In this document: positions 1 to 64,000 of the stretch, in pieces
Layout of the letters: the number at the start of each line of letters is the position of its first letter
Numbering within the stretch: the first letter of the stretch is position 1
Virus record (IMG/VR): IMGVR_UViG_3300027749_002876
Location: 186,001-250,000 of that record
Direction: 5' to 3' (one strand)
Length of the DNA stretch: 64,000 nucleotides
Translations under genes and position numbers: made by a program
Notes under the pieces: generated by a model
What the model was told of the DNA's origin: nothing
Seen by the model: only the letters and a program-made list of their open reading frames with translations
Database searches by the model: none

Positions 1-26
1 ACTAGTTAAGAGGTGCCGAAATATTT

Positions 27-1502
27 TTATTTTTCGTCTAAGTAATCTTCATTTAGTCCTAAATCGCTATGAGGGAAAGCTATATAGCTATCGCCGTGCT
101 CATCACCTATTCTAATGACAAATACTCCCGCATCGTCATCCCCGGATTCATTTTGTCCTATTTCCCAGCCCATTGAGTGTAATGTTTGTTGGGCTTGCCT
201 CATTTGTTGCTCAGTACCATTCCACCACATTGCGGCTAACTTACGTAGTATTTCTTCATCAGGCTCTCTATCATCACTGCCGTTAGGGGCAAACTCTGTC
301 AAATCAGTTATACGCATTGGCCCTCTACGTTTGAACTTATTGTTCTCTTGTTCATATGTAGTGGGGTAAGGAATACCTAAGCTCTCATCAACTTCACTGC
401 CTGTAATAGCTTGCAACAAAGCACGTGCAACTACACGATCCTTTTCCTTTTCATCTTCAGGAAGTTGACTATAAGATTGCATAGCTAACTTAGCACGTTT
501 TAATTTCTTCTCATCTGGTGTGGGAGTATCTAACTGTAGTTGGCCTTTATAGTCAGCTGCCGCTGTTACATTCCAACCTTTGTGAATAGCATCACTGATA
601 GCTTCAATATCGGTTACACCTGCATCAATTAGTCGCTTTGCGGCTTTTGCTGATTGCATATTTGCCATCCAACCAAAGTTTGCACCCGGTGTACTACGAC
701 CATAATGGTAGGCGTCATCTAACGCTTTATCGCTGATATGTGCAAGTTGTTCTACTGATAGACTTGCACCCTCTTTTACTTCTCGCGGTTTAATATGATT
801 TATAACTGCTGGGGTTTTCTTCTCAGGAGGAATATATACATGTTGTTTAGGCTGTGTTACTGTTTTTTGGATAGGCACTGATTTTACTACTGGATCAACT
901 TTGATATTCTCTGCTAACTCATTACCCATACCCATGTCTAACATTTTAACAACATTGGCAGCAAGCTTAGGGTTCTTTTGAGTGACTGGATATAAACTCA
1001 TAACCATTGCAGTCTTACGTTTATCATTCAATGTAGGCCAAGCATCACGTATCTCACTTGCACTTGTGATACCAGGACCAAACTCTACTGTAGGTAGATA
1101 TGTAATATATGCATGTTTGCTGAATGGTTGTAACCTTTTAGGTGGCCATGGTTGGAAGTAAGCCGGACTGCCATCTTTCTTCGTCCCACCTGGCTTAGGT
1201 TGTTCATTCTTATCTTTCTCACTACGAACAAAGATTAATACATCTTCGTTAGGATTGTAATGACTTGTGATTTCTTCTGCTTTGAAAGGACTTTTAACTT
1301 GTACAAAGTGTTTGTCAGCAACACCTGCAAGTTTTGCTAGTTTCTCTTTGATACTAAAAGGAAATGGTCTTGTTTTTGTATCATTGGTGGCGGCTACGTA
1401 TACATCAGCATCAGGAAAAGCCTTGATAGCACTTTGATACAGTGAAGCATGTCCTGCGTGAAACGGATGAAAGCCTCCCGGCATGACTACAATTTGTCTC
1501 AT
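27..1502 (-). CDS. HIGH-family (cytidylyltransferase-like) nucleotidyltransferase fused to a RyR-like domain and further small domains; probable head-packaged protein
   Basis: N-terminal PGGFHPFHAGH (HxGH) and SASEIR; central DAIHKGW...SYSQLPEDEKEKDR matches the RyR-repeat pattern; several hydrophobic-x-E sites between modules. Confidence 0.7.
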   Translation of the reverse strand: MRQIVVMPGGFHPFHAGHASLYQSAIKAFPDADVYVAATNDTKTRPFPFSIKEKLAKLAGVADKHFVQVKSPFKAEEITSHYNPNEDVLIFVRSEKDKNEQPKPGGTKKDGSPAYFQPWPPKRLQPFSKHAYITYLPTVEFGPGITSASEIRDAWPTLNDKRKTAMVMSLYPVTQKNPKLAANVVKMLDMGMGNELAENIKVDPVVKSVPIQKTVTQPKQHVYIPPEKKTPAVINHIKPREVKEGASLSVEQLAHISDKALDDAYHYGRSTPGANFGWMANMQSAKAAKRLIDAGVTDIEAISDAIHKGWNVTAAADYKGQLQLDTPTPDEKKLKRAKLAMQSYSQLPEDEKEKDRVVARALLQAITGSEVDESLGIPYPTTYEQENNKFKRRGPMRITDLTEFAPNGSDDREPDEEILRKLAAMWWNGTEQQMRQAQQTLHSMGWEIGQNESGDDDAGVFVIRIGDEHGDSYIAFPHSDLGLNEDYLDEK

Positions 1503-1503
1503 A

Positions 1504-1869
1504 TCAATAACTTAACTTTACGAAATTAACTACACCTTGTGAAAAATCTTCAACTTTGGCTCTCATATAAACATAGCTACCTTCAATGTTAGTATACGTT
1601 GAAGCATTGGAATTTGCATTGCCATCAGCTACTAATTCATATACTTTGAACCAATCATTTTCAGTCGGAGTTGTAGCTAATGTAGCTTGTATAATGATAT
1701 TACCATTAACTTCTGTTAGGTTAATGTTAACAGTTTGCAATGCTCTAGGTGTTATGATATATGATGCGGCTGGTTGTTCATCACCTACTACTGTATAAGC
1801 ATTACCGTTATCTACGGTTGCACTCCATGCAGTTTGTGGCAATAAAATGAGTGTAGTTGTTTGGCTCAT
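1504..1869 (-). CDS. hypothetical beta-rich protein, probably virion structural
   Basis: 121-aa ORF coupled to neighbours; IIIQATL...WF and YVYMRAKV resemble the C-terminal half of 53724..54491. Confidence 0.6.
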   Translation of the reverse strand: MSQTTTLILLPQTAWSATVDNGNAYTVVGDEQPAASYIITPRALQTVNINLTEVNGNIIIQATLATTPTENDWFKVYELVADGNANSNASTYTNIEGSYVYMRAKVEDFSQGVVNFVKLSY

Positions 1870-2033
1870 TATGCTTTTACAACCTCAACAACAACACTGT
1901 CGCCAATTAATTCTTGGGCAACTTGTTCTAAAGCCGTTTCTATTTCAGGACTAGTGATACTAGTACCTGAATCATTGTCTTTTACTATTTTACTAAAAGT
2001 GATTACGATTGATTCTGTTACAATCTTTGCCAT
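1869..2033 (-). CDS. small hypothetical protein, 54 aa (MAKIVTESIVITFSKIVKD...VVVEVVKA), absent from the ORF track
   Basis: ATG at 2033 preceded by GGAG and a late promoter; its TAA overlaps the next ATG (TAATG). Confidence 0.8.
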   Translation of the reverse strand: MAKIVTESIVITFSKIVKDNDSGTSITSPEIETALEQVAQELIGDSVVVEVVKA

Positions 2034-2035
2034 GG

Positions 2036-2065
2036 TAAATACTCCATTTTATTAGAGTATTTATC
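2036..2065 (-). promoter_or_regulatory. late promoter GATAAATA within a 9-bp hairpin that covers the SD
   Basis: TAAATACTC (2036-2044) / GAGTATTTA (2055-2063); promoter at 2058-2065. Confidence 0.7.
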
Positions 2066-2068
2066 ATT

Positions 2069-2800
2069 TTAAACAGCTTCTGGTCGTTTTTCTAATTTAT
2101 AGCGTTTTCCAAGCATATCCCCGTAAATCAATGCTAGATAGCTTAACGTGCTTTCATCATCGTAATCAATAAAATGACTAGCATTACTAAAACGATATCT
2201 CCAACTATGCTGATTTGTGTGAACCGAGCCTTTAGCCCAATGTTTTAGTGCAGGACTAGGGTATAGTGACTTGTTTTTCTTAAACATATCGTTCAGGTCT
2301 ATTGCAAATGTCCCCTCAACTCTCCTAGATTTTAGATAAACTCTAAATTTATGATTAGGATTACGCACAAAATGCTTAATCCCAATAAAGTTAGATATAT
2401 GTGATTGAGTTACATCTATTTCAATGCCTGGCATATAATTTACAATATCTTTTAACTCTTGTAAATCATTACTGAATACCCCTACAGTATTATGTTCAAT
2501 TCTAATTGTAGAATTTTTCTTCTTTTTTAAGTCATTACGCCACTTAAGAAATGATGCTAATATTGCCAAATTCTCACGCACTTCATCCCGTTCATATGAG
2601 ATAGTATTATGACTGTAGCCTACTGCAGGTGCTTCTAATCTATCAACTAATTCCTGAATGTCATGTTTAATGTACCATGTATAACGAACACCTACTAGAT
2701 TAAATCTAGCTCGGTATTCGTATTTGTTATAGTAATGCTGGTCCCGATATTCATAAAAATCAACACCCGGTACGTCTTCAACTGATTTCAATAATCCCAT
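2069..2800 (-). CDS. hypothetical protein
   Basis: 243-aa ORF overlapping the clpA end; C-terminal FIDYDDESTLSYLALIYG loosely resembles the 56-57 kb paralog motif. Confidence 0.7.
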   Translation of the reverse strand: MGLLKSVEDVPGVDFYEYRDQHYYNKYEYRARFNLVGVRYTWYIKHDIQELVDRLEAPAVGYSHNTISYERDEVRENLAILASFLKWRNDLKKKKNSTIRIEHNTVGVFSNDLQELKDIVNYMPGIEIDVTQSHISNFIGIKHFVRNPNHKFRVYLKSRRVEGTFAIDLNDMFKKNKSLYPSPALKHWAKGSVHTNQHSWRYRFSNASHFIDYDDESTLSYLALIYGDMLGKRYKLEKRPEAV

Positions 2801-5051
2801 CTTCGCCTACTCTTGCTGTTGATTTTTGTACAACGTTGTACTCAATACTATCTTCATTCATAACCGCTGTGATAACACTATTCTTAATGCGTTCAAAAAG
2901 AATCTTCTTACTCAATGGTACACGAATCAATTCATCGATCTTACGTGCTAGTGGTCTTGCACCCATCTTCTTATCATAACCCTGTTCAGCTAGATATTCA
3001 ATAACAGGTTCTGATAAGTTTAATGTAATATCGTGCTTGTCCAATAGTGATTCTTTAAGCTGTTCAGTAAACTTAATAACAATTTTCTTAATTGAAAGCA
3101 TGTCAAGTTTGTTAAACTTACATACTAAATCTAAACGATTTCTAAACTCGGGTTTAAAGAATTCTTTCAATGCTTTGTCATCTTCGCCAGTCTTTTCTTG
3201 ACTACCGAAGCCAATGTTGTTTCGTTCACTGTCACTACTACCTAAATTACTTGTTAAGATAATAACACAGTTCTTACAGTTAACTTCTTTACCATTAGAC
3301 CCAGTGACACGACCTTCATCTAACATCTGTAAAAAGATGTTAAAAATATCAGGGTGTGCTTTCTCTACTTCATCAAACAACAAGATACTGTGTGGGTTCT
3401 TGCTCAAGTCATTAACTAATCGTCCGCCACCGACTTGACTATCACCAAAGCCAACATAACCAGGGGGAGGACCAATCAAACTTGATACAGAATGTTTCTC
3501 ACCGTATTCACTCATATCATATTTGAGTAATGTCATGTCGAGGTTTTTACTTAATAACTTAGCCAATTCTGTTTTACCTGTACCTGTTGGGCCTAAGAAT
3601 AAGAAACTTGCTGTAGGCTTAGTTTCACTACCGATGCCTGCAAAACTAACATAGATACGTTCTAATACTTTGTCAATTGTTTCATCCTGACCATACAGTT
3701 TACCCTTGACGTTAACTTCAAGTGTTTGAATAAGATTCATATTATCACCACTAAGTTTGTCAGCAGGTACACCTGTAAAGCGTTCAACCTGTTGAAAAAT
3801 CATATCTTTGGTGATTTGAATTCCCTTATTGCCATCAACACGTTGACGGGCACAAGCCGCATCAAGTAAATCAATACTTTTGTCAGGGTTTTTACGGTCA
3901 TGAATATATCGTAAAGCTGATTCAACTGAGGCAATAACTGCTTCACTTGTAATTTCAACGTCATGGAAGTCATTTAATCGTGTGCTTAATCCAGTAAGAA
4001 TACTAATTGTACTTTCTTTACTTGGCTCATCAATAGAGACACGATAGAATCTACGCATTAATGCACGATCCTTCTCAAACGATTCGTAATATTCTTCCCA
4101 AGTAGTACTGGCGATAACTTTCAATGTACCTTTAGTGATAGCTGGTTTAATTAAGTTAGCAAAGTCAACCGCACCACCATTTGCATTACCACTACCACTC
4201 ATTGTATGAGCCTCATCAATGAATAATATTGCTTTCTTTTTTGTGTTAAGTGCTTCTAATACACCTTTAACTTTTTCTTCAAAGTCACCGCGATATTTAC
4301 TTCCAGCAAGTAGTGAACCTACTTCAAGACTATATACTTCATGTCCAACAATAAATTCAGGACAATCACCTAGTGCAATTGAATTAGCAAGACCTTCAGC
4401 GATAGCAGTTTTACCTACACCCGGATCACCTACCATCAATACATTTGCTTTAAATCGTTTAGCAAGAACATTAATGATTTCATCTAATTCTTTTGTTCTT
4501 CCAATTAGAGGTTCTAATTTATTTTGACGGGCAAGTTCACTTAGATTAGTAGTATATTCTTCTAAGATTTCATCTGCTTGACCTTCACTTAATTTACTGG
4601 TAAATTCAGCACCCTTGTATGTTTTTTGCCAGTGATTTACAAACTCTTGTTTATTGACACCATATTTCAATAAGAAATAATGTGCATGACTATTACCTTC
4701 ACTTGCCATACTTAAGTACAAGTCAATTGTAGTAACTTGTCTACGACCGGTAAATAACACTTGTGTTACACTACGATTCATAACACGTTCTAAACTGTTT
4801 GTTTTACGTGGTTGAACTTGGTCAACTGTAACGTTACTTAGTTCAATTGCATGTAGTCCATCAAGATAGCTAGTTACTTCCTGAACCATTAAATTAACAT
4901 CAGCTCCAAAACTATCCAGACATTTATTAAATGGTGTATGGGTAATTAATGCTAACAATAAATGCTCAACTGTGCAATATTGATGTTTTCTTTCTTTTGC
5001 AAAAGAAATAGCCTGTTCAATAATGTTTTCGATTTCGGGTGAATTGGTCAA
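2778..5051 (-). CDS. clpA: ClpA-like Hsp100 AAA+ unfoldase
   Basis: Clp N-domain (EHLLLAL); Walker A motifs GDPGVGKT and GPTGTGKT; pore loops KYRG and GYVG; IGF loop (NNIGFG); GARPL; no ClpB middle coiled coil; TTG start after AAGGA. Confidence 0.92.
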   Translation of the reverse strand: MTNSPEIENIIEQAISFAKERKHQYCTVEHLLLALITHTPFNKCLDSFGADVNLMVQEVTSYLDGLHAIELSNVTVDQVQPRKTNSLERVMNRSVTQVLFTGRRQVTTIDLYLSMASEGNSHAHYFLLKYGVNKQEFVNHWQKTYKGAEFTSKLSEGQADEILEEYTTNLSELARQNKLEPLIGRTKELDEIINVLAKRFKANVLMVGDPGVGKTAIAEGLANSIALGDCPEFIVGHEVYSLEVGSLLAGSKYRGDFEEKVKGVLEALNTKKKAILFIDEAHTMSGSGNANGGAVDFANLIKPAITKGTLKVIASTTWEEYYESFEKDRALMRRFYRVSIDEPSKESTISILTGLSTRLNDFHDVEITSEAVIASVESALRYIHDRKNPDKSIDLLDAACARQRVDGNKGIQITKDMIFQQVERFTGVPADKLSGDNMNLIQTLEVNVKGKLYGQDETIDKVLERIYVSFAGIGSETKPTASFLFLGPTGTGKTELAKLLSKNLDMTLLKYDMSEYGEKHSVSSLIGPPPGYVGFGDSQVGGGRLVNDLSKNPHSILLFDEVEKAHPDIFNIFLQMLDEGRVTGSNGKEVNCKNCVIILTSNLGSSDSERNNIGFGSQEKTGEDDKALKEFFKPEFRNRLDLVCKFNKLDMLSIKKIVIKFTEQLKESLLDKHDITLNLSEPVIEYLAEQGYDKKMGARPLARKIDELIRVPLSKKILFERIKNSVITAVMNEDSIEYNVVQKSTARVGEDGIIEIS

Positions 5052-5074
5052 AGTTTTGTTTTCCTTTTGTTTAT

Positions 5075-5884
5075 TTACTTAGATTTAGCACGTATAATGC
5101 TATCAGTTATTTCTTTATCAATTATATCAGGTAAAATAGGTTTTATCAATATGATTTGGTCTCCGTAAATTGATGTAGATTGAATTGGCATACCTTCTTT
5201 GGCTATTTTTAAATGCATATGAGGCTGTGTTCTGGGTGGTACTGTAACCATTAATTTTTTACCAGAAAAAGTAGTGAATTCAATATCTGTTCCTACAATC
5301 AAATCTAATACCGATACAGGTTGTGTGCAGTATAAATCATTTCCTCTTCTTTCAAATTTTAAATGATTTTGAATAATAAATTCAACAATTAATATAGCCT
5401 GAGGAATAACATTCTCATAGCGTACCTGTGACCCGTGATTAACACCTTTGGGAATTTCAATAGTAATTGCATGGTTACCATGAGGTGTTTGTAATTGTAA
5501 ATTTTGACTATCACCATGGTATGCTTGTTCTAATGTAATATTAACCTGTGTCCTAAATGCATGTGGAGTGTTTGGACGTCTAGCATTATGTTGTTGAAAC
5601 ATTTGGCCAAACAAATCGTTTATATCATTATTGAAGTTAAAATTAAATCCACCTCCGCCCCCACCCGGAAATCCGAATGGATTACCTTGCGGCATTGGGT
5701 TATCATATTGTTTTCGTTGATTTGGGTCACTAAGAATGCGATATGCTTCTTCTATCTTTTGAAATGTAGCAGTATCACCACCTTTATCAGGGTGATGTTT
5801 ACCTGCTAGTTTTCTATATGCTTTTTTTATATCGTCTGGTGTAGATTTTTTACCTACACCTAGAATTGAGTAATAGTCTGTCAT
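5075..5884 (-). CDS. dnaJ: DnaJ/CbpA-type (class II) co-chaperone
   Basis: J domain DYYSILGV...HPDKGG, G/F-rich linker, C-terminal domain, no zinc finger. Confidence 0.92.
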   Translation of the reverse strand: MTDYYSILGVGKKSTPDDIKKAYRKLAGKHHPDKGGDTATFQKIEEAYRILSDPNQRKQYDNPMPQGNPFGFPGGGGGGFNFNFNNDINDLFGQMFQQHNARRPNTPHAFRTQVNITLEQAYHGDSQNLQLQTPHGNHAITIEIPKGVNHGSQVRYENVIPQAILIVEFIIQNHLKFERRGNDLYCTQPVSVLDLIVGTDIEFTTFSGKKLMVTVPPRTQPHMHLKIAKEGMPIQSTSIYGDQIILIKPILPDIIDKEITDSIIRAKSK

Positions 5885-5891
5885 AATATCA

Positions 5892-5920
5892 AGTATAACA
5901 CAGTTAGTGTGTTAAGTCAA
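5892..5920 (-). promoter_or_regulatory. sigma70-type promoter TTGACT-N17-TATACT, 7 nt before the dnaJ ATG
   Basis: direct motif match; TG one base upstream of -10; no SD. Confidence 0.75.
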
Positions 5921-5926
5921 TATTTA

Positions 5927-6532
5927 TTATGATTTGCCTTCAATTTTTTCTTTTGTTCGCCCATATGCGGCTATACCAAGAACAGCACCCATAGCTATGT
6001 GATAAAGACCAGCACCTTGCAATGTTAATGGTTGCCATTGCATAGTGACACTACCCTTACTCATTGCTTGTAATAAACTCCATAGTATGGGGAATACAAC
6101 AAAGTCCATTGTACAAGTTAACATATAGATCCAACCCATAACTGGACGCCATTTTTTGTTGATCCAATCTGTATTATCATTAGCTACTAATACATCTGCA
6201 CCACTGGCGGCATTTGTTGGAGCGGCTCCTGTGAGTACTGGTTGATTGCTGTTTGATTGATTAATGTTTTGTGTGCTTCCGAATCCTGAACTTGACTGTT
6301 GATTGAAGCCTGGACTTGAAAACGATCCTGATGAACCAAACGAACCACCACCGAAGCCTCCTGTCGAAGGTGAGCCAAATGCTGAACTCCCGCCAAATGA
6401 TGTGTTTGAACCATAACTACTACCTTGAGGAAATTGTTGAATTGACGGATCAGATGCTAGCATCTCATGGTGCTCATCATCTAACGCCATTGGTTGTTCA
6501 AAATTAGTTTTCTTAGGTAATATAGTTTCCAT
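5927..6532 (-). CDS. membrane protein resembling the GTA 3TM holin family, with an FG/S/G-rich N-terminal region
   Basis: WRPVMGWIY...LGIAAYGRTKEK with two clear hydrophobic segments. Confidence 0.6.
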   Translation of the reverse strand: METILPKKTNFEQPMALDDEHHEMLASDPSIQQFPQGSSYGSNTSFGGSSAFGSPSTGGFGGGSFGSSGSFSSPGFNQQSSSGFGSTQNINQSNSNQPVLTGAAPTNAASGADVLVANDNTDWINKKWRPVMGWIYMLTCTMDFVVFPILWSLLQAMSKGSVTMQWQPLTLQGAGLYHIAMGAVLGIAAYGRTKEKIEGKS

Positions 6533-7083
6533 TACAATCCTGCCATTGATTTGAATGCTCTTAAATCAGCATCTTGTTTACCGGAATGTATTGGTTTAAC
6601 ATCTAGTCCTGCTCTATGGCGCATCTCATTTAAATCTTCTTCACGTTCTTCTTCAACACGATAATTATGCGGTGATAAAACTAGTACTTGTTTTAGTACT
6701 TCTTCACTTGGTTCGTATTCTTCGTCATCTACCATGATAGTCCAATCAGTTAATTTCATGTCAGTTAGTGTTTTTAAATCTTCTAACAATTCAATGATAC
6801 GTGCCGGAACACTACTTCTACGATTCATTTCAACAAATACAAGATATCTACCGGGTGACACTTCACCTTCACTAACTTGTGCATCTAATACAAAATCATA
6901 TCCACGTTCAAACCAATCACACAAATCATCGCCGGCTTGTTTGTTTTTAATAGTAAATGCCAATGTAACAATCTCACTATCTTTACCCATATGTGCGGCA
7001 TATTCATCTATCGTAACTTCAGGTAACATTTGACCTTCTAAGTCGTGATAGTCTAACCCTTCATTGATTATAACTTTACTCAT
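6532..7083 (-). CDS. hypothetical protein, probable head-associated (start revised to MSKVIINE)
   Basis: ATG 1 nt after the upstream stop; INE/LNE sites; RHRAGL and KSMAGL motifs. Confidence 0.65.
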   Translation of the reverse strand: MSKVIINEGLDYHDLEGQMLPEVTIDEYAAHMGKDSEIVTLAFTIKNKQAGDDLCDWFERGYDFVLDAQVSEGEVSPGRYLVFVEMNRRSSVPARIIELLEDLKTLTDMKLTDWTIMVDDEEYEPSEEVLKQVLVLSPHNYRVEEEREEDLNEMRHRAGLDVKPIHSGKQDADLRAFKSMAGL

Positions 7084-7084
7084 A

Positions 7085-7711
7085 TTATATTGTTCCCATT
7101 GGAGGAGGTGCATTGGCGTCCATTGGCATATTGCCTGTCATACCGGGCATCTGTTGTTGGTCTTGTCCACCATCTTCACTACCATCACTATCTTCTTCGT
7201 CTAAATCGTCCTCATATGAATTATCTAACTCATTCAAATCAATATTTTGACCAGCTAAATCAATACTACCTTCACGGATATCATCCATGATTTCTTTAGG
7301 CATTTCTATGTAGACTAGCCATACTTGTTTTTTCTGCATTTTTGGATAACGTGTCCCGGGCACATAATCATCAGGATTTTCTACTTCAACCGGAACTTCA
7401 ATCTTAGTTTTTTTCCATTGTATTTTGCAACCTAATTTAACTAAACGTTTAGCCCCACTTGGGTCAGGCATTAGTTTATATGGCCACATGAACATACATC
7501 CCACTGAGTAGCGTTTAACTACCGGGCCTTGAACTAACTCACCTAGCTGCCAGTTTCTGAAGGCATATATATCAGCTTCATCTAAAACACGTTCAAAATC
7601 TAATAATACGGACATAGAACCATTGCTGGTATATATCCCTTTTATGGTGCTAATAATGCTGACATAATCAACATCATCAAAAAAATCGTCGGCGACAGGT
7701 AAAGTACTCAT
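7085..7711 (-). CDS. hypothetical late protein with acidic tail
   Basis: 208-aa ORF; GATAAATA 5 nt upstream of ATG. Confidence 0.7.
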   Translation of the reverse strand: MSTLPVADDFFDDVDYVSIISTIKGIYTSNGSMSVLLDFERVLDEADIYAFRNWQLGELVQGPVVKRYSVGCMFMWPYKLMPDPSGAKRLVKLGCKIQWKKTKIEVPVEVENPDDYVPGTRYPKMQKKQVWLVYIEMPKEIMDDIREGSIDLAGQNIDLNELDNSYEDDLDEEDSDGSEDGGQDQQQMPGMTGNMPMDANAPPPMGTI

Positions 7712-7716
7712 ATATG

Positions 7717-7724
7717 TATTTATC
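7717..7724 (-). promoter_or_regulatory. late promoter GATAAATA, 5 nt before ATG; second copy at 7772-7779
   Basis: T4 TATAAATA-like motif that recurs before many late genes in this window. Confidence 0.75.
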
Positions 7725-7879
7725 TTATTACAATATTATAGATAGATTTCAAAAGTTTGGGAATAGCCTAATATTTATCATTGGAACTTGTGTTAAAAGT
7801 ATGCTACTATGTACGTAAACATTGACCTTAAATAATATTGAGTGTTATGAGAACTCACGCTCTACAAAGGAGAATCAAC

Positions 7880-8662
7880 TTGAGCAAAAGAAAAACTAGC
7901 GCATTAAAGACTACAGACACACGTTTTTTACACAACAAAAAAGAAGGTAAAACATTTTATATAAATGAATCAAAGACGATAGATTTCACACAGGCAACTC
8001 AGAAACCAAGAGTACGTAAACCCGTAGAACTCATCCCAAAATCCATAAATCAAGAAAAATACATATTAGCATTACTTGATGATAAGACAGATATAGTCGT
8101 GGTTTCGGGACCTGCAGGGACAGGGAAAACGTATCTTGCCATGCAAGCCGCTATCAAAGCAATGCGAAACGGTGACTGTGACAGGATTATCTTAACTAGA
8201 CCTGCTGTAGGTGTTGATGATGAAAAACATGGTTTCTTACCGGGCGATATCAATCAAAAGATGGAACCTTGGACTAGACCATTATTAGATGTGTTACGTG
8301 AGTATTATTCAACTAAAGAAATTGCCGATATGCTAGAAGAACAAATAGTGGAGATAGCTCCGTTAGCGTTCTGTAGAGGTCGCAACTTTAAAAACAGTTG
8401 GGTTGTACTTGATGAGGCTCAAAACGCAACCCCAAGCCAGTTAAAAATGATTATGACACGTATCGGGATCGGTAGTAAGATTGTCATCACTGGTGATGTA
8501 GAACAAACAGATAGACGCACGCCTGAGAATGGGCTCCTAGACCTTTTAACAAAGCTAGATGGTGGAAAGGGGGTGATTCCAGGCTTAGCGTCTTGCAAGT
8601 TCGATATGCGTGACATACAACGTCACAAAATTATCGAACACATCCTAAAGATGTACGCATAA
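7880..8662 (+). CDS. phoH: PhoH-family ATPase (likely TTG start at 7880)
   Basis: GPAGTGKT, LTRPAV, GFLPG, RGR, DEAQN, TGD..QTD; AAGGAG just upstream of the TTG. Confidence 0.95.
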   Translation: MSKRKTSALKTTDTRFLHNKKEGKTFYINESKTIDFTQATQKPRVRKPVELIPKSINQEKYILALLDDKTDIVVVSGPAGTGKTYLAMQAAIKAMRNGDCDRIILTRPAVGVDDEKHGFLPGDINQKMEPWTRPLLDVLREYYSTKEIADMLEEQIVEIAPLAFCRGRNFKNSWVVLDEAQNATPSQLKMIMTRIGIGSKIVITGDVEQTDRRTPENGLLDLLTKLDGGKGVIPGLASCKFDMRDIQRHKIIEHILKMYA

Positions 8663-8685
8663 AAATGGGGCTTAGGCCCCATTTT
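8662..8685. terminator. bidirectional intrinsic terminator between convergent genes
   Basis: AAAATGGGGC-TTAG-GCCCCATTTT. Confidence 0.8.
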
Positions 8686-8944
8686 GTTTGGCAGTAATTC
8701 CTGCTTCTTTTTCTAACTGTTCAATAAGATTGGTATATATTTTCTTATAGTATTCATTCATCTTATCAAAATCAGTATCAACTATCTTACCTTCAATTAC
8801 GCACTTTTCTACTTTTTTCTTTGCGTAATCAATAATAACATTGCAGGTTTGTAAGTCTGCTTTTTTAATATTTTTACTTACAGCAACAGACTCATCAATC
8901 TGCCCGCCCGGTCTTCTCATAAATGTAATGAGTAAATATCTCAT
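8672..8944 (-). CDS. hypothetical protein
   Basis: 90 aa; ATGA overlap with the clamp-loader gene. Confidence 0.7.
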   Translation of the reverse strand: MRYLLITFMRRPGGQIDESVAVSKNIKKADLQTCNVIIDYAKKKVEKCVIEGKIVDTDFDKMNEYYKKIYTNLIEQLEKEAGITAKQNGA

Positions 8945-9864
8945 GCCGTCAATTCCGCCAGTGTTGCTGCCAGTGAAATTTCAGGAATCCCTACTAATGG
9001 CAGATTTGCTAAACCATTGCGAATTATAATGATACTTGCGTCTTTCTTCTCTGATGAGTTACCCCACAAGTCTAAGTTATCATACATCCATTTGTAAGTA
9101 TCTTCGACACGTGTAGGGTACATAGCAATGTATTGCATTAGTTGTTGTCTTGCTTCCATAATCTTACCTGCTTTAAACAACTGCGTTGCTTCTAACAATA
9201 GCTCATGTTCACTACTACCCTGTGCTTGTGGCTTCATCAACTTGTTACCACTACTATTAACCTGTAATTGATTTAAACATTTACGCAAATCTGGGTATGT
9301 TGCACGAACATAACTATCTAAATCATCTAAATCAAATTCAACATTCTCAGTAACCAATACTGTAGCGGCTCTTGCGGTGAACTCAGTTTGATCGGTCTTT
9401 GCAATGTGAAATTCATGGCATCGTGATTTTAATGCAGGGATAATTTTATGTTGATAGTTGCATGTGAGAATATATCTTACAGTATCAGCATATGCTTCCA
9501 TATCGTTACGCAATGCCGCTTGTGAAGCTTGTGTTAAGTAATCAGCTTCGTCTAGTAGAACAACCTTGAATTTACCAAACGGCATCGTTTGAACAAAACC
9601 ATTAATCTTATCACGCATATTATCAACACCGTTTTCTCTACTAGCATTGATTTCCAATACGTCATAATCTTCTACTCCAAGTTCGTGTATCAACACTTTT
9701 GCAAGAGTTGTCTTACCAGTACCCGGATCACCACTCAATAGTAAATGCGGTATAGTACCTTCACTTACCCAACCTTCAACTTGTTTCTTTTGTCGTTCAT
9801 TAACAAACACATAATCTTGTACTGTGTTCGGACGATACTTCTCAACCCAAAGTTTGTTCTTCAT
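8941..9864 (-). CDS. gp44: clamp loader AAA+ subunit (gp44/RFC-like)
   Basis: LWVEKYRP, GDPGTGKTT, INAS, DEAD, ALKSRC. Confidence 0.95.
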   Translation of the reverse strand: MKNKLWVEKYRPNTVQDYVFVNERQKKQVEGWVSEGTIPHLLLSGDPGTGKTTLAKVLIHELGVEDYDVLEINASRENGVDNMRDKINGFVQTMPFGKFKVVLLDEADYLTQASQAALRNDMEAYADTVRYILTCNYQHKIIPALKSRCHEFHIAKTDQTEFTARAATVLVTENVEFDLDDLDSYVRATYPDLRKCLNQLQVNSSGNKLMKPQAQGSSEHELLLEATQLFKAGKIMEARQQLMQYIAMYPTRVEDTYKWMYDNLDLWGNSSEKKDASIIIIRNGLANLPLVGIPEISLAATLAELTA

Positions 9865-10154
9865 TTTCTTAACATTTCTAGTGTGATAACGTGTGCGATG
9901 CCCTGACCCAAATCTTGCTCAGAGGGGATGATATGTAATGTGTTATCATGTCTATCAGTTTTTTCATTGTAACTTGAATATTCTAGCACATAACCACCAT
10001 TAGCCATATGTATTGTGAAATTCATACCTCTGCTATCAAGCTGTGACCCTCTAGTGATAGCAAGAGGACCTCTTCTATGAGGTTTTGATTCTACTACCTC
10101 ATTGTCTTGTGGGAATATAAAGTTGTGTAATTTTTGTCTAAACCAGTTTATCAT
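9861..10154 (-). CDS. hypothetical protein
   Basis: 97-aa ORF coupled to neighbours. Confidence 0.7.
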   Translation of the reverse strand: MINWFRQKLHNFIFPQDNEVVESKPHRRGPLAITRGSQLDSRGMNFTIHMANGGYVLEYSSYNEKTDRHDNTLHIIPSEQDLGQGIAHVITLEMLRK

Positions 10155-10520
10155 TTAAAATACCTTGTCGCCCATGGTCTCATCCGTCATTGGTTCGTCA
10201 CTGACCATAAGTATGTCGTTAGGATCAATCTTACGAATAACTCTTTCACCAGTGCCGTCATCTATTTTAATCCCTCTAGTCCAACGACCGTGACTAATTA
10301 GGATATACTGCCCAGCTTTCACGTCCAGTTGTGTTGGACCTACAGCATATACTTGTCCCCAACGTGGGCGAATACCAGCAGACTTCATATCATCATTAGG
10401 TAGTAAGATACCACCATTTGTAATACGTACATCAAACTTCATGTCACTAACAATGATAGTGTCACCTATCGCAGTTAATGATTTGATTTTGTGCGGTGCA
10501 AATGCTAATTTTGTTTCCAT
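10155..10520 (-). CDS. groES: co-chaperonin GroES-like protein
   Basis: DTIIV...TNGGILLP...GQVYAVGP...DILMV. Confidence 0.88.
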   Translation of the reverse strand: METKLAFAPHKIKSLTAIGDTIIVSDMKFDVRITNGGILLPNDDMKSAGIRPRWGQVYAVGPTQLDVKAGQYILISHGRWTRGIKIDDGTGERVIRKIDPNDILMVSDEPMTDETMGDKVF

Positions 10521-10521
10521 A

Positions 10522-10878
10522 TTATTTCTTTGATTCTTTGGCTTTAATTTTTTCTACTTCAATATCATCCTCAATTGATTCTTCTAACTCTAATTCTGCT
10601 ACAGTTAGTTCCTCAACTTTTGGTTGAACTGCTTCTACTTTATGCGGGATTGGTTTAGTTGTAACAGGTCTTTTAACCTGTGCTGATTTATTACCTACAG
10701 TTTTTCCATAAGCTTCATTTACTTTATCAGTAACCGGTCTAATTACTCGACCACTAGAATCAATTGTGTCGCCTCTAGCATTAACGCTCATATTACCAAC
10801 TGCCCTAGTATGCTCGTTTCTTGCAGCCAGTGCTCCCATATCTACTGATTTTCCCATTGCGGATTTATAATTTTTCAT
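10522..10878 (-). CDS. hypothetical protein
   Basis: 118 aa; AGGAG SD. Confidence 0.7.
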   Translation of the reverse strand: MKNYKSAMGKSVDMGALAARNEHTRAVGNMSVNARGDTIDSSGRVIRPVTDKVNEAYGKTVGNKSAQVKRPVTTKPIPHKVEAVQPKVEELTVAELELEESIEDDIEVEKIKAKESKK

Positions 10879-10888
10879 TTTGGTCTCC

Positions 10889-11395
10889 TTATTTTAAAAA
10901 CTCATCTATTGACAAATCATAGTACAAACTATTTATACGATGTATCTCAAGTAAAAACAATACAAAACTTGCTACACTACTACCTCGACCTACACCCCAA
11001 ACAATATTATGTTTACGCATAGTGTCAACCAAATACTTAAGATACTTTAATAGAATAAACATATCACGGTCTTGGAACTTAATTAACTCTTCACCTGCTC
11101 TTTGTAATTCTGCTTCAGTAGTACACTTGTCTAGTACATACTTAGCAATGTCCATATTTAAATATTCAGGTGGCAAGTGCCAAGATGATTGATTAGTGTT
11201 ATCAAATTCCTCTACTGATACTTTTGGGTCAACATACTCAATAAGTTTGGGTATATTTTCCAATTGCAATACATCATTAAAGTTAATAGCTTTCTCTACA
11301 AAAGCATATTTTATTGTACGTAACGGGTCTTGTAGATATAACAAACACAAGTCTGACTCAGTAAAAATAGATTGACCGTAAATATCTGATTTCAT
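10889..11395 (-). CDS. dnaE: DNA polymerase III alpha (DnaE)-like N-terminal palm fragment (start revised to MKSDIYG)
   Basis: QRAGEELIKF...YLVDTMRKHNIVWGVGRGSSVASFVLFLLEIHRINSL matches the DnaE GPGRGS region. Confidence 0.85.
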   Translation of the reverse strand: MKSDIYGQSIFTESDLCLLYLQDPLRTIKYAFVEKAINFNDVLQLENIPKLIEYVDPKVSVEEFDNTNQSSWHLPPEYLNMDIAKYVLDKCTTEAELQRAGEELIKFQDRDMFILLKYLKYLVDTMRKHNIVWGVGRGSSVASFVLFLLEIHRINSLYYDLSIDEFLK

Positions 11396-11401
11396 GTACC
11401 T

Positions 11402-11430
11402 ATTGTAACACAAAACAGATATGAAAACAA
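11402..11430 (-). promoter_or_regulatory. sigma70-type promoter TTGTTT-N17-TACAAT, 6 nt before ATG
   Basis: motif and spacing; no SD. Confidence 0.65.
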
Positions 11431-11443
11431 TATATTTGGATAC

Positions 11444-12040
11444 TTATTTTACCGTATCTAATGTAAAAATAATTTCAGTTGCTTCGGGTTTACATAAGTG
11501 TTTCCAACCCAAATCTAATTCAGCCCATTCATTGTCTTTATGTAATTTGACAATCTTATCTTTTTTGTTTGTTTTTTTGTTATTTGAAATGTTTGAACCA
11601 CTATCATTCCACCAACTAGTTTTGTCATTATATGGTTCAAAATCATCTTCAATGTCTACTAAATATTCAACATCATCACTTAATTGAGATTTAAATGACA
11701 TATGTGTAATGTTAAATTTACCTTCAGTAATAGCATTCATTTTTAGTAATAATGGAATTGCTAATGCTTGGTCATATGGTTCAACTGGAAGCACACATAC
11801 CTTCATTCCCAAATTAGTAAAAGTATCTATAACTTTTTTCTCAGTAGATTGAATAAAAACTGAATTGGTAATACATTCATCAACAAAGTATTTCATTCTT
11901 TCAAGTGCAATAGTTTGTTCATATGGTTCTTCAGTTAGTATATCAACAAACATTGTAAAGGAATACATTCCAATTTGATACTCATCATGTAACCATATTC
12001 CAGCGATGAAATTAAATTCTCGTTTAATTCTAGCGGTCAT
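11444..12040 (-). CDS. hypothetical protein
   Basis: 198 aa; ATGA coupling. Confidence 0.7.
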   Translation of the reverse strand: MTARIKREFNFIAGIWLHDEYQIGMYSFTMFVDILTEEPYEQTIALERMKYFVDECITNSVFIQSTEKKVIDTFTNLGMKVCVLPVEPYDQALAIPLLLKMNAITEGKFNITHMSFKSQLSDDVEYLVDIEDDFEPYNDKTSWWNDSGSNISNNKKTNKKDKIVKLHKDNEWAELDLGWKHLCKPEATEIIFTLDTVK

Positions 12041-12276
12041 TTTTTACCCTCTTTTTCTACACTGATAGATGATTGAATGTTTTGTTTTTTCATTATAGCA
12101 TCCATTTTGATGCCATATTCTTTTTTATAACTATCTAAGACCATGCAAAGCTGATGAATCATGGGTCCATTTTGCATTGAGTATGCAAAGTTAAGTTTTT
12201 TAGTTAAATCCGAAATAGACGTTTGAAGGTCTTCAAGCGACTTATCAGACAGTGATGTAATGAACGGATGTTCCAT
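12037..12276 (-). CDS. hypothetical small helical protein
   Basis: GATAAATA (12282-12289) 5 nt before ATG. Confidence 0.7.
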   Translation of the reverse strand: MEHPFITSLSDKSLEDLQTSISDLTKKLNFAYSMQNGPMIHQLCMVLDSYKKEYGIKMDAIMKKQNIQSSISVEKEGKK

Positions 12277-12311
12277 TCAAATATTTATCTAGTAATAACG
12301 TGTTGAAATTT

Positions 12312-13709
12312 TTATGCGTATGTAGAATTAAGGGTATACCAAATTCCACCTACGTTAGAGGCTGCGCTAGTAGAACAGAAATATTCTACTGCCGCTGAGT
12401 TACCCAGTGTTACTGATACGTTACTTGTTCCACCATTAATGTTAGCACCTGTATTTGGATATACACGTAAGGTATTTGCTGTATTGTTTCGTATGATTAT
12501 ACGATATCCAGCTACAGCAACAGGTAATTTTACACCAGAGTTAACAGGAACAGTAGTTACTATATTAATATTATTTGTTAATAATGTAGCATTTGCTTGT
12601 ACTGTGCCGGCAGCAATGACACTATCATTAGAACTTACTGCTAAGAATCCACCAACAGTTAAATTACCACTGATAGTTTGGTCAGCACTAGATGCGCCAG
12701 CTAATGCAATACTTTTCCATATAGCATTCCCGTTGTAGCTAGTTCCTACCATGTTGCCCGTACCTGCATTAATTGCAAATGTTGAACCGGCTGTACCATC
12801 AAATCCAGTTGCTGAAATTGTTATATTAGAACTATCTGGAATTGATTTAATATAATAAACAGTATTAGCAACAATATTTCCCCAAGTGTTGCCAGTAAAT
12901 ATAATAGGTGCATTTTGTACTAAACTTGTATTAGAACCACAATTTATTAAATTACCTGCGTAAGTTGCAGTAATAGATTTAACCACTGTGGTTGAACTAA
13001 ATGACCCCGTACATACATATACATAATTAGCATTTACTGCTATGTCACCGGCAACATCACCTTGAAAGCCAGTTGGGGCAGGTGTACGTTGTTGTACTTG
13101 TGTAGAAATTCTAGGTCTATTATATGGTTCAATTGTAATATTGTTACCGCAATCTGTTGTACTCAATCTATATTCTAGTTGATTAACACCATACGGTATA
13201 GTAACTGTGGGTACGTTAGCTACATTAGCAAAGTTTTCCAATGTTTCTACACCATAAGTACCTGTCATTGATACTTGTGATGGGAATGAAATAACCGATT
13301 GACTATTTGAAATATTGAGTATTAGTTGTACATTACTTTGTGTGCCGCTTGGCGCCCATCCTGCAAATTGAAGTGTTGTGTTGCCAGAAATACTACCATA
13401 TTGTACATCACCTAAACTAGCATTGATAACAACGGTATTAGAGATGTTATTGCCTAAATTATATGTACTAGCACGGAAACTACGGGTTAGTGCATTGCTA
13501 ATCAATGTGTTAGCCATGTTATTGTTTACAACTGTATTTGCTAATGCGGATTTAACCACGACATTATTTTGCAAATCTGTAATTTCAGTACTAGCTGTAT
13601 TAAGATTAGTTCTTATTGTGGCAAAGTTATCTCTGAACCCTTGGCTGTTATTATTAACTCCGGGTACAGGATAATTTACATTTATTCCATTTGTGTTTAT
13701 TTGACTCAT
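12312..13709 (-). CDS. virion structural protein, tail fibre/baseplate-associated
   Basis: N-terminal YPVPGVNNNSQGFRDNF; N/T/S/G-rich; C-terminal domain shared with 16844..19378. Confidence 0.7.
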   Translation of the reverse strand: MSQINTNGINVNYPVPGVNNNSQGFRDNFATIRTNLNTASTEITDLQNNVVVKSALANTVVNNNMANTLISNALTRSFRASTYNLGNNISNTVVINASLGDVQYGSISGNTTLQFAGWAPSGTQSNVQLILNISNSQSVISFPSQVSMTGTYGVETLENFANVANVPTVTIPYGVNQLEYRLSTTDCGNNITIEPYNRPRISTQVQQRTPAPTGFQGDVAGDIAVNANYVYVCTGSFSSTTVVKSITATYAGNLINCGSNTSLVQNAPIIFTGNTWGNIVANTVYYIKSIPDSSNITISATGFDGTAGSTFAINAGTGNMVGTSYNGNAIWKSIALAGASSADQTISGNLTVGGFLAVSSNDSVIAAGTVQANATLLTNNINIVTTVPVNSGVKLPVAVAGYRIIIRNNTANTLRVYPNTGANINGGTSNVSVTLGNSAAVEYFCSTSAASNVGGIWYTLNSTYA

Positions 13710-13729
13710 ATTAGTTTTCCGTCTAGTAT

Positions 13730-16210
13730 TTAGTATTGAGTTTTATTCGGCAAAATAGTTTTTCTCGGGAATAAAACGTAAAAATCTTCGCTATTTAATG
13801 GGTCAGGCGTAGGGGTCGCACTCGGCAAATCATCCCAACTTGGTGGTATTGTTGCGTTATTATAGTTGTAAGTAGCACTCTTATCCACACTAAATCTATC
13901 AATTTGGAAATTAATTAAATTTAGTGTGTAATCCCAATTATTTTCTATATTAGTTTTGATGATATCAGCAAATCCTGGTTTAGTGTAACATATAACCCAA
14001 GCTTGAGTATATCCCAAAGTACTACCATTACTTTGTTGACTAGTCATCCATAATGGTAACAGTGTACTATTGAATACTTGTCCTACAACTTGTCCTACAC
14101 GATTACGCATATTGTACAAGCTATTTGGATATAACCTTCTTGCATATCCCGGTGTTCTGCTTGTGTAATAGCCTGGTGGCAAGTCTTTATTATAACTTGT
14201 GTATATATCGGTTATGCTTGTGTACCATGGACCTAATCCTAAGTCAATTGGTCTTGGCCAATATATTTGTTGTTGAATACTTACACCTGATGGATTAACT
14301 AAATTGTCAATGACCTCACTGTATACAACTTCATAAATTATGTCACCTGCACTATTTTTTGCTACAGCAGTTTTAAGTTCACCTAAAGTAATATTTCTCC
14401 AATAGTGATTTTGTGTGACAGCTACTAAATATTCTTGTATATCACTGGCATATATTCCATATGCATGTTCATATATAACACTTGTTGCCTTGCCAAAGTA
14501 TTGGTCATTTTCTCTGTATAAACTTTCAGGTGGTATTAATGAATCATTATTTAATAATGATGCTAGTATCTGTCTATCATTAATAGAGGGTGTTGCTTGA
14601 ATATATAATGTATCAGTTGGTTGACTGAATTCTTGTAAAACAGTTATTGTGAATGACTTACTTGATTCCACAGCTGGGTATTCAGTTGAATAGGCTTGCA
14701 CAGTGAAAGAGAATGCAGTTGTTGCACCTTGTTCTAGTAATTCATTTGTAGGTTGATCGGCCACTCTACCTGTAATTTGTCCATTACTAGAAAGAGTTAG
14801 GTTAGGTGGTAGTACTGTATCATTTATTAATCTATAACTTAAAACAACGTCACTTGTTGCTTTAACAAACAATGTACTAATAGTTCCGTTAAATATTTGA
14901 CCTAAGTCAGTGTTACTATCCCATACAACATTACCAGTAATACCTTTTCGTAAATTATAAGTAAAGTTGAAGAAGGGACTTATATATGAGGGGCTATTTG
15001 ATTTATAAACACCTACGCTAAAGTTATAGCTACTTACACCATTACTTGCCAATGCAGGTGTACCTGTAATCCATCCAGTTTGAGTATCCCCGGTCAATTC
15101 ACTGGGCAAACCAGAGAATGCATAAGTTATAGGATTACCATCAAAGTCATATCCTATAATTTTAAATGCAAAGTATTCACCACTTTGAAAGTTTCCCATA
15201 AATGCTGATTGTGACGGGGCCACTGGTGGTAAAATATAATAACCATAGTACGGATCAGTATTGCTTAAATTGTATGTTAATGGTCTGGTATTTAATATTG
15301 TTGGTACTCTAGTATTAGGTGGTTTTCCAGGACCACCTTGAGTAGTAGGGGTGTTTTGATTAACAACAGTTATTGTATAGGAACCTGTATCACCACCCAA
15401 CGGGCTAGTAAGTTCAAGTATAAAACTATAAGTTCTTATTGTTGGTGTACCTGTAGATACTGCAGGTAATGTAACAACCATAGCACCAGAACCCTCAGTT
15501 AATAATAATTGAGATCCGTTTTGTGTTACACTAATCGAAAAGGTAGTTGATGATGGTATTGATTTGATATAATATTGTTGACCACTATTTAAATCACCAA
15601 ATATTGTTCCAGAAAATACAACAGGTCTTCCTACATAAAAACCAATTGTTGAAGTAACTGTAATTAAATTAGTTGAGCTAGATGTCTCTGATGAGTTTGT
15701 TATGACTGACGGAGTAGTTATTGTTACTACTGGTGGTCTAGGATAGCCACGTATATTACCTAATAAATCAATCTCTAAACCAGGTGGCAATGCACCCTCT
15801 TTAACTTGTACAATTACAGGATTACTTGTACTTGGATTAGTGTAGGTAACTGGTAAACTAATCCATAAGCTATCTTGTGTGTTTAATAAGCTACCGTTTG
15901 GAGTAGTGAATTGTGGAATTGCTGAACCGGATATATTTATTGAAAAAGTTCTATCTCTAATATTTCCTAAATTATCTGTAACCCTAACAGTGAATGCACT
16001 TACTGTATTTCTCGTAACTAGTGTTGGTGTACCTGATATTAACCCCATAGTAGATAAACTTAAACCATCAGGCAATGAACCACTTATTACTTGATAAGTT
16101 ATTGATGTTGCAGGACTTACTGGGTCCGCAGACAATTCAAAGGCCATTATTAATAATGCCGGATAACTACCTATAAGTCCTGCGCTTGTGTTCCAAACTG
16201 GTTGTGCCAT
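13730..16210 (-). CDS. virion structural protein with putative Ig-like repeats (baseplate/wedge-like)
   Basis: repeated G.LP.GL.L...G.I.G.P...FT(V/I) pattern. Confidence 0.7.
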   Translation of the reverse strand: MAQPVWNTSAGLIGSYPALLIMAFELSADPVSPATSITYQVISGSLPDGLSLSTMGLISGTPTLVTRNTVSAFTVRVTDNLGNIRDRTFSINISGSAIPQFTTPNGSLLNTQDSLWISLPVTYTNPSTSNPVIVQVKEGALPPGLEIDLLGNIRGYPRPPVVTITTPSVITNSSETSSSTNLITVTSTIGFYVGRPVVFSGTIFGDLNSGQQYYIKSIPSSTTFSISVTQNGSQLLLTEGSGAMVVTLPAVSTGTPTIRTYSFILELTSPLGGDTGSYTITVVNQNTPTTQGGPGKPPNTRVPTILNTRPLTYNLSNTDPYYGYYILPPVAPSQSAFMGNFQSGEYFAFKIIGYDFDGNPITYAFSGLPSELTGDTQTGWITGTPALASNGVSSYNFSVGVYKSNSPSYISPFFNFTYNLRKGITGNVVWDSNTDLGQIFNGTISTLFVKATSDVVLSYRLINDTVLPPNLTLSSNGQITGRVADQPTNELLEQGATTAFSFTVQAYSTEYPAVESSKSFTITVLQEFSQPTDTLYIQATPSINDRQILASLLNNDSLIPPESLYRENDQYFGKATSVIYEHAYGIYASDIQEYLVAVTQNHYWRNITLGELKTAVAKNSAGDIIYEVVYSEVIDNLVNPSGVSIQQQIYWPRPIDLGLGPWYTSITDIYTSYNKDLPPGYYTSRTPGYARRLYPNSLYNMRNRVGQVVGQVFNSTLLPLWMTSQQSNGSTLGYTQAWVICYTKPGFADIIKTNIENNWDYTLNLINFQIDRFSVDKSATYNYNNATIPPSWDDLPSATPTPDPLNSEDFYVLFPRKTILPNKTQY

Positions 16211-16211
16211 G

Positions 16212-16832
16212 TTATGCGCCTAAATATTCTAATGCAATATGATAGTGATGTTCTCTATCAGCTAATCCAATAGTACCGCCATTGATACGTTTTGTTAATG
16301 TTACAAAATCATCTCTATCACAATATTGATTTAGTTTGTTGTTATCCCAGAACCAACCAGCGCTGGCAACAGCACCATTGGGTGTTTCTAAATATCTTAC
16401 AGTATCTTCAATACTCATATCTAATGCTTCAGCAAACTTTGTATAGTTATCACGACCGGTCAATTGTATTAATCCGCGACCTCTAAATCTAAATCCATCG
16501 CCACTTGCTTCGTCACCGTTCTTCATACGATTAGCATATACACGATTAGCAATCATCTCTGGCTTGCGTTCATATGGTTTAGCAATATCTTCTGTAGGGA
16601 AATATTTTTTAAACGTTCCCACTAATCCTTTTGCACTGTAGTTTAAGTTTTCAATGACAGCATTAAAGCCACCGCTTTCATGTGCTACTTGTGCTAGAAA
16701 ACCTGCAACACGTTTGGGATTCTCAAACATTTCGTAGTATTCTGCTACAGTGTTTAGTGGCTCAACATAACCCTCTAGTATAGAGCGTGTTGTTTTTGTA
16801 CACATTGCTGTTAATAATTCTATTGTTACCAT
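16212..16832 (-). CDS. glycoside hydrolase family 19 endolysin
   Basis: FLAQVAHESGG, ENLNYS, FRGRGLIQLTGRDNY, SAGWFW, TKRINGG. Confidence 0.93.
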   Translation of the reverse strand: MVTIELLTAMCTKTTRSILEGYVEPLNTVAEYYEMFENPKRVAGFLAQVAHESGGFNAVIENLNYSAKGLVGTFKKYFPTEDIAKPYERKPEMIANRVYANRMKNGDEASGDGFRFRGRGLIQLTGRDNYTKFAEALDMSIEDTVRYLETPNGAVASAGWFWDNNKLNQYCDRDDFVTLTKRINGGTIGLADREHHYHIALEYLGA

Positions 16833-16843
16833 GTTTTACCTTT

Positions 16844-19378
16844 TTATACGTACACCGCTGTTAGAGTATACCATTGTGTTCCGGTTAATGTAATATATTG
16901 TAGTGTTCCGGCAGCTGGATGAGAATAACTAGCGTTAGTTGACAATGAGTTAATTACACCACCTGATGCTGGATATACTAACAAACTATTTGCACTAGAG
17001 TTTGTGATAGTAATAGACATACCAGCAACCCCGTTTGGCAACACAACACCTTGACCAGAAGAAACAGTTGAGACTTGATTAAACTCTTTAGTTAATATTG
17101 TACCATCACCCTGAGTAGAACCTGCGGCTAATATACCTGTACCAACCGAACGAATATGATAGTTAGTAGCAATAATATTAGCACTGGTTATATTGCCTGA
17201 CGCAGATAGTGAAGTCAGTGTACCAACACTTGTTATGTTAGGTTGAGCGTTAGTATATACTGTACCTGCAACTAATGCATTGCCTACTTGACCTGAAACA
17301 TTAGCACCGGCAAGACCAGTCAGTGCTTGTCCATTACCTATAATATTGCCAACATTAACATTACCCGTTGTAGTTATTGTATTACTACCATAGCTAGATA
17401 AGAAGGTTGCTACATTACTGTTAGAATACATTGTAGGTGTGGATGCAAATACGCCATTACCATATAATATATTACTTGCATTACCGTCTTTATTAATAGA
17501 TGCAATGTTACCAACACCAACTACATTTGCAAGTGCTACACTATTAGCTGATGCGGCTACTGTTGCACTAGATGCAAGACCTGTAAGTGCTCCTGTAAAT
17601 AATGTAGCAGACATATTACCTGCACTAATATTGCCAGTGACTGCTAAACTTGTTAGTGTACCTGTACTTGTAATGTTTGGTTGAGCCGCTGTTGTTACTG
17701 TACCTGCAGTTGCTGCCGTTATTCCGATCAATTGACTACCATTACCAAAATACACATTAGCAGTCATATTACCTAGTGTAGAAATATTAGCATTAACATT
17801 GTTTAATACAATATTAGAATCTGAATTTAAATTACCACTTAATGCTAGACTTGATAATGTACCCACTGCAGTGATGTTTGACTGTAACCCTGTTGTTAAT
17901 GTACCTGCTATATATGCACCAGTTATATTACCAGTGGCAGATAGATTGCCTGTAATATCTAATTGAGGATCATTGAATTTAATATTAGCACTAGCATCTA
18001 TACCATTAGCACCACTGCTTAATAAGATTGAATTAGCTGTACCAGGTATAACTTGTGTAATAACTGACACAAATGTTAAATTACCAGCTCCATCGTTTTG
18101 TAAATATCCAGCTGACCCTGTAATTTTAACATTGCCAACATTACCTAAATTACTATTACCATTTACTGATAATGAAGTTAGTGTACCTAAACTTGTAATG
18201 TTGGGCTGTGCATTAGTTGTTACAGTACCTGCTGTAGTTGCGCTAGTTGCCGCACCACTGAGTGCACCAGTGAATGTTGTTGCAGATACATTGCCTGCAT
18301 TGATATTACCACTAGCATTTAGTGTACCTGCAATATTTGCACCAGTGGTTGTAACAACTAATACATTAGCAACACCTGCAACACTCGTAATTACATTACC
18401 ACTAATACCAACAATATCAACGTTACTTGTACCATTTGAAATACTACCAACGGTGATATCACCTGCGCTCAATAATCCTGTGACAGAAAGATTACCTAAT
18501 GTAGTGTTACCGCCGGCGCTCAATGTACCAGTAGTTGCTAAATTACCACCAGTTATTGTATCGGTAGCAGTTATTATACCTGTACCAACGTTACCAATGT
18601 TTGCATTACCTGATACTGATAAACTTGTTAATGTACCTGTACTTGTAATATTAGGTTGTGCATTAGTTGTCACAGTACCGGCTGTATTCGCACTAGATAC
18701 AGTACCAGAAACATTTGCGCCTGCTATACTAAGATTAGTTAAATTGCTACCATCACCTTTAAGGTATTGTGCTTCTATAATCCCGGCATTAGCATATATG
18801 TTTCCTGCAATAATATTGCCCGATACTGATAGTGAAGCTAGTGTACCCAAACTTGTAATATTAGCTTGTGCATTTTGCGACACAGTGCCAGCCACATTAG
18901 CAACATTTGCAGTACTTGAAGTTATATTAGTTAATTGACTACCATCACCTATGAAATAATTTGCAACTACTGCATTTCCTAAACTAGCATTTAGACTAGT
19001 TAAATTACCGCCGGCTGATATATTACCTGATGTAACAAGATTAGAGATTGATAAAGTATTGGGAATTTCAACGTATAGTGTTTGACTGAAATTAGTATAA
19101 ATTGCAGAATTTGTTACTGGGTTGGGAGTTGTTCCTACTCTTAGTGTTACTGAGCTAATTGAAATTGAAGCAACATTGGCTTCAACAATAACATTACCGG
19201 TAGGAGAATTTACTGTTATGCCTCGTCCTGCTGTACGATTGATGGATAATACAGCGGCATTTGCAGTTGAAGAATAAACTTCATCAAAATTCTCTTGTAC
19301 TTTTTGAAAAGCTGTTCGTATAGCATCTGCTGACGGATCATCAGGAAACGTTCCGAAATCTATATTTTGTTGGCTCAT
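16844..19378 (-). CDS. long tail-fibre-like protein with AQPNITSxGTLxSL repeats
   Basis: N-terminal DFGTFPDD..ADAIRTAFQKV; about 6 copies of Q.NIT..GTL.SL. Confidence 0.75.
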   Translation of the reverse strand: MSQQNIDFGTFPDDPSADAIRTAFQKVQENFDEVYSSTANAAVLSINRTAGRGITVNSPTGNVIVEANVASISISSVTLRVGTTPNPVTNSAIYTNFSQTLYVEIPNTLSISNLVTSGNISAGGNLTSLNASLGNAVVANYFIGDGSQLTNITSSTANVANVAGTVSQNAQANITSLGTLASLSVSGNIIAGNIYANAGIIEAQYLKGDGSNLTNLSIAGANVSGTVSSANTAGTVTTNAQPNITSTGTLTSLSVSGNANIGNVGTGIITATDTITGGNLATTGTLSAGGNTTLGNLSVTGLLSAGDITVGSISNGTSNVDIVGISGNVITSVAGVANVLVVTTTGANIAGTLNASGNINAGNVSATTFTGALSGAATSATTAGTVTTNAQPNITSLGTLTSLSVNGNSNLGNVGNVKITGSAGYLQNDGAGNLTFVSVITQVIPGTANSILLSSGANGIDASANIKFNDPQLDITGNLSATGNITGAYIAGTLTTGLQSNITAVGTLSSLALSGNLNSDSNIVLNNVNANISTLGNMTANVYFGNGSQLIGITAATAGTVTTAAQPNITSTGTLTSLAVTGNISAGNMSATLFTGALTGLASSATVAASANSVALANVVGVGNIASINKDGNASNILYGNGVFASTPTMYSNSNVATFLSSYGSNTITTTGNVNVGNIIGNGQALTGLAGANVSGQVGNALVAGTVYTNAQPNITSVGTLTSLSASGNITSANIIATNYHIRSVGTGILAAGSTQGDGTILTKEFNQVSTVSSGQGVVLPNGVAGMSITITNSSANSLLVYPASGGVINSLSTNASYSHPAAGTLQYITLTGTQWYTLTAVYV

Positions 19379-19431
19379 ATCTATTTTACCTTATTTAGTA
19401 TTTATCGTTATTAATAAAACGGGTGCCCAAA

Positions 19432-19459
19432 AAAATACCCGACTAGTGCCGGGTATTTT
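19432..19459 (-). terminator. intrinsic terminator
   Basis: 10-bp inverted repeat AAAATACCCG / CGGGTATTTT with T-run on the minus strand; late promoter follows at 19399-19406. Confidence 0.8.
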
Positions 19460-19472
19460 ATAGTAATGTATA

Positions 19473-21815
19473 TTACTTAATGCCTGCTAGCTTTTTCCAA
19501 GCCGCTACGCTATTGCTAGATTCGTTGATATCTGTAGTACCCTTTGATACTGTACGATTTAATTGACTTGCTACAACAGGGATAGTTGTTTGACCAGTTG
19601 ATTTACGTTTGTTTAAACCACCACTGATAACATTCATCATAAAGTCAATGTCAGTTTCGAAGGATGTATCTGTACCGTTTTTACCAGCATCATTGGCCCA
19701 TTCGTCTATCTTCTTCTTGTCTTTCTTGTCATCATACTCAATGTCTTTTTTGACTTTCTTGCCAGCTTCTTCTGCTTTGTCGTCATCTTTACCTTTATGG
19801 TCTTCATCATATTCGATATCTTTGGCGACTTTCTTAGCGGCTTTTTCAGCTTTGTCATCTTTCTCACTAGTAGATTCTTCTGACAACATTGCTAATTTTT
19901 TGTAAAGATTAAAGAAACTTGATTCTGACATTGTTTCGCATTTGCAAGGTTTGCAATCACATTTCTTACAAGTGCCTTCCTCTAATTCTTCTTTACCGGC
20001 TTCTTCACCAGTTTCATCTTCAGCTTCATTCATTGATGCTTTCATTTCTTCTTCTGCATCACCGGCTTCAATACCTGCGTTTGCTACAGGAGATGCTTCG
20101 CTACCTTCATCAATGTCATCACTTGGGTTATATGCGGCTGCGGCTGCATTTGCGGCATCAACATCAGCATCTTCTGCGTCAACTTCTGCGGCACCACTGT
20201 CTGGAGGATTATCTTCAGCCATTTGATAAGTCATTTCATCTTCTGATTCAACTTCATCAACCATTTCTGTATCTTTACTACAAGAATGTCCTGCTTCCAT
20301 CATACCACCGCATGCTTCACATGTTTCTTCATCGTGTGAATGTGCATCTCCGCCACCAATGCCTGATAGTTTCTTCATCAAATTCATCATACCATCATGG
20401 TCATCAACTACTTCAATTGCGGCACCACCTGCGCCAATTTCAGCTGGTTCACCACCATTATCTACTGTCATTGGCTCTGCGTGTGACATTCCAGAACTAT
20501 CATCTCCACCAAATAGTCCTAGACCTGCTGATTTGATAACACTTAATAGTTGGTCAGCTTCACCGTCCTGTGCTGAAACACTTACTGAATCAGGACTACC
20601 TTGTTGACCTTTGCTAATAGATACAGTCATACCTTCAGTAACTTCACTATCTTCTAGTAAAGCATTCAATTGCTTTTCTAATGCTTCAAAAGCGAATGCA
20701 TCATTCTTTACAAACTCTTTACCACCAAGACTGAATTTACTTCCTTTTGGTGTGTTCTTTGCGGCCCAGCTGAATGGACTTTCTTCAATATCTGCTTCAC
20801 CTAGTTGACCTTCTTCAGCACCGTAGCCAGCCATTGTGCCTACTACATCAGCACCGGATTCTGTTTCACCAACATAACCTTGAATTGGTACTTGACCGTA
20901 ACACTCATCTAGGCCTTCTTTGTAACCTTCATGGTAGCAACGTCCTTCTTCTAAGTCATCGTAGTTCTTGCCACAGTGTGCGTGACCACGTAGACCGTGT
21001 GCTTTACCTTCTGCACGTGCGGCTTGTAATCTTTGATCCATACCTTCTTTAACTTTCTTTTTCTTCAAATCGTTCTTACCCTTACCATCTTCTGCGTAGT
21101 CAGGGATACCATTCTTGTTAGCATCTGGCTTTTTAGCTTTCTTAGCTTCTAATGTTAATGGGCTTGCCAATGCATCACGTGGAGGCTGATCTGCTTCTTT
21201 GATTTTCTTCATCTGTGCACCTGCAATTTTTGTTGCGGCTTCTTTACCATACTTAGGTGTTAGCTTACGCACTAATGCGTCAAAACCTGTAGTAGCATTG
21301 TTGTGCTTGCCAATGTCGCCCTCTTTCATTTCTTCATCACCACCAAGCTTAAGCGTACCTTTTTCGGAGGCGGCTTTAATTGTGTTAGCAGTTGCCGCAT
21401 CAGCAGTGCCCATTGGCTTACCATCTGCGCCAATAATTTGACTTGCACCTGGCATTGGCTTAACAGTAATACCCATTTCATTCAATGGTGCGTACATTTG
21501 CTCAAGATATTCTTTGATACTATGCTTTTTAGTTTTCTTTTTGTCGTGTTTAGGTAATTTAACATCTTTACCTTTAGTTACGCCAAACGCACTAAAGTCA
21601 TACTTCTTATCTTCACCTGATGTAGATGTAGCTTTCTTAGGACGGCCCTTGCCTTTTTTCTCGGCAGTTTTGTCTTTGATTTTATTGCCATCTTCATCTT
21701 CATCGTCTTTACGACCGTAACCACCTGGCTCAGCAGTGTGCTTTAAGCCAGTTTTAGTTTTCTCTGTTGCTTCGTTCAACTGGTCTAGTTGTGATAATAA
21801 ACTTTTGAAATTCAT
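19473..21815 (-). CDS. large acidic/basic low-complexity protein, probable prohead core or internal protein
   Basis: 780 aa; about 20 hydrophobic-x-E sites; KKLSGI, KKLAML, KKLAGI motifs. Confidence 0.6.
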   Translation of the reverse strand: MNFKSLLSQLDQLNEATEKTKTGLKHTAEPGGYGRKDDEDEDGNKIKDKTAEKKGKGRPKKATSTSGEDKKYDFSAFGVTKGKDVKLPKHDKKKTKKHSIKEYLEQMYAPLNEMGITVKPMPGASQIIGADGKPMGTADAATANTIKAASEKGTLKLGGDEEMKEGDIGKHNNATTGFDALVRKLTPKYGKEAATKIAGAQMKKIKEADQPPRDALASPLTLEAKKAKKPDANKNGIPDYAEDGKGKNDLKKKKVKEGMDQRLQAARAEGKAHGLRGHAHCGKNYDDLEEGRCYHEGYKEGLDECYGQVPIQGYVGETESGADVVGTMAGYGAEEGQLGEADIEESPFSWAAKNTPKGSKFSLGGKEFVKNDAFAFEALEKQLNALLEDSEVTEGMTVSISKGQQGSPDSVSVSAQDGEADQLLSVIKSAGLGLFGGDDSSGMSHAEPMTVDNGGEPAEIGAGGAAIEVVDDHDGMMNLMKKLSGIGGGDAHSHDEETCEACGGMMEAGHSCSKDTEMVDEVESEDEMTYQMAEDNPPDSGAAEVDAEDADVDAANAAAAAYNPSDDIDEGSEASPVANAGIEAGDAEEEMKASMNEAEDETGEEAGKEELEEGTCKKCDCKPCKCETMSESSFFNLYKKLAMLSEESTSEKDDKAEKAAKKVAKDIEYDEDHKGKDDDKAEEAGKKVKKDIEYDDKKDKKKIDEWANDAGKNGTDTSFETDIDFMMNVISGGLNKRKSTGQTTIPVVASQLNRTVSKGTTDINESSNSVAAWKKLAGIK

Positions 21816-21827
21816 TTTATATTCCTT

Positions 21828-22457
21828 TTATTTAGATGCTCTTGCACCAGTTGCTGGCAACGGTGGACGTTTTATTGTACTCATTGGGCTTTTCTCACCC
21901 ATCTGTTTGTCATCCAAGTATGGCTTGAATGGATCGAATGCGTCAGGTGTTTTTGTTCCTGCATAAGGAATATCAATCTCTGAATCCTTCATTTGGTCTT
22001 TAATACTCTTTAAGTATGAATCACCATAATTTTTACTAGCTTCTTTAGCGCCAGGCTGTTCTTCTAATTCAGTATGTAATAACAATGGATTATGACTCAT
22101 TTCATTGGCATAACCTACTTGTTCATTATCAATGCTGTCATTAAAATCAGTTCCAACAACACGAACCATATCAACTTGATAACCCAATAGTTGTGCAATC
22201 TGTTGAATCATTGGCTCTGTCGCTGGATAGCGAAAATCTGCTTTGATAATAGTGATAGACTGATTACTCAAGTTAGGAAATCCATATGGATTCTTTTGAA
22301 TAGGAGTCTTTACTGGATCACTAATTCTGATAGGATCGAATTTATTAAGATTGTACTTAAACAAATCTATAAAATTCTTATCCACATCGCCAGCAATTTT
22401 GATAGTGTAATTGTATGTATGTACACTTTCTGTTATATAATGTTTGAGGCTTTTCAT
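21828..22457 (-). CDS. hypothetical head-associated protein
   Basis: N-terminus MKSLKHYITE resembles the T4 capsid-targeting sequence; late promoter at 22477-22484. Confidence 0.6.
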   Translation of the reverse strand: MKSLKHYITESVHTYNYTIKIAGDVDKNFIDLFKYNLNKFDPIRISDPVKTPIQKNPYGFPNLSNQSITIIKADFRYPATEPMIQQIAQLLGYQVDMVRVVGTDFNDSIDNEQVGYANEMSHNPLLLHTELEEQPGAKEASKNYGDSYLKSIKDQMKDSEIDIPYAGTKTPDAFDPFKPYLDDKQMGEKSPMSTIKRPPLPATGARASK

Positions 22458-22482
22458 TTCTTATTCCTGTATTCTGTATTTA

Positions 22483-22968
22483 TCATTTATTATCTGTTTT
22501 TGATGCCGACAACATCTTCAGCAATGCATTACGGTCTAAACTTTTTCCTTCACCTAATGGGGTAGCATTTATTTCTTCTTCTTTACCCGCAGTTTTTTGG
22601 TCTAGTTGTGCTTTTTTAAGCTGTAAATCAAGCATTTTAAGCTTCTTGTTGATTTTGGCTGTCTTTGACGTAATTGCGTGACCTAAAAAACTACTGGCAC
22701 TGTTAAAGATTTCACTAGCAAAACGACTATCAACTTGCATACCTAAGTCCATTAAATCTTTATAGCTATCGGTTGCTAATCTAGCAAGCTCGTCCATTTC
22801 AGTATCGCTTGCTTCTAGTCCTCTAACTTGAGGCAATGCGGCTTCAATTTTATCTAATGCTTCTGCTGTATCAGTTGTGATTTCTTCCATAGTTTCAGGC
22901 AAGGAAATAGTAATACCCCTATCATTATTTTCTGGAAGCTCAAATAAATCTTCTAATTTTTTGGTCAT
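22483..22968 (-). CDS. probable terminase small subunit (gp16-like)
   Basis: helical protein; SRFASEIF and C-terminal LDRNALLKML loosely parallel gp16 patterns; next to gp4; late promoter 4 nt upstream. Confidence 0.5.
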   Translation of the reverse strand: MTKKLEDLFELPENNDRGITISLPETMEEITTDTAEALDKIEAALPQVRGLEASDTEMDELARLATDSYKDLMDLGMQVDSRFASEIFNSASSFLGHAITSKTAKINKKLKMLDLQLKKAQLDQKTAGKEEEINATPLGEGKSLDRNALLKMLSASKTDNK

Positions 22969-22979
22969 ACAGTATTTAT

Positions 22980-23417
22980 TTACCTTCCCTTACCCTGATG
23001 AAAAAGGTCATCTTCTGTTATAACTCTAAAGGTGTAACCATGTTGTTTACAGAAAGCCATAGCTGACTGCCATTTAGCGTGATTGATTGCTACAACCATA
23101 CGGTCTTTGGCACTTGCAACTTTGCTTTCAATTAAGCTTTGTTTCTTGGGTTTAATTTCTACTACTTCAGCTATTTGTTTGCCGTACTTGTTTTGATAAA
23201 CTACAAAGAAGTCAGGTATATATATGGTTGGCTTACCTGTAAATGGATGACGATACGGTACACTAAATGATTCACTAGCCCAATATAATACACTTTTATT
23301 ACTATCACAGAATGTCATAAATGTAAGTTCCCAACCACTGCGATATCTAGGTGCATGTTTACCTATATATTTTTTTGGGTTCTTGGGTGTGAATAAACCC
23401 TGTGCATACTTAGCCAT
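22980..23417 (-). CDS. gp4: head completion nuclease (T4 gp4-like, TnsA-type)
   Basis: PKNPKKYIG...YRSGWE...WASE...YIPDF...EIKPKKQ...NHAKW...FRVITE. Confidence 0.9.
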   Translation of the reverse strand: MAKYAQGLFTPKNPKKYIGKHAPRYRSGWELTFMTFCDSNKSVLYWASESFSVPYRHPFTGKPTIYIPDFFVVYQNKYGKQIAEVVEIKPKKQSLIESKVASAKDRMVVAINHAKWQSAMAFCKQHGYTFRVITEDDLFHQGKGR

Positions 23418-23779
23418 TACAGAACTATATTTCTAGCAACAGGTTGATTAGGTTGTGGAATTGTACCTATACCGTACAATGATGTTTTACTTTTAAAAGT
23501 GTTAAGATAGTATGTAATAACAGTATTCATTTCTAGTTTGTTATTAAGACCTTTGATATAGTTTAATAATTCCAATACTGATATTTGAGTTTGTTGTGAG
23601 ATTCTAAATAAGTTTGCTGTAAAATTGTTAGCTATTTGTTTAGTATCACATACTGATACAAAATACCCATGAACAATGTCATACTCATCACCGTTGACTA
23701 CTAAGTCAAATGAGTAAAAGTCATCAAATATTCTTACTGTCGAATCAAGTTGAGTTCGTGCGTCAAGTATTCTAGCCAT
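23417..23779 (-). CDS. hypothetical late protein
   Basis: 120 aa; GGAG SD; TATAAATA upstream. Confidence 0.7.
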   Translation of the reverse strand: MARILDARTQLDSTVRIFDDFYSFDLVVNGDEYDIVHGYFVSVCDTKQIANNFTANLFRISQQTQISVLELLNYIKGLNNKLEMNTVITYYLNTFKSKTSLYGIGTIPQPNQPVARNIVL

Positions 23780-23808
23780 GTATAAATCTCCTAAAAGTAT
23801 TTATACAT
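23778..23808 (-). promoter_or_regulatory. late promoter TATAAATA (23798-23805) within a 10-bp hairpin that covers the start codon
   Basis: ATGTATAAAT (23778-23787) / ATTTATACAT (23799-23808). Confidence 0.7.
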
Positions 23809-25011
23809 TTAACCTTGCTTGCCAGCAGATGTTGGACCAATCTGCTGTGGTGATGATAGTGCACCGATTGTTGGTGCACCTGCACTAGCTTTACCTGCAG
23901 GAGTAACACCGTAGCCTGGATAGTAAGTAGTACCTCTAACACTACCAGGTAATGCCTGTTGAGTCGCTTGTGTAAGTATTCCAGTAATATCTGACTTTGC
24001 AACTTGTTTTAAGTTTGTATTTTTAAATGTGTTATATGCAGTACCGGCAGTTCTGGCTGCACTTAGGAATCTTCCATTTGACAAATCAGATAATATACCA
24101 CCTGCACTGTCTACCAAACCACCTTGACCTAAGATAGTTTGATTAGATCCAAGGCGCGCTATAGGACTTAGTGTTCTATCATAATTTGAATCTGTACCAA
24201 ATCCTGGTACTGTGTTGCTTGGAGCTTTACCATCTAGTTTGCCTTCAGCATATTTTACAGTTTCATAATCAATAGTCATACTGTTTGTCATTGTGCCATT
24301 ACCTGCACTATAGTCATATGTGTCGTGGCTAAATCTAGTAAGAATAGGATTAATCAATGTATATGATACAAAACTATGCTGATTAAAACCGTATACTTGT
24401 ATGTTTTTGAAAAAAGGAATTTTACTATTTCCTATTGAAGAATTCAATGTAGTCTGTGATGGGGTTGATGTATCACCTATATATCCCCAATCTTCATCAC
24501 CTGTTATTGAATCCTTATATAAATTTCTACTATTATAATCTGAGGCTAAGTTTAGAGGTTCACTACTAGGTAACTGCGGGCCTACAGGACCTGTTGTAGT
24601 GAGAACAGGTTTATTTGCATCTTTGTAATAATATGTGTAGTAATTATACCACATGTTACGTATGCTATTTCCGTTATCATCATGGAATGTAATATCTATT
24701 GGATCATATTTTATTTTTGTTTGAACAATACGTTTACGATTATATTGATTCATTATATGTGTATCAAAACTATATGAAGGTAGTTTAACTGTTTTTACTG
24801 TTAGACCAAAGTTTGTTCCAGTGGACAATCCAACTGCATAAACAGCTGGATTTATTTCAAAATATACATGGAATAGAAACTTAAGCTTAGGTGCATATTG
24901 ATATGCATTAGGTCTAAATGTTTTTGCCGCGTGAGTGTAATCACGCAGGTATTCATTTCCAAAAAAACCTGCGGCAGTATCTTTAAGTAAATTTTGAAAG
25001 AATCCTGCCAT
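23809..25011 (-). CDS. tail tube-like baseplate-tube junction protein (gp48/gp54-like)
   Basis: KTVKLPS...YNRK...YDPIDITFHDD...TIDYE tube-fold pattern; directly downstream of the tube gene. Confidence 0.65.
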   Translation of the reverse strand: MAGFFQNLLKDTAAGFFGNEYLRDYTHAAKTFRPNAYQYAPKLKFLFHVYFEINPAVYAVGLSTGTNFGLTVKTVKLPSYSFDTHIMNQYNRKRIVQTKIKYDPIDITFHDDNGNSIRNMWYNYYTYYYKDANKPVLTTTGPVGPQLPSSEPLNLASDYNSRNLYKDSITGDEDWGYIGDTSTPSQTTLNSSIGNSKIPFFKNIQVYGFNQHSFVSYTLINPILTRFSHDTYDYSAGNGTMTNSMTIDYETVKYAEGKLDGKAPSNTVPGFGTDSNYDRTLSPIARLGSNQTILGQGGLVDSAGGILSDLSNGRFLSAARTAGTAYNTFKNTNLKQVAKSDITGILTQATQQALPGSVRGTTYYPGYGVTPAGKASAGAPTIGALSSPQQIGPTSAGKQG

Positions 25012-25032
25012 TTATAAGGCCTTTGTAGTCAA

Positions 25033-25668
25033 TTAACCTTGACCAGAACCAATACCGGTTACAGTTGAACCACCCAAGATTCTGCCAATGTTTGTACCAA
25101 TGCCACTTGTTAACGGAGACTGGACTGCGTTATCGTAACGAATTGTCAATGCAATAGTTGCGATTTCGTTTGATCCATAATTCAATGAACCATAGTTAGC
25201 TGTTTTTAGATAACAGCCATAGCATTCCCAAGTTTCTAATACTTGAGGAACAGCAGTACCATTACCACCGTCTAATACTTCAATGTTTGTTTGAAACTTA
25301 TAATCTTGACCAGTTGCGGCTGAAGCTTGTTCAACCATGTCTAATTGTTTCTGTACTTGTTGACCAACTAATTTAGAAACACTACCTTGAGCATCATCTC
25401 TAACATTAATTGTCAATTCATTCCAACTATGTTTACCTGCCAAATACAATGTTGAGTTGTAAATAGGTATAGTAATTTCTTCAAAACTGATTTGTGGTCT
25501 GTTAAGGTCTATTACTTGTTTAGTCAACTCAATAGTTGCTCCAGTACCGAAACTCAAAAAGTTAACTCTGAAACGGTATTGTAATTTGGGCATCAACAAG
25601 CCCTGGTTTCCACCAGCGTTGTCTGACGCTACTGTCATGTTGAACAATGATTGTGAGGCTGTTGCCAT
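25033..25668 (-). CDS. gp19: tail tube protein
   Basis: PKLQYRFRV...YLAGKHSW...WECYGC...LTIRYDNA; downstream of the sheath; late promoter at 25689-25696. Confidence 0.88.
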   Translation of the reverse strand: MATASQSLFNMTVASDNAGGNQGLLMPKLQYRFRVNFLSFGTGATIELTKQVIDLNRPQISFEEITIPIYNSTLYLAGKHSWNELTINVRDDAQGSVSKLVGQQVQKQLDMVEQASAATGQDYKFQTNIEVLDGGNGTAVPQVLETWECYGCYLKTANYGSLNYGSNEIATIALTIRYDNAVQSPLTSGIGTNIGRILGGSTVTGIGSGQG

Positions 25669-25704
25669 TTTTTAATCTCCTGTATACTTATTTATCTTTA
25701 ACAT

Positions 25705-25728
25705 TGAATACCCCTTTCAGGGTATTCA
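25705..25728 (-). promoter_or_regulatory. stem-loop after the sheath stop (3' stabiliser or weak terminator)
   Basis: TGAATACCC / GGGTATTCA 9-bp inverted repeat without a clear U-tract. Confidence 0.55.
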
Positions 25729-28700
25729 TTATGCTGTTGCTTGTATCTCACCTGTGTTTAGAACACGTACCGGGATGTAAATGAATTCAGCCGCTTTTAC
25801 TGGCTCAATTGCAACGTCAACCCATAATTCGTTTCTATCAATTCTTGCTGGTGTGTTGTTTTGGTCATCACATTGTACAAGATAATCATAGATACCACGT
25901 TTAGCTACCAAATCAACCATCAATGTTTGAACAACACCCGCAATTTGATTACGTGTTAATGCATCATTTGGCTCAAATACAAACGGTCTTGCTGCCAATG
26001 TTAATTGACGGCGTATGTAATTGACTAATCGTGCAACGTTTGTTCTATCTAATGCACTTTGACTATTATAGCTATTCTTGTTACCATAATTCAATAATCC
26101 TATACCAGTAAAGAATACTAGAGGATTGATGAAGTTAATATATAACACATCACGAATACCCAAACGTGTCTTGATCGCTACAAACTCACCGGTAGTACGA
26201 TCCAAGTAACCAATGTTCAATGCATTGTCAATGTTACCTCTACGTGTACCAGCTGCCGCTAACCAAGGATAAGCAATGTTATCATTACGTAAGAATGTTC
26301 GTAACATCATATGACTTGCTGGAACAACAACTTCATTACCATTCAAATCATTTGTAATTCCACTTGGATAGAATAGACCTAAATATGTATTACGTGTAAC
26401 TAATCCTGCTTCACCTGTAGATACAGCACCTGCATCGTTGTTAGCCCAGGCTTGAATTTCAGTCGCACCATCAACTAACCCTAATGGTGTATCACCGATA
26501 ATATAACCTGTCTCACCACGATCAGCATTCAATACAACCATGTTAGGTTGTAGTTCTGGATAGTTAGGTGTAGCTAATAAATTGAAGTAATTATCTTCAT
26601 CTCGTATATCCGTGTTCGTATCAATTGCTGAACGCAATGATTGAACAACCATAGCACGTTGTGCTTGACGACCCATATATGGACTACCGTCTGCTTTATT
26701 TCCACTAACTGTTACCCATGCATCTGTTTGTGTAGGCAATGTTTCGTCTGGGAAACTTGCGTTATTAAAATAGTTTACACGGAATTGTTTAACGTTATAA
26801 CCTGAACGTCTTGTGTTAAACAACAGCATACCTTGTGGATATAGTGCTGGATTAGGAGCATCTAAATCTAAGTAGTTGCTTGTTAACAAACTTTTGATTG
26901 TTGGTATAGGATCATCAACTGGACTTGTTGTACCATTTGTTGCCCAACGTGCATCTAAGAATGTAACACCTGTTGAACTTACTTGGTCTGTATTATTAAT
27001 CAAAATCCATTGAGCTACACCACCAACCAATTCCCAACGACTGATTACTGGATATACTTCTAAATTACTTGTATCAATCCATAAATCACCGTAACTTAGT
27101 GCATCGCCTGTACTTTGTGTAGTTGGCTTTGATGCAGATATAATCGGACCATTGATATCAGTTGTGTTTGATCCAGATGATGCTGGTGCACCAGTTGTAT
27201 CATAACTAGTATTTCTATAACCAATCCAAGCACCACCTTTTTGTACCATTATATCAACTTGGTCAACTACACTGTAGAACCAATTTGTATTATTTGCCGG
27301 TGCAACTGCAGGGGCACTATCATTACTGGTATAATAGAAATCAATCCAATTACTTAGTTGGGTTCTAAATCCAATAGCAGGTAAACCACTCTCATAAGTA
27401 ACTGCGGTAACTGGGCCAGTTGCTCCTCCACCTGAAATAGTAGCAACAATCACAGTTAAATCATTAACACTAGCTACTCCACCTAAACTTGAACCAGAAA
27501 CAGTAATTGTATCACCTATAGCATATCCGCTACCTCCGCTAGTTACACCATCACCATTTAAGAAATATGTACCAGGAACAGCTTTAACAGTTAATGTAGC
27601 GCCAGATCCAGATCCAGATGTAGAATTTTGCGGGGCTGTTGAGAATATAGCAAAACTATTAGGACCATACTTAACATTAGGCTGTGCATTTATTACAAAA
27701 CCGGCCTCAACTATAGCTCCATTTGATACACCAATACCGTCGAATGAACTATTTACAGTGTCATCTAATATAATTTCACCACCCTCAGTATGTTCTAATT
27801 GAATAGATCCTTCAGTTGTTACTGATGCCATTGTATAAGGAATTCCGGCTGCTGCCCAAGCTGTTACAAAATCAGTAGCATCACTATTGTCAGGAATAGT
27901 CACATTATAAGCAACACTTAAAGTAGTACTTCCGGGCACACTCACATAAACATTCATATAATATGGCCCAGCATTAAACATTGGTTCTGTATTATCACCT
28001 ACCACAATAGTAGCACCAATTGCGGCACGCTCCCAAATGTACAACGGAGAACTTGGCCATGATCCATCAAATCCATATTGTGCATATATACTGCCTGCGG
28101 GTATTGCTTTACCTCCGGTTGCATCAAGCACGTTAGTAACAGTCCAATCGCTAGTTGCTAATGTTACTGTTTTGTTAATCCAACTTGCTGTTGCTGAATT
28201 ATATCTAGACATAGAAGGTTGTAAACCATTACCAGCGGAACCTACTTTAATCCATACTGCTCCAGTTGGTTGTGGTTGAGATTGACTTGAAGTCCATAAT
28301 GGCATTTGAGCACTAGTCCCGTATTTAATAATAGGTTGATTAAATCTACTAGCTACAATACCCAAGTCAGACAATACACCATCAGTTGATGAAAGGGTAA
28401 TATAAGGTGAACTTGATGGTAAGAATTGATTTGAAAATATGCATAATTTACCATCACGTACTTCGGATGATAAAGAAGTCCAACCTAAATCATTAATTGC
28501 AGTAGCAACACCTTCAACTGTGGCATCTGCCGGAACAGTAATTGTTGCTGTATATAATCCACTCATGCTAATATTAAAAGTGTCACCGACACTTAATGAA
28601 GGGTTAGAATTTGAACCTTGAACACACGGAGTATCTAATCTCCAACCAGTTGTTCCTAACGAAACCCATTCATTTAATGTTGTTTTATAGAAATACGTTT

Positions 28701-29304
28701 TATTATTAAGGTCGTTTGGTGCACCATCGACAGCCATTGCATTTACTGCATAATCACCAATATTTCCTATACTATTTAATGGTATTCCATAAGCTAAATC
28801 CATAGAATCAGTAATAACTATAGGTTGCTGTAATACAAATCTACCAGTAGTTGCATTAAATTCATATATTCCCCATGTGCTTGTTGTAGTATCTAACCAA
28901 TATGTTCCATTGTCTGGATTACCAACTGGACGACCTGTTTGACCAACTAGACTAGCTAGGTCAATCTCACAACGTAGTACGTAGCAACGATTTGTAACTC
29001 CTAGTAATGAATAAGCGGCTAACAAACCATATTCGTTAAGTTCATATCCTTGAATAGGTGTACCATTTGTCGTTGTATAGAAGAACGGTGTACCATATAA
29101 GTTTACTAAATCACGTTGACTTGTTACTTGATATAATTTATTTGCATTAGCGGCTGTAGTTGCTACTGCTACCCCTGTTCCAGTTGCATTTGCTTTATTT
29201 TGAGCAGTTGCTAATAGAACTATTGGGACTGAATTGGTTGGGGCTGGTAAATATTGACTTTCATCAGTAATCGTTACCTGTACGCCAGGAGAAGTTAATG
29301 CCAT
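25729..29304 (-). CDS. gp18: contractile tail sheath protein with large insertions
   Basis: MALTSPGV.V...DES; C-terminal PWLAAAG.RRG, INP, ALDRTNVARL, FVFEPND, IEPVKAAEFI; late promoter at 29358-29365. Confidence 0.95.
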   Translation of the reverse strand: MALTSPGVQVTITDESQYLPAPTNSVPIVLLATAQNKANATGTGVAVATTAANANKLYQVTSQRDLVNLYGTPFFYTTTNGTPIQGYELNEYGLLAAYSLLGVTNRCYVLRCEIDLASLVGQTGRPVGNPDNGTYWLDTTTSTWGIYEFNATTGRFVLQQPIVITDSMDLAYGIPLNSIGNIGDYAVNAMAVDGAPNDLNNKTYFYKTTLNEWVSLGTTGWRLDTPCVQGSNSNPSLSVGDTFNISMSGLYTATITVPADATVEGVATAINDLGWTSLSSEVRDGKLCIFSNQFLPSSSPYITLSSTDGVLSDLGIVASRFNQPIIKYGTSAQMPLWTSSQSQPQPTGAVWIKVGSAGNGLQPSMSRYNSATASWINKTVTLATSDWTVTNVLDATGGKAIPAGSIYAQYGFDGSWPSSPLYIWERAAIGATIVVGDNTEPMFNAGPYYMNVYVSVPGSTTLSVAYNVTIPDNSDATDFVTAWAAAGIPYTMASVTTEGSIQLEHTEGGEIILDDTVNSSFDGIGVSNGAIVEAGFVINAQPNVKYGPNSFAIFSTAPQNSTSGSGSGATLTVKAVPGTYFLNGDGVTSGGSGYAIGDTITVSGSSLGGVASVNDLTVIVATISGGGATGPVTAVTYESGLPAIGFRTQLSNWIDFYYTSNDSAPAVAPANNTNWFYSVVDQVDIMVQKGGAWIGYRNTSYDTTGAPASSGSNTTDINGPIISASKPTTQSTGDALSYGDLWIDTSNLEVYPVISRWELVGGVAQWILINNTDQVSSTGVTFLDARWATNGTTSPVDDPIPTIKSLLTSNYLDLDAPNPALYPQGMLLFNTRRSGYNVKQFRVNYFNNASFPDETLPTQTDAWVTVSGNKADGSPYMGRQAQRAMVVQSLRSAIDTNTDIRDEDNYFNLLATPNYPELQPNMVVLNADRGETGYIIGDTPLGLVDGATEIQAWANNDAGAVSTGEAGLVTRNTYLGLFYPSGITNDLNGNEVVVPASHMMLRTFLRNDNIAYPWLAAAGTRRGNIDNALNIGYLDRTTGEFVAIKTRLGIRDVLYINFINPLVFFTGIGLLNYGNKNSYNSQSALDRTNVARLVNYIRRQLTLAARPFVFEPNDALTRNQIAGVVQTLMVDLVAKRGIYDYLVQCDDQNNTPARIDRNELWVDVAIEPVKAAEFIYIPVRVLNTGEIQATA

Positions 29305-29432
29305 TTTATTTTTCCTTTATGTAAAATTATGAGGTTTACTACCTTTTTGCATACTATTATTTATCTAATATCTTTAAAAAAACATAACTACTATGCTGTT
29401 TTGTGCCTTCGAAGGTTCCTGATAAATATATC

Positions 29433-29780
29433 ATGCTTAGACCTATATGCAAAACATGCGGAAAGAATCACTGTGCTGTGAATTATATCCGTGAGGGTAT
29501 TACACACTATCGCAGTGGATGTGATGAATGTGGACGTAAGAAAAAGAAGTTAAAGCCTAGAAAGGCTAACTGGACTAAGAGTGGTTATAAGAAAAAAGCC
29601 ACATGTGATTTGTGTGGCTTTAAGAGTTTGTTTCCTGCGCAAATGACAGTATATCACATTGACGGTAATTTAGAGAATATTGCTCTTACTAATTTACGAA
29701 CTGTTTGCTTATGCTGTATTGAGGTTGTTAAACGCAAGGAAGTAACTTGGCGTCGAGGTGATTTACAGGTTGACCACTGA
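29433..29780 (+). CDS. Cys-rich zinc-binding HNH-like protein (start revised to MLRPICK)
   Basis: three CxxC pairs plus YHIDGN...NLRTVCLCC; GATAAATA at 29421-29428. Confidence 0.7.
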   Translation: MLRPICKTCGKNHCAVNYIREGITHYRSGCDECGRKKKKLKPRKANWTKSGYKKKATCDLCGFKSLFPAQMTVYHIDGNLENIALTNLRTVCLCCIEVVKRKEVTWRRGDLQVDH

Positions 29781-30404
29781 GTTGACTTGTTTATGCAGTT
29801 CATCTATTGAACCATTGTTGTCGATATAATAATCATATAACAATCCTACACTACTATACTCACTAGCATGAACACTATAGTTACCTAATTCTACCATAGC
29901 TTTTAGTCTTTGTTCGCTACCTTCAGGTTCATTGTTATAGTCTACTGCCGAACTATACCAAACTGGACGTTCACCCCTGCTTACACGCATTGTAATGCCG
30001 CCTACACTTTTAATAGAATTAACTTCATTAACAAAACGACAATCTGTAATAACAATGTTTTCATCAGTCTGGCGTAACTTATTCTCTACACTTGCTACCC
30101 AAATATCAGTATGAAAGTTATTACGACACACTTCTGTTCCCCAGTATTGTAATACCCATCTTGGAGTAATATTCATACCCAATCGTTCACTCCACCATTC
30201 ATCACGTTGTTCGCGCCAAGCTCTACTGGTTTTAGTTGAACCCTCTAGATATTCTCTATTCCAACCAAAGACGGCTGCTACAGCGTCTTTTAAACTTGCC
30301 GCAAAACTAACACGCTTGAACCCGTGAAATGTGCAAAGATAGTCAGCAATCGTATCTTTCCCGCTCGAAATTAGCCCGGTTACACCAATAATTTTATTTT
30401 TCAT
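29763..30404 (-). CDS. deoxynucleoside monophosphate kinase (gp1-like)
   Basis: GLISSGKDT P-loop, SFAASLKD, PRWVLQYWGTE, TDCRF.NE, HASE. Confidence 0.9.
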   Translation of the reverse strand: MKNKIIGVTGLISSGKDTIADYLCTFHGFKRVSFAASLKDAVAAVFGWNREYLEGSTKTSRAWREQRDEWWSERLGMNITPRWVLQYWGTEVCRNNFHTDIWVASVENKLRQTDENIVITDCRFVNEVNSIKSVGGITMRVSRGERPVWYSSAVDYNNEPEGSEQRLKAMVELGNYSVHASEYSSVGLLYDYYIDNNGSIDELHKQVNSVVNL

Positions 30405-30410
30405 AAACTA

Positions 30411-30439
30411 AGTTTATCACATACTAATAGTAAAGTCAA
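30411..30439 (-). promoter_or_regulatory. sigma70-type promoter TTGACT-N17-TAAACT, 6 nt before ATG
   Basis: motif and spacing; no SD. Confidence 0.65.
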
Positions 30440-31272
30440 TTAGTATTTGCCCTATTATAATCCTCAAACAATTCTTCTATTGTTTTGTGACACTTAGCAC
30501 CCTTACTTGAATTTTCTATTTTTGGAATTAATCTTAGATTAGTCCAATGACCAATAACTTCTACAGAGATATTATTTTTGAATCCCTCGCTGATACTATA
30601 AATGTGGTCTAAATGTAATTGATTACTTCTTTCTAATTTATTTGGATTGATATCATAAAAATGTTCATACCAGTTTTTATTAGTAATCAATTTGACAGCG
30701 TTGTAATATTCTTCTACTAGAGTTCTATCTTTGGGATTGAGTGATTGCCATTCTTTGTTTCTATCTGAAAGTTTTTGTTTGATAGTAGGATGTTTGGATG
30801 GATTATCAACTCCGTACTTTTCCATCCAAGTTTTTCTTGCCGCCGCAAGGCTGGCTTTGTAGTCTCTATTGCGTTCATTCCATGGTTTATGATTACCTTC
30901 AATAAATCCAATTGAGAATTTTTTATTTGCTTGCATAGACTTATCGGGATCTTTTTGCCTCCAGTGATTCCCGGTAGTTGCTTTACTAACTATTTCTCCT
31001 ATTGCAGTATTTTTTATAGCTACAGATGAAAATTTGCGATAGGCTTTTTCATTCCATCTTAGAGGTTTTGCAGTAATCGGGCACACCTCAATAGAATATC
31101 GTTCGTTAAGTATATGCCATACTCGTTGTTTTGGTTTAGCATTAGGTGGTAGGAACGATGTAGCCTCTAAAATGTCAGACCATAATTCAGGGTGGGTTTT
31201 ACTCAAATATCTGGTTACAGATTTATTACAACTTGTATCTTCAGCAATAATGGTTGCAAGTATGTTTCTCAT
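30436..31272 (-). mobile_element. free-standing HNH homing endonuclease gene
   Basis: C-terminal HLDHIYS...IGHWTNLRLIPKIENSSKG; EKYGVDNPSK repeat-type motif; lies between gp13 and dNMP kinase. Confidence 0.8.
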
Positions 31273-31310
31273 ACTTGTATTTATGCCTTATCCTTATACT
31301 CATGTAAGAA

Positions 31311-32108
31311 TTAACCGGTGACCCAGGTCAGGGGTTGCGAATAGTCCACATATCGTTTCAACTCATCAATAAGTTGTTCCATTGCGGCTTTGCCTTCAGC
31401 TTTCATGGCTGTGCCGTTTAATGTTGTACCACCACCTGGGCCTGCAATAGTTCCAAACTTCTCACGTGCTTCACCAATGGTCAGTTTAAGATTAGCTAAT
31501 ATAAAGTCACCAATCCATACACCAGCACCCGGGTCTTGTAGTAATACTTCTTCTGGTCTTTGAACGTCTGCCCAAATAAGAACACGCTCACCACTACCTT
31601 TTGGATCACGCACAATACGTATAACTTTTGTTACTGGATCAAATGTGTAGATTACATATCCACCAAACATACGTGCGGCTAGTTCAACATAACCAGCATA
31701 GAAGTCATATGTTGCCATACCACCTGCATAGTTATAGTTGAGTAAATAAGTGTTTAATATAGCACTACTGAATGGATCAAAACTACTAGAACTTGGACCA
31801 GTTTCTAATCCAACTGTTCTGCGATAGATACAACGAACATTGATAAACTCTTGTGGAAGTGTGTAAATATCAACATTTTTTACAATCGTCATTAGTGTGT
31901 ATGATTCTGCCGTAGCATTTTGCGCTCTTTGACGATATACTTTAATTGCGTAGTTATATGCCGCTTCGTAGTGTTGAGGATCTAACTCTAGGTCAATGAT
32001 GCCATCACCCAATCTATAACGTAGATTACTGAATAATGCTTGTTTTAATTCATCCAGTGTTAGTCCAGATGGTGTAGAAAGCGGGTTAGCTGTTGCAGAT
32101 ATAGTCAT
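31311..32108 (-). CDS. gp13: neck protein (gp13-like)
   Basis: RLGDGIIDLELD...GEAREKF..IAGPGGGTTLNG..MKAEG. Confidence 0.85.
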   Translation of the reverse strand: MTISATANPLSTPSGLTLDELKQALFSNLRYRLGDGIIDLELDPQHYEAAYNYAIKVYRQRAQNATAESYTLMTIVKNVDIYTLPQEFINVRCIYRRTVGLETGPSSSSFDPFSSAILNTYLLNYNYAGGMATYDFYAGYVELAARMFGGYVIYTFDPVTKVIRIVRDPKGSGERVLIWADVQRPEEVLLQDPGAGVWIGDFILANLKLTIGEAREKFGTIAGPGGGTTLNGTAMKAEGKAAMEQLIDELKRYVDYSQPLTWVTG

Positions 32109-32110
32109 GG

Positions 32111-32143
32111 TAGTTTCCTGATATTGTATTTATCAGGAAACTA
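32111..32143 (-). promoter_or_regulatory. late promoter (32127-32134) within a perfect 13-bp hairpin that covers the gp13 SD
   Basis: TAGTTTCCTGATA / TATCAGGAAACTA. Confidence 0.8.
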
Positions 32144-32158
32144 TAGTCTTATAACCTA

Positions 32159-33112
32159 TTAGGCGTAACCATACCCTGCGGCGCCTAGATAACTTCTAGC
32201 AGTACCAACTCCTGTGGTATTTGTGGCAACAACACCTGCATTACTTACTAAATTGGTTATTGATGTTGCTGATCCGGTATCTCCATATCCAAATATAGCT
32301 TTATCAGCACCATAAATTGCGGCTGCTAGACCGGTTCTGGCAGTACCAACACCTGTAGTGTCACTGGCAATAGTACCGGTATTACTTACTAGATTAGTTA
32401 TTGCAGTAACTCCAATAGTACCACCATATCCATATCCAAATATAGCTGTATCAGTACCGTAGCCGGTTGCCGCCATATAACCTCTAGCAGTACCAACACA
32501 AGTAGTATTACTAGCAACTACTCCCGTATTGCTTACTAAGTTGATCGTTGACACTTGTGTACCACTGGAATTTTCACCAAATGCAAACATAGCTTTATCT
32601 GTTCCATATCCTACCGCCGCAATTTGATTCCTAGCAGTACCGGAACTCCCTACATCAGTAGCAACTACGCCCGTATTTGACACTAAGTTAGTCATCGATG
32701 CTCGGCTAGAATTATTAATCCATCCAAATCCAAATATAGCTTTATCTGTTCCATAACTTGCGGCTGCTAATCCATTTCTAGCAGTGCCTACACCAGTAGT
32801 ATCTGTAGCAACTACACCAGTATTTGATACTAGATTAGTTACTGCTGTTACAGCCACTGCTGGATAAACTGATCCAACATCACCGTATCCAAATATACCT
32901 TTGTCAGTACCATAAGTAGCGGCGGCTAAACTATTTCTAGCAGTGCCTACACCAGTAGTATCTGTAGCAACTACACCAGTATTTGATACTAGATTGGTCA
33001 TTGATACTAAAGTAGTTGAATAACCATATCCAAATATTGCCTTGCTTGAGGGGGGAGGTTGCTTTGTTACACTTACCCCGGCTCCAAATGAAATTCCTGC
33101 TCCAATATCCAT
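32159..33112 (-). CDS. six-repeat Kelch-like beta-propeller protein, paralog 2
   Basis: 6 x KAIFGYG-[variable]-TNLVSNTGVVATDTTGVGTAR-xx-LAAAGYGTD; own late promoter at 33132-33139 and AAGGA SD. Confidence 0.75.
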   Translation of the reverse strand: MDIGAGISFGAGVSVTKQPPPSSKAIFGYGYSTTLVSMTNLVSNTGVVATDTTGVGTARNSLAAATYGTDKGIFGYGDVGSVYPAVAVTAVTNLVSNTGVVATDTTGVGTARNGLAAASYGTDKAIFGFGWINNSSRASMTNLVSNTGVVATDVGSSGTARNQIAAVGYGTDKAMFAFGENSSGTQVSTINLVSNTGVVASNTTCVGTARGYMAATGYGTDTAIFGYGYGGTIGVTAITNLVSNTGTIASDTTGVGTARTGLAAAIYGADKAIFGYGDTGSATSITNLVSNAGVVATNTTGVGTARSYLGAAGYGYA

Positions 33113-33163
33113 AATATATCTTCCTTTATATTATTTATCAGGAAACTATAGTGTTGTAACCTA

Positions 33164-34108
33164 TTACACGGAACCATAACTTGCGGATGCGAGCCAACCT
33201 CTGGTAGTACCTACACCTGTAGTATCGGTAGCTACAACTCCTGTGTTTGATACTAGGTTGGTCATTGATAACTTAGTATTGGTAACATTTTGACCATATC
33301 CAAATATAGCCTTATCGGTACCATAACCTGCGGCTGCTAATGAATATCTAGCAGTGCCAACACCGGTAGTATCACTAGCAATAGTACCTGTATTACTTAC
33401 TAGATTAGTTATTGCTGTTACATCCCCGGATACTGTACCAAAACCAAATCCAAAAATAGCTTTATCAGTGCCGTAGCCTGCGGCTGCTAATGCATACCTA
33501 CTAGTACCGACACCTATCACATCATTACCAACTACACCTGTATTTGAAACTAGATTGGTGATTGAGTTTGGACCACCACCTGTTCCATATGAAAAAATAG
33601 CTTTATCAGTACCGTATCCTGCGGCTGCTAACGCATATCTAGCAGTGCCAACACCTGTTACATCATTACCAACTACACCTGTATTTGAAACTAGGTTAGT
33701 TAGTGAATAAGTTGTTGCTCCGATTCCATATCCAAATATAGCTTTATCAGTTCCATAGCCTGCGGCTGCTAACGAATATCTAGCAGTGCCAACACCCGTA
33801 GTATCTGTAGCAACTACACCTGCATTTGATACTAGATTGGTCACCGATACTGCCGCAAATGACCCATCTCGCCCAAATCCAAATATAGCTTTATCAGTAC
33901 CATAACCTGCGGCTGCAAGTTGTTGTCTAGCAGTGCCAACACCCGTAGTATCTGTAGCAACTACACCTGTGTTTGATACTAAGTTAGTTATCGAAATTTG
34001 TGTACCGGAATTATTAGTACCATATCCAAAAATTGCTTTATATGAGGGTGGGGGTTGTGGAGTTACACTTACTCCACCGCCAAATGAAATTCCTGCTCCA
34101 ATATCCAT
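33164..34108 (-). CDS. six-repeat Kelch-like beta-propeller protein, paralog 1
   Basis: same six-repeat architecture; own late promoter at 34128-34135. Confidence 0.75.
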   Translation of the reverse strand: MDIGAGISFGGGVSVTPQPPPSYKAIFGYGTNNSGTQISITNLVSNTGVVATDTTGVGTARQQLAAAGYGTDKAIFGFGRDGSFAAVSVTNLVSNAGVVATDTTGVGTARYSLAAAGYGTDKAIFGYGIGATTYSLTNLVSNTGVVGNDVTGVGTARYALAAAGYGTDKAIFSYGTGGGPNSITNLVSNTGVVGNDVIGVGTSRYALAAAGYGTDKAIFGFGFGTVSGDVTAITNLVSNTGTIASDTTGVGTARYSLAAAGYGTDKAIFGYGQNVTNTKLSMTNLVSNTGVVATDTTGVGTTRGWLASASYGSV

Positions 34109-34133
34109 AATATATCTTCCTTTATATTATTTA

Positions 34134-34583
34134 TCAGAGATCGCCCTCTTTTCGATTTTCACTATAAAATGCGTCAAAACTGCCACCGGGATAGCGACTT
34201 TCTAACTTCTTAACATTCTCAGCAATCACTTCATTTGGATCTAAATTCAATGCTCTACAAGCATTAATCCAATACCAAATTACATCTCCTAACTCACGTT
34301 TCATATGATAAACATTCTCATCTGTTAGTGCTTTTCCCTGAAAGAAAATCTTTTTGGGAATCTCAATAAACTCTCCAGACTCTGCGGCTAAACCCAAACA
34401 AGCGGTTAACAATAATGGAATATTAACATCTGGACCATGCTTTGTTAATCCATCATTTAAATCTATTTCACAATTACTATCTAATCGGTCTAGAGTGTCC
34501 ATAAATGTAGTCAAGTCATTACTTGGTTTACTTGTTACAGCCTTTACAAATTCACTATATTTGTTTAAATCAATGTTACTCAT
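34134..34583 (-). CDS. mazG: MazG-like nucleotide pyrophosphohydrolase
   Basis: GLAAESGEFIEIPKK...RELGDVIWY...NVKKLESRY. Confidence 0.9.
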   Translation of the reverse strand: MSNIDLNKYSEFVKAVTSKPSNDLTTFMDTLDRLDSNCEIDLNDGLTKHGPDVNIPLLLTACLGLAAESGEFIEIPKKIFFQGKALTDENVYHMKRELGDVIWYWINACRALNLDPNEVIAENVKKLESRYPGGSFDAFYSENRKEGDL

Positions 34584-35749
34584 TAAAATGCTTTCAGTAT
34601 AATCATGTTCTCATTAAAGCGTCCATTGGGTGCTGTAGCAACTGCTTTAATATCTTTAAAATACTTACGTGCCGCAGGCTTACTACCCATTACTTCTTTA
34701 ATCTGCTCAGCCGGTTTACGTAATGTCTTAACTTCACTTTGTGCGGTATCAAATCCGAGCAATGTATTACCTTTAACAGTAAATGCTTTACTGTAATCAT
34801 CAGCAATGTAATGATGTAACTTACGTTTTGCACTATCATAAATCCAAGCCTCACTAGCTCCATGTAATTTGATCGGACTAATGCTTGCCAAATCAAGTTT
34901 GCTTGCAGTATCTTTAAATACTTTTTGATATTTCAATTTAGCTACAATTTTCTCAACAGGCACAGCTTTACGTGCCCTAGGAGCTTTAGCGGCTTTCTTA
35001 ACACTAATGTAACTGTTCAAATCATTGATAACCAATTCAATGAACTTAACAATGTTCTTAACTTGCGTTTTAGTTAAATGGTCGTAACCTTGCACTAGTT
35101 GTGCATCGGTACCTTTGAGTAACTCCTCAAACTCATTTTGTTTCTTTTTCCATACTTCAGTTAAAATACTGATATGTTGTGGCATCACATTCTTTTTAGC
35201 GACTTCATCCATAGGACGTAGTGTGTGCTTTGTAGGTGCACCAGATGTAATGAACTCATCAAACAATCCTTCAAGTTCACCACCAGCTTCACGTGCTTTG
35301 TCACGCAAAATTTCCTGAATGTTGGGTCGTGATGGTGCCTCAACTTCAACTTTTTCTTCTTCCGGTTTGTGTACTAACTTTAGCAAACGATTGATTTCGT
35401 TTTCAAGTGTTAGTTCCTCATGCTCGGTTAATGATAGTCCACGCAATTGCATACGTGCTAACCAGCACAATGTTAGTAAGAATTCATTTTCATGTATCTT
35501 ACGCATAATCTTAGCATCAGTAGGACGTTTATTGTATTCCAAATATTGGGACAATAATTCTTTAGCGTCTTTCTTACCATAAAAACGATGATACCAAGTA
35601 AAACTACGCATCAATGCGACTCTACGTTTATCCTCATCTGGTTGTAGTACAAATAAGGGTTCATCCCCATAATGTTGTACATCTGCATCCCGAGGATTCA
35701 ATGCTTTAACTAGACTATGGTCCTCTGTATTACGCTTACGTGTTGCCAT
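34583..35749 (-). CDS. hypothetical early protein (start revised to MATRKR)
   Basis: AGGAG SD and a consensus sigma70 promoter upstream; C-terminal KTLRKP...NGRFNE. Confidence 0.75.
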   Translation of the reverse strand: MATRKRNTEDHSLVKALNPRDADVQHYGDEPLFVLQPDEDKRRVALMRSFTWYHRFYGKKDAKELLSQYLEYNKRPTDAKIMRKIHENEFLLTLCWLARMQLRGLSLTEHEELTLENEINRLLKLVHKPEEEKVEVEAPSRPNIQEILRDKAREAGGELEGLFDEFITSGAPTKHTLRPMDEVAKKNVMPQHISILTEVWKKKQNEFEELLKGTDAQLVQGYDHLTKTQVKNIVKFIELVINDLNSYISVKKAAKAPRARKAVPVEKIVAKLKYQKVFKDTASKLDLASISPIKLHGASEAWIYDSAKRKLHHYIADDYSKAFTVKGNTLLGFDTAQSEVKTLRKPAEQIKEVMGSKPAARKYFKDIKAVATAPNGRFNENMIILKAF

Positions 35750-35776
35750 TAGGCACTCCTTTGTATTGATTTTATT

Positions 35777-35805
35777 ATTATAACATAACCCATATTTATT
35801 GTCAA
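35777..35805 (-). promoter_or_regulatory. consensus sigma70 promoter TTGACA-N17-TATAAT
   Basis: exact consensus; divergent from the + strand late promoter at 35833-35840. Confidence 0.85.
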
Positions 35806-35845
35806 CCTTAGGATTCAAGCGTAGGACATTGCGATAAATACTATT

Positions 35846-37540
35846 ATGCCAAAACTGTCACTATACCGCCCAAATAAACAAAATGATTATCGTTTCTTCG
35901 ATAGGACAATATCCGAAGAATTACGTGTTGGCGGCACGGATTTATACATTCACAAGTATTTAGGTCCAACTAATCAAGGACCTAGTATTGATTATACTCA
36001 ACCAGAATATGATAGTTTAAATCCTACTAATATTCAGGATCTATTATTCCTAGAGAATAGAGATAGAACATACGATCCAAACATTTATAGATTACGTGGT
36101 CACTATAATGTACAGAATTTAGACTTTGATTTAAGTCAATTTGGTTTATTTTTAAATAACGATATTATCTTTATCAATGTACATTATAATGATATGATTG
36201 ATATTGTTGGTCGCAAGTTAATGGTGGGTGATGTATTAGAATTACCTCACTTATTAGATTATAATCCATTAAAAGAAACTATCCCAGTAGCATTAAAAAG
36301 ATTTTATAGTATTACTGATGCTAACTTTTCCAGTGAAGGATTTAGTCAAACATGGTATCCACATATGTGGCGTATTAAATGTGAACCATTAGTTGACAGT
36401 GAAGAATTTAGTCAAATATTAGCTGAACCAATTAACCAAGATAACTATTTAGGATTATGGGATAAAGATAAAACATATCCACCGGGTTATGTTATTACAT
36501 TTGGTGATAAGAATTATGTCAGTAAAATAGAAGTACCTATTGGCATTATGCCACCAAATCCAACATATTGGGAGTTAGATACGGCATCAAATCTTAAAGA
36601 TATTCTCGCTACTTATAATAAGAATATTGCAATTAATAATGCGGCATTGGAAGAGGCTAAACGTCTTGTACCTAAATCAGGATATGATAATAATAATTTA
36701 TATATTGTGCCTACATATGGTGTATTTGAAACTGATACACAATTATCAGGTAAATATAATCAACCTGCACCACCTGTTAATGTTATAATATCAAACTTTG
36801 GTCCGCCTACTGCTACTGTACAAATGATGCGTTCTTCACAATATAGAAACGCTAGCCCAGTATTACGTATACCTGCTAATTCAGTAAAAACAATTTGGGA
36901 TATGACACATGAAGGCGGTGCAATAGAACCTAGTGCAACGTTGTCATTACGATCAATGACCATTAAACCTACATTAACTGACACTGGTTCAGGTGCAGTA
37001 TCAGGTGATATTGTATTGACACTTGATAGTATTGGCGTCATTACAGGACCATATGGTACAGCAGATAATACATATGCAACGGCTGACCAGAATCCAGAAT
37101 TACCAGGATTTACCGATGAGATAACACCAGACATGGACTTTAGAGCAGATTGTGATCCACGATTCCAATTCATTGCACGTAGTAGTCCAAGAAGTTTTGG
37201 ATATACAACAGGTTACTTAGATGGTACAGGTGAAGCTCCAAATGGATTCCCAACAGGTGCTGGCATTAGTTTCCCGCAAAATCCTCAAGTAGGAGATTAT
37301 TTCTTACGTATAGATTATTTGCCACAATTACTATATCGTTGGGATGGTCAATTGTGGATAAGAATTTCACAAAATGTAAGAACAGATACCGGTATGACTA
37401 CAGGAGATTTGTCACAACAATCTAGCTTCATAAATAATAGCAATGTAACAGTATTAACTGATGGCACAACTACTACACAGAAACAGGCATTGAGTACAAT
37501 ACTTACAATTGCACCAGACACGATACCACCACAACCTTAA
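35846..37540 (+). CDS. neck/head-closure protein (gp14-like) with extensions
   Basis: upstream of gp15; LSQFGLFL..D and GDVLELP pattern; WDKDKTYPPGYVI...PPNPTYW insert; GATAAATA 5 nt before ATG. Confidence 0.65.
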   Translation: MPKLSLYRPNKQNDYRFFDRTISEELRVGGTDLYIHKYLGPTNQGPSIDYTQPEYDSLNPTNIQDLLFLENRDRTYDPNIYRLRGHYNVQNLDFDLSQFGLFLNNDIIFINVHYNDMIDIVGRKLMVGDVLELPHLLDYNPLKETIPVALKRFYSITDANFSSEGFSQTWYPHMWRIKCEPLVDSEEFSQILAEPINQDNYLGLWDKDKTYPPGYVITFGDKNYVSKIEVPIGIMPPNPTYWELDTASNLKDILATYNKNIAINNAALEEAKRLVPKSGYDNNNLYIVPTYGVFETDTQLSGKYNQPAPPVNVIISNFGPPTATVQMMRSSQYRNASPVLRIPANSVKTIWDMTHEGGAIEPSATLSLRSMTIKPTLTDTGSGAVSGDIVLTLDSIGVITGPYGTADNTYATADQNPELPGFTDEITPDMDFRADCDPRFQFIARSSPRSFGYTTGYLDGTGEAPNGFPTGAGISFPQNPQVGDYFLRIDYLPQLLYRWDGQLWIRISQNVRTDTGMTTGDLSQQSSFINNSNVTVLTDGTTTTQKQALSTILTIAPDTIPPQP

Positions 37541-37549
37541 AGAATATAT

Positions 37550-38926
37550 ATGGCAGCTTTCTTCTATGATAATCAGGTACGCAGATTTTTAATTCAATTT
37601 GCGAAAATTTTTTCCAATTGGGAAGTTACCAAAGGTAAAGATCCTGCAGGTAATGAGATATTTGTTCGTGTTCCTATTATGTATGGTGATAGTAGTAGAC
37701 AAGCTAGCACTATCATAGCTAATAACAGTGCAAGTAATTTGCCGAGTGCACCACTGATGACTTATTATATCAGTGGATTAGAATACGATCAAAAACGTAC
37801 ACAGGACCCTACGTTCATTGATAAGATACAAGTTCGTCAACGTGCATACAATAATGACACACAAAATTATGAGCAAGTACAGGGGCAAGCATTTACAGTT
37901 GAAAGATTAATGCCCGTACCTTATACATTAAGAATAACAGTTGATTTATGGACTACTAATTATCAACAGAAATTGGAATTAGTTGAACAATTAGGCACAT
38001 TGTTTAATCCATCATTAGAAATACAAAGTACTGATAACTTCATTGATTGGACAAGTTTAAGTGTTGTATATCAAGATGGTATAACATTTACCAGTCGCAG
38101 TATACCACAGGGTACAGGTAATCCTATTGATGTATTAAGTTGGAAATTTTATATGCCCATCTGGTTAAGCAATGCCGCTAAACTTAAAAAGATGGGTGTT
38201 ATCGAAAAAGTTATTGCCAGTATCTTTAAAGGTCAAGCACTACAAGATATACAAGATGATGATTTGTTATTGGGTACTCGACAAAAGATTACACCATATG
38301 GATACAAACTATTGTTGATAGGTAATAGACTTCAACTATTACCTGCTGATGAAGCATTTTATCCAAGCAATGAAAGTTTAGAATACCCTCCTCCACCTGA
38401 CACAAGTTTATATTGGAGTAGTTTATTAAATGTATATGGAACATTACGTCCGGGTATCAGTCAAATATGGTTACAAAATCCATTTATGACCACTGATATC
38501 GTAGGTACTATTGTTCCTGATCCATTAGATGATAGATTATTAATATATGATATCGATGCCGACACCCTGCCACAAAACACATTGGATCCTGTAGACAGTG
38601 TAATTAATCCAACAGTCACAGGACCAAACGCAGGGTTGCCTAGTCCTATTAACGGGCGTAGATATCTTATTGTAGAAGATATTGGTAGTCCAGACAATAC
38701 TACCATAGCTTGGGGAAATTTAGTAGCCAATGCAAATGATATCATTGAATATGATGGTACATCAAGTGAATGGTTTGTATCATTTGATAGTCAACTGGCT
38801 ACTACCATTGAATATGTAACTAACCTTACTACTGCCTTACAATATAGATTTGATTATATCAACAACGTATGGATGAAATCATTTGAAGGCTGGTACGACC
38901 AGGGATCGTATTCAATTGTGATTTAA
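37550..38926 (+). CDS. gp15: tail terminator / sheath stabiliser (gp15-like)
   Basis: FFYDNQVRRFLIQF...VPIMYG...MPVPY.L...LELVEQL..LFNP. Confidence 0.85.
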   Translation: MAAFFYDNQVRRFLIQFAKIFSNWEVTKGKDPAGNEIFVRVPIMYGDSSRQASTIIANNSASNLPSAPLMTYYISGLEYDQKRTQDPTFIDKIQVRQRAYNNDTQNYEQVQGQAFTVERLMPVPYTLRITVDLWTTNYQQKLELVEQLGTLFNPSLEIQSTDNFIDWTSLSVVYQDGITFTSRSIPQGTGNPIDVLSWKFYMPIWLSNAAKLKKMGVIEKVIASIFKGQALQDIQDDDLLLGTRQKITPYGYKLLLIGNRLQLLPADEAFYPSNESLEYPPPPDTSLYWSSLLNVYGTLRPGISQIWLQNPFMTTDIVGTIVPDPLDDRLLIYDIDADTLPQNTLDPVDSVINPTVTGPNAGLPSPINGRRYLIVEDIGSPDNTTIAWGNLVANANDIIEYDGTSSEWFVSFDSQLATTIEYVTNLTTALQYRFDYINNVWMKSFEGWYDQGSYSIVI

Positions 38927-39742
38927 TATAACTTCCCATCCAGCTAATGATTTAGTTTGCTTTCTAACCAAATTAGATGCTTGTGCATATTGTATACCCA
39001 ATGTCCTGAGAAATAATGTCATTTCATAACAGGTTTCTTGTTTTATTTCTCCGGTAATCTTATTACGAAAGGTGAATGTCTCTTTAATTGCCCTAGCATT
39101 GTTCAACCCTGAATTTTTTTCTTTGTTAATTTTCATTACTTTGGGCCTACTGTTTATTTCAATACTTATTCTACTTCTTTTTTCTTTTATTTCAGGAAGT
39201 TGATTTGTAATTGCAAGTGATTTTTTTCTTTTATCTATTGCATCCTGACTGAATGCTTTAATGAGCCTATTATGTTTTTTAACAGGATCGGCCTCTCTTT
39301 TTAGAGCAGCCATTCTACGTTTTTCTTTTGTTTCTGACAATAAATCTGTATTTTTTCTTTTTTCTTTTGCGGCTGAAAGATTAATAGCTTTTTTCATATT
39401 TTCATTTCTTTTTATTGACACTGCAGGATCACTATAATTAATACCTTTACTATTTTTCTTATTAAGGTAATCATTGCGCTTAGCGGCATTAAGTCTATCT
39501 AATACTCTTTTTTCCCAGTTCAACGCTTCATTAATTCTATTTTCATTAGTGAATGTATTTCTTATTTCTATAATACTAGGTACACCATTTTCTTTAACAT
39601 AAGCGTTAACGTAATCACTGGATGTAAAATATGTTACGAATAGATCGGATGGGTGACAGTTTTTTGCGTATCTAACCCCATAATATTTCATTCCAGTAGA
39701 CCACTCTAGATAATAGGTATATGGTACATTATAATATTGCAT
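38912..39742 (-). mobile_element. free-standing GIY-YIG (Seg-like) homing endonuclease gene
   Basis: YTYYLEWSTGMKYYGVR...ALNWEKRVL...YLNK; basic helical linker; opposite orientation to the host operon; late promoter at 39759-39766. Confidence 0.8.
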
Positions 39743-39832
39743 GATTGATCCTTTTATATATTTATCATTAAGGTGATTATTCTATAAAAAGTAATTATTC
39801 TATCGTCATCTAATACTGTGATAAATCATAGT

Positions 39833-40249
39833 ATGAGTAATATTTCTGCAGGTGTCTTTTTTTATTCCGGTACTACTAACCGTTTCTTATATCTATTAAG
39901 AAATGATAATAGAAACCCGGGTAACTGGGGAATACCTGGTGGTAAGATAGAAAGTGATGAAACATTACTTGAAGGACTACAACGTGAATGTATGGAAGAA
40001 ATAAATTACTTTCCAAATCATGCTAAACTTGTGCCCATTCAAAAGTTTGTAAATAATACATTTACCTATCATACATTTTTTTGTAAAGTGTCAGAAGAAT
40101 TTACACCTATATTAAATGAAGAACATTGCGGTTATGCATGGGTAGGTGAGAAACAATATCCTAAACCATTACATCCGGGATTATTCAATACTGTTAATTT
40201 TGATATTGTTCAATCTAAGTTAAATGCACTTACAAAAAAAGAGACCTAA
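39833..40249 (+). CDS. NUDIX hydrolase (start revised to MSNISAG)
   Basis: WGIPGGKIESDETLLEGLQRECMEE Nudix box; GATAAATC 5 nt before ATG. Confidence 0.9.
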   Translation: MSNISAGVFFYSGTTNRFLYLLRNDNRNPGNWGIPGGKIESDETLLEGLQRECMEEINYFPNHAKLVPIQKFVNNTFTYHTFFCKVSEEFTPILNEEHCGYAWVGEKQYPKPLHPGLFNTVNFDIVQSKLNALTKKET

Positions 40250-40260
40250 GTCTCTTTTTT
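40234..40260. terminator. bidirectional intrinsic terminator
   Basis: A7-GAGAC-CTAA-GTCTC-T6 between convergent genes. Confidence 0.8.
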
Positions 40261-40571
40261 TATTTTAGCAATTTTGCTATCGTATCGAATCCCAGTGATC
40301 CTATTACAACACCAGCACCCATCATCATCCAGCGCCATTTTTCAAGTGCAGAAACTTTGTCAGACATAGACTTATGGGCGTTAGCACTAGCTTCTTTCAT
40401 TTCTTTTAGAAGCTGGTGTGTATCTTCGTTATTCTTCGCCATACAAACATTAACATCTTTGATATCAGCTTTGATTTCACTGATATCATTTGTGATGTTT
40501 TGTACTTGTACTTGAAGAACTGCGATTTCCGTTTCAGTCTTTGGCATTTTAATAGTTCTACCAGTTACCAT
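40260..40571 (-). CDS. coiled-coil protein with C-terminal transmembrane helix (XhlA/holin-like)
   Basis: heptad region followed by WRWMMMGAGVVIGSLGF. Confidence 0.6.
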   Translation of the reverse strand: MVTGRTIKMPKTETEIAVLQVQVQNITNDISEIKADIKDVNVCMAKNNEDTHQLLKEMKEASANAHKSMSDKVSALEKWRWMMMGAGVVIGSLGFDTIAKLLK

Positions 40572-40573
40572 GA

Positions 40574-41962
40574 TTAAGCACTAGCAATAACTACGATTGG
40601 GTTAGGCTGACCTTCATATGTATTAGCGGCGTATGCTGTATTGAATGTAGCGATAACATCAGGATTAACACTATTAACAACAGCAGTACCTGTACCAGTA
40701 CCTGTAGCTGTAGCAATAAATGTAACACCTGTCATATTACTTGCTGAACCACATAATGTCCAATTTGTCGTACCAGTACTATAAATTGTATACACTGTAC
40801 CTACACTTAATGAACCGGCTGCAACTTGCGTTGGGAACACTTCAGTGTTGTAATCATTAACACTTGAAACATATGCTGTAGCAGAGGCTGCATCAGTAGA
40901 CAATATATTCATTGTATTTGGTGTCAATGCTGTGTTAGCAACATTGGCTGTATAGCATTGTGCAATTAAACCAGTTGTACCACCTTGTACTAGATACTTT
41001 GTCTTACCTTTTTGACGTAAGATGAAACCAGCTTCGTCATTTGCATATACAAAAGATGTGCCTGCATAATTTGCAGTAGAATTTGCAGCCAACACAGTAA
41101 CGTCAATAGTAGCATTTGCCGCTGTTGTGCCGGTAGTAACTGCTTTCTGTGGACCATATTGTGAGGTTGAAACAGTAAATGCAGATGCGTTAGCAATAGC
41201 ATCAACAAAGTATGTTGAACCTGCAATTAATCCGCCGGTAGTTGTATCAAACACAACTGGTGCACCCACAAACAATGTTTGTGCGTTTCCTGAAGTGCGA
41301 ATAACGTTACCTGTAGCATTTGTGTTAGCAACAGCAACAGTAATATAACCTGTATTTGTATCAACAAAACCAACATTAATTGGTGTTGTCTGACCTGGAA
41401 TACCAGTTGGTTGAAGAATTTGAACTGCTGATCCAACTGATAATGTATTTGCAAAATCAGTGCCGGCACCGTAGACATTCAAATTAGCTGTGTCACCATA
41501 GATGATACCTGTACCAGAGATACCAATAGCTACTTGTGGTAGAACTTGTGATCCAACGATAGCTGTGTTACCACCAACTACACCATATGTGTTAGCGTTG
41601 TTTGACGGAAAGCCTGCACCACCTTCTGGGTTGTTGAAATATGCATCAACAACTTCAAATGATGCTTTAACAGTGCCACCAGTTGAATTAGACAATGAAG
41701 CCATTACACGTGGTTGAACACTTAGTTGTGTCGTTGAAACACTGAATGTAGTGTTTGATAGTATAGTATCAACATAATATAATGTGTTGGTTACTAAACC
41801 ACTAATGGCACCTGCGACTACAAATGACATACCAGATGCTATGCCAACAGTTGGACTAGTTGTTAGATTTCCACCTGAGATTGTAACGATACTGCCTGTT
41901 GTTGCTGTATCAGTGATTGTTAAGACTGCTTGAGCCTTTGCGATTTTTAGAGGACGTCCCAT
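40574..41962 (-). CDS. virion structural protein (MGRPLK...)
   Basis: T/A/G/N-rich; two GL....YYV..I....F.VST modules; ILRQKGKTKYLV; AAGGA SD. Confidence 0.7.
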   Translation of the reverse strand: MGRPLKIAKAQAVLTITDTATTGSIVTISGGNLTTSPTVGIASGMSFVVAGAISGLVTNTLYYVDTILSNTTFSVSTTQLSVQPRVMASLSNSTGGTVKASFEVVDAYFNNPEGGAGFPSNNANTYGVVGGNTAIVGSQVLPQVAIGISGTGIIYGDTANLNVYGAGTDFANTLSVGSAVQILQPTGIPGQTTPINVGFVDTNTGYITVAVANTNATGNVIRTSGNAQTLFVGAPVVFDTTTGGLIAGSTYFVDAIANASAFTVSTSQYGPQKAVTTGTTAANATIDVTVLAANSTANYAGTSFVYANDEAGFILRQKGKTKYLVQGGTTGLIAQCYTANVANTALTPNTMNILSTDAASATAYVSSVNDYNTEVFPTQVAAGSLSVGTVYTIYSTGTTNWTLCGSASNMTGVTFIATATGTGTGTAVVNSVNPDVIATFNTAYAANTYEGQPNPIVVIASA

Positions 41963-41983
41963 TTGTTTTTCCTTTGATAAAAT

Positions 41984-42039
41984 TAGCGGGTTCTAGCCGC
42001 TACGCAGTGGGTAACTGCATAAACTCTCAGAATGAGAGT
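41984..42039 (-). ncRNA. candidate structured 5' leader RNA with three abutting hairpins
   Basis: ACUCUCA-UUC-UGAGAGU; UAUGCAGU-UACCC-ACUGCGUA (one U.G pair); UAGCGG-CUAGAAC-CCGCUA; lies between the late promoter at 42048-42055 and the SD. Confidence 0.6.
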
Positions 42040-42069
42040 GTATGATGTATTTATCAAATAAGGGTAAAA

Positions 42070-42621
42070 TTAACCAGTAAAGCTACCAGTTGGGCTGGTG
42101 TAACCACTTGTTCCTGTATTAGGATGAGGTGCGCCCAATTCAGTTATAGTAAACAATGTATTAGCTCCCGCTGTGGTTAGATAAGAAACAATGTTTCCTT
42201 GTCCAACTATGATACTGTTATTAACTGTGTTAGGAGGAATCAACTCACTATTTGCAGTAGCTATCGTATAAGGAACTCCGTAAGGATTGTATCTTGCAGT
42301 TGTGTTAGCAATGGCAACTGCGGAATTTGCAGTCAATGTTAAACTTGTGTTATTTGCAATGGCTGCTACAATACCTACATTTGCGCCTGTTGTATTACCA
42401 ATCCAACTACCAACAGCTAATTCAGTACTGAATGATGTACCTGCTCCGGTAACTGTTGCACTATTAGTTGCACAAGTTACATTTCCAGTCAATGCAACGT
42501 TTGGGAAGCTTGTGGTAAACTGAATACCTACATTAGATGTAGCTATTCTAATTTTATCTGTCGCAATATTTGCGGAAGCTGCCGCTGTTGCGCTGTTTGC
42601 TGTATATGCGTATGATGCCAT
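42070..42621 (-). CDS. virion structural protein
   Basis: 183 aa, A/T/N-rich; VTGAGTSF.TEL.VG module; AATAAATA upstream. Confidence 0.65.
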   Translation of the reverse strand: MASYAYTANSATAAASANIATDKIRIATSNVGIQFTTSFPNVALTGNVTCATNSATVTGAGTSFSTELAVGSWIGNTTGANVGIVAAIANNTSLTLTANSAVAIANTTARYNPYGVPYTIATANSELIPPNTVNNSIIVGQGNIVSYLTTAGANTLFTITELGAPHPNTGTSGYTSPTGSFTG

Positions 42622-42647
42622 TTTAAATTCCTATATCTTATTTATTC

Positions 42648-44657
42648 TTATAGTCTGCCTACGGCGACCTCTATTATACCTTCACCGTCAAAGTTTTCTA
42701 ATGCTTTGCCGATAACTGTTCCCATTTGTGGTGATGCACTATGTTTAGCATAACCATCACCAGCTGACACTAACATGTCACCTTTACTTATTGTTCCACG
42801 AACTTTAGTTGGCACACGACCTTGTAATGCAAGTGCTACAATATGTTCACCTTTGCATTTCATATTCATTACATATGCTGGATCAGTAGAAACAACACCG
42901 GCTACTTTGTTAGTTCCATCTTCAGCTAATGTTACTTCTTTATCACCACCAAATGCTAGTACTGTGCCAGGTTTATATTTTTTATCTGCTTCGTAATATT
43001 CTGCTAAGTCAGCATATGTTGCACTAAGTCTTGATCCTGCACTCAAACTGAAGTTACCAGTTATAGTACCTACTGTAGTATTTGCTCCGGTTGTTAAGAC
43101 TGTAGTAATAATATTACCTGCAGTTATGTTACCTGTTGTAGATATAGTATTACTTCCATATGAGTTCAATAATGTAACAACATTACTATCACCGTATGTT
43201 CCATTACCTCCACCTGTAGCGGCTGCAAATACACCATTACCATATAATACATTACTAGAATTACCATCTTTATTAATAGTAGCAATATTTCCTATACCAC
43301 TAACATTTGCTACAGCTACACTGTTGGCTATATTAGCGTAAGCTACTGTACCTGATACATTGGCACCCGGAATAGAAGTTAATCCAGTTGCGGCTCCATA
43401 ATATGTGCCTGTTATATTTGCACCAGTAATGTTTCCACTTGATGACAATGATGTAAGAGTACCTACACTTGTAATATTAGGTTGAGCATTGGTTGTAACA
43501 GTACCTGCAGTTGACGAATTACCTGTTACATTGCCTGTAATATTAGCAACAAGGTCTCCGGAAATAGAAACACTTGTTGTATTGGCACTAATTGTTTGTG
43601 TGCCTATATAGATAGTACTATTAGCCAAATACAAATCATTAAATCTATTTGTATTATTACCTAAATTATATGTTATGTTTGCATTAGGTATAATATTACC
43701 TGCAACAACAAGACCAGATAGTGTACCTACGCTTGTAATATTTGGTTGTGATCCGGTTGTTAATGATCCGGCAATGGTAGTTGCACTGAAATTACCTGTC
43801 AATGTTACAATATTTCCATTTGTGATTGTAAAGTTAGCAGAACCATTTAAAATACCATTATTATTATATTGTAGTGTATTAGCAGAACCACCTGGATTGG
43901 CTACTCCACTACCAGTAATAGAAGTTGCAATAGCGTTTGGACTGTTAGTGTAACTTAAGCCAGTACCAACTGAATTTGCTGTTAAATCTATATCAGTGAA
44001 TAATGAAACGTTACCTGATGTTGGATAATCATTTGCCAACTTGGTATAAAAAGTACGACTGTTAACAATAGCATTAGCGTTACTATTGGCACCTGAGTTA
44101 GACCCAGATACGCCTGAAATAGTAATTTTTGTACTATTTGTGTATGGTGTGGTGTTTGCAACGGTCATCACAATTGGAGTAGCATTTGATAGTGCTACAA
44201 TATTTGTGTACAGAGTACCTTTAGTTGTCCAATTTAAATTACCTTGACCATCAGTTTCTAATATATATCCAGTTGCACCACCACCAATTTTAACATTAGA
44301 AATAGTGCCTAAATGTATGGGTATACCTTCATATTCAGCAGTGTTGTCAGGGCTCTCGGCATTTCCACCAGTATTAATCCACGAATTAGTATTGATATCA
44401 TATGCTAATATTTGACCGGGCAGTACATTAGTAATGTTAACATTACTACCATTACTACCTTCAACTTGACTAAAACTAATAGTTGAATAAGAAGTAAGTA
44501 CTTCAACATTTTCAACATTGGTTACTGCTACGTTGCTAGCACCTATAAACAATTGTTTAGCATCATTAGCCCAACCGAATTGAGCCTCATCAAGCTGTGG
44601 CAGGTCTACAAGATTGCCTGAACGTTGTTGTATCTTCGAGATTTGGATGATTGCCAT
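42648..44657 (-). CDS. tail fibre/spike protein with C-terminal intramolecular-chaperone-like domain
   Basis: N-terminal ISKIQQRSG..LPQL...FGWA.D..LFIG; QPNITSVGTL repeats; C-terminal ADLAEYY...GRVPTKV.G...KGD.LV...VIGKALE. Confidence 0.78.
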   Translation of the reverse strand: MAIIQISKIQQRSGNLVDLPQLDEAQFGWANDAKQLFIGASNVAVTNVENVEVLTSYSTISFSQVEGSNGSNVNITNVLPGQILAYDINTNSWINTGGNAESPDNTAEYEGIPIHLGTISNVKIGGGATGYILETDGQGNLNWTTKGTLYTNIVALSNATPIVMTVANTTPYTNSTKITISGVSGSNSGANSNANAIVNSRTFYTKLANDYPTSGNVSLFTDIDLTANSVGTGLSYTNSPNAIATSITGSGVANPGGSANTLQYNNNGILNGSANFTITNGNIVTLTGNFSATTIAGSLTTGSQPNITSVGTLSGLVVAGNIIPNANITYNLGNNTNRFNDLYLANSTIYIGTQTISANTTSVSISGDLVANITGNVTGNSSTAGTVTTNAQPNITSVGTLTSLSSSGNITGANITGTYYGAATGLTSIPGANVSGTVAYANIANSVAVANVSGIGNIATINKDGNSSNVLYGNGVFAAATGGGNGTYGDSNVVTLLNSYGSNTISTTGNITAGNIITTVLTTGANTTVGTITGNFSLSAGSRLSATYADLAEYYEADKKYKPGTVLAFGGDKEVTLAEDGTNKVAGVVSTDPAYVMNMKCKGEHIVALALQGRVPTKVRGTISKGDMLVSAGDGYAKHSASPQMGTVIGKALENFDGEGIIEVAVGRL

Positions 44658-44692
44658 AAGTGTGATTCTTTACAGATTTACACTTATTTATC
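44656..44692 (-). promoter_or_regulatory. late promoter (44685-44692) overlapping an 8-bp hairpin that covers the start codon
   Basis: ATAAGTGT (44656-44663) / ACACTTAT (44680-44687). Confidence 0.65.
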
Positions 44693-44700
44693 TTAAATCA

Positions 44701-45387
44701 TTATAAGAACTTCATGTAATATTGTTCAACACGACTGAACCAAATGTCAGTGTATTTGTCAAATTCAGTACCTTCTAGGATGAATTCCTGATATAGATTG
44801 TCAGCAGAACACATGAAAATGACACCCTTACGTATCTTTGTACCGTGTACTTCATTGTGGGCATTTGCATAAGCGGCTAATTGAACAAAGTAATCATCAA
44901 TCCACTCACGTTTTTTAGGCTTGTTTGTTTGCTTGTGATCCATAATAGATTCACTACCATCATGAATACCTGCTAAGTCTGTCGTCCCTGCATAAATCTT
45001 CGGATAATACAACGGAACTTCTGTACCCCAATATTCACTGCATTTAACAAGACCTTGATTAATGATTGATTGGGCCATCTGATGGCTTTGCAAGCTATAC
45101 GGATTGCTTCCGGGCTCATTGAGTACTCCTGTCTTAATATAATCTTCTAGCCACTTGTGCATTCGTGTACCACGACCTGCGGCTTCTGTTGTGATTTCTT
45201 GTGCTTTTTGAACGCCAACTCGTTTACGCCAATTATTAAGTGCTTGTTTAGATTCTTCACTTTTAGTAGCATCTAGTATTGTAGTAACACTGGGAAGTTT
45301 CTCACCATCGGGTGTAGCGTATTTGCGTGACCCGTTTATTGTTTCTCTAAGTAAAGGAACATAATTATATTTGTTTGGAATGTACAT
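44701..45387 (-). CDS. PD-(D/E)XK exonuclease
   Basis: LPSVTTIL, RGTRMH, AGTTD...IMDHKQ, QLAAYA. Confidence 0.88.
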   Translation of the reverse strand: MYIPNKYNYVPLLRETINGSRKYATPDGEKLPSVTTILDATKSEESKQALNNWRKRVGVQKAQEITTEAAGRGTRMHKWLEDYIKTGVLNEPGSNPYSLQSHQMAQSIINQGLVKCSEYWGTEVPLYYPKIYAGTTDLAGIHDGSESIMDHKQTNKPKKREWIDDYFVQLAAYANAHNEVHGTKIRKGVIFMCSADNLYQEFILEGTEFDKYTDIWFSRVEQYYMKFL

Positions 45388-45393
45388 TAGACT

Positions 45394-45422
45394 ATTATAA
45401 TATATTTTATAATTTAATGCAA
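45394..45422 (-). promoter_or_regulatory. sigma70-type promoter TTGCAT-N17-TATAAT, 6 nt before ATG
   Basis: motif and spacing; no SD. Confidence 0.7.
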
Positions 45423-45431
45423 GAGTTTAGG

Positions 45432-45758
45432 TTAAACTCTAAAACTCTCTCCACACCCGCATCGGTCACGCTCGTTCGGGTTGGTGAACTCAAAACCCTC
45501 ATTTAACCCATTACGCACATAATCTACGACCATGTTCTTTAAATACACATCATGTTTTTTATCTACTAAAATAATAAAACTTGGTTGTGCATAATTTATT
45601 ATTGATTCATCATATTTGTATTCATCAACATATTCTAATACATAAGCAAGACCAGAGCACCCGGTCGTTTTTACACCTATACGAATACCAAGGCCTTTAC
45701 CTCGTTTTGATATTATTTGTTGAATTTTGTTTGATGCTTTTTCTGTTAAGCTTATCAT
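45432..45758 (-). CDS. iscA: A-type Fe-S cluster carrier (IscA/HesB)
   Basis: TTGCSGLAY and C-terminal CGCGESF. Confidence 0.95.
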   Translation of the reverse strand: MISLTEKASNKIQQIISKRGKGLGIRIGVKTTGCSGLAYVLEYVDEYKYDESIINYAQPSFIILVDKKHDVYLKNMVVDYVRNGLNEGFEFTNPNERDRCGCGESFRV

Positions 45759-46084
45759 TGCGGTTGTTGCATTGCATTTTGAGCCATCTGTGCTACTATT
45801 TTTTGATTCTCATCGGGCTGTGCTGCCGGAGCAGGCTCATTGCCTTTAAAAATAACATTGTCACCCTGAATGTTTGCTATGCTCTTGTTTAGTGGAGCTT
45901 TCTTAATCATATCATACAAATCAGATTTGTCAATAACTATATCATTGTCTCTATAATATTGCAATAATTCTGGAACTGTCCAATCACTATGTACTTCTCC
46001 GGAGTCAATCTCACTCTTTAGTTGACTAGTACTTGCAACCAGTCTAACTAATAGAGGACTGCCTTCAAATTCATACAATCGCAT
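45755..46084 (-). CDS. hypothetical late protein
   Basis: 109 aa; N-terminus MRLYEF. Confidence 0.7.
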   Translation of the reverse strand: MRLYEFEGSPLLVRLVASTSQLKSEIDSGEVHSDWTVPELLQYYRDNDIVIDKSDLYDMIKKAPLNKSIANIQGDNVIFKGNEPAPAAQPDENQKIVAQMAQNAMQQPQ

Positions 46085-46086
46085 GG

Positions 46087-46800
46087 TTATCTCTTAGGAC
46101 GACCTGCACCGCCTAGAGGTTCTTCTTCTGGAGTTTCAAGGTCAACGTTCATTTCTTCTTCACCGCCACCGGGTAGTGGTTCTTCCATGCCAACGTCAGT
46201 ATTCATCTCGCCACCGGGTGCAGGAACACCCATATCACCGCCTGCATCAAAAGCTTCAGCACCTCCTTGACCAGTAATACCGTTCAATGCTGTTTTTAAT
46301 GTTGCTTGACTTTGTGTCAATGCGGCTTGTAATGAAGTCAATGCTTCAGATACTTGTTGATTAAATGTCTCACTTTCGTTAACACCAATCTCAGATTGAA
46401 CCGAATCAGTTAATGCCGGTAATTCTTTTACCAACATATCACTAACTTCTTCAACCATTTTTTGTACTTGGTCTACCAAGTCTTGTGCAGCCAAAACTAC
46501 TTGTGACTTTTCAACTTCTTCATTTTCTACAACAATACGTGGTTTACGTAAGCTGATTTCAGCAAAATGCTTACTCAATGCTTGTTCCATAAACACAAGT
46601 TTTAGATATGAAGAATTCTGCTGGCTTTCATAGAAATCGTTAGATTTCTTTGTTTCGCTCATTAGGCCACGAACTCTTGTAAGCATATCTCTTGCTTGAG
46701 CATAAGACATTTTACGAACATTAAACGGAACGTTATAATGCTCTTTTAACGCTTTAGTGGCGTTTTCGATTGGGTTTTTGTCAAAATCAGTTAATTTCAT
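46087..46800 (-). CDS. probable prohead core/scaffold-like protein
   Basis: long acidic coiled coil; P/G/E-rich tail; late promoter at 46827-46834. Confidence 0.5.
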   Translation of the reverse strand: MKLTDFDKNPIENATKALKEHYNVPFNVRKMSYAQARDMLTRVRGLMSETKKSNDFYESQQNSSYLKLVFMEQALSKHFAEISLRKPRIVVENEEVEKSQVVLAAQDLVDQVQKMVEEVSDMLVKELPALTDSVQSEIGVNESETFNQQVSEALTSLQAALTQSQATLKTALNGITGQGGAEAFDAGGDMGVPAPGGEMNTDVGMEEPLPGGGEEEMNVDLETPEEEPLGGAGRPKR

Positions 46801-46849
46801 AGTTGTATTCCAAGACTAATATAAAGTATTTATCTTTTTTCATTTATTG

Positions 46850-47332
46850 TTAGGATTTTAAGCCAAATCTTTTCTGTTGCCAAGCATATGAATTTGCTAT
46901 ATATTTGTTCAATTCATCACTCATAGATTTTTTTTGAAATTTATCTTCATTCAATTTAGCAAGATAGATTAGTTTATCCTCTGTTTTTTTAGCTTTTTTA
47001 AACAATTTAGAATGAATAGAAATGTGTACTTCTACACTACTTAAATACATATCCAAATCAATTACTCGATTTGCTAGTTGATACTTTCCTATTTTGTCCA
47101 ATACACACCAACATACTGCGTTTTTCATACTAAAAAAAGAATTAACATCATCTCCGTTATTTAATGATACTGTTATGTTATTTACATCTTTCTTTTTAAT
47201 ATGATACTTGTTAAACAAACTGTATGTACCATCGGTATCTTGGAAGATGACAACATCTTGTAATTTGGCAAATTCTGATGTTGATATCATGTTGTCCAAT
47301 TTTCTATCAATCTTTGCAATATCAACTTTCAT
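46850..47332 (-). CDS. hypothetical protein
   Basis: 160-aa ORF in operon. Confidence 0.65.
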   Translation of the reverse strand: MKVDIAKIDRKLDNMISTSEFAKLQDVVIFQDTDGTYSLFNKYHIKKKDVNNITVSLNNGDDVNSFFSMKNAVCWCVLDKIGKYQLANRVIDLDMYLSSVEVHISIHSKLFKKAKKTEDKLIYLAKLNEDKFQKKSMSDELNKYIANSYAWQQKRFGLKS

Positions 47333-47783
47333 TGTTTACCACCTTAAAGTAAATGTTTCGTAATTCGTCAGATGTATCTAAAAATCCAGGAAGTTTAGAC
47401 CATGCTGTGTCAGTTTTAATCATAGGAACACTATCACAATCTGAATACAATGATCCTAATTCTGTTATCCCATCATCAAATACACTAGGATGCTGTATCT
47501 CAAAATCAAATGTCCAACATATATATTCTTCATTATCATGTTGTTCAAACAAGAATCCAAAATTATCAAACTCATCAAATTTAATGTTTATTTGTTTAGG
47601 ATAATTTAGTATCTCGGGTTGACTACGTAATGATATAGCCTGTAATATAGTATCAAAATTACATTGTGTGTTACGTTTATGTAACCAAATGTTTTCATCC
47701 TCATCAAGTGCAGGTTTATTCCTGTTAACAGTACCAGTCTGTGTAATATCAAATAACGTATAACAACTTAATGTGAAACTCAT
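47322..47783 (-). CDS. hypothetical late protein (start revised to MSFTLS)
   Basis: CTAAATA 5 nt before ATG. Confidence 0.7.
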   Translation of the reverse strand: MSFTLSCYTLFDITQTGTVNRNKPALDEDENIWLHKRNTQCNFDTILQAISLRSQPEILNYPKQINIKFDEFDNFGFLFEQHDNEEYICWTFDFEIQHPSVFDDGITELGSLYSDCDSVPMIKTDTAWSKLPGFLDTSDELRNIYFKVVNNES

Positions 47784-47799
47784 ACATGTATTTAGAGGC

Positions 47800-47829
47800 A
47801 AAAAAAATCCGAGAATAAATCTCGGATTT
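47800..47829 (-). terminator. intrinsic terminator
   Basis: AAATCCGAGA / TCTCGGATTT with T-run on the minus strand. Confidence 0.85.
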
Positions 47830-47849
47830 CTTTGAAGTTAAACTTCTAA

Positions 47850-48272
47850 TTAGCTTGCGCTTGTAGCTGTAGAAGCTAGGCGGAAACCAACGTTAGTAAC
47901 AACAGCGCCACTTAGGTCATAACCATTAACTGTACCTAAAGCACGAACTTGTGTTTGTAGTGCAGCCGCAGTGTATGCGCCAACTGGGTAAACAGCAACA
48001 GACATGTTAGTTGTGTTTGAAGTAGCTTGAACAGCGTACATCATAACTGTTGATAACTGCTCAATTGAAACCATAACTTGTGCAACCATCTCGTCAACAC
48101 CTAATTGGTCTGTAGGAGCTGCACCTAGATCGAAACCAAAGAAGTCCATTGCTGGACCGATAAAGTTTGTAGTTGTGCCGTTAGCCGCAGTATTTGGTGC
48201 TACTGGGCCGTTTTGTACGTCCATTGCGAATACTGGTTGTGCATCGCCGTGTGTTCTTGTAAATTGTGCCAT
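47850..48272 (-). CDS. small virion protein, possibly capsid decoration
   Basis: own late promoter (48318-48325), 5' hairpin TGAATC/GATTCA, AAGGA SD and terminator. Confidence 0.55.
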   Translation of the reverse strand: MAQFTRTHGDAQPVFAMDVQNGPVAPNTAANGTTTNFIGPAMDFFGFDLGAAPTDQLGVDEMVAQVMVSIEQLSTVMMYAVQATSNTTNMSVAVYPVGAYTAAALQTQVRALGTVNGYDLSGAVVTNVGFRLASTATSAS

Positions 48273-48354
48273 GATAAAAATCCTTTAAAAGTTTTGAATC
48301 ATATAGATTCATACACTTATTTATGCCTGGCAATGAAAAAAGTTGGTTTTGGGC

Positions 48355-49506
48355 TTATCTTCCAGCAAGATTTTGACGACTAAAGCCCATTCTATCTACA
48401 AATTTAAGCCCGTGACTTACAAAACCCTCTTGAGTTTGTGTGCCATTATCTAAATAACCTTTGACAGGGGCTGTCATTGCGGCTTTATTAAGCTGATCCA
48501 CAATGTTCATTTTGAGATTATAGATGGCTACCCATATAGTAAATGCACCCACTACTCCATTTTTGTTAACTTCTAAATGCTGATTAATCTTCTCACGCAT
48601 CTTATCAGTCATTGGTCTTGACTGAACATACTCAATAAATCCTGCATACAAATCATTCAAGTCACCCGCTACAATACGCTTATTAATATATGTAGTAAAT
48701 AATTGATTGAATGTATTTCTAGCCTGGGGCGCAGTGGTCATTAATTGCTCTACTGCTTCTCCATATTTTTGTATAGTTGCTTGTGCTTTTTTAAATAATG
48801 TTGAATTAATTTTCAAGTTAGGTGTGATTGGCATTTTAGCAGGCAATATAGCTACATCACTGTTATTCTTAAGATTACCAATAGTTCCATCTAATGGGGA
48901 TGATTGGTCGGTTGTTAATGCGGTCGGTGGAATAAATCCGTGTACTACAATACCAGAATTTTTACCATCTAAAAATTTACCCAAGTCGCTGTTTGCATCT
49001 ACTGTATATGTAATACCTTTAGGGTTTGCTTTGAATGTGTATAGCCCGTTCTTTTCTGCTAATGGTTTACTGAATAACAAATCACCCCAATAATAACCCT
49101 TGCTTCTATCGGACTTCTCTAAGCCAGGCCATATCTGTGCAATTAACTGATGCAAATCTGAACGATTTACTCCACGTGCCATATCATACTGAGCAAACTG
49201 TTCCGGGCTGAATACTTGACGACCACTACCATCTTTCTTGTTGAACATATGTTTGTCTAATATAGTGAACTTACCATTACTGTTACGTCCAAATATCAAT
49301 GCAGGGTAACCATCCCATTTGATTGTTACTTTTTCTGGATTAGCTACTGTATCGGCCATTGCTTGTATGGCTTGATTAGCACCCTGTGTGCCACGCAAAA
49401 ATATCAAATCTTCAGGATGATCTAAGTGACCCTTATCTTCGGCTATGACATTGGTGATATTATCTACTTTATTTCTAAGTAGTGCTAATGCTTCGGATAG
49501 ATTCAT
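48355..49506 (-). CDS. ligase/capping-enzyme superfamily nucleotidyltransferase-like protein (DUF6267-like)
   Basis: TIKWDG (KxDG motif I), WGDLLF, QEGFV, LKFVDR. Confidence 0.6.
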   Translation of the reverse strand: MNLSEALALLRNKVDNITNVIAEDKGHLDHPEDLIFLRGTQGANQAIQAMADTVANPEKVTIKWDGYPALIFGRNSNGKFTILDKHMFNKKDGSGRQVFSPEQFAQYDMARGVNRSDLHQLIAQIWPGLEKSDRSKGYYWGDLLFSKPLAEKNGLYTFKANPKGITYTVDANSDLGKFLDGKNSGIVVHGFIPPTALTTDQSSPLDGTIGNLKNNSDVAILPAKMPITPNLKINSTLFKKAQATIQKYGEAVEQLMTTAPQARNTFNQLFTTYINKRIVAGDLNDLYAGFIEYVQSRPMTDKMREKINQHLEVNKNGVVGAFTIWVAIYNLKMNIVDQLNKAAMTAPVKGYLDNGTQTQEGFVSHGLKFVDRMGFSRQNLAGR

Positions 49507-51006
49507 TTACAGCTTGCCTTGCTTTTTTAACATGTCTAACATTTTAGCATCGTCAGGATTGTTCGGATCTAATTTATTACCACCAACCGATAGGTCAGAA
49601 CTGCTTGCTAATTCTTTTTGTAGGGCTGCCAATATTTTTTGTTTGTTTGCAGGAGTCAAATCTTTTAATAAACCCTGAATCTGTTGATATGCTGTTTTAG
49701 TTTTTTGACCTGATGCATTATTGGATGTAGTGTTAGGTGCAGTTGTATTAGGTGGAGTTGTATTATTAGGTGGAGTTGTATTATTAGGTGGAGTATTTTT
49801 TGGTTGTTCTTCAGCTTGAGCATGTTGTACAGCCCATGCCAAATCAGCTAATTTAGGTAATACTGATTTACCTTTATCTTTATTATAAGTTTGTTCTAGC
49901 TCTTTAGCCAATTCTTTTAATCTAGAAACTACTGCCCTATCACTTATAGTGACACCCTTCATAAACTGTGTGAAGAAGTTAGTGATATATTGACTAATAG
50001 ATTGTTTAGACCTTGAAGCTTCAGATAAGATATTTTCAAACAAAAAGTTTAGTTTATCAAATTTAGAATCTTCAGCAACCCTATCACCACCTAAGTTTTG
50101 AGCCATCTGTCCAAATGCATTTTTTCCTGAATTTTTAAGTCTGGAATTGCGCTTAAACTGATTTTCAGGTTTTGTAACAGGTTCCATAATATCTGCTTGT
50201 TTTTTCTGTCTGACATTAGCCGCACTTTTATTAAACTGATCTGCAGGTAATTTACTCATTGGAGACATTTGGTCTTGAGCAGTTTGTGTTGCACTTGTTT
50301 GTTTCTGTTGTCTTGTACTAGTAGCTGTTTTATTAAACTGGTCTGCAGGTAATTTACTCATTGGAGACATTTGGTCTTGAGCGTTCTGAGTAGCAACACC
50401 CTGTTTTTGTTGTCTTGTACTAGTAGCTGTTTTATTGAATTGGTCTGTAGGTAGCTTACTGAATTGACCATTCTGAGACATTTGGTCTTGAGCTACACCG
50501 GCTGCGGCAGCTTGTTTTTCTTGTCTGATTTGCTCTGGAGATTTTTTAGTAGTTGCCAACTGATTAGCCATCTGACCAAAAGCATTTGCTCCTGTTTCTG
50601 GAGATTGTTTAGGAGTTGTTAACTGATTAGCCATCTGACCAAAAGCATTTGCTCCTGCTGTAGGTGCACCTGCAGGTGTCGTAACTGGTGTCGTAACTGG
50701 TGTAACTTTTGGATTAGCAATAGGAGTATTAACTTTTGTTGTTACAGGCTTAGTTACGGCAGAAGAATTACCGGAAGTGTTAAGGTCAATCAATCCACTA
50801 CTAATGCCACTTTGTAATCCACTATACGCACGACTGGTGAAATTCTTAATGAATTCATCTTTAACCATCTGGTCTTGTGTACTTAATACATTCTTGCGAC
50901 CCAATGAGCCTAATCCAGTTCTAAGAGCGGCGGATCCATAATCGCCTATAAATGAGCTTAGGTCTATTTCATTTAGTTTGGGTTTTTTAAATTCAGTCAG
51001 CTTCAC
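49507..51006 (-). CDS. low-complexity repeat protein, probable head-internal
   Basis: MKLTEF...LNE start; internal Q/T/A-rich repeats. Confidence 0.65.
   Translation of the reverse strand: MKLTEFKKPKLNEIDLSSFIGDYGSAALRTGLGSLGRKNVLSTQDQMVKDEFIKNFTSRAYSGLQSGISSGLIDLNTSGNSSAVTKPVTTKVNTPIANPKVTPVTTPVTTPAGAPTAGANAFGQMANQLTTPKQSPETGANAFGQMANQLATTKKSPEQIRQEKQAAAAGVAQDQMSQNGQFSKLPTDQFNKTATSTRQQKQGVATQNAQDQMSPMSKLPADQFNKTATSTRQQKQTSATQTAQDQMSPMSKLPADQFNKSAANVRQKKQADIMEPVTKPENQFKRNSRLKNSGKNAFGQMAQNLGGDRVAEDSKFDKLNFLFENILSEASRSKQSISQYITNFFTQFMKGVTISDRAVVSRLKELAKELEQTYNKDKGKSVLPKLADLAWAVQHAQAEEQPKNTPPNNTTPPNNTTPPNTTAPNTTSNNASGQKTKTAYQQIQGLLKDLTPANKQKILAALQKELASSSDLSVGGNKLDPNNPDDAKMLDMLKKQGKL
50195..50655 (-). 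repeat. intragenic repeats: about 3 x 102-111 bp (QDQMS..SKLP.DQFNK) and 2 x GANAFGQMANQL
   Basis: near-identical DNA copies; an additional 18-bp PPNNTT tandem near 49745-49796; boundaries approximate. Confidence 0.85.
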
Positions 51007-51241
51007 GGTTTTTCCTTAATGATTTGGAAAACTTTGCCTGATCCTTGCTCTTTATAGCACCTAACAGTTTACGCTCTAAAATGGCGGCTTGTTCAGGACT
51101 ATAGTTACGATTAATCATCTCTATTAGATTAATAGCACTTGTGATAATATTGTGGCCACGACTCTCAATAATGTGGGTCGTGTCCCTATTATTACCAATA
51201 GCTTCTAATTCCTCTAGTAGACTGCGAGTTTGTTTTTGCAT
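50993..51241 (-). CDS. hypothetical late protein
   Basis: 82 aa; late promoter at 51258-51265; AGGA SD. Confidence 0.75.
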   Translation of the reverse strand: MQKQTRSLLEELEAIGNNRDTTHIIESRGHNIITSAINLIEMINRNYSPEQAAILERKLLGAIKSKDQAKFSKSLRKNREAD

Positions 51242-51249
51242 ATTAGTTT

Positions 51250-51275
51250 CCTAATAGTATTTATCTACTCTTAGG
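51250..51275 (-). promoter_or_regulatory. late promoter in the loop of a hairpin overlapping the SD
   Basis: minus strand CCTAA-G-AGTA-GATAAA-TACT-A-TTAGG. Confidence 0.6.
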
Positions 51276-51277
51276 TT

Positions 51278-52720
51278 TTATTTCTTTAAACTATTAAGCA
51301 TTGCCTTCAATTTTGACCCCTGCACATCTGCTATAATACGCTTGTTTTCAGGCTCAAGTATCTCTCCTGTAGCTTGGTCTATGATAGGTTCAGTTGATAA
51401 TAACACAGATTGTGGCTTTAAGCTACTCATAATATCATTAGCACTGGGTTTGGGAGTATAACTATTCTCATTGTCAGGATCGCTATCGCTGATACGCATT
51501 GTCTCAATATCATAATCTAAGTCAATCTTTTGACCTACACCAGTTGAACTACGTGACTTCATACACTGAATTTGATACTTTCCACGCTCTCGCATACTGC
51601 GACTTGTAAAGATACCAAACACGTTATCTGCTGTATTAATCTTACTGATACCACCAGCAATATGACTATGGTCAAACTCAATCTCATCAACTGCACTACG
51701 ATTTAACTGACTTGCAGTAACCATCAATATGCCTAATTCTTTTGCTAAGTTACGCAATTCTTCTGCTACATACTTGTCTTTGATAAACTGGTCGTTAGGA
51801 TTAACTTTAACAGAAACTGGCATAACCAAATCTAAGTAGTCAACCATTACAAAGTCAATCTTAATACCTGTTTGAATTTGTACTTCTTTTAAATAAGCAC
51901 GAATGTCATTTACGTTACTTTGTGCAGGTAATCCTTTAACACGATACTGCCCAGACTTCTTTCCGACCATCTTAACTTTAAGACTAGTAGTATCAATGTC
52001 TTTACGAATTGCTTTAGTTCCCATCATAGTCAACATAGCATCTGTTCTTAATGATGTTAGTTCTTCACTCAGTTCTAGTGTTACATATACACCACTCATT
52101 CCCTGTTTCAACCAGTTCAAAGCAATATTCATCATAACCAAACTTTTACCTGAACCACTGCCACCTGCAAAGATGTTGAGTTCACCACGACTAAATCCAC
52201 CATATAAGATACGATCCATTTGTGGCCAGCCTGTACTTACTTGTCCACCATTGTTAAAGTATTTGTTGATACGTGCTGCCGGGTCATAGAAGTAATCAGT
52301 TCCCATGTCTTTTTGTAAACTAATTTGTACCGCATCTTTAATCAATTTCTCAACAGGATCAAAGTCACCCTTCTCAAGTAAGTCTGCCGCTTTAAGAATA
52401 GCACGTTCTAATTCTTGTCGTTTAGTAAATGATTCAAACTCATCCAAGAACCAATCAAATTGATTAGGACTGAAGTTGGGTATAATATCAATGTCTTGCC
52501 CTGTAATAGCTTTGATTTGTGCAGGATCGGGCAAAATACTATATTTTGTTGAATGCTCTTTGTACAAATTTGCAACCGGGCGCAATGACCTATCAAAATT
52601 ATCACTGTTCAATATGTTCATAACTCTGGTATAGAGTTCTGCTTCAGTAATCATTATACGCAAAAATATCTTTTGCACTTCTATACCATACTCTTTTTTA
52701 TTTTCGTAATCTTTTTTCAA
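51278..52720 (-). CDS. gp41: replicative DnaB-family helicase (gp41-like); start uncertain
   Basis: GGSGSGKS, TLEL, VDYLD, TASQLNR, KSRSS. Confidence 0.92.
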   Translation of the reverse strand: MKKDYENKKEYGIEVQKIFLRIMITEAELYTRVMNILNSDNFDRSLRPVANLYKEHSTKYSILPDPAQIKAITGQDIDIIPNFSPNQFDWFLDEFESFTKRQELERAILKAADLLEKGDFDPVEKLIKDAVQISLQKDMGTDYFYDPAARINKYFNNGGQVSTGWPQMDRILYGGFSRGELNIFAGGSGSGKSLVMMNIALNWLKQGMSGVYVTLELSEELTSLRTDAMLTMMGTKAIRKDIDTTSLKVKMVGKKSGQYRVKGLPAQSNVNDIRAYLKEVQIQTGIKIDFVMVDYLDLVMPVSVKVNPNDQFIKDKYVAEELRNLAKELGILMVTASQLNRSAVDEIEFDHSHIAGGISKINTADNVFGIFTSRSMRERGKYQIQCMKSRSSTGVGQKIDLDYDIETMRISDSDPDNENSYTPKPSANDIMSSLKPQSVLLSTEPIIDQATGEILEPENKRIIADVQGSKLKAMLNSLKK

Positions 52721-53675
52721 TTTTTTTCCTTTGTAGTTCTATTTTGATTTTGCTTGCCGTTGCACTACTCAATATACTGAGCAATGTAGGCAACTTACCA
52801 TACTTAACTACCGCGTCATTCACATCTTTAACATCATCTTCCCAATTGGGAATACTAATACTATAACCTAATTCTAATGCTCTATCACATGTTTCTAAAC
52901 CAGTTTCATCTCTATCGGGAATAAAAATAATTTGTTTATTTAATTGTGCTAGTAATTGTACTTGAGTATCATTGATTGTATTATGTGTTAACGCACAAGC
53001 ATTTAAACTTAATGCATCAAAAATACCTTCAACTAACAAACATACTTCCCAATTAGGTTTCTGAAAGTCATAACCAAATACATAGCCAGGTTGTTGCTCG
53101 TTAATATATTTTGGGATTTTGTTATCTAAGAATCTACTTGTATGACCTACAATTTTGTTCTTGTAAGTATAGGGGATAATAATTCTGTTTGACTGTCTGC
53201 CAGTGTCATTAGGTGTAACTAAGAACGGGTAGTCATTATAATTTATCAGTCTTGCAGACAAGTAATCAACGTATACTTTGTGTAATGGATTACTTACATC
53301 TAATATTTCAGCTTCAGGGAGTTTATGTTCTTCAAATTTTATTTTTGTTTTTTGTTTCTTAAGATGAGCAAAATCTAACAGATCCCTATATTGCAGACTT
53401 TCTAAACTCCATCGTTGAATTTGAATATCATCTATACCACACCATTTTAATAAACTTTTAGTAATCTCACTAATTTGTTTACCTAAGGTGAACCCACATT
53501 TAAACCCACAATTGAAACAGGCATATGACCAGTTTTCTCCGTCTTTTTTAACACCACCTCTACCTCTAGTGTCAGATTTGTGCCCACGATGATGACAGCA
53601 TATAGCATTAAAGCTATGCCATCCACCTTGTGTTATTTTTTTCTTTCCGGGAATTACTGACAGTATATCAAACAT
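52698..53675 (-). CDS. gp61: DNA primase (gp61-like)
   Basis: N-terminal zinc ribbon (CC...CFNC), RIIIP, TOPRIM EGIFD, DRDETG, KDVND. Confidence 0.88.
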   Translation of the reverse strand: MFDILSVIPGKKKITQGGWHSFNAICCHHRGHKSDTRGRGGVKKDGENWSYACFNCGFKCGFTLGKQISEITKSLLKWCGIDDIQIQRWSLESLQYRDLLDFAHLKKQKTKIKFEEHKLPEAEILDVSNPLHKVYVDYLSARLINYNDYPFLVTPNDTGRQSNRIIIPYTYKNKIVGHTSRFLDNKIPKYINEQQPGYVFGYDFQKPNWEVCLLVEGIFDALSLNACALTHNTINDTQVQLLAQLNKQIIFIPDRDETGLETCDRALELGYSISIPNWEDDVKDVNDAVVKYGKLPTLLSILSSATASKIKIELQRKKIEKRLRK

Positions 53676-53681
53676 CTATGT

Positions 53682-53710
53682 AGTATAACATATCTGTCAC
53701 AGATAAACAA
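53682..53710 (-). promoter_or_regulatory. sigma70-type promoter TTGTTT-N17-TATACT, 6 nt before the primase ATG
   Basis: motif and spacing; spacer contains the inverted repeat TATCTGT-C-ACAGATA (53691-53705). Confidence 0.65.
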
Positions 53711-53723
53711 CAGTTTAGGTTGA

Positions 53724-54491
53724 TTATCTTGACAAAATATTGGTTACTGCCCCGTTATTACTTTCAAATTGCATTCTAATATACGGGTGATAACCTTGAA
53801 CCACGTATCCTATTGTATCAGTTTCAGCAGTATAAGTATCGGTTAATATGGGATACCAATCACCGTCTACAATAGTAGAACCTTCAATAACAATATTGCC
53901 ATAGAAGTCACTATATTGTGCTTGTAGTGTTAATATAGGACTATCATTTGTATCTATAACACTGGTATAATATGTTAGGTCACTATCACTATTACCTTCA
54001 GGGTTAGTATTTGGGAATACTTGTCCAGTAGGAATACTGATTGGCATTGAAGGAATAAAGCTAGGTAATACACTGTTAACAATATTCATATCGCCGCGGG
54101 CACCTGCATTGCTATCAACAAATACAGGATAGTCAAACTCTCCTACAGGAATTTCTAATGAGTAATAACATTTTTGTGCGTCAATACCTGCAAGGTCTGC
54201 TGGATTTAAAAATAATGCGGCAATACCGGTTGCAGGTAATTGTAGTGTTAATGCTTTTTGTAATAGGACCACGTTACCTTCATAATTGATAATTCTACAG
54301 GTTATTGATTTACCAGTAATATCTACGGGTTTTTGTTCTTGGTTTAAGAACTGAAACTGAATCTGGTTGTCTACACCCTTATTAAGAGTTAGAGGTTTGG
54401 CATACTGAGGCATATAGCTCCTTGGGGAAAATCCTGTTAAAAGTATAACGATTTGTCTTTGTGTATAGACGAAAACTTGAGTTGAGTACAT
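53724..54491 (-). CDS. virion structural protein (start revised to MYSTQV)
   Basis: GATAAATA 5 nt before ATG; beta-rich; KGVDN.IQFQFLNQEQKPVD. Confidence 0.6.
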   Translation of the reverse strand: MYSTQVFVYTQRQIVILLTGFSPRSYMPQYAKPLTLNKGVDNQIQFQFLNQEQKPVDITGKSITCRIINYEGNVVLLQKALTLQLPATGIAALFLNPADLAGIDAQKCYYSLEIPVGEFDYPVFVDSNAGARGDMNIVNSVLPSFIPSMPISIPTGQVFPNTNPEGNSDSDLTYYTSVIDTNDSPILTLQAQYSDFYGNIVIEGSTIVDGDWYPILTDTYTAETDTIGYVVQGYHPYIRMQFESNNGAVTNILSR

Positions 54492-54558
54492 AATGATATT
54501 TATCAAAATATATTGCCAGGCATTCCTGTGATAAATATTTCGGTCAATAATTATAATA

Positions 54559-54939
54559 ATGATTCAAAACGAATTTTTTAACAAACTATCTCAAAATCAC
54601 CCGTTCATAACCATATGTTCATACGCCAACCAAGATTATGTTGGAATAGTACAAAATAGAGATGATATAGTCACCACTATATATGACTATGGAGCTATTA
54701 TTGATAATATAGCTAGAGAAAAATTCTTAGAATTAGGTGATATTTGGTGGTGGGAAAGTAATAGACTTATCCCTATTAACCTGTTCTTAAAAGACGAATG
54801 GACTATCTTTAAACCATATCTTAGAACATTCAATAACAAAAGCTTAACAGTCATACACGGCCCAACGTGTAGTATGTCTGAACTAAACAAACGTAGAAGT
54901 AAACGCCGTAGTATTACCCTTGTTAAACGGATTTTGTAA
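54559..54939 (+). CDS. hypothetical late protein
   Basis: 126 aa; GATAAATA at 54530-54537. Confidence 0.75.
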   Translation: MIQNEFFNKLSQNHPFITICSYANQDYVGIVQNRDDIVTTIYDYGAIIDNIAREKFLELGDIWWWESNRLIPINLFLKDEWTIFKPYLRTFNNKSLTVIHGPTCSMSELNKRRSKRRSITLVKRIL

Positions 54940-55495
54940 GTAAGTTCATATGTACTACTACTAGTTGGCTATAGGATAAGCTGTGACTTTTTTTGAAACT
55001 ATACCCATCGTCTCCTTTGTCCCAGATAGTCATACTGACTTCTTTCCAACTCTTACCAATTAAATGTCTTTTAGCTGGGCGAATCAATGCTAAAAACATT
55101 GCTAATCTAGGAATACTATCAATAGGTTCAGGCATTTTTTTAATAGATTGATAATGATTTCCTAAATGAATTAGTTTCTCAACAAATTCTCTGTCATTTA
55201 ACTTAGACCAATCAGGGTCTGCCATCAATTCAACTAAATGTTTTTCATTTTGTACTTGTGAGTATACATGAACATTCAATAAATCTAATTTAAAATATCC
55301 ACGACTTTCTGCCACAACATAATCAATTGCTGCCATATCATTTACAGGATCATAAGGAATATCAGTAACATATACACCAGTAGCATGTTTACGCATAGGT
55401 TTAGCATTACGCATAGCGGCAGGCGTGTGTTTAATAAGTTGTAATAACTTGTCTCTATCACCAAAATCAATGTCAATGTCTGATTCTATTCTCAT
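54923..55495 (-). CDS. dnaE: DnaE-like minimal catalytic fragment
   Basis: DIDIDF, HATGVYV, YFKLDLL, LALIRP, GYSFKKSH..Y in canonical order within 190 aa. Confidence 0.85.
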   Translation of the reverse strand: MRIESDIDIDFGDRDKLLQLIKHTPAAMRNAKPMRKHATGVYVTDIPYDPVNDMAAIDYVVAESRGYFKLDLLNVHVYSQVQNEKHLVELMADPDWSKLNDREFVEKLIHLGNHYQSIKKMPEPIDSIPRLAMFLALIRPAKRHLIGKSWKEVSMTIWDKGDDGYSFKKSHSLSYSQLVVVHMNLLTKSV

Positions 55496-56046
55496 CTTGG
55501 AGGTGCTACCAATTCTGCTTTCATTAATTTAGTATACGCTTTTTGTACAACAATAGCTTGTCTTTCGGCATCTTCTACTGCTTTGTGACTAGTCACGTGA
55601 CCACCGTCTTTAAGACTTACGCCGGTTATCTCGTACAAGGTACGTGTATCTCTAACGGTGTAGAAAGGCCAAGGGATTCGCATTTCAAGGTTTCGCCAGG
55701 CCGACTCTGCCACAACCACATCGAATGATGCACCGTTACTCCAAACAGCACGGCGATTCCAACAAAACTTATAAAGTATTTCCATACATTCTCTAAACGG
55801 AATTCTGCCGTGTTCTCCCATAGCCTCTTCAAGTGCTGCCGGGCTTTGCTCACTCCACCATCGTAATGTATCTTCATTTATACTCCTATTATAAATTTCT
55901 GTTTGTTCTTCAATCGTTGGTCGTAACTCTAATCTTTCAACAACACCACTACCTTTAGGATCAAATCTTACTGCGCCAATGGTTAGTATAACACAATCAG
56001 GACTTGTGTCAAGTGTTTCCATATCAATCATTATATCTTGTGCCAT
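55492..56046 (-). CDS. DEDDh 3'-5' exonuclease
   Basis: IDMETL, WSNGASFD, RDTRT, HKAVEDA. Confidence 0.88.
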   Translation of the reverse strand: MAQDIMIDMETLDTSPDCVILTIGAVRFDPKGSGVVERLELRPTIEEQTEIYNRSINEDTLRWWSEQSPAALEEAMGEHGRIPFRECMEILYKFCWNRRAVWSNGASFDVVVAESAWRNLEMRIPWPFYTVRDTRTLYEITGVSLKDGGHVTSHKAVEDAERQAIVVQKAYTKLMKAELVAPPR

Positions 56047-56047
56047 A

Positions 56048-56398
56048 TTATGCCTGTAATGTTTTCCAAATATATTTCTTCTCTAAGTAATCTTGTAGCT
56101 TCAATGCTTCATCTTCACTATTGAATGCCACACCTTTAATCTCATACATATCTTCTAGGTATCTAGCATATTCTCCATTAATGTCTTGTGCCCAAGTGTT
56201 TAATGTAATCCACATAATATCAAGTTCGTCTTTTACAATCGACATGCTAATACCAACTTCATCACTACCGATATCTTCAAATAGTACATCTAACAGTTTT
56301 TTCTTAATAGCAAACGTTTGAATGTTACCCCATTTAGGCCATGATACTAGGAATTTACCTTTTTGTAAAGAGGTTATGGGAAAAGGTTTATTGTTCAT
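56048..56398 (-). CDS. hypothetical protein (possible divergent array member)
   Basis: VAFNSEDEA motif; ATGA coupling. Confidence 0.65.
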   Translation of the reverse strand: MNNKPFPITSLQKGKFLVSWPKWGNIQTFAIKKKLLDVLFEDIGSDEVGISMSIVKDELDIMWITLNTWAQDINGEYARYLEDMYEIKGVAFNSEDEALKLQDYLEKKYIWKTLQA

Positions 56399-56661
56399 TG
56401 GAATTTTAATAAAAATATTAGGTACTTCTTTTCGTCAACAATCTCATAACCATCTGTTATATTACCATTAACTATGTTCATCTTTAAGCCATATTGTCCA
56501 GTAAGATAATCTTCAAAATCATATGCGTCAAACTCTTTGTTCTGTGCCATATATTCTTTACGAACTTTCTTCAATGCTTCCCAATAGTTCCAACGATTTC
56601 TACGTTGGTCTATACTTGGATCATCGTCATCGTAGTCCTGTATGTGAGGTATTGATGCCAT
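56395..56661 (-). CDS. small hypothetical protein, 'LRW'-type family (start revised to MASIPH)
   Basis: ends EIVDEKKYLIFLLKFQ; TGATG overlap. Confidence 0.7.
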   Translation of the reverse strand: MASIPHIQDYDDDDPSIDQRRNRWNYWEALKKVRKEYMAQNKEFDAYDFEDYLTGQYGLKMNIVNGNITDGYEIVDEKKYLIFLLKFQ

Positions 56662-56897
56662 CAACTCCACCTTAACGTGAACAAAATGTAATCTTTTTCA
56701 TATCTAAACTTGAAACTGATTAGGTCATCGTCAGTTATACCCCATCTACAATGTCTTTCGTGTTTACCAATATTGGTTTCTAACCATTTAACTATTTCGT
56801 TATATTTGTCAAGATGTTTAGCATGTACTGAACATTCATGCCAACCGGGTTTGGTGTTTTCCCATCCAGCATCATAGTCATAATGTTCATATATCAT
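56661..56897 (-). CDS. small hypothetical protein, 'LRW' family (start likely MIYEHY)
   Basis: ends FKFRYEKDYILFTLRWS; ATGA overlap. Confidence 0.7.
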   Translation of the reverse strand: MIYEHYDYDAGWENTKPGWHECSVHAKHLDKYNEIVKWLETNIGKHERHCRWGITDDDLISFKFRYEKDYILFTLRWS

Positions 56898-57106
56898 TGC
56901 CATCTCAGCGAAAACCAAAAAGCATCTTTTTCATTTCTAAAATGCCAGCTATAACTTTTAGGATCATCTCTTCCTACCCAAAAACATGTCCAATTGCCTG
57001 TCTTTCTACCAACAGCAAACCATCGTTCTCCTATGTTATCTCTGCACCATTCTTCTACTTCGTATCCAAGTTTCTTAGTAATTACAGTGTATGGCAATTC
57101 TTTCAT
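56894..57106 (-). CDS. small hypothetical protein, 'LRW' family (start revised to MKELPY)
   Basis: ends WHFRNEKDAFWFSLRWQ; ATGA overlap. Confidence 0.7.
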   Translation of the reverse strand: MKELPYTVITKKLGYEVEEWCRDNIGERWFAVGRKTGNWTCFWVGRDDPKSYSWHFRNEKDAFWFSLRWQ

Positions 57107-57321
57107 CCCCACCTCAACATAAAATAACTTGCATTACTATCATTGTAAAAAGTAAAAACTGTATGTTGTTCCATAATAGGTTCAGAACTAAAATCATCCC
57201 ACATTTCTTTGTAATAAGCAAAGTCAAAATCAACTCCTTGAACCCAACCCATTTTTCTTACCTCTGATACTATATCTAAAACTCTAGTTACGTTTATTTC
57301 CTTGATAATTATATTAGCCAC
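57103..57321 (-). CDS. small hypothetical protein, 'LRW' family
   Basis: ends FTFYNDSNASYFMLRWG; GTG start. Confidence 0.7.
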   Translation of the reverse strand: MANIIIKEINVTRVLDIVSEVRKMGWVQGVDFDFAYYKEMWDDFSSEPIMEQHTVFTFYNDSNASYFMLRWG

Positions 57322-57511
57322 AGATCAACTCAAATAATATAGCATCACGCTCATCCTTAAAGTAAAAATCCATATAATCTTCAGTCACATGTGTTTCATA
57401 TTTGTCTCCGGGTAAACCAAACTTTTCTACCGCTATTGCACAAGTTTCATTCCATATAGGATGTTTGTGATGTGTTTGCCATGTTATACGAACTCTAGTA
57501 CCCGCCGGCAT
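57314..57511 (-). CDS. small hypothetical protein, 'LRW'-type family
   Basis: ends FYFKDERDAILFELICG. Confidence 0.7.
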   Translation of the reverse strand: MPAGTRVRITWQTHHKHPIWNETCAIAVEKFGLPGDKYETHVTEDYMDFYFKDERDAILFELICG

Positions 57512-58217
57512 TCAATAATTCCTTAACTTGTTTCACATTATCTGTTTCACGGTTAAACTTAATCTTCCATAGTTCTGGATTAATATAATCAATGACCATC
57601 TTTACATGTGATTCATTTAAACTATCTAAGAACTTTACACCACTGTCACTTTGATATAACATCCATGGACTAATCTTACCATTGGTAATACTATGACATA
57701 TCTTGTTAATATTACCATAACACAAATAGTCTTTAGCTAGTATCCCTTCTTTTTCTGCTAAATCTATGGTAGTTTGGACACTACGTGCAATCGCATCAAA
57801 CGGATCTTCACTACGTAAATACTCAATTAAATATTTTGTATATACAGTATCAGTTGCCCATGTGTCAACTTTAATTTGATTCTTTAATAACCAATCTACA
57901 TATCTACTAACGTTGATTGCATTAATGTTTGCACAATGACTACCAAACTTAACAAAGGCTGTATAATAAGCACTGCGAATAAATTCTTCGTATGTTTTTG
58001 CTTTTTTAGTTGAAGTATTCTTCTTATAAAATTGTATCCAAGCTTGAAACCCAATACGATTACCCTGCAATTCTTTGTTCATCCAACGTTGTTTATTTTC
58101 ACATAGGTGTTTAGCCATAGTAGATTCACGTAGGAACTCTCTATTGCAAAAATCACAACCATACTTGATTGTGTTATCAGTTGCCTCTGTCTTTTTCGTA
58201 TTGAGTGATATCTTCAT
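57495..58217 (-). CDS. hypothetical protein with N-terminal zinc-finger-like motif
   Basis: YGCDFCNREFLRESTMAKHLC. Confidence 0.7.
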   Translation of the reverse strand: MKISLNTKKTEATDNTIKYGCDFCNREFLRESTMAKHLCENKQRWMNKELQGNRIGFQAWIQFYKKNTSTKKAKTYEEFIRSAYYTAFVKFGSHCANINAINVSRYVDWLLKNQIKVDTWATDTVYTKYLIEYLRSEDPFDAIARSVQTTIDLAEKEGILAKDYLCYGNINKICHSITNGKISPWMLYQSDSGVKFLDSLNESHVKMVIDYINPELWKIKFNRETDNVKQVKELLNAGGY

Positions 58218-58770
58218 CTGTAACCGTTTGACTTAATACTTCTATATCTGCTATTTTTAAATGGGGATATATTTCTGCAAGATGCATTTTCTTTCTTTGC
58301 TCTTGCACGAATGCTTTTGAATATTCTGTTAAATCTTCACTACTTGCTTTAGGATAAATCTTTGTAAAATATTCTTTTATTTCTTTTACTTGTGCAGGTT
58401 CTTTTAATAAACTTACACGTTCTTTGATTTGCGGTAACCATTGATGATATTGTTTACCTAATCCGGGACTAGCCGCACATAACATGTACCATTGTAGTTT
58501 AGGATGCTTACTAACACTTTCATTAAAGAAGTATTTGTTAGCATTGTATTCTGTACTCATCACATAATAACCTGCAATATCTCCTGAACCTTTCACGTAG
58601 CTTAACCACTTGATTAACATGAATGGCACAAACTTGCGCTGTTGTTCAGGGGTCAGTCTATCGTAATAACCATAATCTTTCTTGTCTAGTGCCGCAATGG
58701 CTTCGAACAAGTTAAAATCTTGATTCTCTAACTTTTCATCAGTAGGGATAATCTTTTTTGTTGCCATCAA
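58177..58770 (-). CDS. probable clamp loader small subunit (gp62-like)
   Basis: FVPFMLIKWLS...N...KLQW...HQWL pattern and size. Confidence 0.6.
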   Translation of the reverse strand: MMATKKIIPTDEKLENQDFNLFEAIAALDKKDYGYYDRLTPEQQRKFVPFMLIKWLSYVKGSGDIAGYYVMSTEYNANKYFFNESVSKHPKLQWYMLCAASPGLGKQYHQWLPQIKERVSLLKEPAQVKEIKEYFTKIYPKASSEDLTEYSKAFVQEQRKKMHLAEIYPHLKIADIEVLSQTVTDEDITQYEKDRGN

Positions 58771-59267
58771 AAAGCCTGACTATAATCCACAATCTCACAG
58801 TTACGACTAATTTCTTTTACAAAGTAAACACATCTAGGCTTAGGACCATCATCTAATGGTACACACAAAAATTGTCCGTTCTTTAATCGAGGTGCATACC
58901 ATGTTACATCGTGATATATATCTACAATCTCAATTGAAACAAAACTTGGACTAAAACTAGTTAGTGGATTAAACTCAAACGCATTGAACCCTCTATCATT
59001 GATACTTGTTAACGGTAATGTTTCTAAGTCCCCGTGTTCTTGTTCACCAATTAGTATTTGCCAATCAATAGGCATCTTAATAGTGCTATCACCAATCTTT
59101 AATACAAGTGCAGGACTATTAAATGATTCTAAAAAGATAAGTGGTATGTAATGATAGTCTACGTTTTGTGGATTACTATTGTCTAGTATGGCAAATCGAA
59201 GGTCATCAATTTCGTCCGGGAGTGTTTCTAAGTTATAGAATTCGTTTTCTAGTGTGAGTATACGCAT
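58767..59267 (-). CDS. hypothetical beta-rich protein, possibly a degenerate Hint fold
   Basis: 166 aa; own consensus promoter. Confidence 0.65.
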   Translation of the reverse strand: MRILTLENEFYNLETLPDEIDDLRFAILDNSNPQNVDYHYIPLIFLESFNSPALVLKIGDSTIKMPIDWQILIGEQEHGDLETLPLTSINDRGFNAFEFNPLTSFSPSFVSIEIVDIYHDVTWYAPRLKNGQFLCVPLDDGPKPRCVYFVKEISRNCEIVDYSQAF

Positions 59268-59273
59268 TTTGTT

Positions 59274-59302
59274 ATTATAACACTTTCTTATCTGTATGTC
59301 AA
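59274..59302 (-). promoter_or_regulatory. consensus sigma70 promoter TTGACA-N17-TATAAT, 6 nt before ATG
   Basis: exact consensus; no SD. Confidence 0.85.
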
Positions 59303-60739
59303 CTTTTCTAAGTCAAACGGGTAGTTTGCTTCTTTATAAAAAGCCTTACGTTGGGTTAAATGTCTTTTGGCAAACTTACAACTGCTTGTTACATCCCAAA
59401 TTTGTACAAAGTCTTTATCTTCTGCTTTACGAATGCCTCGACCGATGCTTTGGATAACACGGACGAAGGATTTTCCAGGTTCAATGAGAACCAGATTAAA
59501 AATCCTAGGTATGTTGATACCAACAGCGGCGACACCATAAGTCGCAACAATAATTTTATTTGTACTGGTTGCAATTTCATCATATTCTTCTTTCCTTTCA
59601 ACCATATTAGTAGCACCACTCACAAATACACTATCGGGTAATCTACTAACAATTTCTTTACCTGCATTAACTCTATCAACTAGAATCAATACATTGCCTG
59701 TTTCTTTAATCTTTAATATTAGTTGTGCAATAGCATCTAGTCTATTTGTATCCTCAAGCAAGTGTTTCAACTCACTTTGGTAATTACTAAACTCTACATC
59801 ATCTTTTAATTGAACAATATTAACGTGACATTGTGCTAGTACACCTTGATCCTGTAACTCACTTGCACTTAGTTTACTGATAACAGGACCTAAACTAACA
59901 AACAATGATTGTGCTTCAAACTTAGCTTTAGGGATAGTTCCGGTCAATCCCCAGCGAATCGGAACCTTAGCAAAGGCCCCAGTCAGTAATGTCTTTAGTG
60001 CATCTGCTTTGGCCATGTGAACCTCATCTACCATGACACAAACAACACCTTCAATGAAGTCCATAATATCTGCTTCACCTGCTTTTGTTTTCTTAAGCAT
60101 ATTGTTAAGACTCTGCCAAGTACAAATAGTATGTGTTTTATTGTACTCTTTGCGATCACCAAAGTATACACCAACATCTAATCCAAGATTAATGTAATCT
60201 GCTTCTGTTTGTGTTACTAAACTCTTGTTCGGAACGATAACAATACTACGACCATATTGTTCTATACTATAACTTAGTGCGGCAGTCATCAATGTTTTAC
60301 CCGCACCTGTAGCAATCTCTTGTAGTGATTGCGGGTTCTTTAGAAAGTTATTAACAATAGTAATTTGATAATCACGTAGCTCTACGGGGGTGCCTTCTTT
60401 GGGATGACCTTTAGGCCAGTTCTTATGAGCGAACGTTGATTCGGACACTTCAGCGAATTCAAAGGTTGTTGTATAATCCCTAGTATCATCCAACTCAATA
60501 TCATATCCTGCTCTGTCTAATACGGGAAGTATTTCTTCCAATAGATTAATATATGTACTACCAGCAAGACTGAAATAACTTACTTTGCCATTCCATCTTC
60601 CTAGTCGTACTGCAGGTAGATATCGTGCACCGGGAACTTCATACTCAAACATTTTCATTAGTGCTTTACGCTCTGCTAATTCAAGACCTTCTATCTTTAC
60701 ATTAACTTCATCTTTAACGATTATTTTACATTGTTTCAT
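59288..60739 (-). CDS. uvsW: SF2 DNA helicase UvsW
   Basis: LRDYQ, ATGAGKT, DEVH, GLTGT, QSIGRGIR. Confidence 0.92.
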   Translation of the reverse strand: MKQCKIIVKDEVNVKIEGLELAERKALMKMFEYEVPGARYLPAVRLGRWNGKVSYFSLAGSTYINLLEEILPVLDRAGYDIELDDTRDYTTTFEFAEVSESTFAHKNWPKGHPKEGTPVELRDYQITIVNNFLKNPQSLQEIATGAGKTLMTAALSYSIEQYGRSIVIVPNKSLVTQTEADYINLGLDVGVYFGDRKEYNKTHTICTWQSLNNMLKKTKAGEADIMDFIEGVVCVMVDEVHMAKADALKTLLTGAFAKVPIRWGLTGTIPKAKFEAQSLFVSLGPVISKLSASELQDQGVLAQCHVNIVQLKDDVEFSNYQSELKHLLEDTNRLDAIAQLILKIKETGNVLILVDRVNAGKEIVSRLPDSVFVSGATNMVERKEEYDEIATSTNKIIVATYGVAAVGINIPRIFNLVLIEPGKSFVRVIQSIGRGIRKAEDKDFVQIWDVTSSCKFAKRHLTQRKAFYKEANYPFDLEKLTYR

Positions 60740-61764
60740 TTAATTCCCAAATTTACAGGTTCCGAATTTACACATTTTATAATTTTAAATAGATTTGTAG
60801 GAATATCCATAAACCCGTAATTTCTATATTGTATCATAACAGGTTTCTCATATGATTTCAAGTTAGATTGGTCTCTTATTATATCAATGTTCAATTTATT
60901 TAACAAGTTATCCGAATGTTCCCCTAACAAAAACAATTGTTTAGAACTAATTTTTGATGATTCTGTTATACCATCGCAACCCAATTCACTTAACCATTTA
61001 ACAGCAATATCCAAATCTCTAATCTCAAATTCACTTTGAAAATTAATAGCAAGATTTACTTTTAGCGGATCTTCAATATTAGAAAAATGTTCTACAACCG
61101 AATCACTGATATAAATTCCATATTGAACGTAATCCGATATCATTCGTAAATCATTGGTTAAAGTAATATCTTTAATATTGTTATACAGAACTTCATTCAA
61201 TGCGGCTACATAGTAATAACCGTTATTATAAACAAGTGTTGGTTCCCAATATTTAACTGATTCATAATCACTAAGAACATCAATAATTTCTTTAGTAATA
61301 GGACAATAATCTATTGTAGTAAAATAATCTGCACTTAAGGACACTAGTGATTTTAGTGTAGAAGGTCCGTACTCCATTTCATATTGTCTTTTATCTTTAT
61401 GCCATTCCATTGAATATACAGGATTCTTTTTTAGTGCAGTTAAAAAACTTTTACTGAAAGGAGATTTGAATATGATTTTATCCTTTATTACACTAATAGA
61501 TGCATTTGTATATTGTGGAGAACTTTCTATCATATTGCATTTCCATGGCAATAATAATACATCATCAACATTAAGTTTGTGTTGAATAAACTGTTTTCGA
61601 TATTTAAATGATATCTTTCTAAAAAGAGAGTCCTGATTTGATGTGATTGTATTATTTCTAATAATTAATGTAGTTAAGTTATTAACAAATTGTAGGTCAT
61701 ACCTGCTTAGTCTAATATTGACAAGCATAAAGGTCGCAACATCTTCAAGTGTTTTTAAATCCAT
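60736..61764 (-). CDS. hypothetical protein
   Basis: 342 aa; ATGA coupling to uvsW. Confidence 0.7.
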   Translation of the reverse strand: MDLKTLEDVATFMLVNIRLSRYDLQFVNNLTTLIIRNNTITSNQDSLFRKISFKYRKQFIQHKLNVDDVLLLPWKCNMIESSPQYTNASISVIKDKIIFKSPFSKSFLTALKKNPVYSMEWHKDKRQYEMEYGPSTLKSLVSLSADYFTTIDYCPITKEIIDVLSDYESVKYWEPTLVYNNGYYYVAALNEVLYNNIKDITLTNDLRMISDYVQYGIYISDSVVEHFSNIEDPLKVNLAINFQSEFEIRDLDIAVKWLSELGCDGITESSKISSKQLFLLGEHSDNLLNKLNIDIIRDQSNLKSYEKPVMIQYRNYGFMDIPTNLFKIIKCVNSEPVNLGIK

Positions 61765-61779
61765 TTACTATCCTAAGGT

Positions 61780-61805
61780 AAAAAAAAGGGGAACCGAAGT
61801 TCCCC
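61780..61805 (-). terminator. intrinsic terminator with UUCG tetraloop
   Basis: minus strand GGGGAAC-TTCG-GTTCCCC-T8. Confidence 0.92.
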
Positions 61806-61824
61806 AAAAGTTCTATTAAACAAT

Positions 61825-62853
61825 TTACACAGACTTCATACATGTAGTACGTGCAAGATTCTTCCAGTTGCCGGGGCTAATCTTTACTAAGTCAGCAATC
61901 TTCAAGCACATACGCAAGGACACTTCACGCAATTTCGTATGATTGTCCCACATAAAGTCAATCACAATTTGTGATTGTTCTTCATTAAAATCATAGTCTT
62001 TGAACAAACCACCATCAGCATCACGATGGACCTGCTTGATACGCAACATCTTATCACGATCACCATCAATAGTCAGGTCCAGAAAGTGACAACGTGATTG
62101 CAATGCTTCTAAGTGATCCTGTAATTTCTTAGACTTCAAGTTGCCGAATTTCAAGTTAGTGATAAAGATAGCACTACCATTGAAGTTGAAAGTATTCGGG
62201 ATACCTTCTTCACGCAACAAACGTGAATCACTGTTCCAGCAAATTCTACGTGTCTTACCTGAATCAAGTGCGGCCTTCAAAATGTTCAAACTCAAGTCAT
62301 CAGTAAAAACACTATCACAATCATCAAAAATTAACACATTCTTTGTGTCAGAATATTTGTACAGTTGACTATACAAACCCAATGCTGTCATCGCACCTTT
62401 CACAATTTGAAAGCGAACTTTCTTACCTGCAAGCTTGTCAAACATACTTGCTTTTTCCATTTGTGTCTCAACACCATAACTTTTGCCGACACCGGGCGGG
62501 CCTGAAACAATCATAGCACGGATATCACCATTGATACAAGCACGTGACATTTCATCAAGGACCTCGAAACGAGTAGCAATACGGTCCATTGCTTCTGTTT
62601 CAGTTTCTTTCACAACTTCTTTTGCAAATTTTACTGTATTTTCTATCACATTATCTCCATTCAAAAATTCAATTTGATTAATATTATCAACAAGTACCTT
62701 AACTGCAGGGATATTGATTGCGAATTGACCGTCATTTTTTACAGTCACATAACTACCTTTTTTACTTGTCTGAAAACCCTTGACTAGTGTAAACTCAGTA
62801 TTGACTACTGCTTGTTTACGATAAGAGCCAGAGAGAATGCGAATAGTAGACAT
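61825..62853 (-). CDS. AAA+ family ATPase
   Basis: SGPPGVGKS, LIFDDCD, FITN, ALQSRC. Confidence 0.85.
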   Translation of the reverse strand: MSTIRILSGSYRKQAVVNTEFTLVKGFQTSKKGSYVTVKNDGQFAINIPAVKVLVDNINQIEFLNGDNVIENTVKFAKEVVKETETEAMDRIATRFEVLDEMSRACINGDIRAMIVSGPPGVGKSYGVETQMEKASMFDKLAGKKVRFQIVKGAMTALGLYSQLYKYSDTKNVLIFDDCDSVFTDDLSLNILKAALDSGKTRRICWNSDSRLLREEGIPNTFNFNGSAIFITNLKFGNLKSKKLQDHLEALQSRCHFLDLTIDGDRDKMLRIKQVHRDADGGLFKDYDFNEEQSQIVIDFMWDNHTKLREVSLRMCLKIADLVKISPGNWKNLARTTCMKSV

Positions 62854-62884
62854 TTGTTTCCTTTATTTCAGTGTCAATACAAGT

Positions 62885-62913
62885 ATTGTATCACGTTATC
62901 CATTTATTGTCAA
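62885..62913 (-). promoter_or_regulatory. early sigma70 promoter TTGACA-N17-TACAAT
   Basis: shares AAATTTGACAATAAATGG with the next two promoters. Confidence 0.85.
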
Positions 62914-62923
62914 ATTTTGTGCC

Positions 62924-63301
62924 TTATGCGGCCTTACGAAAATACATATAAGGCAAGCCCAATGTATAGCACAAGTACTCATCATCGCTTTGAGTATCCT
63001 CAGCTTCGTGGATCCAGCGCATTGCTGTTGTACGGTCCTTAGCACCAGCATCAACCAATGACTGAATCCGTTGCTCAAAAACAACAGTTGCAGTAGCTTC
63101 TGCCTCTTTGCGGGCCTTATCTTCGGCTTCAATAGCTACACCAAGTCCTTCAAACTCAGCTTCAAACTGTTCCAAAGTCCAAGTTGAAGTGTCAACACCG
63201 CGAGGGCGAACACCGTAAGCGTCCTTGTACATATCCCAGTAAAGTTCCCGGGCTTGTTCCAATTGTGTCAACTCTTCCCAAGATTTAAATTCTGTAGTCA
63301 T
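62924..63301 (-). CDS. hypothetical early protein
   Basis: YWDMYKDAYGVRPRG; GAGGA SD; own promoter. Confidence 0.8.
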   Translation of the reverse strand: MTTEFKSWEELTQLEQARELYWDMYKDAYGVRPRGVDTSTWTLEQFEAEFEGLGVAIEAEDKARKEAEATATVVFEQRIQSLVDAGAKDRTTAMRWIHEAEDTQSDDEYLCYTLGLPYMYFRKAA

Positions 63302-63334
63302 TTTGTAGTCCTCTTCTTTACTGTCTAAGATTCT

Positions 63335-63363
63335 ATTATAGCAGAAAGCCCATTTATTGTCAA
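63335..63363 (-). promoter_or_regulatory. early sigma70 promoter TTGACA-N17-TATAAT
   Basis: exact consensus with extended TG. Confidence 0.9.
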
Positions 63364-63572
63364 ATTTTGGCTATCAAACTAGCATGAATTTCATTCATTT
63401 CCGACTGTTCTACGTAGAAATCGGACCTAGGATCATAGTACTGGCCTTCACTGTTGTCATAATACAACACTCTTCCGGAGAAATTGAACGGGCCTTCTAG
63501 TCCGTTTCTAGGACCATATTTGGTACGCATTTCATCCATCTGATACTTGTCAGCAACAACACGATATCCCAT
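63360..63572 (-). CDS. hypothetical early protein
   Basis: GLEGPF...LYYD..EGQYYDP; own promoter and SD. Confidence 0.8.
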   Translation of the reverse strand: MGYRVVADKYQMDEMRTKYGPRNGLEGPFNFSGRVLYYDNSEGQYYDPRSDFYVEQSEMNEIHASLIAKI

Positions 63573-63599
63573 AAATCCCTTTCAACTGAATAAGACTCT

Positions 63600-63628
63600 A
63601 TTATATAGCCAAATCCATTTATTGTCAA
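63600..63628 (-). promoter_or_regulatory. early sigma70 promoter TTGACA-N17-TATAAT
   Basis: exact consensus. Confidence 0.9.
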
Positions 63629-63630
63629 AT

Positions 63631-63999
63631 TTAACCTATTGTGATATCTTCCATACCGGCAGCCCTCAAGCGAACAATATGACCTAACATAAAATTCTTA
63701 GATTCTAAGGCCTTCATAATACCAAGCCAACGATTTCTAAGTAATGCAATTTCATTAATCAATACTTCCATATCAATTACTTCATCTTCACCTTCAGCAT
63801 ACTTTTCAGCATCACGGCTTGTCAATGCTCTATTATATGCTTCTAAATACTTTTGAAAATGTTTTCGGCGAATTTTACGTAATTGGATATTGAGATAATT
63901 CAATACGGCTTCTATCTCTTGTAGTTGATTAAATCTATGCTCAGTAACTCCGGGTATTGCGGCAATGTTCTTTTCAACATTGCCATATACCTTTACTTC
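63631..63999 (-). CDS. uvsY: recombination mediator UvsY (5' end beyond the window)
   Basis: frame open to the window edge (EVKVYGNVEK...); KY..GEDEV...LGIMKALESKNFML..IVRLR..G. Confidence 0.75.
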   Translation of the reverse strand, partial: EVKVYGNVEKNIAAIPGVTEHRFNQLQEIEAVLNYLNIQLRKIRRKHFQKYLEAYNRALTSRDAEKYAEGEDEVIDMEVLINEIALLRNRWLGIMKALESKNFMLGHIVRLRAAGMEDITIG

Positions 64000-64000
64000 T

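What the first reader, a model, noticed from the sequence alone, without database searches (positions are those of the whole stretch)
27..1502. Nucleotidyltransferase-RyR fusion that looks like a protease-cut capsid cargo polyprotein
Seen: an HxGH nucleotidyltransferase domain, a RyR-repeat-like domain (H..W ... Y..L.E.EKEKDR) and a small C-terminal domain. They are separated by LAE, VKE, VDE, LTE and LNE sites. An internal MRITDLTEF resembles the N-termini of other late proteins here (MKLTEF, MRLYEF). Known: the T4 prohead protease gp21 cuts after hydrophobic-x-Glu. Inference: unrelated domains have been concatenated, are packaged into the head, cut apart and possibly injected.
Basis: partly seen in the sequence, partly recalled or inferred. 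Interest (0 to 1): 0.62.

Follow-up and report, generated by a model that had tools for sequence, protein, structure and literature searches.

The report
Shuffled cargo polyprotein of jumbo phage
This gene of an uncultured ~350 kb T4-related phage strings a conserved adenylyltransferase to swappable small domains joined by Leu/Val-x-Glu sites of the kind the phage's own head protease cuts. It looks like a way to load, cut apart and deliver a changing set of counter-defence proteins, but neither cutting nor packaging has been shown.

Summary

**Modules**
- A (residues 1-198): HxGH adenylyltransferase of the PPAT/NadD type.
- B (245-373): divergent phage RyR/R12-like domain.
- C (404-491): small domain of unknown fold.

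**Comparative evidence**
- 171 distinct homologues show 97 architectures. A is always first, at 73-92% identity, and sometimes stands alone. The cassettes after it differ and can change order.
- Nearly all homologues end in DY[LI]xE[KN].
- Similarity breakpoints pile up on [LIVM]xE. In this protein they fall exactly at E198, E244, E373 and E403. 166 of 167 homologues have the motif just after A.
- Stand-alone B genes carry short N-terminal leaders ending in LxE. The internal MRITDLTE is such a leader, still with its ATG and a Shine-Dalgarno-like AGAGGG.
- In one homologue a TAT signal begins directly after the junction Glu.

**Genomic context**
- A contig with an identical copy of the gene, and three complete relatives, encode a T4 gp21-type prohead protease and a gp23-type capsid protein.
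- The operon follows a GATAAATA motif shared with tail genes.

**Verdict**
A hypervariable cassette polyprotein, probably cut by the prohead protease. Packaging, cleavage and injection are inferred, not shown. It is a new variant of known kinds (T4 internal proteins, polyvalent proteins).

The parts
27..1502 (-). Whole ORF, 491 aa plus stop: cassette polyprotein
   Evidence: identical copies in two IMG/VR contigs (L002, L069)
909..1502 (-). Module A, residues 1-198: HxGH (HAGH 15-18) adenylyltransferase with a TSASEIR motif at 146-152. Conserved at 73-92% identity in homologues.
   Evidence: Pfam PF01467 above cut-off. AF2 model pLDDT 90.3. Foldseek best match NadD, E 6e-6. VIA-align gives PPAT Z 12.4 and NadD Z 11.1, effectively tied.
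909..917 (-). Junction 1, LAE 196-198: predicted cut after E198
   Evidence: Similarity breakpoint. pLDDT below 50 in the model. 166 of 167 homologues have [LIVM]xE here. Codons vary synonymously among ELAE sites.
771..908 (-). Linker segment, residues 199-244. Pro/Lys/Val-rich and ends in VKE 242-244 (junction 2, window 771-779).
   Evidence: Breakpoint at E244. B-module matches start at residue 241-245 in homologues.
384..770 (-). Module B, residues 245-373: five-helix RyR/R12-like domain, ending in VDE 371-373 (junction 3, window 384-392). Invariant residues include H307, W310, D355 and R356.
   Evidence: AF2 pLDDT 93.6. Best BFVD matches are mostly phage RyR-domain proteins, prob 0.96-1.0, TM 0.48-0.55. 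Pfam RyR is below cut-off. PDB profile search: the five hits are all RyR entries. Invariant columns.
294..383 (-). Linker segment, residues 374-403, with an embedded former gene start: AGAGGG at 321-326, ATG of M396 at 315-317, and the leader MRITDLTE ending in junction 4 (LTE 401-403, window 294-302).
   Evidence: Sequence read directly. Stand-alone B genes start with similar leaders, e.g. MKIKDLTE and MKINELKE. Breakpoint at E403.
54..293 (-). Module C, residues 404-483: small acidic domain of unknown fold. It is also found directly after A, or in other genes, elsewhere.
   Evidence: 81 segments in family 2. Order A-C-B occurs in P0008 and P0017. C-like stretches occur elsewhere in loci L016, L147, L167 and L168. 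No informative Atlas match.
30..53 (-). Conserved C-terminal tail NEDYLDEK (residues 484-491), preceded by LNE 483-485 and itself ending L-D-E-K
   Evidence: Nearly all of 171 distinct homologues end in DY[LI]xE[KN], whatever cassettes precede it. It is unique to this ORF in the 91 kb contig.
2058..2065 (-). GATAAATA promoter-like motif, 24 nt upstream of the three-gene operon 1869..2033, 1504..1869, 27..1502
   Evidence: 20 copies against 5.7 expected. 17 lie 5-60 nt upstream of ORF starts, including tail sheath, tail fibre-like and virion structural genes. No gaps between the operon's ORFs.

Best explanation
The gene encodes a polyprotein built from exchangeable cassettes.

**Architecture.** A conserved N-terminal adenylyltransferase (A) and a conserved C-terminal octapeptide frame a variable middle. 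In this phage the middle holds a RyR/R12-like nucleotide-binding domain (B), a small acidic domain (C) and two short linker peptides. Each boundary is a [L/V]-x-Glu site.

**Proposed mechanism.**
1. The protein is made late in infection.
2. It is taken into the prohead.
3. The phage's T4 gp21-type prohead protease cuts it after E198, E244, E373 and E403.
4. The freed modules travel in the capsid and enter the next host with the DNA.
5. There B would bind or cleave ADP-ribose-derived defence signals, and A would act as an adenylyltransferase, possibly rebuilding NAD.

**How new combinations arise.** Formerly separate leader-bearing genes fuse in frame, and cassettes recombine at the junctions.

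**What is shown and what is inferred.**
- Shown: the modular architecture, the selected junction motif, the fossil gene start, the protease in the lineage, and the shared promoter-like motif.
- Inferred: packaging, cleavage, injection and the biochemical activities.
For: 1. **Cassettes.** 171 distinct homologues have 97 architectures. A is always first. Other orders such as A-C-B occur, and A-only proteins of 215-240 aa exist.
2. **Junctions.** Breakpoints concentrate on [LIVM]xE, and in this protein on exactly the four internal sites. ELAE and LNEF junctions vary synonymously, which points to selection on the peptide rather than the DNA. The junction after A is disordered in the model.
3. **Leaders.** Stand-alone B genes begin MSTELFRKYIDIINE|S or MKANEILKE|N. 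The core protein encoded next to the protease begins MDNKKFEQLIDLIINE|N. The internal MRITDLTE keeps its ATG and an AGAGGG upstream.
4. **New N-termini make sense only after cutting.** In P0004 a TAT signal covers residues 199-217, directly after E198, and is followed by TonB_C and M48 peptidase domains.
5. **Protease.** A Peptidase_S77 (gp21-type) gene and a gp23-type capsid gene are present in the contig with the identical gene copy and in three complete relatives. The capsid protein has LLAE|S about 44 residues in, and the scaffold protein is rich in LxE. T4 gp21 cuts after L/I-x-E (PMC9026906).
6. **Late expression.** The GATAAATA motif is shared with tail genes.
7. **Module identities.** See for A, and for B. 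Phage RyR-domain proteins cleave or sequester 2'/3' cADPR (PMC13232231).
Against: - There are no proteomic or biochemical data.
- The protein starts directly with the first strand of the Rossmann fold and has no N-terminal targeting leader. T4 internal proteins need one (PMC9026906).
- A is highly conserved and can stand alone, so its main role may be in the cytoplasm.
- The gene lies far from the head genes, next to glycosyltransferase, chaperone and lysis-type genes.
- The motif is short, about 1.7% of positions, and also occurs inside modules (IKE 51-53, LPE 347-349).
- In related polyproteins the commonest junction, GVAE, is conserved at the DNA level. There the conserved feature could be a recombination site rather than a cut site.
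- The homologues are related, so the counts overstate independence.
Confidence: 0.58

Rival explanations
1. An uncut, cytoplasmic multidomain enzyme. The cassettes stay joined, and the [L/V]xE stretches are flexible linkers left by recombination, with no protease involved.
For: - There is no N-terminal leader.
- A is a metabolic-type enzyme that also exists alone.
- The GVAE junctions of related proteins are an 18-nt DNA repeat using rare codons, as expected for a recombination site.
- The gene is not in the head module.
Against: - Junctions of the ELAE and LNEF type are conserved as peptide, not as DNA.
- The same motif ends the N-terminal leaders of stand-alone modules and of a prohead core protein.
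- A TAT signal placed internally, directly after a junction, would be useless without cleavage.
- The modules share no obvious common pathway, and 97 architectures exist.
Confidence: 0.2
2. Cut apart, but not in the capsid. Another protease, from phage or host, releases the modules in the cytoplasm, and they act in the producing cell rather than being injected.
For: - No targeting leader at the N-terminus.
- Neighbouring ClpA/B-like and DnaJ-like genes show that the phage handles protein quality control itself.
- NAD-related counter-defence is normally needed inside the infected cell.
Against: - The site matches the specificity known for gp21-type proteases, and these act inside proheads (PMC9026906).
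- No other protease gene was seen near the locus.
- The promoter-like motif is the one used by structural genes.
- The leaders resemble that of the core protein encoded beside the protease.
Confidence: 0.12
3. A functionally coupled NAD/ADP-ribose counter-defence enzyme. A (an NMN/NaMN adenylyltransferase) and B (a cADPR-binding or cADPR-cleaving RyR domain) work together as one protein, whether or not it is processed. This is compatible with the main explanation.
For: - A matches NadD.
- B is RyR-like, with H, W and D at the positions of the RyDEP ligand and catalytic residues.
- B is fused to A, or encoded immediately upstream of it, in 10 of 55 distinct loci.
- RyDEP feeds NAD resynthesis (PMC13232231).
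Against: - 41 of 55 A loci have no B nearby.
- PPAT scores as well as NadD.
- There is no Nampt gene in four complete relatives.
- B occurs in dozens of polyproteins without A.
Confidence: 0.3

Closest known systems
T4 internal proteins IPI-III and Alt: capsid targeting sequence plus gp21 processing
   Same: - Short N-terminal leaders ending in hydrophobic-x-Glu, here on stand-alone modules.
- A gp21-type protease in the genome.
- Diverse small counter-defence cargo.
- Alt is trimmed at both ends, which recalls the L-D-E-K end of this protein (PMC9026906, PMC3012670).
   Different: - Here several cargo units are fused in frame behind an enzyme, with cut sites between them.
- The fusion protein itself has no N-terminal leader.
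- It has a conserved C-terminal octapeptide with no T4 counterpart.
- Cleavage and packaging are not demonstrated.
Polyvalent proteins of phages and conjugative elements (Iyer et al. 2017, PMC5512222)
   Same: - Many unrelated effector domains in one polypeptide, varying between close relatives.
- Predicted to be delivered with the DNA and then separated.
- GNAT and peptidase domains also occur among the homologues here.
   Different: - Those proteins are proposed to be cut by an embedded zincin-like metallopeptidase domain. This protein has none and instead carries prohead-protease-type sites.
- No RyR domain is mentioned in that survey.
Ejection and inner-body proteins of phiKZ and SPN3US, cut by their prohead proteases
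   Same: Many head-internal proteins are cut after Glu at a three-residue motif by a gp21 relative, and fragments remain in the capsid (PMC9026906, PMC5694885).
   Different: - A different phage lineage. The capsid protein here is 62-67% identical to those of the Rak2/PA5oct/Vibrio 2.275.O group.
- Those substrates are not described as shuffled cassette arrays.
RyDEP, the phage RyR/R12-domain anti-Thoeris protein (PMC13232231)
   Same: - Module B is a small helical RyR-like domain.
- It has invariant His and Trp three residues apart and an invariant Asp that hhalign places on RyDEP D117.
- Its best fold matches are phage RyR-domain proteins.
   Different: - Sequence similarity is sub-threshold (Pfam 17 bits against a cut-off of 27.4; hhalign E 0.086).
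- It has about 55 extra N-terminal residues.
- No His sits at the RyDEP H100 position.
- Ligand binding is untested.
NadD (NaMN adenylyltransferase) and PPAT/CoaD
   Same: HxGH and ISxxxxR-type motifs, a Rossmann-like fold, and Z 11-12.4 over about 150 residues.
   Different: - Only 14-20% identity.
- An insertion at about residues 95-130.
- The substrate cannot be assigned.
- The phage genomes hold several other HxGH paralogues.

Membership tests
HxGH (HIGH) nucleotidyltransferase superfamily (PF01467) | N-terminal (H/T)xGH motif after the first strand | tested here: met
   GGFHPFHAGH at residues 9-18, invariant in 64 homologues. Pfam 24.1 bits against a cut-off of 21.
HxGH (HIGH) nucleotidyltransferase superfamily (PF01467) | Rossmann-like fold with a second ISxxxxR-type motif | tested here: met
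   AF2 pLDDT 90.3. Z 12.4 to PPAT and 11.1 to NadD over about 150 residues. TSASEIR lies at 146-152, with R152 invariant.
NMN/NaMN adenylyltransferase (NadD/NadM) | Pyridine-nucleotide substrate pocket and activity | tested here: inconclusive
   Foldseek ranks NadD first (E 6e-6), but VIA-align ranks PPAT equal or higher. There is no Nampt partner in four complete relatives.
RyR / R12 domain (PF02026) | Match to the family profile at its curated score | tested here: not met
   17.0 bits against a cut-off of 27.4 for the module. 11 of 67 homologues reach E <= 0.01, best 4.5e-4. I therefore describe the module as RyR-like and do not file it as a member.
RyR / R12 domain (PF02026) | Fold shared with known RyR-domain proteins | tested here: inconclusive
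   BFVD: 8 of the 11 best matches are named phage RyR-domain proteins, prob 0.96-1.0, TM 0.48-0.55, E 0.018-0.18. PDB: the top Foldseek hit is the Bt-hRyR chimera but at E 0.31. VIA-align gives Z 4.2 and 3.9 for RyR entries, within noise.
RyDEP-type anti-Thoeris proteins | Ligand and catalytic residues H75, W78, H100 and D117 | tested here: inconclusive
   H307 and W310 have the same spacing, and D355 aligns to D117. No His stands at the H100 position, where there are basic residues instead. The hhalign E-value of 0.086 is not significant.
RyDEP-type anti-Thoeris proteins | Binds or cleaves 2'/3' cADPR | not testable with these tools
   Needs a biochemical assay.
T4-type prohead-protease substrates / internal proteins | gp21-type (Peptidase_S77) protease encoded by the phage | tested here: met
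   Not present in the 91 kb contig. Present above cut-off in the 524 kb contig that holds the identical gene copy and in three complete relatives.
T4-type prohead-protease substrates / internal proteins | L/I-x-E at the processing sites | tested here: met
   The motif is present at the four module boundaries and conserved across homologues. Whether it is cut is not known.
T4-type prohead-protease substrates / internal proteins | N-terminal capsid targeting sequence | tested here: not met
   The protein starts MRQIVVMPGGFHPF, i.e. directly with the fold. Only an internal leader-like MRITDLTE is present.
T4-type prohead-protease substrates / internal proteins | Found in virions in processed form | not testable with these tools
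   There is no cultured relative carrying the gene and no proteome.
Polyvalent proteins (Iyer et al. 2017) | Two to fifteen unrelated effector domains in one phage protein, varying between relatives | tested here: met
Polyvalent proteins (Iyer et al. 2017) | Embedded zincin-like metallopeptidase for self-processing | tested here: not met
   No peptidase domain in this protein. One homologue, P0004, has an M48 peptidase cassette behind a TAT signal.

The most novel reading that the evidence does not exclude
A lineage of freshwater-type jumbo phages runs a combinatorial cargo system. Small effector genes, each with a cleavable leader, are fused in frame into arrays. The junctions of these arrays serve both as prohead-protease sites and, for the GGTGTGGCGGAA class, as recombination repeats. 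The injected arsenal can thus be reshuffled between near-identical phages. It includes RyR-type signal sponges, GNATs, and proteins with signal peptides meant for export from the next host's cytoplasm. The conserved C-terminal DYLxEK peptide would be a C-terminal capsid-loading tag, analogous to encapsulin cargo peptides.
Probability: 0.35. Interest if true: 0.88.

Novelty: new variant of a known kind. Interest (0 to 1): 0.72.

Why it matters
If the junctions are cut in the prohead, this shows how a large phage can pack many different counter-defence proteins and change the set quickly. It would do so by in-frame cassette exchange rather than by gaining whole genes.

It would extend the T4 internal-protein idea to polyproteins. 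It would also offer an alternative to the metallopeptidase route proposed for polyvalent proteins.

Thousands of metagenomic homologues would then become a catalogue of candidate injected effectors, with predicted mature ends that mass spectrometry can check directly. One of those candidates is a new RyR-like branch that may act on Thoeris signals.

The conserved leaders, cut sites and C-terminal tag could also be tried as tools for loading foreign proteins into capsids.

Tried and rejected
- **Protease with junction peptide.** Co-folding the protease (L084 1435-2076) with residues 186-250 gave no verdict (score 0.00, controls not run). It counts neither for nor against.
- **T4 late promoter.** TATAAATA is not enriched, with 2 copies against 12.9 expected. 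The related GATAAATA motif is enriched.
- **NARP2-type pathway.** No Nampt (PF04095) gene in four complete relatives.
- **Cultured relatives.** No DNA match for the region. The whole protein gave one weak protein match (24.6% identity to an uncultured 484 kb phage), and module B gave none.
- **Module C.** The Atlas search and Pfam gave nothing usable; YugN at E 0.18 was ignored.
- **Module B against solved structures.** The VIA-align wide search puts RyR entries within the noise of helical bundles. hhalign against RyDEP is not significant. A word search with the B profile found 611 relatives, and none of the 120 listed carries a Pfam label.
- **Discarded alignments.** In A1 and A2, MAFFT misplaced the tail or C rows, so neither was used for folding.
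- **N-terminal leader enrichment in B-containing ORFs.** Modest only: 74% against 35% within 18 residues. The background loci are themselves full of leader-bearing polyproteins.
- **DYLxEK as a shared tag.** No other ORF in the 91 kb contig ends this way.
- **Not used.** The big representative search, the reads tools and any alternative genetic code.
Full report
**What is in the sequence**

The finding covers one ORF, window 27..1502 on the minus strand, of 491 aa.
- It starts MRQIVVMPGGFHPFHAGH.
- Pfam CTP_transf_like matches residues 7-93 above its cut-off. Pfam RyR matches residues 300-368 below its cut-off.
MRITDLTEF starts at residue 396.
- The N-termini MKLTEF (ORF 49507..51006) and MRLYEF (ORF 45755..46084) exist. 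MNLSEA lies in the window too, and MRATEF and MRAKEF lie further along the contig.

**Which genome this is**

The window is part of a 91 kb IMG/VR contig rated 22% complete. It encodes a long tail sheath, tail tube, tail fibre-like proteins, helicases, primase, PhoH, a ClpA/B-like ATPase and a DnaJ homologue.

An identical copy of the gene lies in a 524 kb contig. Relatives lie in complete genomes of 349-364 kb, one of them with terminal repeats. All four records encode a T4 gp21-type prohead protease (Peptidase_S77) and a gp23-type capsid protein above the Pfam cut-offs. The capsid protein is 62-67% identical to those of Vibrio phage 2.275.O, PA5oct and Rak2-like coliphages. The phage is therefore a T4-related jumbo myovirus. 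No cultured phage carries this gene.

**The protein is a cassette array**

A word search found about 4000 homologues. Mapping 120 of them, plus 74 complete ORFs from viral contigs, gave the following.
- The first ~198 residues are always present and always first, at 73-92% identity. The rest is a mosaic.
- In query coordinates, similarity stops at 195-203, restarts at 241-245, stops at 373-374 and restarts at 401 or 367-373.
- The module order can change. P0008 and P0017 have A, then C, then B.
- Some phages have A alone, at 215-240 aa.
- 171 distinct proteins fall into 97 architectures built from about 39 segment families.
- Other cassettes include a GNAT, DUF5872, and a TAT signal followed by TonB_C and M48 peptidase domains.
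- Nearly all versions, even A-only ones, end in DY[LI]xE[KN]. That ending is unique to this gene in the contig.

**The junctions are a selected motif**

Across the 171 proteins:
- HSP ends lie within -1..+3 of the Glu of a [LIVM]xE motif in 41% of cases, against 7% for random positions.
- HSP starts lie at -5..-2 in 51%, against 6%.
- In this protein the supported boundaries are exactly E198, E244, E373 and E403.
- Directly after A, 166 of 167 proteins have the motif within 12 residues, against 14.5% of random windows. What follows it is unrelated from protein to protein.
- The last three residues of A (LAE) are disordered in the model.
- ELAE and LNEF junctions use many synonymous codon combinations, so the peptide is what is conserved.

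The sequences are related, so these numbers are not independent events. However, the motif recurs between different pairs of cassettes.

**Leaders and a fossil gene start**

Module B also occurs as a stand-alone gene of 130-150 aa, often immediately upstream of the A gene.
- These genes carry one of two N-terminal leaders: MSTELFRKYIDIINE followed by S/G/N, or MK(A/I)NE(I)LKE followed by N/S. Both end in hydrophobic-x-Glu just before the fold begins.
- The acidic core protein encoded beside the protease starts MDNKKFEQLIDLIINE. The scaffold protein starts with LINE, LNE and LDE sites. The capsid protein has LLAE|S about 44 residues in.
- In our protein, MRITDLTE|F in front of module C looks like the second leader type. 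Its ATG (window 315-317) is still preceded by AGAGGG (321-326). Module C was evidently once a separate leader-bearing gene.
- T4 internal proteins use a 10-residue N-terminal targeting sequence that gp21 removes after L/I-x-E, and Alt is trimmed at both ends (PMC9026906).

**A signal peptide after a junction**

In P0004 the Pfam TAT signal covers residues 199-217, beginning right after NELDE198. Other cassettes begin with signal-like hydrophobic stretches. Such signals work only at a free N-terminus. This is the best sequence-level argument that the junctions are really cut.

**Timing of expression**

The T4 late promoter TATAAATA is not enriched. GATAAATA occurs 20 times against 5.7 expected. 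Seventeen of those copies lie 5-60 nt upstream of ORF starts, including those of the tail sheath, a virion structural protein and tail fibre-like genes. One copy, at 2058-2065, precedes the gap-free operon 1869..2033, 1504..1869, 27..1502. Late expression is therefore likely, but it is inferred.

**What the modules are**

| Module | Model | Best matches | Reading |
|---|---|---|---|
| A (1-198) | pLDDT 90.3 | NadD by Foldseek, E 6e-6; PPAT Z 12.4 and NadD Z 11.1 by VIA-align | Adenylyltransferase; substrate open |
| B (245-373) | pLDDT 93.6, five helices | Phage RyR-domain proteins in BFVD, prob 0.96-1.0, TM 0.48-0.55 | RyR-like, not a proven member |
| C (404-491) | not modelled | no lead | Unknown |

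- **A.** The complete relatives lack Nampt and carry other HxGH paralogues.
- **B.** Sequence evidence is sub-threshold but consistent: Pfam RyR reaches E <= 0.01 in 11 of 67 members, and the five PDB profile hits are all RyR entries. In BFVD, 8 of the 11 best matches are named phage RyR-domain proteins. Matches to solved structures are weak.
- **B and RyDEP.** A 2026 preprint shows that phage RyR-domain proteins (RyDEP) cleave or sequester the Thoeris signals 2'/3' cADPR, using H75, W78, H100 and D117 (PMC13232231). B has invariant H307 and W310 at the same spacing, and D355 aligns to D117. It has no His at the H100 position, and the hhalign score is not significant.
- **Linkage of B with A.** Real but loose: B is fused in 5, adjacent upstream in 5, nearby in 4 and absent in 41 of 55 distinct loci.

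**The system is wider than this gene**

- The same contig holds an 806 aa protein at G000 3167-5587 (outside the window). It starts MDLKE|L, and after DVAE|A it carries a 283 aa cassette that is 90% identical to cassettes fused to A in other phages.
- Module B sits in more than 70 other polyproteins, typically between ...GVAE|G junctions, and most of these begin with leaders such as MKINEILTE or MIIDELFE.
- The GVAE junction is conserved as DNA. GGTGTGGCGGAA is used in 96 of 147 sites although GTG and GCG are rare codons. An ~18 nt repeat, CAAGGTGTGGCGGAAGG, occurs 120 times in 1.43 Mb of loci against 0.17 expected. This points to recombination at junctions as the shuffling mechanism.
- The junctions of the focal gene are not of this DNA class.

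**Conclusion**

Packaging, cleavage and injection are not shown. The lack of an N-terminal leader on the fusion protein is a real gap. The conserved C-terminal DYLxEK peptide is a candidate substitute tag, but that is speculation.

The closest known concepts are T4 internal proteins, and polyvalent proteins, which are thought to use a built-in metallopeptidase (PMC5512222). I found no description of this architecture in the searched literature. I rate it a new variant of a known kind. Confidence is about 0.58 in the full mechanism and above 0.9 in the cassette architecture itself.

Noticed in passing
Loci L102-L169 (e.g. L116, L131, L150); also G000 121-144, outside the window: An ~18 nt coding repeat, CAAGGTGTGGCGGAAGG (Q-G-V-A-E-G), marks cassette junctions in many polyproteins. 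It occurs 120 times in 1.43 Mb against 0.17 expected and uses rare codons. It is probably a recombination site for in-frame cassette exchange.
   Followed up: partly
window 2058-2065, 19399-19406, 25689-25696, 29358-29365, 35833-35840 and 15 more: GATAAATA is enriched (20 copies against 5.7 expected), and 17 copies lie 5-60 nt upstream of ORFs, including the structural genes. It is probably this lineage's late promoter. The T4 form TATAAATA is depleted (2 against 12.9).
   Followed up: partly
G000:C1 1-5587 (upstream of the window start; minus strand): Three more leader-bearing, LxE-rich proteins of 681, 356 and 806 aa. The 806 aa one appears to have a Pol-beta-type nucleotidyltransferase N-terminus, judged by eye only. 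It carries a 283 aa cassette that is fused to module A in other phages.
   Followed up: partly
window 30-53 (residues 484-491): The C-terminal octapeptide ([SN]xDY[LI]xE[KN]) is kept in nearly all homologues whatever lies before it, and is unique to this gene in the contig. Its role is unexplained; it may be a loading tag.
   Followed up: partly
P0004 residues 199-217 (homologue); L058, L016, L007 cassettes: A TAT signal, or signal-peptide-like hydrophobic stretches, start directly after the junction Glu. In P0004 they are followed by TonB_C and M48 peptidase domains. This suggests cargo meant for export from the cytoplasm of the next host.
   Followed up: partly
window 2778-5051 and 5075-5884: The phage encodes a full ClpA/ClpB-like double AAA+ protein with a Clp_N domain and a DnaJ homologue (J domain plus C-terminal domain) side by side. 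A holin-like 3-TM protein follows at 5927-6532.
   Followed up: no
IMG/VR contig of 524,565 bp (G001; loci L051 and L069): This contig holds two copies of the A gene, at 100% and 89% identity and with 491 and 389 aa products. It is about 1.5 times the size of its complete relatives, so it may be a chimeric or concatenated assembly of two related phages.
   Followed up: no
window 32159-33112 and 33164-34108: Two tandem paralogous genes of 317 and 314 aa both start MDIGAGISFG, and each has its own GATAAATA motif. Neither has a PHROG match.
   Followed up: no
window 61825-63572 (upstream regions): Three successive genes are preceded by near-identical sigma-70-like promoters (TTGACAATAAATGG ... 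TATAAT-like). These probably mark an early gene block.
   Followed up: no
window 46087-46800, 21828-22457, 48355-49506: Further ORFs have leader-like starts (MKLTDF, MKSLKHYITE, MNLSEA). They are candidates for other protease-processed head proteins.
   Followed up: no

What the first reader, a model, noticed from the sequence alone, without database searches (positions are those of the whole stretch)
5882..5920. Host-polymerase promoters placed 6-7 nt before start codons with no SD
Six sigma70-type promoters with exact 17-bp spacers end 6-7 nt before an ATG: dnaJ (5884), the DnaE N-fragment (11395), dNMP kinase (30404), exonuclease (45387), primase (53675) and 59267. Transcription normally starts about 6-7 nt after the -10 box, so these mRNAs should begin at or next to the AUG. 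The promoters at 35.8 kb and 62.9-63.6 kb instead give SD-led mRNAs. Inference: a leaderless class enriched for replication and nucleotide genes.
Basis: partly seen in the sequence, partly recalled or inferred. Interest (0 to 1): 0.6.

Follow-up and report, generated by a model that had tools for sequence, protein, structure and literature searches.

The report
Promoters butted against start codons
In this huge uncultured phage about one gene in nine has its promoter placed so that the message should begin exactly at the AUG, a layout kept across related phages but not yet confirmed by RNA data.

Summary
All six sites have a TTGnnn box, an exact 17-bp spacer and a TAnnnT box. The ATG follows after 6 nt at five sites and after 7 nt at one, and none has a Shine-Dalgarno (SD) sequence. 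This is not chance. In the 524-kb contig that contains the window, the distance from the -10 box to the start codon has a sharp spike at 6 nt (14 sites at 5-7 nt against about 1.2 expected). It has a second, broad mode at 26-34 nt, which is the SD-led class.

Four related uncultured phages give the same histogram. Two cultured relatives, PA5oct and E. coli phage A4, show no spike. At the primase gene the layout holds in all 38 distinct relatives, down to 36% protein identity, while the 6-nt gap itself varies freely.

The sigma70-type leaderless set is enriched in replication and nucleotide genes (8 of 12 against 2 of 25). However, a second and larger leaderless set sits behind T4-type late promoters (ATAAATA, 4-5 nt before the ATG) and includes terminase and virion genes.

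No RNA data could be found, so the transcription start sites remain inferred.

The parts
5882..5920 (-). Promoter plus start codon of the DnaJ gene (5075-5884). -35 TTGACT at 5920-5915, 17-bp spacer ending TGt, -10 TATACT at 5897-5892, 7 nt, ATG at 5884-5882.
   Evidence: PWM score 14.5. The Pfam J domain starts at residue 3. Orthologs in G004, G003 and G002 keep TTGACA-17-TAnnnT-6 nt-ATG.
11393..11430 (-). Promoter plus start codon of the DnaE N-terminal fragment (10889-11395). TTGTTT, 17 bp ending TGt, TACAAT, 6 nt, ATG.
   Evidence: PWM score 9.7. PF07733 and phrog_11127 matches. Orthologs in G004 and G003 have the same layout, with N-termini aligned from residue 1.
30402..30439 (-). Promoter plus start codon of the dNMP kinase gene (29763-30404). 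TTGACT, 17 bp ending TGa, TAAACT, 6 nt, ATG.
   Evidence: PWM score 13.2. PF21448 match. The match to the P-loop NTPase family AAA_18 begins at residue 6, so the start cannot lie downstream. Orthologs toggle: leaderless in G002, but a promoter plus a leader of about 22 nt with SD in G004, G003 and G005.
45385..45422 (-). Promoter plus start codon of the exonuclease gene (44701-45387). TTGCAT, 17 bp, TATAAT, 6 nt, ATG. This is the weakest site: no TGn, and the -35 box matches 3 of 6.
   Evidence: PWM score 9.0. phrog_298 match from residue 6. G002 has TTGACA-17-TAACAT-6-ATG and G004 has TTTACA-16-TATAAT-6-ATG.
53673..53710 (-). Promoter plus start codon of the primase gene (52698-53675). TTGTTT, 17 bp ending TGt, TATACT, 6 nt, ATG. 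The primase is the first cistron; the DnaB-like helicase gene (51278-52720) follows with an SD.
   Evidence: Among 38 distinct upstream sequences of orthologs (100% down to 36% protein identity), 36 have the -10 box 6 nt before the start and 2 have it at 5 nt. All 38 have TTG at a 16-18 bp spacer and 28 have TGn. There are 28 different 6-nt gaps.
59265..59302 (-). Promoter plus start codon of a 166-aa gene of unknown function (58767-59267). TTGACA, 17 bp ending TGt, TATAAT (12 of 12 consensus positions), 6 nt, ATG. The stop codon of the upstream helicase gene lies inside the spacer.
   Evidence: phrog_11279 aligns from residue 1. Nearly all of the 45 distinct upstream sequences of close relatives keep a TAnnnT -10 box 5-6 nt before the ATG (one locus, L131, does not), and most keep TTGACA/TTGACT at the 17-bp position. 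In PA5oct the ortholog has a promoter with a 27-nt SD leader instead.
7709..7723 (-). Late-type leaderless layout: ATAAATA, 5 nt, ATG of a 208-aa gene (7085-7711).
   Evidence: Orthologs in G004, G003 and G002 keep a 5-nt gap.
22966..22979 (-). Late-type leaderless layout: ATAAATA, 4 nt, ATG of a 161-aa gene (22483-22968).
   Evidence: Orthologs in three relatives keep the late motif 5 nt before the ATG.
31270..31284 (-). Late-type leaderless layout: ATAAATA, 5 nt, ATG of a 278-aa gene (30436-31272).
35834..35848 (+). Late-type leaderless layout on the plus strand: ATAAATA, 5 nt, ATG of a 564-aa virion structural protein gene (35846-37540).
   Evidence: (phrog_11591). G004 and G002 keep the layout, while G003 is SD-led.
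47781..47794 (-). Late-type leaderless layout with the variant motif TAAATA: 5 nt, then the ATG at 47783 of a 153-aa gene. A terminator-like hairpin with a T run lies directly upstream.
   Evidence: Orthologs in G004 and G003 have the same layout.
54489..54503 (-). Late-type leaderless layout: ATAAATA, 5 nt, ATG at 54491 of a 255-aa gene. The ORF list shows an upstream TTG at 54506, which lies inside the motif.
   Evidence: The G004 ortholog keeps the layout.
35749..35805 (-). Comparator, an SD-led early-type promoter: TTGACA-17-TATAAT, a 27-nt leader with AAGGAG, ATG at 35749.
62853..63628 (-). Comparator, three SD-led early-type promoters of a stereotyped cassette. The -35 boxes start at 62913, 63363 and 63628. 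Leaders are 31, 33 and 27 nt with AGGA-type SDs. The ATGs are at 62853, 63301 and 63572.

Best explanation
The six sites are working promoters read by the host RNA polymerase. They are placed so that transcription starts on the A of the ATG, which gives leaderless first cistrons. A ribosome would have to bind the 5'-terminal AUG directly, because there is no room for an SD sequence. Downstream cistrons of the same operons use SD sequences or translational coupling.

The same design is used with a second promoter type. This is the T4-like late promoter ATAAATA, which is presumably read with the phage's gp55-like sigma factor. Together the two types cover about 39 of 347 called genes in this phage.

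Shown here: the sequence layout, its excess over chance, the absence of SD, the correctness of the start codons, conservation of the spacing among relatives, and a less folded 5' coding end. Inferred: the transcription start point and the mode of ribosome binding.
For: - **Spacing matches the canonical +1 for both promoter types.** The sigma70 -10 box spans -12 to -7, so 6 nt should separate it from +1; the observed mode is 6. The T4 late motif spans -13 to -6 (PMC1524935), so 5 nt are expected; the observed mode is 5, with 11 sites at 4 nt and 18 at 5 nt.
- **The distance distributions are bimodal with an empty gap.** The sigma70 type has nothing at 8-11 nt and then a second mode at 26-34 nt. 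The late type has a second mode at 16-27 nt.
- **SD sequences are missing.** None of 14 sigma70-type sites and 2 of 39 late-type sites pair at -4 kcal/mol or better. The figures are 55% for other genes and 17% for random ATGs.
- **The start codons are right.** The J domain starts at residue 3, phrog_11279 aligns from residue 1, the dNMP kinase's P-loop NTPase family match (AAA_18) begins at residue 6, and ortholog N-termini align.
- **The layout is conserved.** All five clade genomes show the same two spikes. Orthologs keep their class: 22 of 41 for the sigma70 type and 50 of 65 for the late type, while only 6 of 337 SD genes switch to it. The 6-nt gap carries no information.
- **dNMP kinase orthologs switch between the two designs.** They are either leaderless, or have a promoter with a leader and an SD.
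- **The pipeline is specific.** The same pipeline finds no spike in PA5oct or E. coli phage A4.
- **The 5' coding end is less folded.** Bases +1 to +40 fold with a mean of -1.7 kcal/mol against -2.9 kcal/mol for SD-led genes (p = 3e-12).
- **Some units are insulated.** In several cases a terminator runs straight into the promoter and then the ATG.
- **A late sigma factor is present.** A gp55-like gene was found (phrog_12791, E = 1e-72).
Against: - No transcript 5' ends are available. No RNA run was listed, and the metagenome scan returned only the phage's own contig.
- Three of the six -35 boxes match the consensus only in TTG, and a generic promoter scan does not list the sites at 45387 and 53675.
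- Many of these promoters overlap the 3' end of the upstream gene. Some conservation could therefore come from coding constraint, and read-through transcripts must also carry these ATGs internally.
- The host is unknown, so its ability to translate leaderless mRNA is untested.
- Cultured relatives do not use the layout.
Confidence: 0.75

Rival explanations
1. The promoter-like elements are real internal promoters, but the genes next to them are translated mainly from longer read-through transcripts. Initiation would be SD-independent, through the A/U-rich unstructured upstream sequence. The tight spacing would only reflect genome compaction.
For: Upstream gaps are short, 2-52 nt at most sigma70-type sites, and promoters often overlap the upstream gene's end. 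Terminators upstream are not clearly more frequent at these sites: 15-18% against 9-12%.
Against: Compaction does not explain why the distance is fixed at exactly 6 nt for the sigma70 type and 4-5 nt for the late type, with an empty gap up to the SD-led mode. It also does not explain why orthologs with a longer leader regain an SD. Several units are insulated by a terminator that abuts the promoter.
Confidence: 0.1
2. Transcription starts a few bases away from the A. The messages would then carry a 1-4 nt leader, or would start inside the ATG so that translation begins at a downstream codon.
For: Start-site choice can wander by one or two bases. Gaps of 5, 7 and 8 nt, and of 4 nt for the late type, also occur.
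Against: A start inside or beyond the ATG would remove conserved N-terminal residues such as the J domain and the P-loop. A 1-4 nt leader is still functionally leaderless. The position is A in 39 of 40 sites, which is the preferred initiating base.
Confidence: 0.08
3. The sigma70-like leaderless sites form a phage-controlled middle class that needs a phage activator or a modified sigma factor, rather than plain host-sigma70 promoters. This is compatible with leaderless output.
For: Their -35 boxes are weaker than those of the stereotyped early cassette, and they precede DNA-synthesis genes. The related phage CBB has a separate promoter class with a divergent -35 box before its DNA-synthesis genes (PMC5259590).
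Against: The -35 consensus is still TTGaca at 17 bp, and no distinct activator box emerged from 40 aligned sites. No activator gene was identified.
Confidence: 0.25
4. The sites are chance matches in A/T-rich DNA, or the start codons are mis-called.
For: At a loose threshold, promoter-like matches are no more frequent than in shuffled sequence: 94 against 83 +/- 7.7.
Against: The distance histogram, the control strands, the shifted-start controls and two low-GC control genomes all exclude chance. Domain and ortholog alignments fix the start codons.
Confidence: 0.02

Closest known systems
Leaderless genes with a -10 box next to the ORF in Deinococcus-Thermus (PMC12340547)
   Same: A TAnnnT -10 box lies a few bp before the start codon, there is no SD, the spacing to the ORF is specific, and a -35 box is an optional enhancer.
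   Different: That case is a chromosomal habit of a bacterial phylum. Here it is a phage clade. This clade also keeps a full TTG -35 box at 17 bp with TGn, uses SD on most other genes, and applies the same design to a second promoter type.
Thermus phage phiYS40 middle and late leaderless transcripts (Sevostyanova et al. 2007, cited in PMC4842269)
   Same: A large myovirus that uses host RNA polymerase. Leaderless phage genes lie behind extended -10 (TGnTA) promoters. The other details come from my own recollection, because the paper is not held.
   Different: The host phylum is different and known to favour leaderless mRNA. There is no T4-type late motif. The phage is unrelated to the group here (Rak2, PA5oct and Atu_ph07 relatives).
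T4-type late promoters (TATAAATA, gp55) and the three promoter classes of Rak2-like jumbo phages such as CBB (PMC1524935, PMC5259590)
   Same: An ATAAATA motif lies before late and structural genes. A gp55-like sigma gene is present. RpoD-like early promoters precede small ORFs, and a separate class precedes DNA-synthesis genes.
   Different: Those phages are described with SD-led messages. With my pipeline, PA5oct and E. coli phage A4 show only the 20-35 nt mode. Here about 40% of gene-proximal late motifs sit 4-8 nt before the ATG.
Lambda cI from PRM, and mycobacterial leaderless transcripts (PMC4633059; lambda from my own knowledge)
   Same: The 5'-terminal AUG is the only initiation signal.
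   Different: Lambda has a single regulatory gene of this kind. The mycobacterial case is a host-wide trait in a high-GC phylum.

Membership tests
Leaderless mRNA genes | The transcript 5' end lies at, or within a few nt of, the start codon. | not testable with these tools
   No RNA run was listed. The metagenome scan found only the phage's own contig.
Leaderless mRNA genes | [quoted passage not shown] | tested here: met
Leaderless mRNA genes | There is no Shine-Dalgarno sequence before the start codon. | tested here: met
   None of 14 sigma70-type sites and 2 of 39 late-type sites pair at -4 kcal/mol or better, against 55% of other genes.
Leaderless mRNA genes | AUG is the 5'-terminal codon and the true N-terminus of the protein. 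| tested here: met
   All six window sites start at an ATG. Because starts were defined in the analysis as each gene's first ATG, the ATG tally is not an independent test. In the primase relatives, where GTG was also allowed, 35 of 38 distinct sequences have ATG and three loci have GTG. N-termini are supported by domain and ortholog alignments.
Sigma70-type (housekeeping) promoters | A TTGACA-like -35 box, a 17 +/- 1 bp spacer, a TATAAT-like -10 box and an optional TGn. | tested here: met
   All six have 17-bp spacers, five have TGn, and the -35 box matches 3-6 of 6 positions. Activity was not tested.
T4-type late promoters | A TATAAATA-like motif at -13 to -6, oriented with the genes. | tested here: met
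   In the 91-kb record there are 35 copies on the coding strand against 5 on the other. In the full contig 131 of 209 copies lie in the 9.4% of sequence that is intergenic.
T4-type late promoters | A phage gp55-like sigma factor. | tested here: met
   phrog_12791 at E = 1e-72 and phrog_234 at E = 2e-20, at G001:341198-342100.
T4-type late promoters | The gp33 co-activator and coupling to the sliding clamp. | not tested
   Neither was searched for. The CBB paper reports no gp33 or gp45 homologs in that relative.

The most novel reading that the evidence does not exclude
This clade of huge phages uses leaderless initiation as a takeover device. Its middle and late messages would bypass the SD pathway and out-compete host and early-phage messages once the phage has altered the initiation machinery. 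The phage carries its own IF1 and bS21 genes, and it would be the first case of gp55-type late promoters that make leaderless mRNAs.
Probability: 0.15. Interest if true: 0.8.

Novelty: new variant of a known kind. Interest (0 to 1): 0.55.

Why it matters
If the start sites are confirmed, roughly a tenth of the genes of a 350-kb phage would be translated without any leader. This would hold in two temporal classes and behind two different promoter types, including terminase and virion genes.

- It would show that leaderless expression can be a lineage-wide viral strategy outside the phyla where it is usual.
- It would give a simple rule for calling starts and operon heads in such genomes. Gene callers that rely on SD will misplace these starts.
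- It would offer natural matched pairs, because orthologs toggle between leaderless and SD-led forms. These pairs could be used to study what each mode costs or buys.
- It could also hint at the unknown host's translation habits.

Tried and rejected
- **RNA evidence.** The look-up of sequencing runs listed no RNA run. One exact-pattern scan of the metagenome contigs returned only the phage's own contig.
- **Near-identical cultured phage.** Megablast found none, and tblastn with a 462-aa highly expressed protein found none.
- **Link to translation genes.** IF1 and bS21 genes are present in the clade. However, bS21 is also in PA5oct, Atu_ph07 and Phosso, and IF1 is also in Phosso; these phages lack the leaderless enrichment. 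There is therefore no specific co-occurrence. IF3, S1 and RegB homologs were not found; the RegB search had no positive control.
- **Host inference from IF1.** The best matches were Arcobacteraceae at 64% identity, from a search biased by word patterns. This is not informative, and the host stays unknown.
- **Terminators upstream.** They are not clearly more frequent than at other genes. Only individual clean examples are used in the argument.
- **Generic promoter scan.** There is no overall excess over shuffled sequence. The signal lies in the distance to the start codon, not in the number of matches.

Full report
**What the window is.** Almost all genes lie on the minus strand and GC is about 36%. 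The window is part of a 91-kb IMG/VR virus record. That record is 100% identical to positions 177099-268420 of a 524,565-bp contig, G001. Proteins include DnaJ, a DnaE fragment, a dNMP kinase, a PD-(D/E)XK exonuclease, a Toprim primase, a DnaB-like helicase, a UvsW-like helicase, a clamp-loader-like ATPase, a tail sheath and virion proteins. The nearest cultured relatives are the jumbo myoviruses Atu_ph07, PA5oct, Phosso, SCTP-2 and the Rak2/GAP32 group, at 33-52% protein identity. PA5oct depends on the host RNA polymerase (PMC7318152).

**The observation.** All six sites are as described. Each has TTGnnn, exactly 17 bp, TAnnnT, then 6 nt (7 nt at 5884) and the ATG. Five have TGn before the -10 box. 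The -35 boxes range from a perfect TTGACA at 59267 to TTG only at 11395, 45387 and 53675. A generic scan lists only the site at 59267 among the three in its range, and finds no overall excess of promoter-like matches (94 against 83 +/- 7.7). The signal is therefore in the placement, not in the number of matches.

**Is the placement more than chance?** On the coding strand of the 91-kb record, the pattern TTG-N17-TGnTAnnnT-N(d)-ATG occurs 1, 4 and 2 times at d = 5, 6 and 7. It never occurs at any other d from 0 to 15, and the three control strands show no peak (no hits on either reversed strand; single hits at d = 12 and 13 on the opposite strand). I then called genes on G001 and scored every position with a sigma70 weight matrix. 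The distance from the -10 box to the first ATG of each gene gives 1, 12 and 1 sites at d = 5, 6 and 7, nothing at 8-11, and a broad second mode at 26-34 nt. Controls with shifted starts give 0.3-0.6 per bin (Poisson p = 3e-11).

**A second, larger leaderless set.** Reading the upstream regions revealed the motif ATAAATA before many genes. In the 91-kb record it occurs 35 times on the coding strand and 5 times on the other. In G001, 131 of 209 copies lie in the 9.4% of the sequence that is intergenic. Its distance to the ATG is also bimodal. There are 11, 18, 4, 4 and 2 sites at 4, 5, 6, 7 and 8 nt, and then about 52 sites at 16-27 nt that have an SD.

The T4 late promoter TATAAATA spans -13 to -6 (PMC1524935), which leaves 5 nt before +1. 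The sigma70 -10 box spans -12 to -7, which leaves 6 nt. The two observed modes, 5 and 6, are exactly the values that put the A of ATG at +1 for each promoter type. The phage encodes a gp55-like late sigma factor.

Six late-type sites lie in the window, at 7711, 22968, 31272, 35846 (plus strand), 47783 and 54491. Genes behind such sites include the large terminase and a virion protein.

**Are the starts right, and is there no SD?**
- The J domain begins at residue 3.
- phrog_11279 aligns from residue 1.
- The dNMP kinase's match to the P-loop NTPase family AAA_18 begins at residue 6.
- Orthologs align from their first residues.
- Predicted SD pairing reaches -4 kcal/mol at none of 14 sigma70-type sites and at 2 of 39 late-type sites. 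It does so at 55% of other genes and at 17% of random ATGs.
- The first 40 nt of these ORFs fold less than those of other genes, -1.7 against -2.9 kcal/mol (p = 3e-12).

**Comparative evidence.**
- Primase orthologs were fetched from 78 viral contigs. Among 38 distinct upstream sequences, from 100% down to 36% protein identity, 36 have the -10 box 6 nt before the start and 2 have it 5 nt before. All have TTG at a 16-18 bp spacer and 28 have TGn. The 6-nt gap takes 28 different sequences.
- The 166-aa gene shows the same pattern in 45 distinct close relatives.
- Four more genomes of the clade (G002-G005, 188-352 kb) give the same two spikes.
- Orthologs keep their class. 22 of 41 sigma70-type orthologs do, and most of the remainder are sub-threshold versions of the same layout. 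50 of 65 late-type orthologs do. Only 6 of 337 orthologs of SD genes are leaderless-type.
- The dNMP kinase toggles. It is leaderless in G001 and G002, but has a promoter plus a leader of about 22 nt with GGAG in G003-G005.
- Run through the same pipeline, PA5oct and E. coli phage A4 show only the long-leader modes. Pattern counts in Atu_ph07 and Phosso are at control level.

**Function of the classes.** SD-led sigma70 promoters form a stereotyped early cassette before small ORFs of unknown function. In the genome that holds the window, 8 of 12 sigma70-type leaderless genes act on DNA or nucleotides. These are the DnaE fragment, the dNMP kinase, two exonucleases, the primase, thymidylate synthase, a deoxyribonucleotidase and a GIY-YIG-like protein. 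Only 2 of 25 SD-led genes do so (p = 4e-4). This resembles the early, DNA-synthesis and late promoter classes reported for the relative CBB (PMC5259590). The papers I could search on this phage group do not mention leaderless messages.

**Mechanism.**
- *Shown:* the layout, its excess over chance, its conservation and the absence of SD.
- *Inferred:* RNA polymerase starts on the A, the mRNA begins with AUG, and a ribosome binds the terminal AUG directly. Later cistrons, such as the helicase gene after the primase gene, use an SD or coupling.
- *Open:* why the phage does this. Candidates are compaction, independence from the SD pathway, or temporal control. The phage's IF1 and bS21 genes looked like a lead, but both also occur in relatives without the layout.

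**Limits.**
- No RNA data were available.
- The host is unknown.
- My gene calls are a simple codon-bias heuristic.
- G001 appears to be a mis-join of two related phages. Counts for the window's own genome are therefore given separately: 347 genes, 12 of the sigma70 type and 27 of the late type.

Noticed in passing
G001 contig (window = G001:186001-250000); repeats at G001:172924-177012 and 520477-524565: The 524-kb contig looks like a mis-join of two related phages. A 4,089-bp direct repeat at 99.6% identity reaches the contig end and frames a genome of about 347.6 kb that holds the window. Positions 1-172923 mirror 437-511 kb in inverted order at 74-88% identity.
   Followed up: partly
G001:448302-448514 (-) and G001:471943-472095 (-), outside the window: The phage encodes translation initiation factor IF1 (PF01176, E about 1e-22) and ribosomal protein bS21 (PF01165, E about 1e-15). 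Both also occur in some cultured relatives that lack the leaderless layout.
   Followed up: yes
G001:341198-342100 (+), outside the window: A gp55-like late sigma factor gene (phrog_12791, E = 1e-72) sits behind an SD-led sigma70-type promoter.
   Followed up: partly
window 62853-63628 (-) and about 20 further copies in G001: The early promoters are a repeated cassette with a conserved -35 flank (TTGACAataaatgg) and a conserved 5' leader (agaatcttagacagtaaagaaaAGGA). They precede small ORFs of 55-160 aa.
   Followed up: partly
window 32159-33112 and 33164-34108 (-): Two tandem paralogous genes (317 and 314 aa) have identical upstream regions, with a late motif and SD, and identical first codons.
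   Followed up: no
L026, L030, L059 (primase loci of relatives): Three relatives have GTG instead of ATG at the leaderless position, 6 nt after TATAAT. This is unusual if leaderless initiation needs AUG.
   Followed up: no
window 10889-11395 (-): The DnaE-like polymerase appears split. This 168-aa ORF covers only the start of the Pfam DNA_pol3_alpha domain (profile positions 20-94 of 260). The other pieces were not traced.
   Followed up: no
window 47790-47830 (-); G001 genes 147, 196, 284, 295, 305: Several units consist of a terminator hairpin with a T run that abuts the promoter, which in turn abuts the ATG. Examples include the terminase and thymidylate synthase genes.
   Followed up: partly

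What the first reader, a model, noticed from the sequence alone, without database searches (positions are those of the whole stretch)
7709..7724. Late promoter followed 4-5 nt later by ATG: a leaderless late-gene class
A T4-late-like box (mostly GATAAATA) occurs more than 20 times before late genes. In nine cases the ATG follows at an almost fixed distance with no room for an SD: 7711, 12276, 31272, 35846(+), 39833(+), 47783 and 54491 at 5 nt; 22968 and 29433(+) at 4 nt. Known: T4 gp55-dependent transcripts start a few nt after TATAAATA. Inference: these mRNAs start at the AUG. Sheath, tube and fibre genes keep SD leaders, suggesting two translational tiers for stoichiometry or for tolerance of damaged ribosomes.
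Basis: partly seen in the sequence, partly recalled or inferred. Interest (0 to 1): 0.7.

Follow-up and report, generated by a model that had tools for sequence, protein, structure and literature searches.

The report
Late promoters fused to start codons
In this roughly 350-kb freshwater jumbo phage, about one gene in twelve has a T4-type late promoter box 4-6 bases before its ATG, so its late mRNA most likely starts at the start codon with no ribosome-binding leader; related phages keep the arrangement gene by gene, but no transcript ends have been mapped.

Summary
All nine listed sites exist as described.

**Main numbers**
- In the one-genome equivalent (347.6 kb), 35 of 131 ATAAATA boxes have ATG 4-6 nt downstream. 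The genome's own background predicts 7.4, and shuffles give 14 ± 3.6.
- A second mode lies at 15-27 nt, with a Shine-Dalgarno (SD) sequence in between, and counts at 7-14 nt are at background level.
- Of the ATGs at 4-6 nt, 83% open ORFs of at least 50 aa. GTG and TTG are absent at 4-5 nt in the 524.6-kb contig.

**Supporting evidence**
- Both spacing classes share the same box flanks and have no -35 element.
- A gp55-like late sigma factor is encoded in the same genome.
- The T4 box spans -13 to -6, so a 5-nt spacer puts the A of ATG at +1.
- The arrangement is conserved per gene: large terminase 62 of 65 distinct orthologue contexts, the finding's own gene 25 of 31, and 20 of 25 orthologue pairs at 74% mean amino-acid identity.

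**Distribution**
T4 and nine other cultured T4-like or jumbo phages lack the peak. Pelagibacter phage HTVC008M has it.

**Gaps and precedent**
Transcript 5' ends could not be mapped because the metatranscriptome data were too sparse. The "two translational tiers" idea fits the gene lists (major capsid, sheath, tube and fibres are SD-led; terminase, baseplate hub, minor virion proteins, enzymes and homing endonucleases are leaderless-type) but is untested. The known precedent is Thermus phage phiYS40, so I rate this a new variant of a known kind.

The parts
7717..7724 (-). Late-promoter box GATAAATA, 5 nt before the ATG at 7711. This is the finding's own site.
   Evidence: Orthologues keep a box plus 4-5 nt plus ATG in 25 of 31 distinct contexts, down to about 50% amino-acid identity.
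7085..7711 (-). Leaderless-type gene, 208 aa, virion structural protein (phrog_12928). Its upstream neighbour is on the other strand.
7772..7779 (-). Second GATAAATA box, 60 nt upstream of the same ATG. It may be a tandem late promoter that gives a leadered transcript without an SD.
   Evidence: Not followed up.
12282..12289 (-). Box GATAAATA, 5 nt before the ATG at 12276 (gene 12037-12276, 79 aa).
   Evidence: The orthologue in G004 is also leaderless-type.
22973..22980 (-). Box AATAAATA, 4 nt before the ATG at 22968 (gene 22483-22968, 161 aa). The box overlaps the stop codon of the upstream gene.
   Evidence: The arrangement is kept in G004 and G006.
29421..29428 (+). Box GATAAATA, 4 nt before the ATG at 29433 (gene 29433-29780, 115 aa), at a strand switch.
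31278..31285 (-). Box CATAAATA, 5 nt before the ATG at 31272 (gene 30436-31272, 278 aa, homing-endonuclease-like).
35833..35840 (+). Box GATAAATA, 5 nt before the ATG at 35846, inside a 27-nt divergent intergenic region.
   Evidence: Of 31 distinct orthologue contexts, 19 keep 4-6 nt and 11 have the same box with a 17-21-nt leader.
35846..37540 (+). Leaderless-type gene, 564 aa, virion structural protein (phrog_11591). The N-terminus MPKLSLY is conserved from the ATG.
39820..39827 (+). Box variant GATAAATC, 5 nt before the ATG at 39833 (gene 39833-40249, Nudix hydrolase), at a strand switch.
47789..47796 (-). Box variant TCTAAATA, 5 nt before the ATG at 47783 (gene 47322-47783, 153 aa). A terminator hairpin and T-run lie directly upstream at about 47800-47831.
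   Evidence: The G004 orthologue keeps terminator, TTAAATA, 5 nt and ATG.
54497..54504 (-). Box GATAAATA, 5 nt before the ATG at 54491 (gene 53724-54491, 255 aa). It lies back to back with a + strand box at 54530-54537.
25689..25696 (-). SD-led class example: box GATAAATA, 20 nt before the tail tube gene (25033-25668), with CAGGAG in the leader.
29358..29365 (-). SD-led class example: box GATAAATA, 53 nt before the sheath gene (25729-29304). The leader is conserved and starts with ATGCA at box+5.

Best explanation
**What it is.** The 8-bp box has the consensus G/N-A/C-TAAATA and is usually followed by C. I read it as the late promoter of this phage, recognised by host RNA polymerase carrying the phage's gp55-like sigma factor.

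**How it works.** In T4 the box lies at -13 to -6, so transcription should begin at about the sixth base after the box.
- In about 33 genes per genome the ATG sits 4-6 nt after the box. The late mRNA then begins at, or within a base of, the AUG and has no Shine-Dalgarno leader. Translation must then start by the leaderless route, with the ribosome binding a 5'-terminal AUG.
- About 40-70 other genes carry the same box followed by a 10-22-nt leader that contains an SD sequence.

**Shown here:** the motif, the spacing statistics, the restriction to ATG, the shared flanks, the sigma gene, and conservation of the class gene by gene.

**Inferred:** the position of the transcription start (by analogy with T4) and the translation route.

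**Likely consequence (weaker inference).** This is a compact, self-contained and probably lower-yield expression signal. It is used for low-copy or catalytic late products: terminase, baseplate hub, minor virion proteins, enzymes and homing endonucleases. The bulk structural proteins (major capsid, sheath, tube, fibres) keep SD leaders.
For: - **Spacing.** ATAAATA-to-ATG counts in the 524.6-kb contig are 24, 31 and 8 at k = 4, 5 and 6, against a background of about 4. In the one-genome equivalent, 35 of 131 against 7.4 expected. Counts at k = 7-14 are at background, and a second mode lies at 15-27.
- **Real starts.** 83% of the ATGs at k = 4-6 open ORFs of at least 50 aa, against 18% of all ATGs.
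- **Start codon.** GTG occurs 0 times and TTG 0-1 times at k = 4-5.
- **Same element in both classes.** G at box position 1 in 45-63%, C just after the box in 45-54%, and no upstream conservation. In the SD-led class, A is enriched at positions 4-6 after the box.
- **Sigma factor.** A gp55-like protein of 301 aa matches phrog_12791 at E 1e-72 and phrog_234 at E 2e-20, and lies next to a gp47-like gene.
- **T4 geometry.** The T4 box spans -13 to -6 (PMC2988020).
- **Transcription-unit starts.** 13 of 33 leaderless-type genes have the upstream neighbour on the other strand, against 63 of 366 other genes (p = 0.004). Several others follow a terminator hairpin directly.
- **Conservation.** Large terminase 62 of 65 distinct orthologue contexts, with 9 box variants and 38 different spacers. 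The 208-aa gene 25 of 31, and the 564-aa gene 19 of 31.
- **Class inheritance.** 20 of 25 leaderless-type genes stay so in a genome at 74% mean amino-acid identity (odds ratio 464), and 5 of 12 at 50% identity.
- **N-termini.** When the N-terminus changes length, the box moves with the ATG.
- **Motif avoidance.** The motif is depleted overall, 131 against 209 in shuffles, as expected for a signal that is avoided elsewhere.
Against: - No 5' ends were mapped. The RNA runs hold only two exact single-read contigs inside gene 35846-37540.
- Box-to-start geometry is borrowed from T4. This sigma factor is 301 aa against 185 aa in T4, and only about 30% identical over the conserved core.
- No gp33 or gp45 homologue was detected.
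- Spacers of 4 and 6 nt are about as common as 5 nt in some genes, so some transcripts would start 1 nt off the A.
- The sheath leader has an invariant ATG at box+5 that is not a gene start. An ATG at +1 is therefore not always a protein start.
- Four of the nine window sites have alternative in-frame GTG or TTG codons upstream.
- The stoichiometry reading rests on a minority of annotated genes. Most leaderless-type genes have no known function.
Confidence: 0.75

Rival explanations
1. At these sites the box does not act as a promoter. It acts as an A/U-rich, SD-independent translation-initiation element (for example S1-dependent) inside polycistronic late mRNAs that start further upstream.
For: - The box is pure A/T and sits where an SD would sit.
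- 20 of 33 leaderless-type genes have a same-strand upstream neighbour, so read-through is possible.
- The finding's own gene has a second box 60 nt upstream that could supply a leadered transcript.
Against: - An enhancer would not need an exact 6-8-nt sequence at 4-6 nt.
- The same box with the same flanks lies 15-27 nt upstream of SD-led genes, where it cannot be a ribosome site.
- Leaderless-type starts are enriched at strand switches and directly after terminators, where no upstream transcript is available.
- The motif matches the T4 late promoter, and the sigma factor is present.
Confidence: 0.12
2. The box is the promoter, but transcription starts a few bases downstream of the ATG or well upstream of the T4-like position. 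The listed ATGs would then not be the translated starts, and real starts would lie further down.
For: - The start position is inferred, not measured.
- The sigma factor is diverged.
- Two orthologue alignments begin about 30 residues into the protein.
Against: - Most orthologue alignments begin at residue 1 on both sides.
- N-terminal residues are conserved from the ATG while the upstream DNA is not.
- One of the two late-starting alignments was a caller error. The G004 orthologue has terminator, box variant, 5 nt and ATG with a homologous N-terminus.
- 83% of these ATGs open long ORFs.
Confidence: 0.08
3. The pattern is a compositional or annotation artefact of an AT-rich genome.
For: - The genome is 36.5% G+C.
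- ATG and A/T-rich octamers are common.
- My gene calls are simple ORF calls.
Against: - The spacing histogram needs no gene calls and gives 35 against 7.4 from the genome's own background and 14 ± 3.6 from dinucleotide shuffles.
- T4, S-PM2, Syn9, KVP40, Aeh1, PA5oct, Phosso, GAP32, Atu_ph07 and 2.275.O show no peak.
- The arrangement is conserved gene by gene across diverged genomes.
Confidence: 0.02

Closest known systems
Phage T4 late promoters (gp55/gp33/gp45-dependent, TATAAATA at -13 to -6)
   Same: - An 8-bp A/T box with the invariant core TAAATA and no -35 element.
- It lies upstream of virion genes on either strand.
- A gp55-family sigma factor is encoded.
- Variants at box positions 1-2 (A, G or C at -13; C at -12) are of the kind reported for Aeh1 (PMC2988020).
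   Different: - The preferred first base is G, not T, and canonical TATAAATA is depleted.
- T4 has a single box-to-ATG mode at 21-29 nt and no peak at 4-6 nt.
- The sigma factor is 301 aa against 185 aa in T4.
- No gp33 or gp45 homologue was detected.
Thermus phage phiYS40 leaderless middle/late mRNAs
   Same: It is a large myovirus in which most middle and late transcripts lack a leader and are translated by the leaderless route (review PMC3594737; primary paper Sevostyanova et al. 2007, not held).
   Different: - The host phylum Deinococcus-Thermus uses -10-adjacent ORFs commonly (PMC12340547, title and abstract).
- The phiYS40 promoters are not gp55-type.
- phiYS40 infection is reported to raise IF2 and lower IF3. 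No IF2 or IF3 gene was found in this phage, and nothing is known about its host.
- Here only about 8% of genes are leaderless-type, and they coexist with an SD-led late class driven by the same promoter.
Classical leaderless mRNAs of bacteria and phages (lambda cI from PRM; actinobacterial and Deinococcus -10-adjacent genes)
   Same: A -10-type element lies 5-7 nt before an AUG, AUG is strictly required, and there is no SD (own knowledge; PMC12340547 title and abstract).
   Different: In those cases the promoters use sigma-70-type -10 hexamers. Here the element is a late, phage-sigma-specific box, so the leaderless state is tied to the late phase of infection.
Pelagibacter phage HTVC008M (cultured T4-like pelagimyophage)
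   Same: - It has the same arrangement: 13 of 64 [AC]TAAATA boxes have ATG exactly 5 nt downstream, against about 1.2 background.
- These ATGs are the annotated starts of genes that GenBank labels DNA end protector, head closure, baseplate tail tube cap, baseplate wedge subunit and putative tail tape measure, among others. My reading of their T4 equivalents is gp2, gp4, gp48, gp25 and gp29.
   Different: - It has a 147-kb genome, a marine SAR11 host and a spacer consensus GTAnn.
- It is not closely related to this phage.
- A comparative study reported that late-promoter prediction failed in pelagimyophages (PMC7029224).

Membership tests
T4-type (gp55-dependent) late promoter | 8-bp TATAAATA-like box with a conserved TAAATA core | tested here: met
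   GATAAATA is enriched 20 against 5.7. In the box profile, positions 3-8 are invariant by selection, position 1 is G in 45-63%, and position 2 is A or C. Orthologues carry the variants TATAAATA, ACTAAATA, GCTAAATA and CATAAATA.
T4-type (gp55-dependent) late promoter | No conserved -35 element | tested here: met
   Base frequencies from -20 to -9 relative to the box are flat in both classes. Upstream sequence is unconserved among orthologues.
T4-type (gp55-dependent) late promoter | Phage encodes a gp55-family sigma factor | tested here: met
   phrog_234 at E 4e-22 in the 171-kb contig that contains the window. The whole 301-aa protein matches phrog_12791 at E 1e-72. BLASTP against T4 gp55 gives E 2e-07.
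T4-type (gp55-dependent) late promoter | gp33 co-activator and gp45 sliding clamp | tested here: inconclusive
   phrog_223 found nothing, and the control search did not ring in any genome either. tblastn with T4 gp33 and gp45 found nothing, while a gp44-like clamp loader is present. Diverged homologues cannot be excluded.
T4-type (gp55-dependent) late promoter | Transcription starts about 6 nt after the box, late in infection | not testable with these tools
   RNA runs are too sparse, and there are no infection time courses for an uncultured phage.
Leaderless mRNA | Transcription start coincides with the A of the start codon | not testable with these tools
   This is inferred only from T4 geometry and from A enrichment at positions 4-6 after the box in the SD-led class.
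Leaderless mRNA | -10-type promoter element at a fixed short distance (about 5-7 nt) before the start codon, with no SD | tested here: met
   There is a sharp peak at 4-6 nt. The box occupies the SD position, and the whole interval is A/T-rich.
Leaderless mRNA | AUG start codon required | tested here: met
   ATG occurs 24 and 31 times at k = 4 and 5, GTG 0 and 0, TTG 0 and 1. GTG or TTG are the first start codon of 134 of 651 open frames overall.
Leaderless mRNA | The protein begins at that AUG | tested here: inconclusive
   Comparative support only. N-termini are conserved from the ATG, and the box follows the ATG when N-terminal length changes. There is no proteomics.

The most novel reading that the evidence does not exclude
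The late programme of this phage clade, and of pelagimyophages, may deliberately split late proteins between two initiation routes driven by one promoter type. The leaderless route would be favoured or protected late in infection by phage-modified ribosomes, since the phage encodes its own ribosomal protein bS21. A defined set of late genes would then stay translatable when SD-dependent initiation is altered by the phage itself or attacked by host defences.
Probability: 0.15. Interest if true: 0.8.

Novelty: new variant of a known kind. Interest (0 to 1): 0.6.

Why it matters
T4 late transcription is a textbook system, and in T4 it always yields short SD-containing leaders. Here the same promoter type is fused to the start codon in a conserved subset of genes, in a widespread clade of freshwater jumbo phages and in a cultured SAR11 phage.

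If confirmed, it would have four consequences:
- It gives a 16-nt, self-contained late expression signal (box, 5 nt, ATG).
- It improves start-codon and promoter annotation in uncultured T4-like and jumbo phages. One published attempt failed to predict late promoters in pelagimyophages.
- It shows that a proteobacterial-type phage can depend on leaderless translation for essential genes such as the large terminase.
- It makes testable whether phages tune late-protein stoichiometry, or evade translation-targeting defences, by choosing the initiation route.

Tried and rejected
- **RNA evidence.** DNA runs from freshwater metagenomes hold the phage. Five RNA runs hold 5-12% of the sampled words of gene 35846-37540. 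Laying four of them gave two exact 151-nt contigs inside the gene plus diverged relatives, with no 5'-end information.
- **Near-identity search.** A DNA search against cultured phages found nothing.
- **Literature.** I found no paper describing leaderless late genes in T4-like or jumbo phages. Most "leaderless" hits were citations of a gene-finder paper. The phiYS40 primary paper is not held.
- **gp45 and gp33.** Not detected by PHROG family or by tblastn.
- **IF2 and IF3.** No genes in the phage.
- **Chance or composition.** Rejected by shuffles, by the genome's own background and by ten other phage genomes.
- **Sigma-70 -10 reading of the box.** Considered and set aside from reading the sequence. 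TAAATA lacks the final T of TATAAT, and no -35 element is conserved.
- **Hairpin in the sheath leader.** Not supported. Only 3 weak pairs and no compensatory changes.
- **The 524.6-kb contig as "the genome".** Rejected for counting, because it holds about 1.5 genome equivalents. Counts are given for the 347.6-kb unit.

Full report
**Where the window lies**

- The window is bases 8903-72902 of a 91,322-bp viral contig.
- That contig is the first 91 kb of a 170,963-bp IMG/VR contig, at 99.996% identity.
- The 171-kb contig in turn equals 177,099-348,061 of a 524,565-bp contig.
- The 524.6-kb contig is not one genome.
  - Its first 173 kb is an inverted copy of its 400-520-kb region at 74-91% identity.
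  - A 4,089-bp stretch (172,924-177,012) recurs at its very end at 99.6%.
  - One genome equivalent is therefore about 347.6 kb.
- This size agrees with related contigs of 348.7, 352.0 and 364.4 kb. The last of these has direct terminal repeats.
- The DNA is found in freshwater and lake metagenomes.
- The nearest cultured phages are Sinorhizobium phage Phosso, the Pseudomonas PA5oct group and Agrobacterium phage Atu_ph07, at only 46-51% identity in sheath and large terminase.

**The observation**

- GATAAATA occurs 20 times in the window against 5.7 expected. Canonical TATAAATA is depleted, 2 against 12.9.
- A histogram of the distance from ATAAATA to any ATG needs no gene calls.
  - In the 91-kb contig, 16 of 40 boxes have ATG at 4-6 nt.
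  - In the 524.6-kb contig the counts at 4, 5 and 6 nt are 24, 31 and 8, against about 4 per position.
  - In the one-genome unit, 35 of 131 boxes have ATG at 4-6 nt. The genome's own background at 30-60 nt predicts 7.4 (p about 1e-14). Dinucleotide shuffles give 14.1 ± 3.6, maximum 23.
- The distribution is bimodal. Counts at 7-14 nt are at background, and a second broad mode lies at 15-27 nt with an SD-like sequence in between.
- Of the ATGs at 4-6 nt, 83% open frames of at least 50 codons, against 18% of all ATGs.
- GTG and TTG are essentially absent at 4-5 nt.
- With simple ORF calls, 33-34 of about 400 genes (8%) have this arrangement, and 41-69 have the box plus a leader.

**Why the box is a promoter and the same element in both classes**

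- Both classes share G at box position 1, A or C at position 2, C just after the box, an A/T-rich spacer and no upstream conservation.
- In the SD-led class, A is enriched 4-6 nt after the box. A T4-like start site would fall there.
- The motif is under-represented genome-wide, 131 against 209 in shuffles.
- In the window, the three + strand GATAAATA copies each precede a + strand gene.
- A gp55-family late sigma factor lies in the same genome next to a gp47-like gene. It is 301 aa and matches phrog_12791 at E 1e-72 and phrog_234 at E 2e-20.
- In T4 the box occupies -13 to -6 (PMC2988020). A 5-nt spacer therefore puts the A of ATG at +1.
- Leaderless-type genes are enriched at places where a transcript must start.
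  - 13 of 33 have the upstream neighbour on the other strand, against 63 of 366 other genes (p = 0.004).
  - 18 of 33 are either at a strand switch or directly behind a terminator-like hairpin, against 91 of 366 (p = 0.0007).
- Upstream of the large terminase and of gene 47322-47783, a terminator T-run ends a few bases before the box.

**Comparative evidence**

- *The finding's own gene (7085-7711, virion protein).* 25 of 31 distinct orthologue contexts keep a box, 4-5 nt and ATG, down to about 50% amino-acid identity. The N-terminal sequence itself changes across these orthologues.
- *Large terminase.* 62 of 65 distinct contexts keep the arrangement, with nine box variants and 38 different spacers. 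When the N-terminus is longer or shorter, the box moves with the ATG.
- *The 564-aa virion protein (35846).* 19 of 31 contexts are leaderless-type, and 11 have the same box with a 17-21-nt leader. Genes therefore switch class occasionally.
- *Whole-genome reciprocal best hits.* 20 of 25 leaderless-type genes stay so in a 348.7-kb relative at 74% mean identity (odds ratio 464), and 34 of 47 leader-class genes stay leader-class. In a 364-kb relative at 50% identity and 44.5% G+C, 5 of 12 stay leaderless-type and 2 more have 7 nt. One apparent loss was a gene-calling error.

**Distribution**

- T4 has a single TATAAATA-to-ATG mode at 21-29 nt and no peak at 4-6 nt.
- PA5oct, Phosso, GAP32, Atu_ph07, Vibrio phage 2.275.O, S-PM2, Syn9, KVP40 and Aeh1 show no excess of TAAATA-N4-6-ATG over the reversed-pattern control.
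- Pelagibacter phage HTVC008M does show it. 13 of 64 [AC]TAAATA boxes have ATG exactly 5 nt downstream.
  - These fall at annotated starts including the GenBank products DNA end protector, head closure, baseplate tail tube cap, baseplate wedge subunit and putative tail tape measure.
  - I read their T4 equivalents as gp2, gp4, gp48, gp25 and gp29.
- A comparative study of pelagimyophages reported that late-promoter prediction failed in them (PMC7029224).

**Which genes are in each class**

- *Leaderless-type:* large terminase, two virion structural proteins, baseplate hub/lysozyme-like protein (box AGTAAATA), Nudix hydrolase, radical-SAM protein, RusA-like resolvase, metallophosphoesterase, three homing-endonuclease-like genes, and many small proteins of unknown function.
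- *SD-led with the box:* sheath, tail tube, fibre-like proteins and a gp13-like adaptor. The major capsid protein also has a strong SD, behind a one-mismatch box.
- No IF2 or IF3 gene is present. One bS21 gene per genome equivalent is present.

**What is missing**

- No transcription start was measured. The RNA runs that hold any of gene 35846-37540 gave two exact single-read contigs inside the gene.
- The start position rests on T4 geometry, and the sigma factor here is diverged.
- gp33 and gp45 homologues were not found.
- The sheath leader carries an invariant ATGCA at box+5 that opens only a 3-54-codon frame of variable length in 41 orthologue contexts. An ATG at the predicted +1 is therefore not always a gene start.

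**Known precedent and verdict**

- Leaderless middle and late mRNAs are known from Thermus phage phiYS40 (PMC3594737).
- -10-adjacent ORFs are common in Deinococcus-Thermus (PMC12340547).
- I found no report of this for gp55-type late promoters.
- I rate the finding a real, conserved feature. It is most likely a leaderless late-gene class (confidence 0.75) and a new variant of a known kind.

Noticed in passing
G002 (IMGVR_UViG_3300027749_002876), whole contig; the window equals G002:186001-250000: The 524,565-bp contig that CheckV rates 100% complete holds about 1.5 genomes. Bases 1-172,923 are an inverted copy of about 400-520 kb at 74-91% identity, and 172,924-177,012 recurs at 520,477-524,565 at 99.6%. 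One genome is about 347.6 kb, so the contig is probably a cross-strain misassembly.
   Followed up: partly
G002:471943-472095 (-) and G002:63744-63896 (+): The phage encodes ribosomal protein bS21 (PF01165, E 1e-15 and 4e-16), one copy per genome equivalent. No IF2 or IF3 gene was found. This may bear on translation initiation, but I did not test it.
   Followed up: no
window 29305-29365 (-), sheath 5' leader: The roughly 48-nt leader between the late box and the sheath ATG is almost invariant in 41 distinct orthologue contexts whose proteins are only 68-91% identical. It includes an invariant TATGCA at box+5 that opens a mini-ORF of variable length (3-54 codons). The predicted hairpin is weak and shows no covariation.
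   Followed up: partly
L259-L266 (Pelagibacter phage HTVC008M, NC_020484): This cultured pelagimyophage shows the same arrangement of box, 5 nt and ATG at 13 genes, with the spacer consensus GTAnn. The ATGs match annotated starts of baseplate and neck genes.
   Followed up: partly
window 32159-33112 and 33164-34108 (-): These are tandem paralogues (317 and 314 aa) with identical promoter, leader and first codons: GATAAATAatataaaggaagatatattATGgatattggagcagga.
   Followed up: no
window 30436-31272 (-); G002:356776-357756 (+); G002:410493-411098 (+): Three homing-endonuclease-like genes (phrog_3339/5104, phrog_314, phrog_5104) use the leaderless-type signal. One sits directly after the major capsid gene. 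The 16-nt signal may travel with mobile genes.
   Followed up: no
L247:274-330 (PA5oct, NC_071039, large terminase): The annotated PA5oct terminase start lies inside a terminator-like hairpin (aaaagggtgttATGcaccctttt). The start homologous to this phage's terminase is the ATG 27 nt further on, right after the T-run and without an SD.
   Followed up: no
window 8941-9864 (-): A gp44-like clamp-loader subunit is present (tblastn with T4 gp44, E 2e-23), while no gp45 clamp or gp33 was detectable by T4 queries or phrog_223.
   Followed up: partly
G002:417170-418377 (+): Two leaderless-type boxes appear to follow tRNA 3' ends directly (…ggttcgaatcc…ccaccagTATAAATActgcATG), so small genes seem interleaved with a tRNA cluster. 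I recognised the tRNA ends by eye and did not run a tRNA search.
   Followed up: no
window 54497-54537: Back-to-back GATAAATA boxes on opposite strands, 25 nt apart, serve the divergent genes 53724-54491 (-, 5-nt spacer) and 54559-54939 (+, 21 nt, no clear SD).
   Followed up: no
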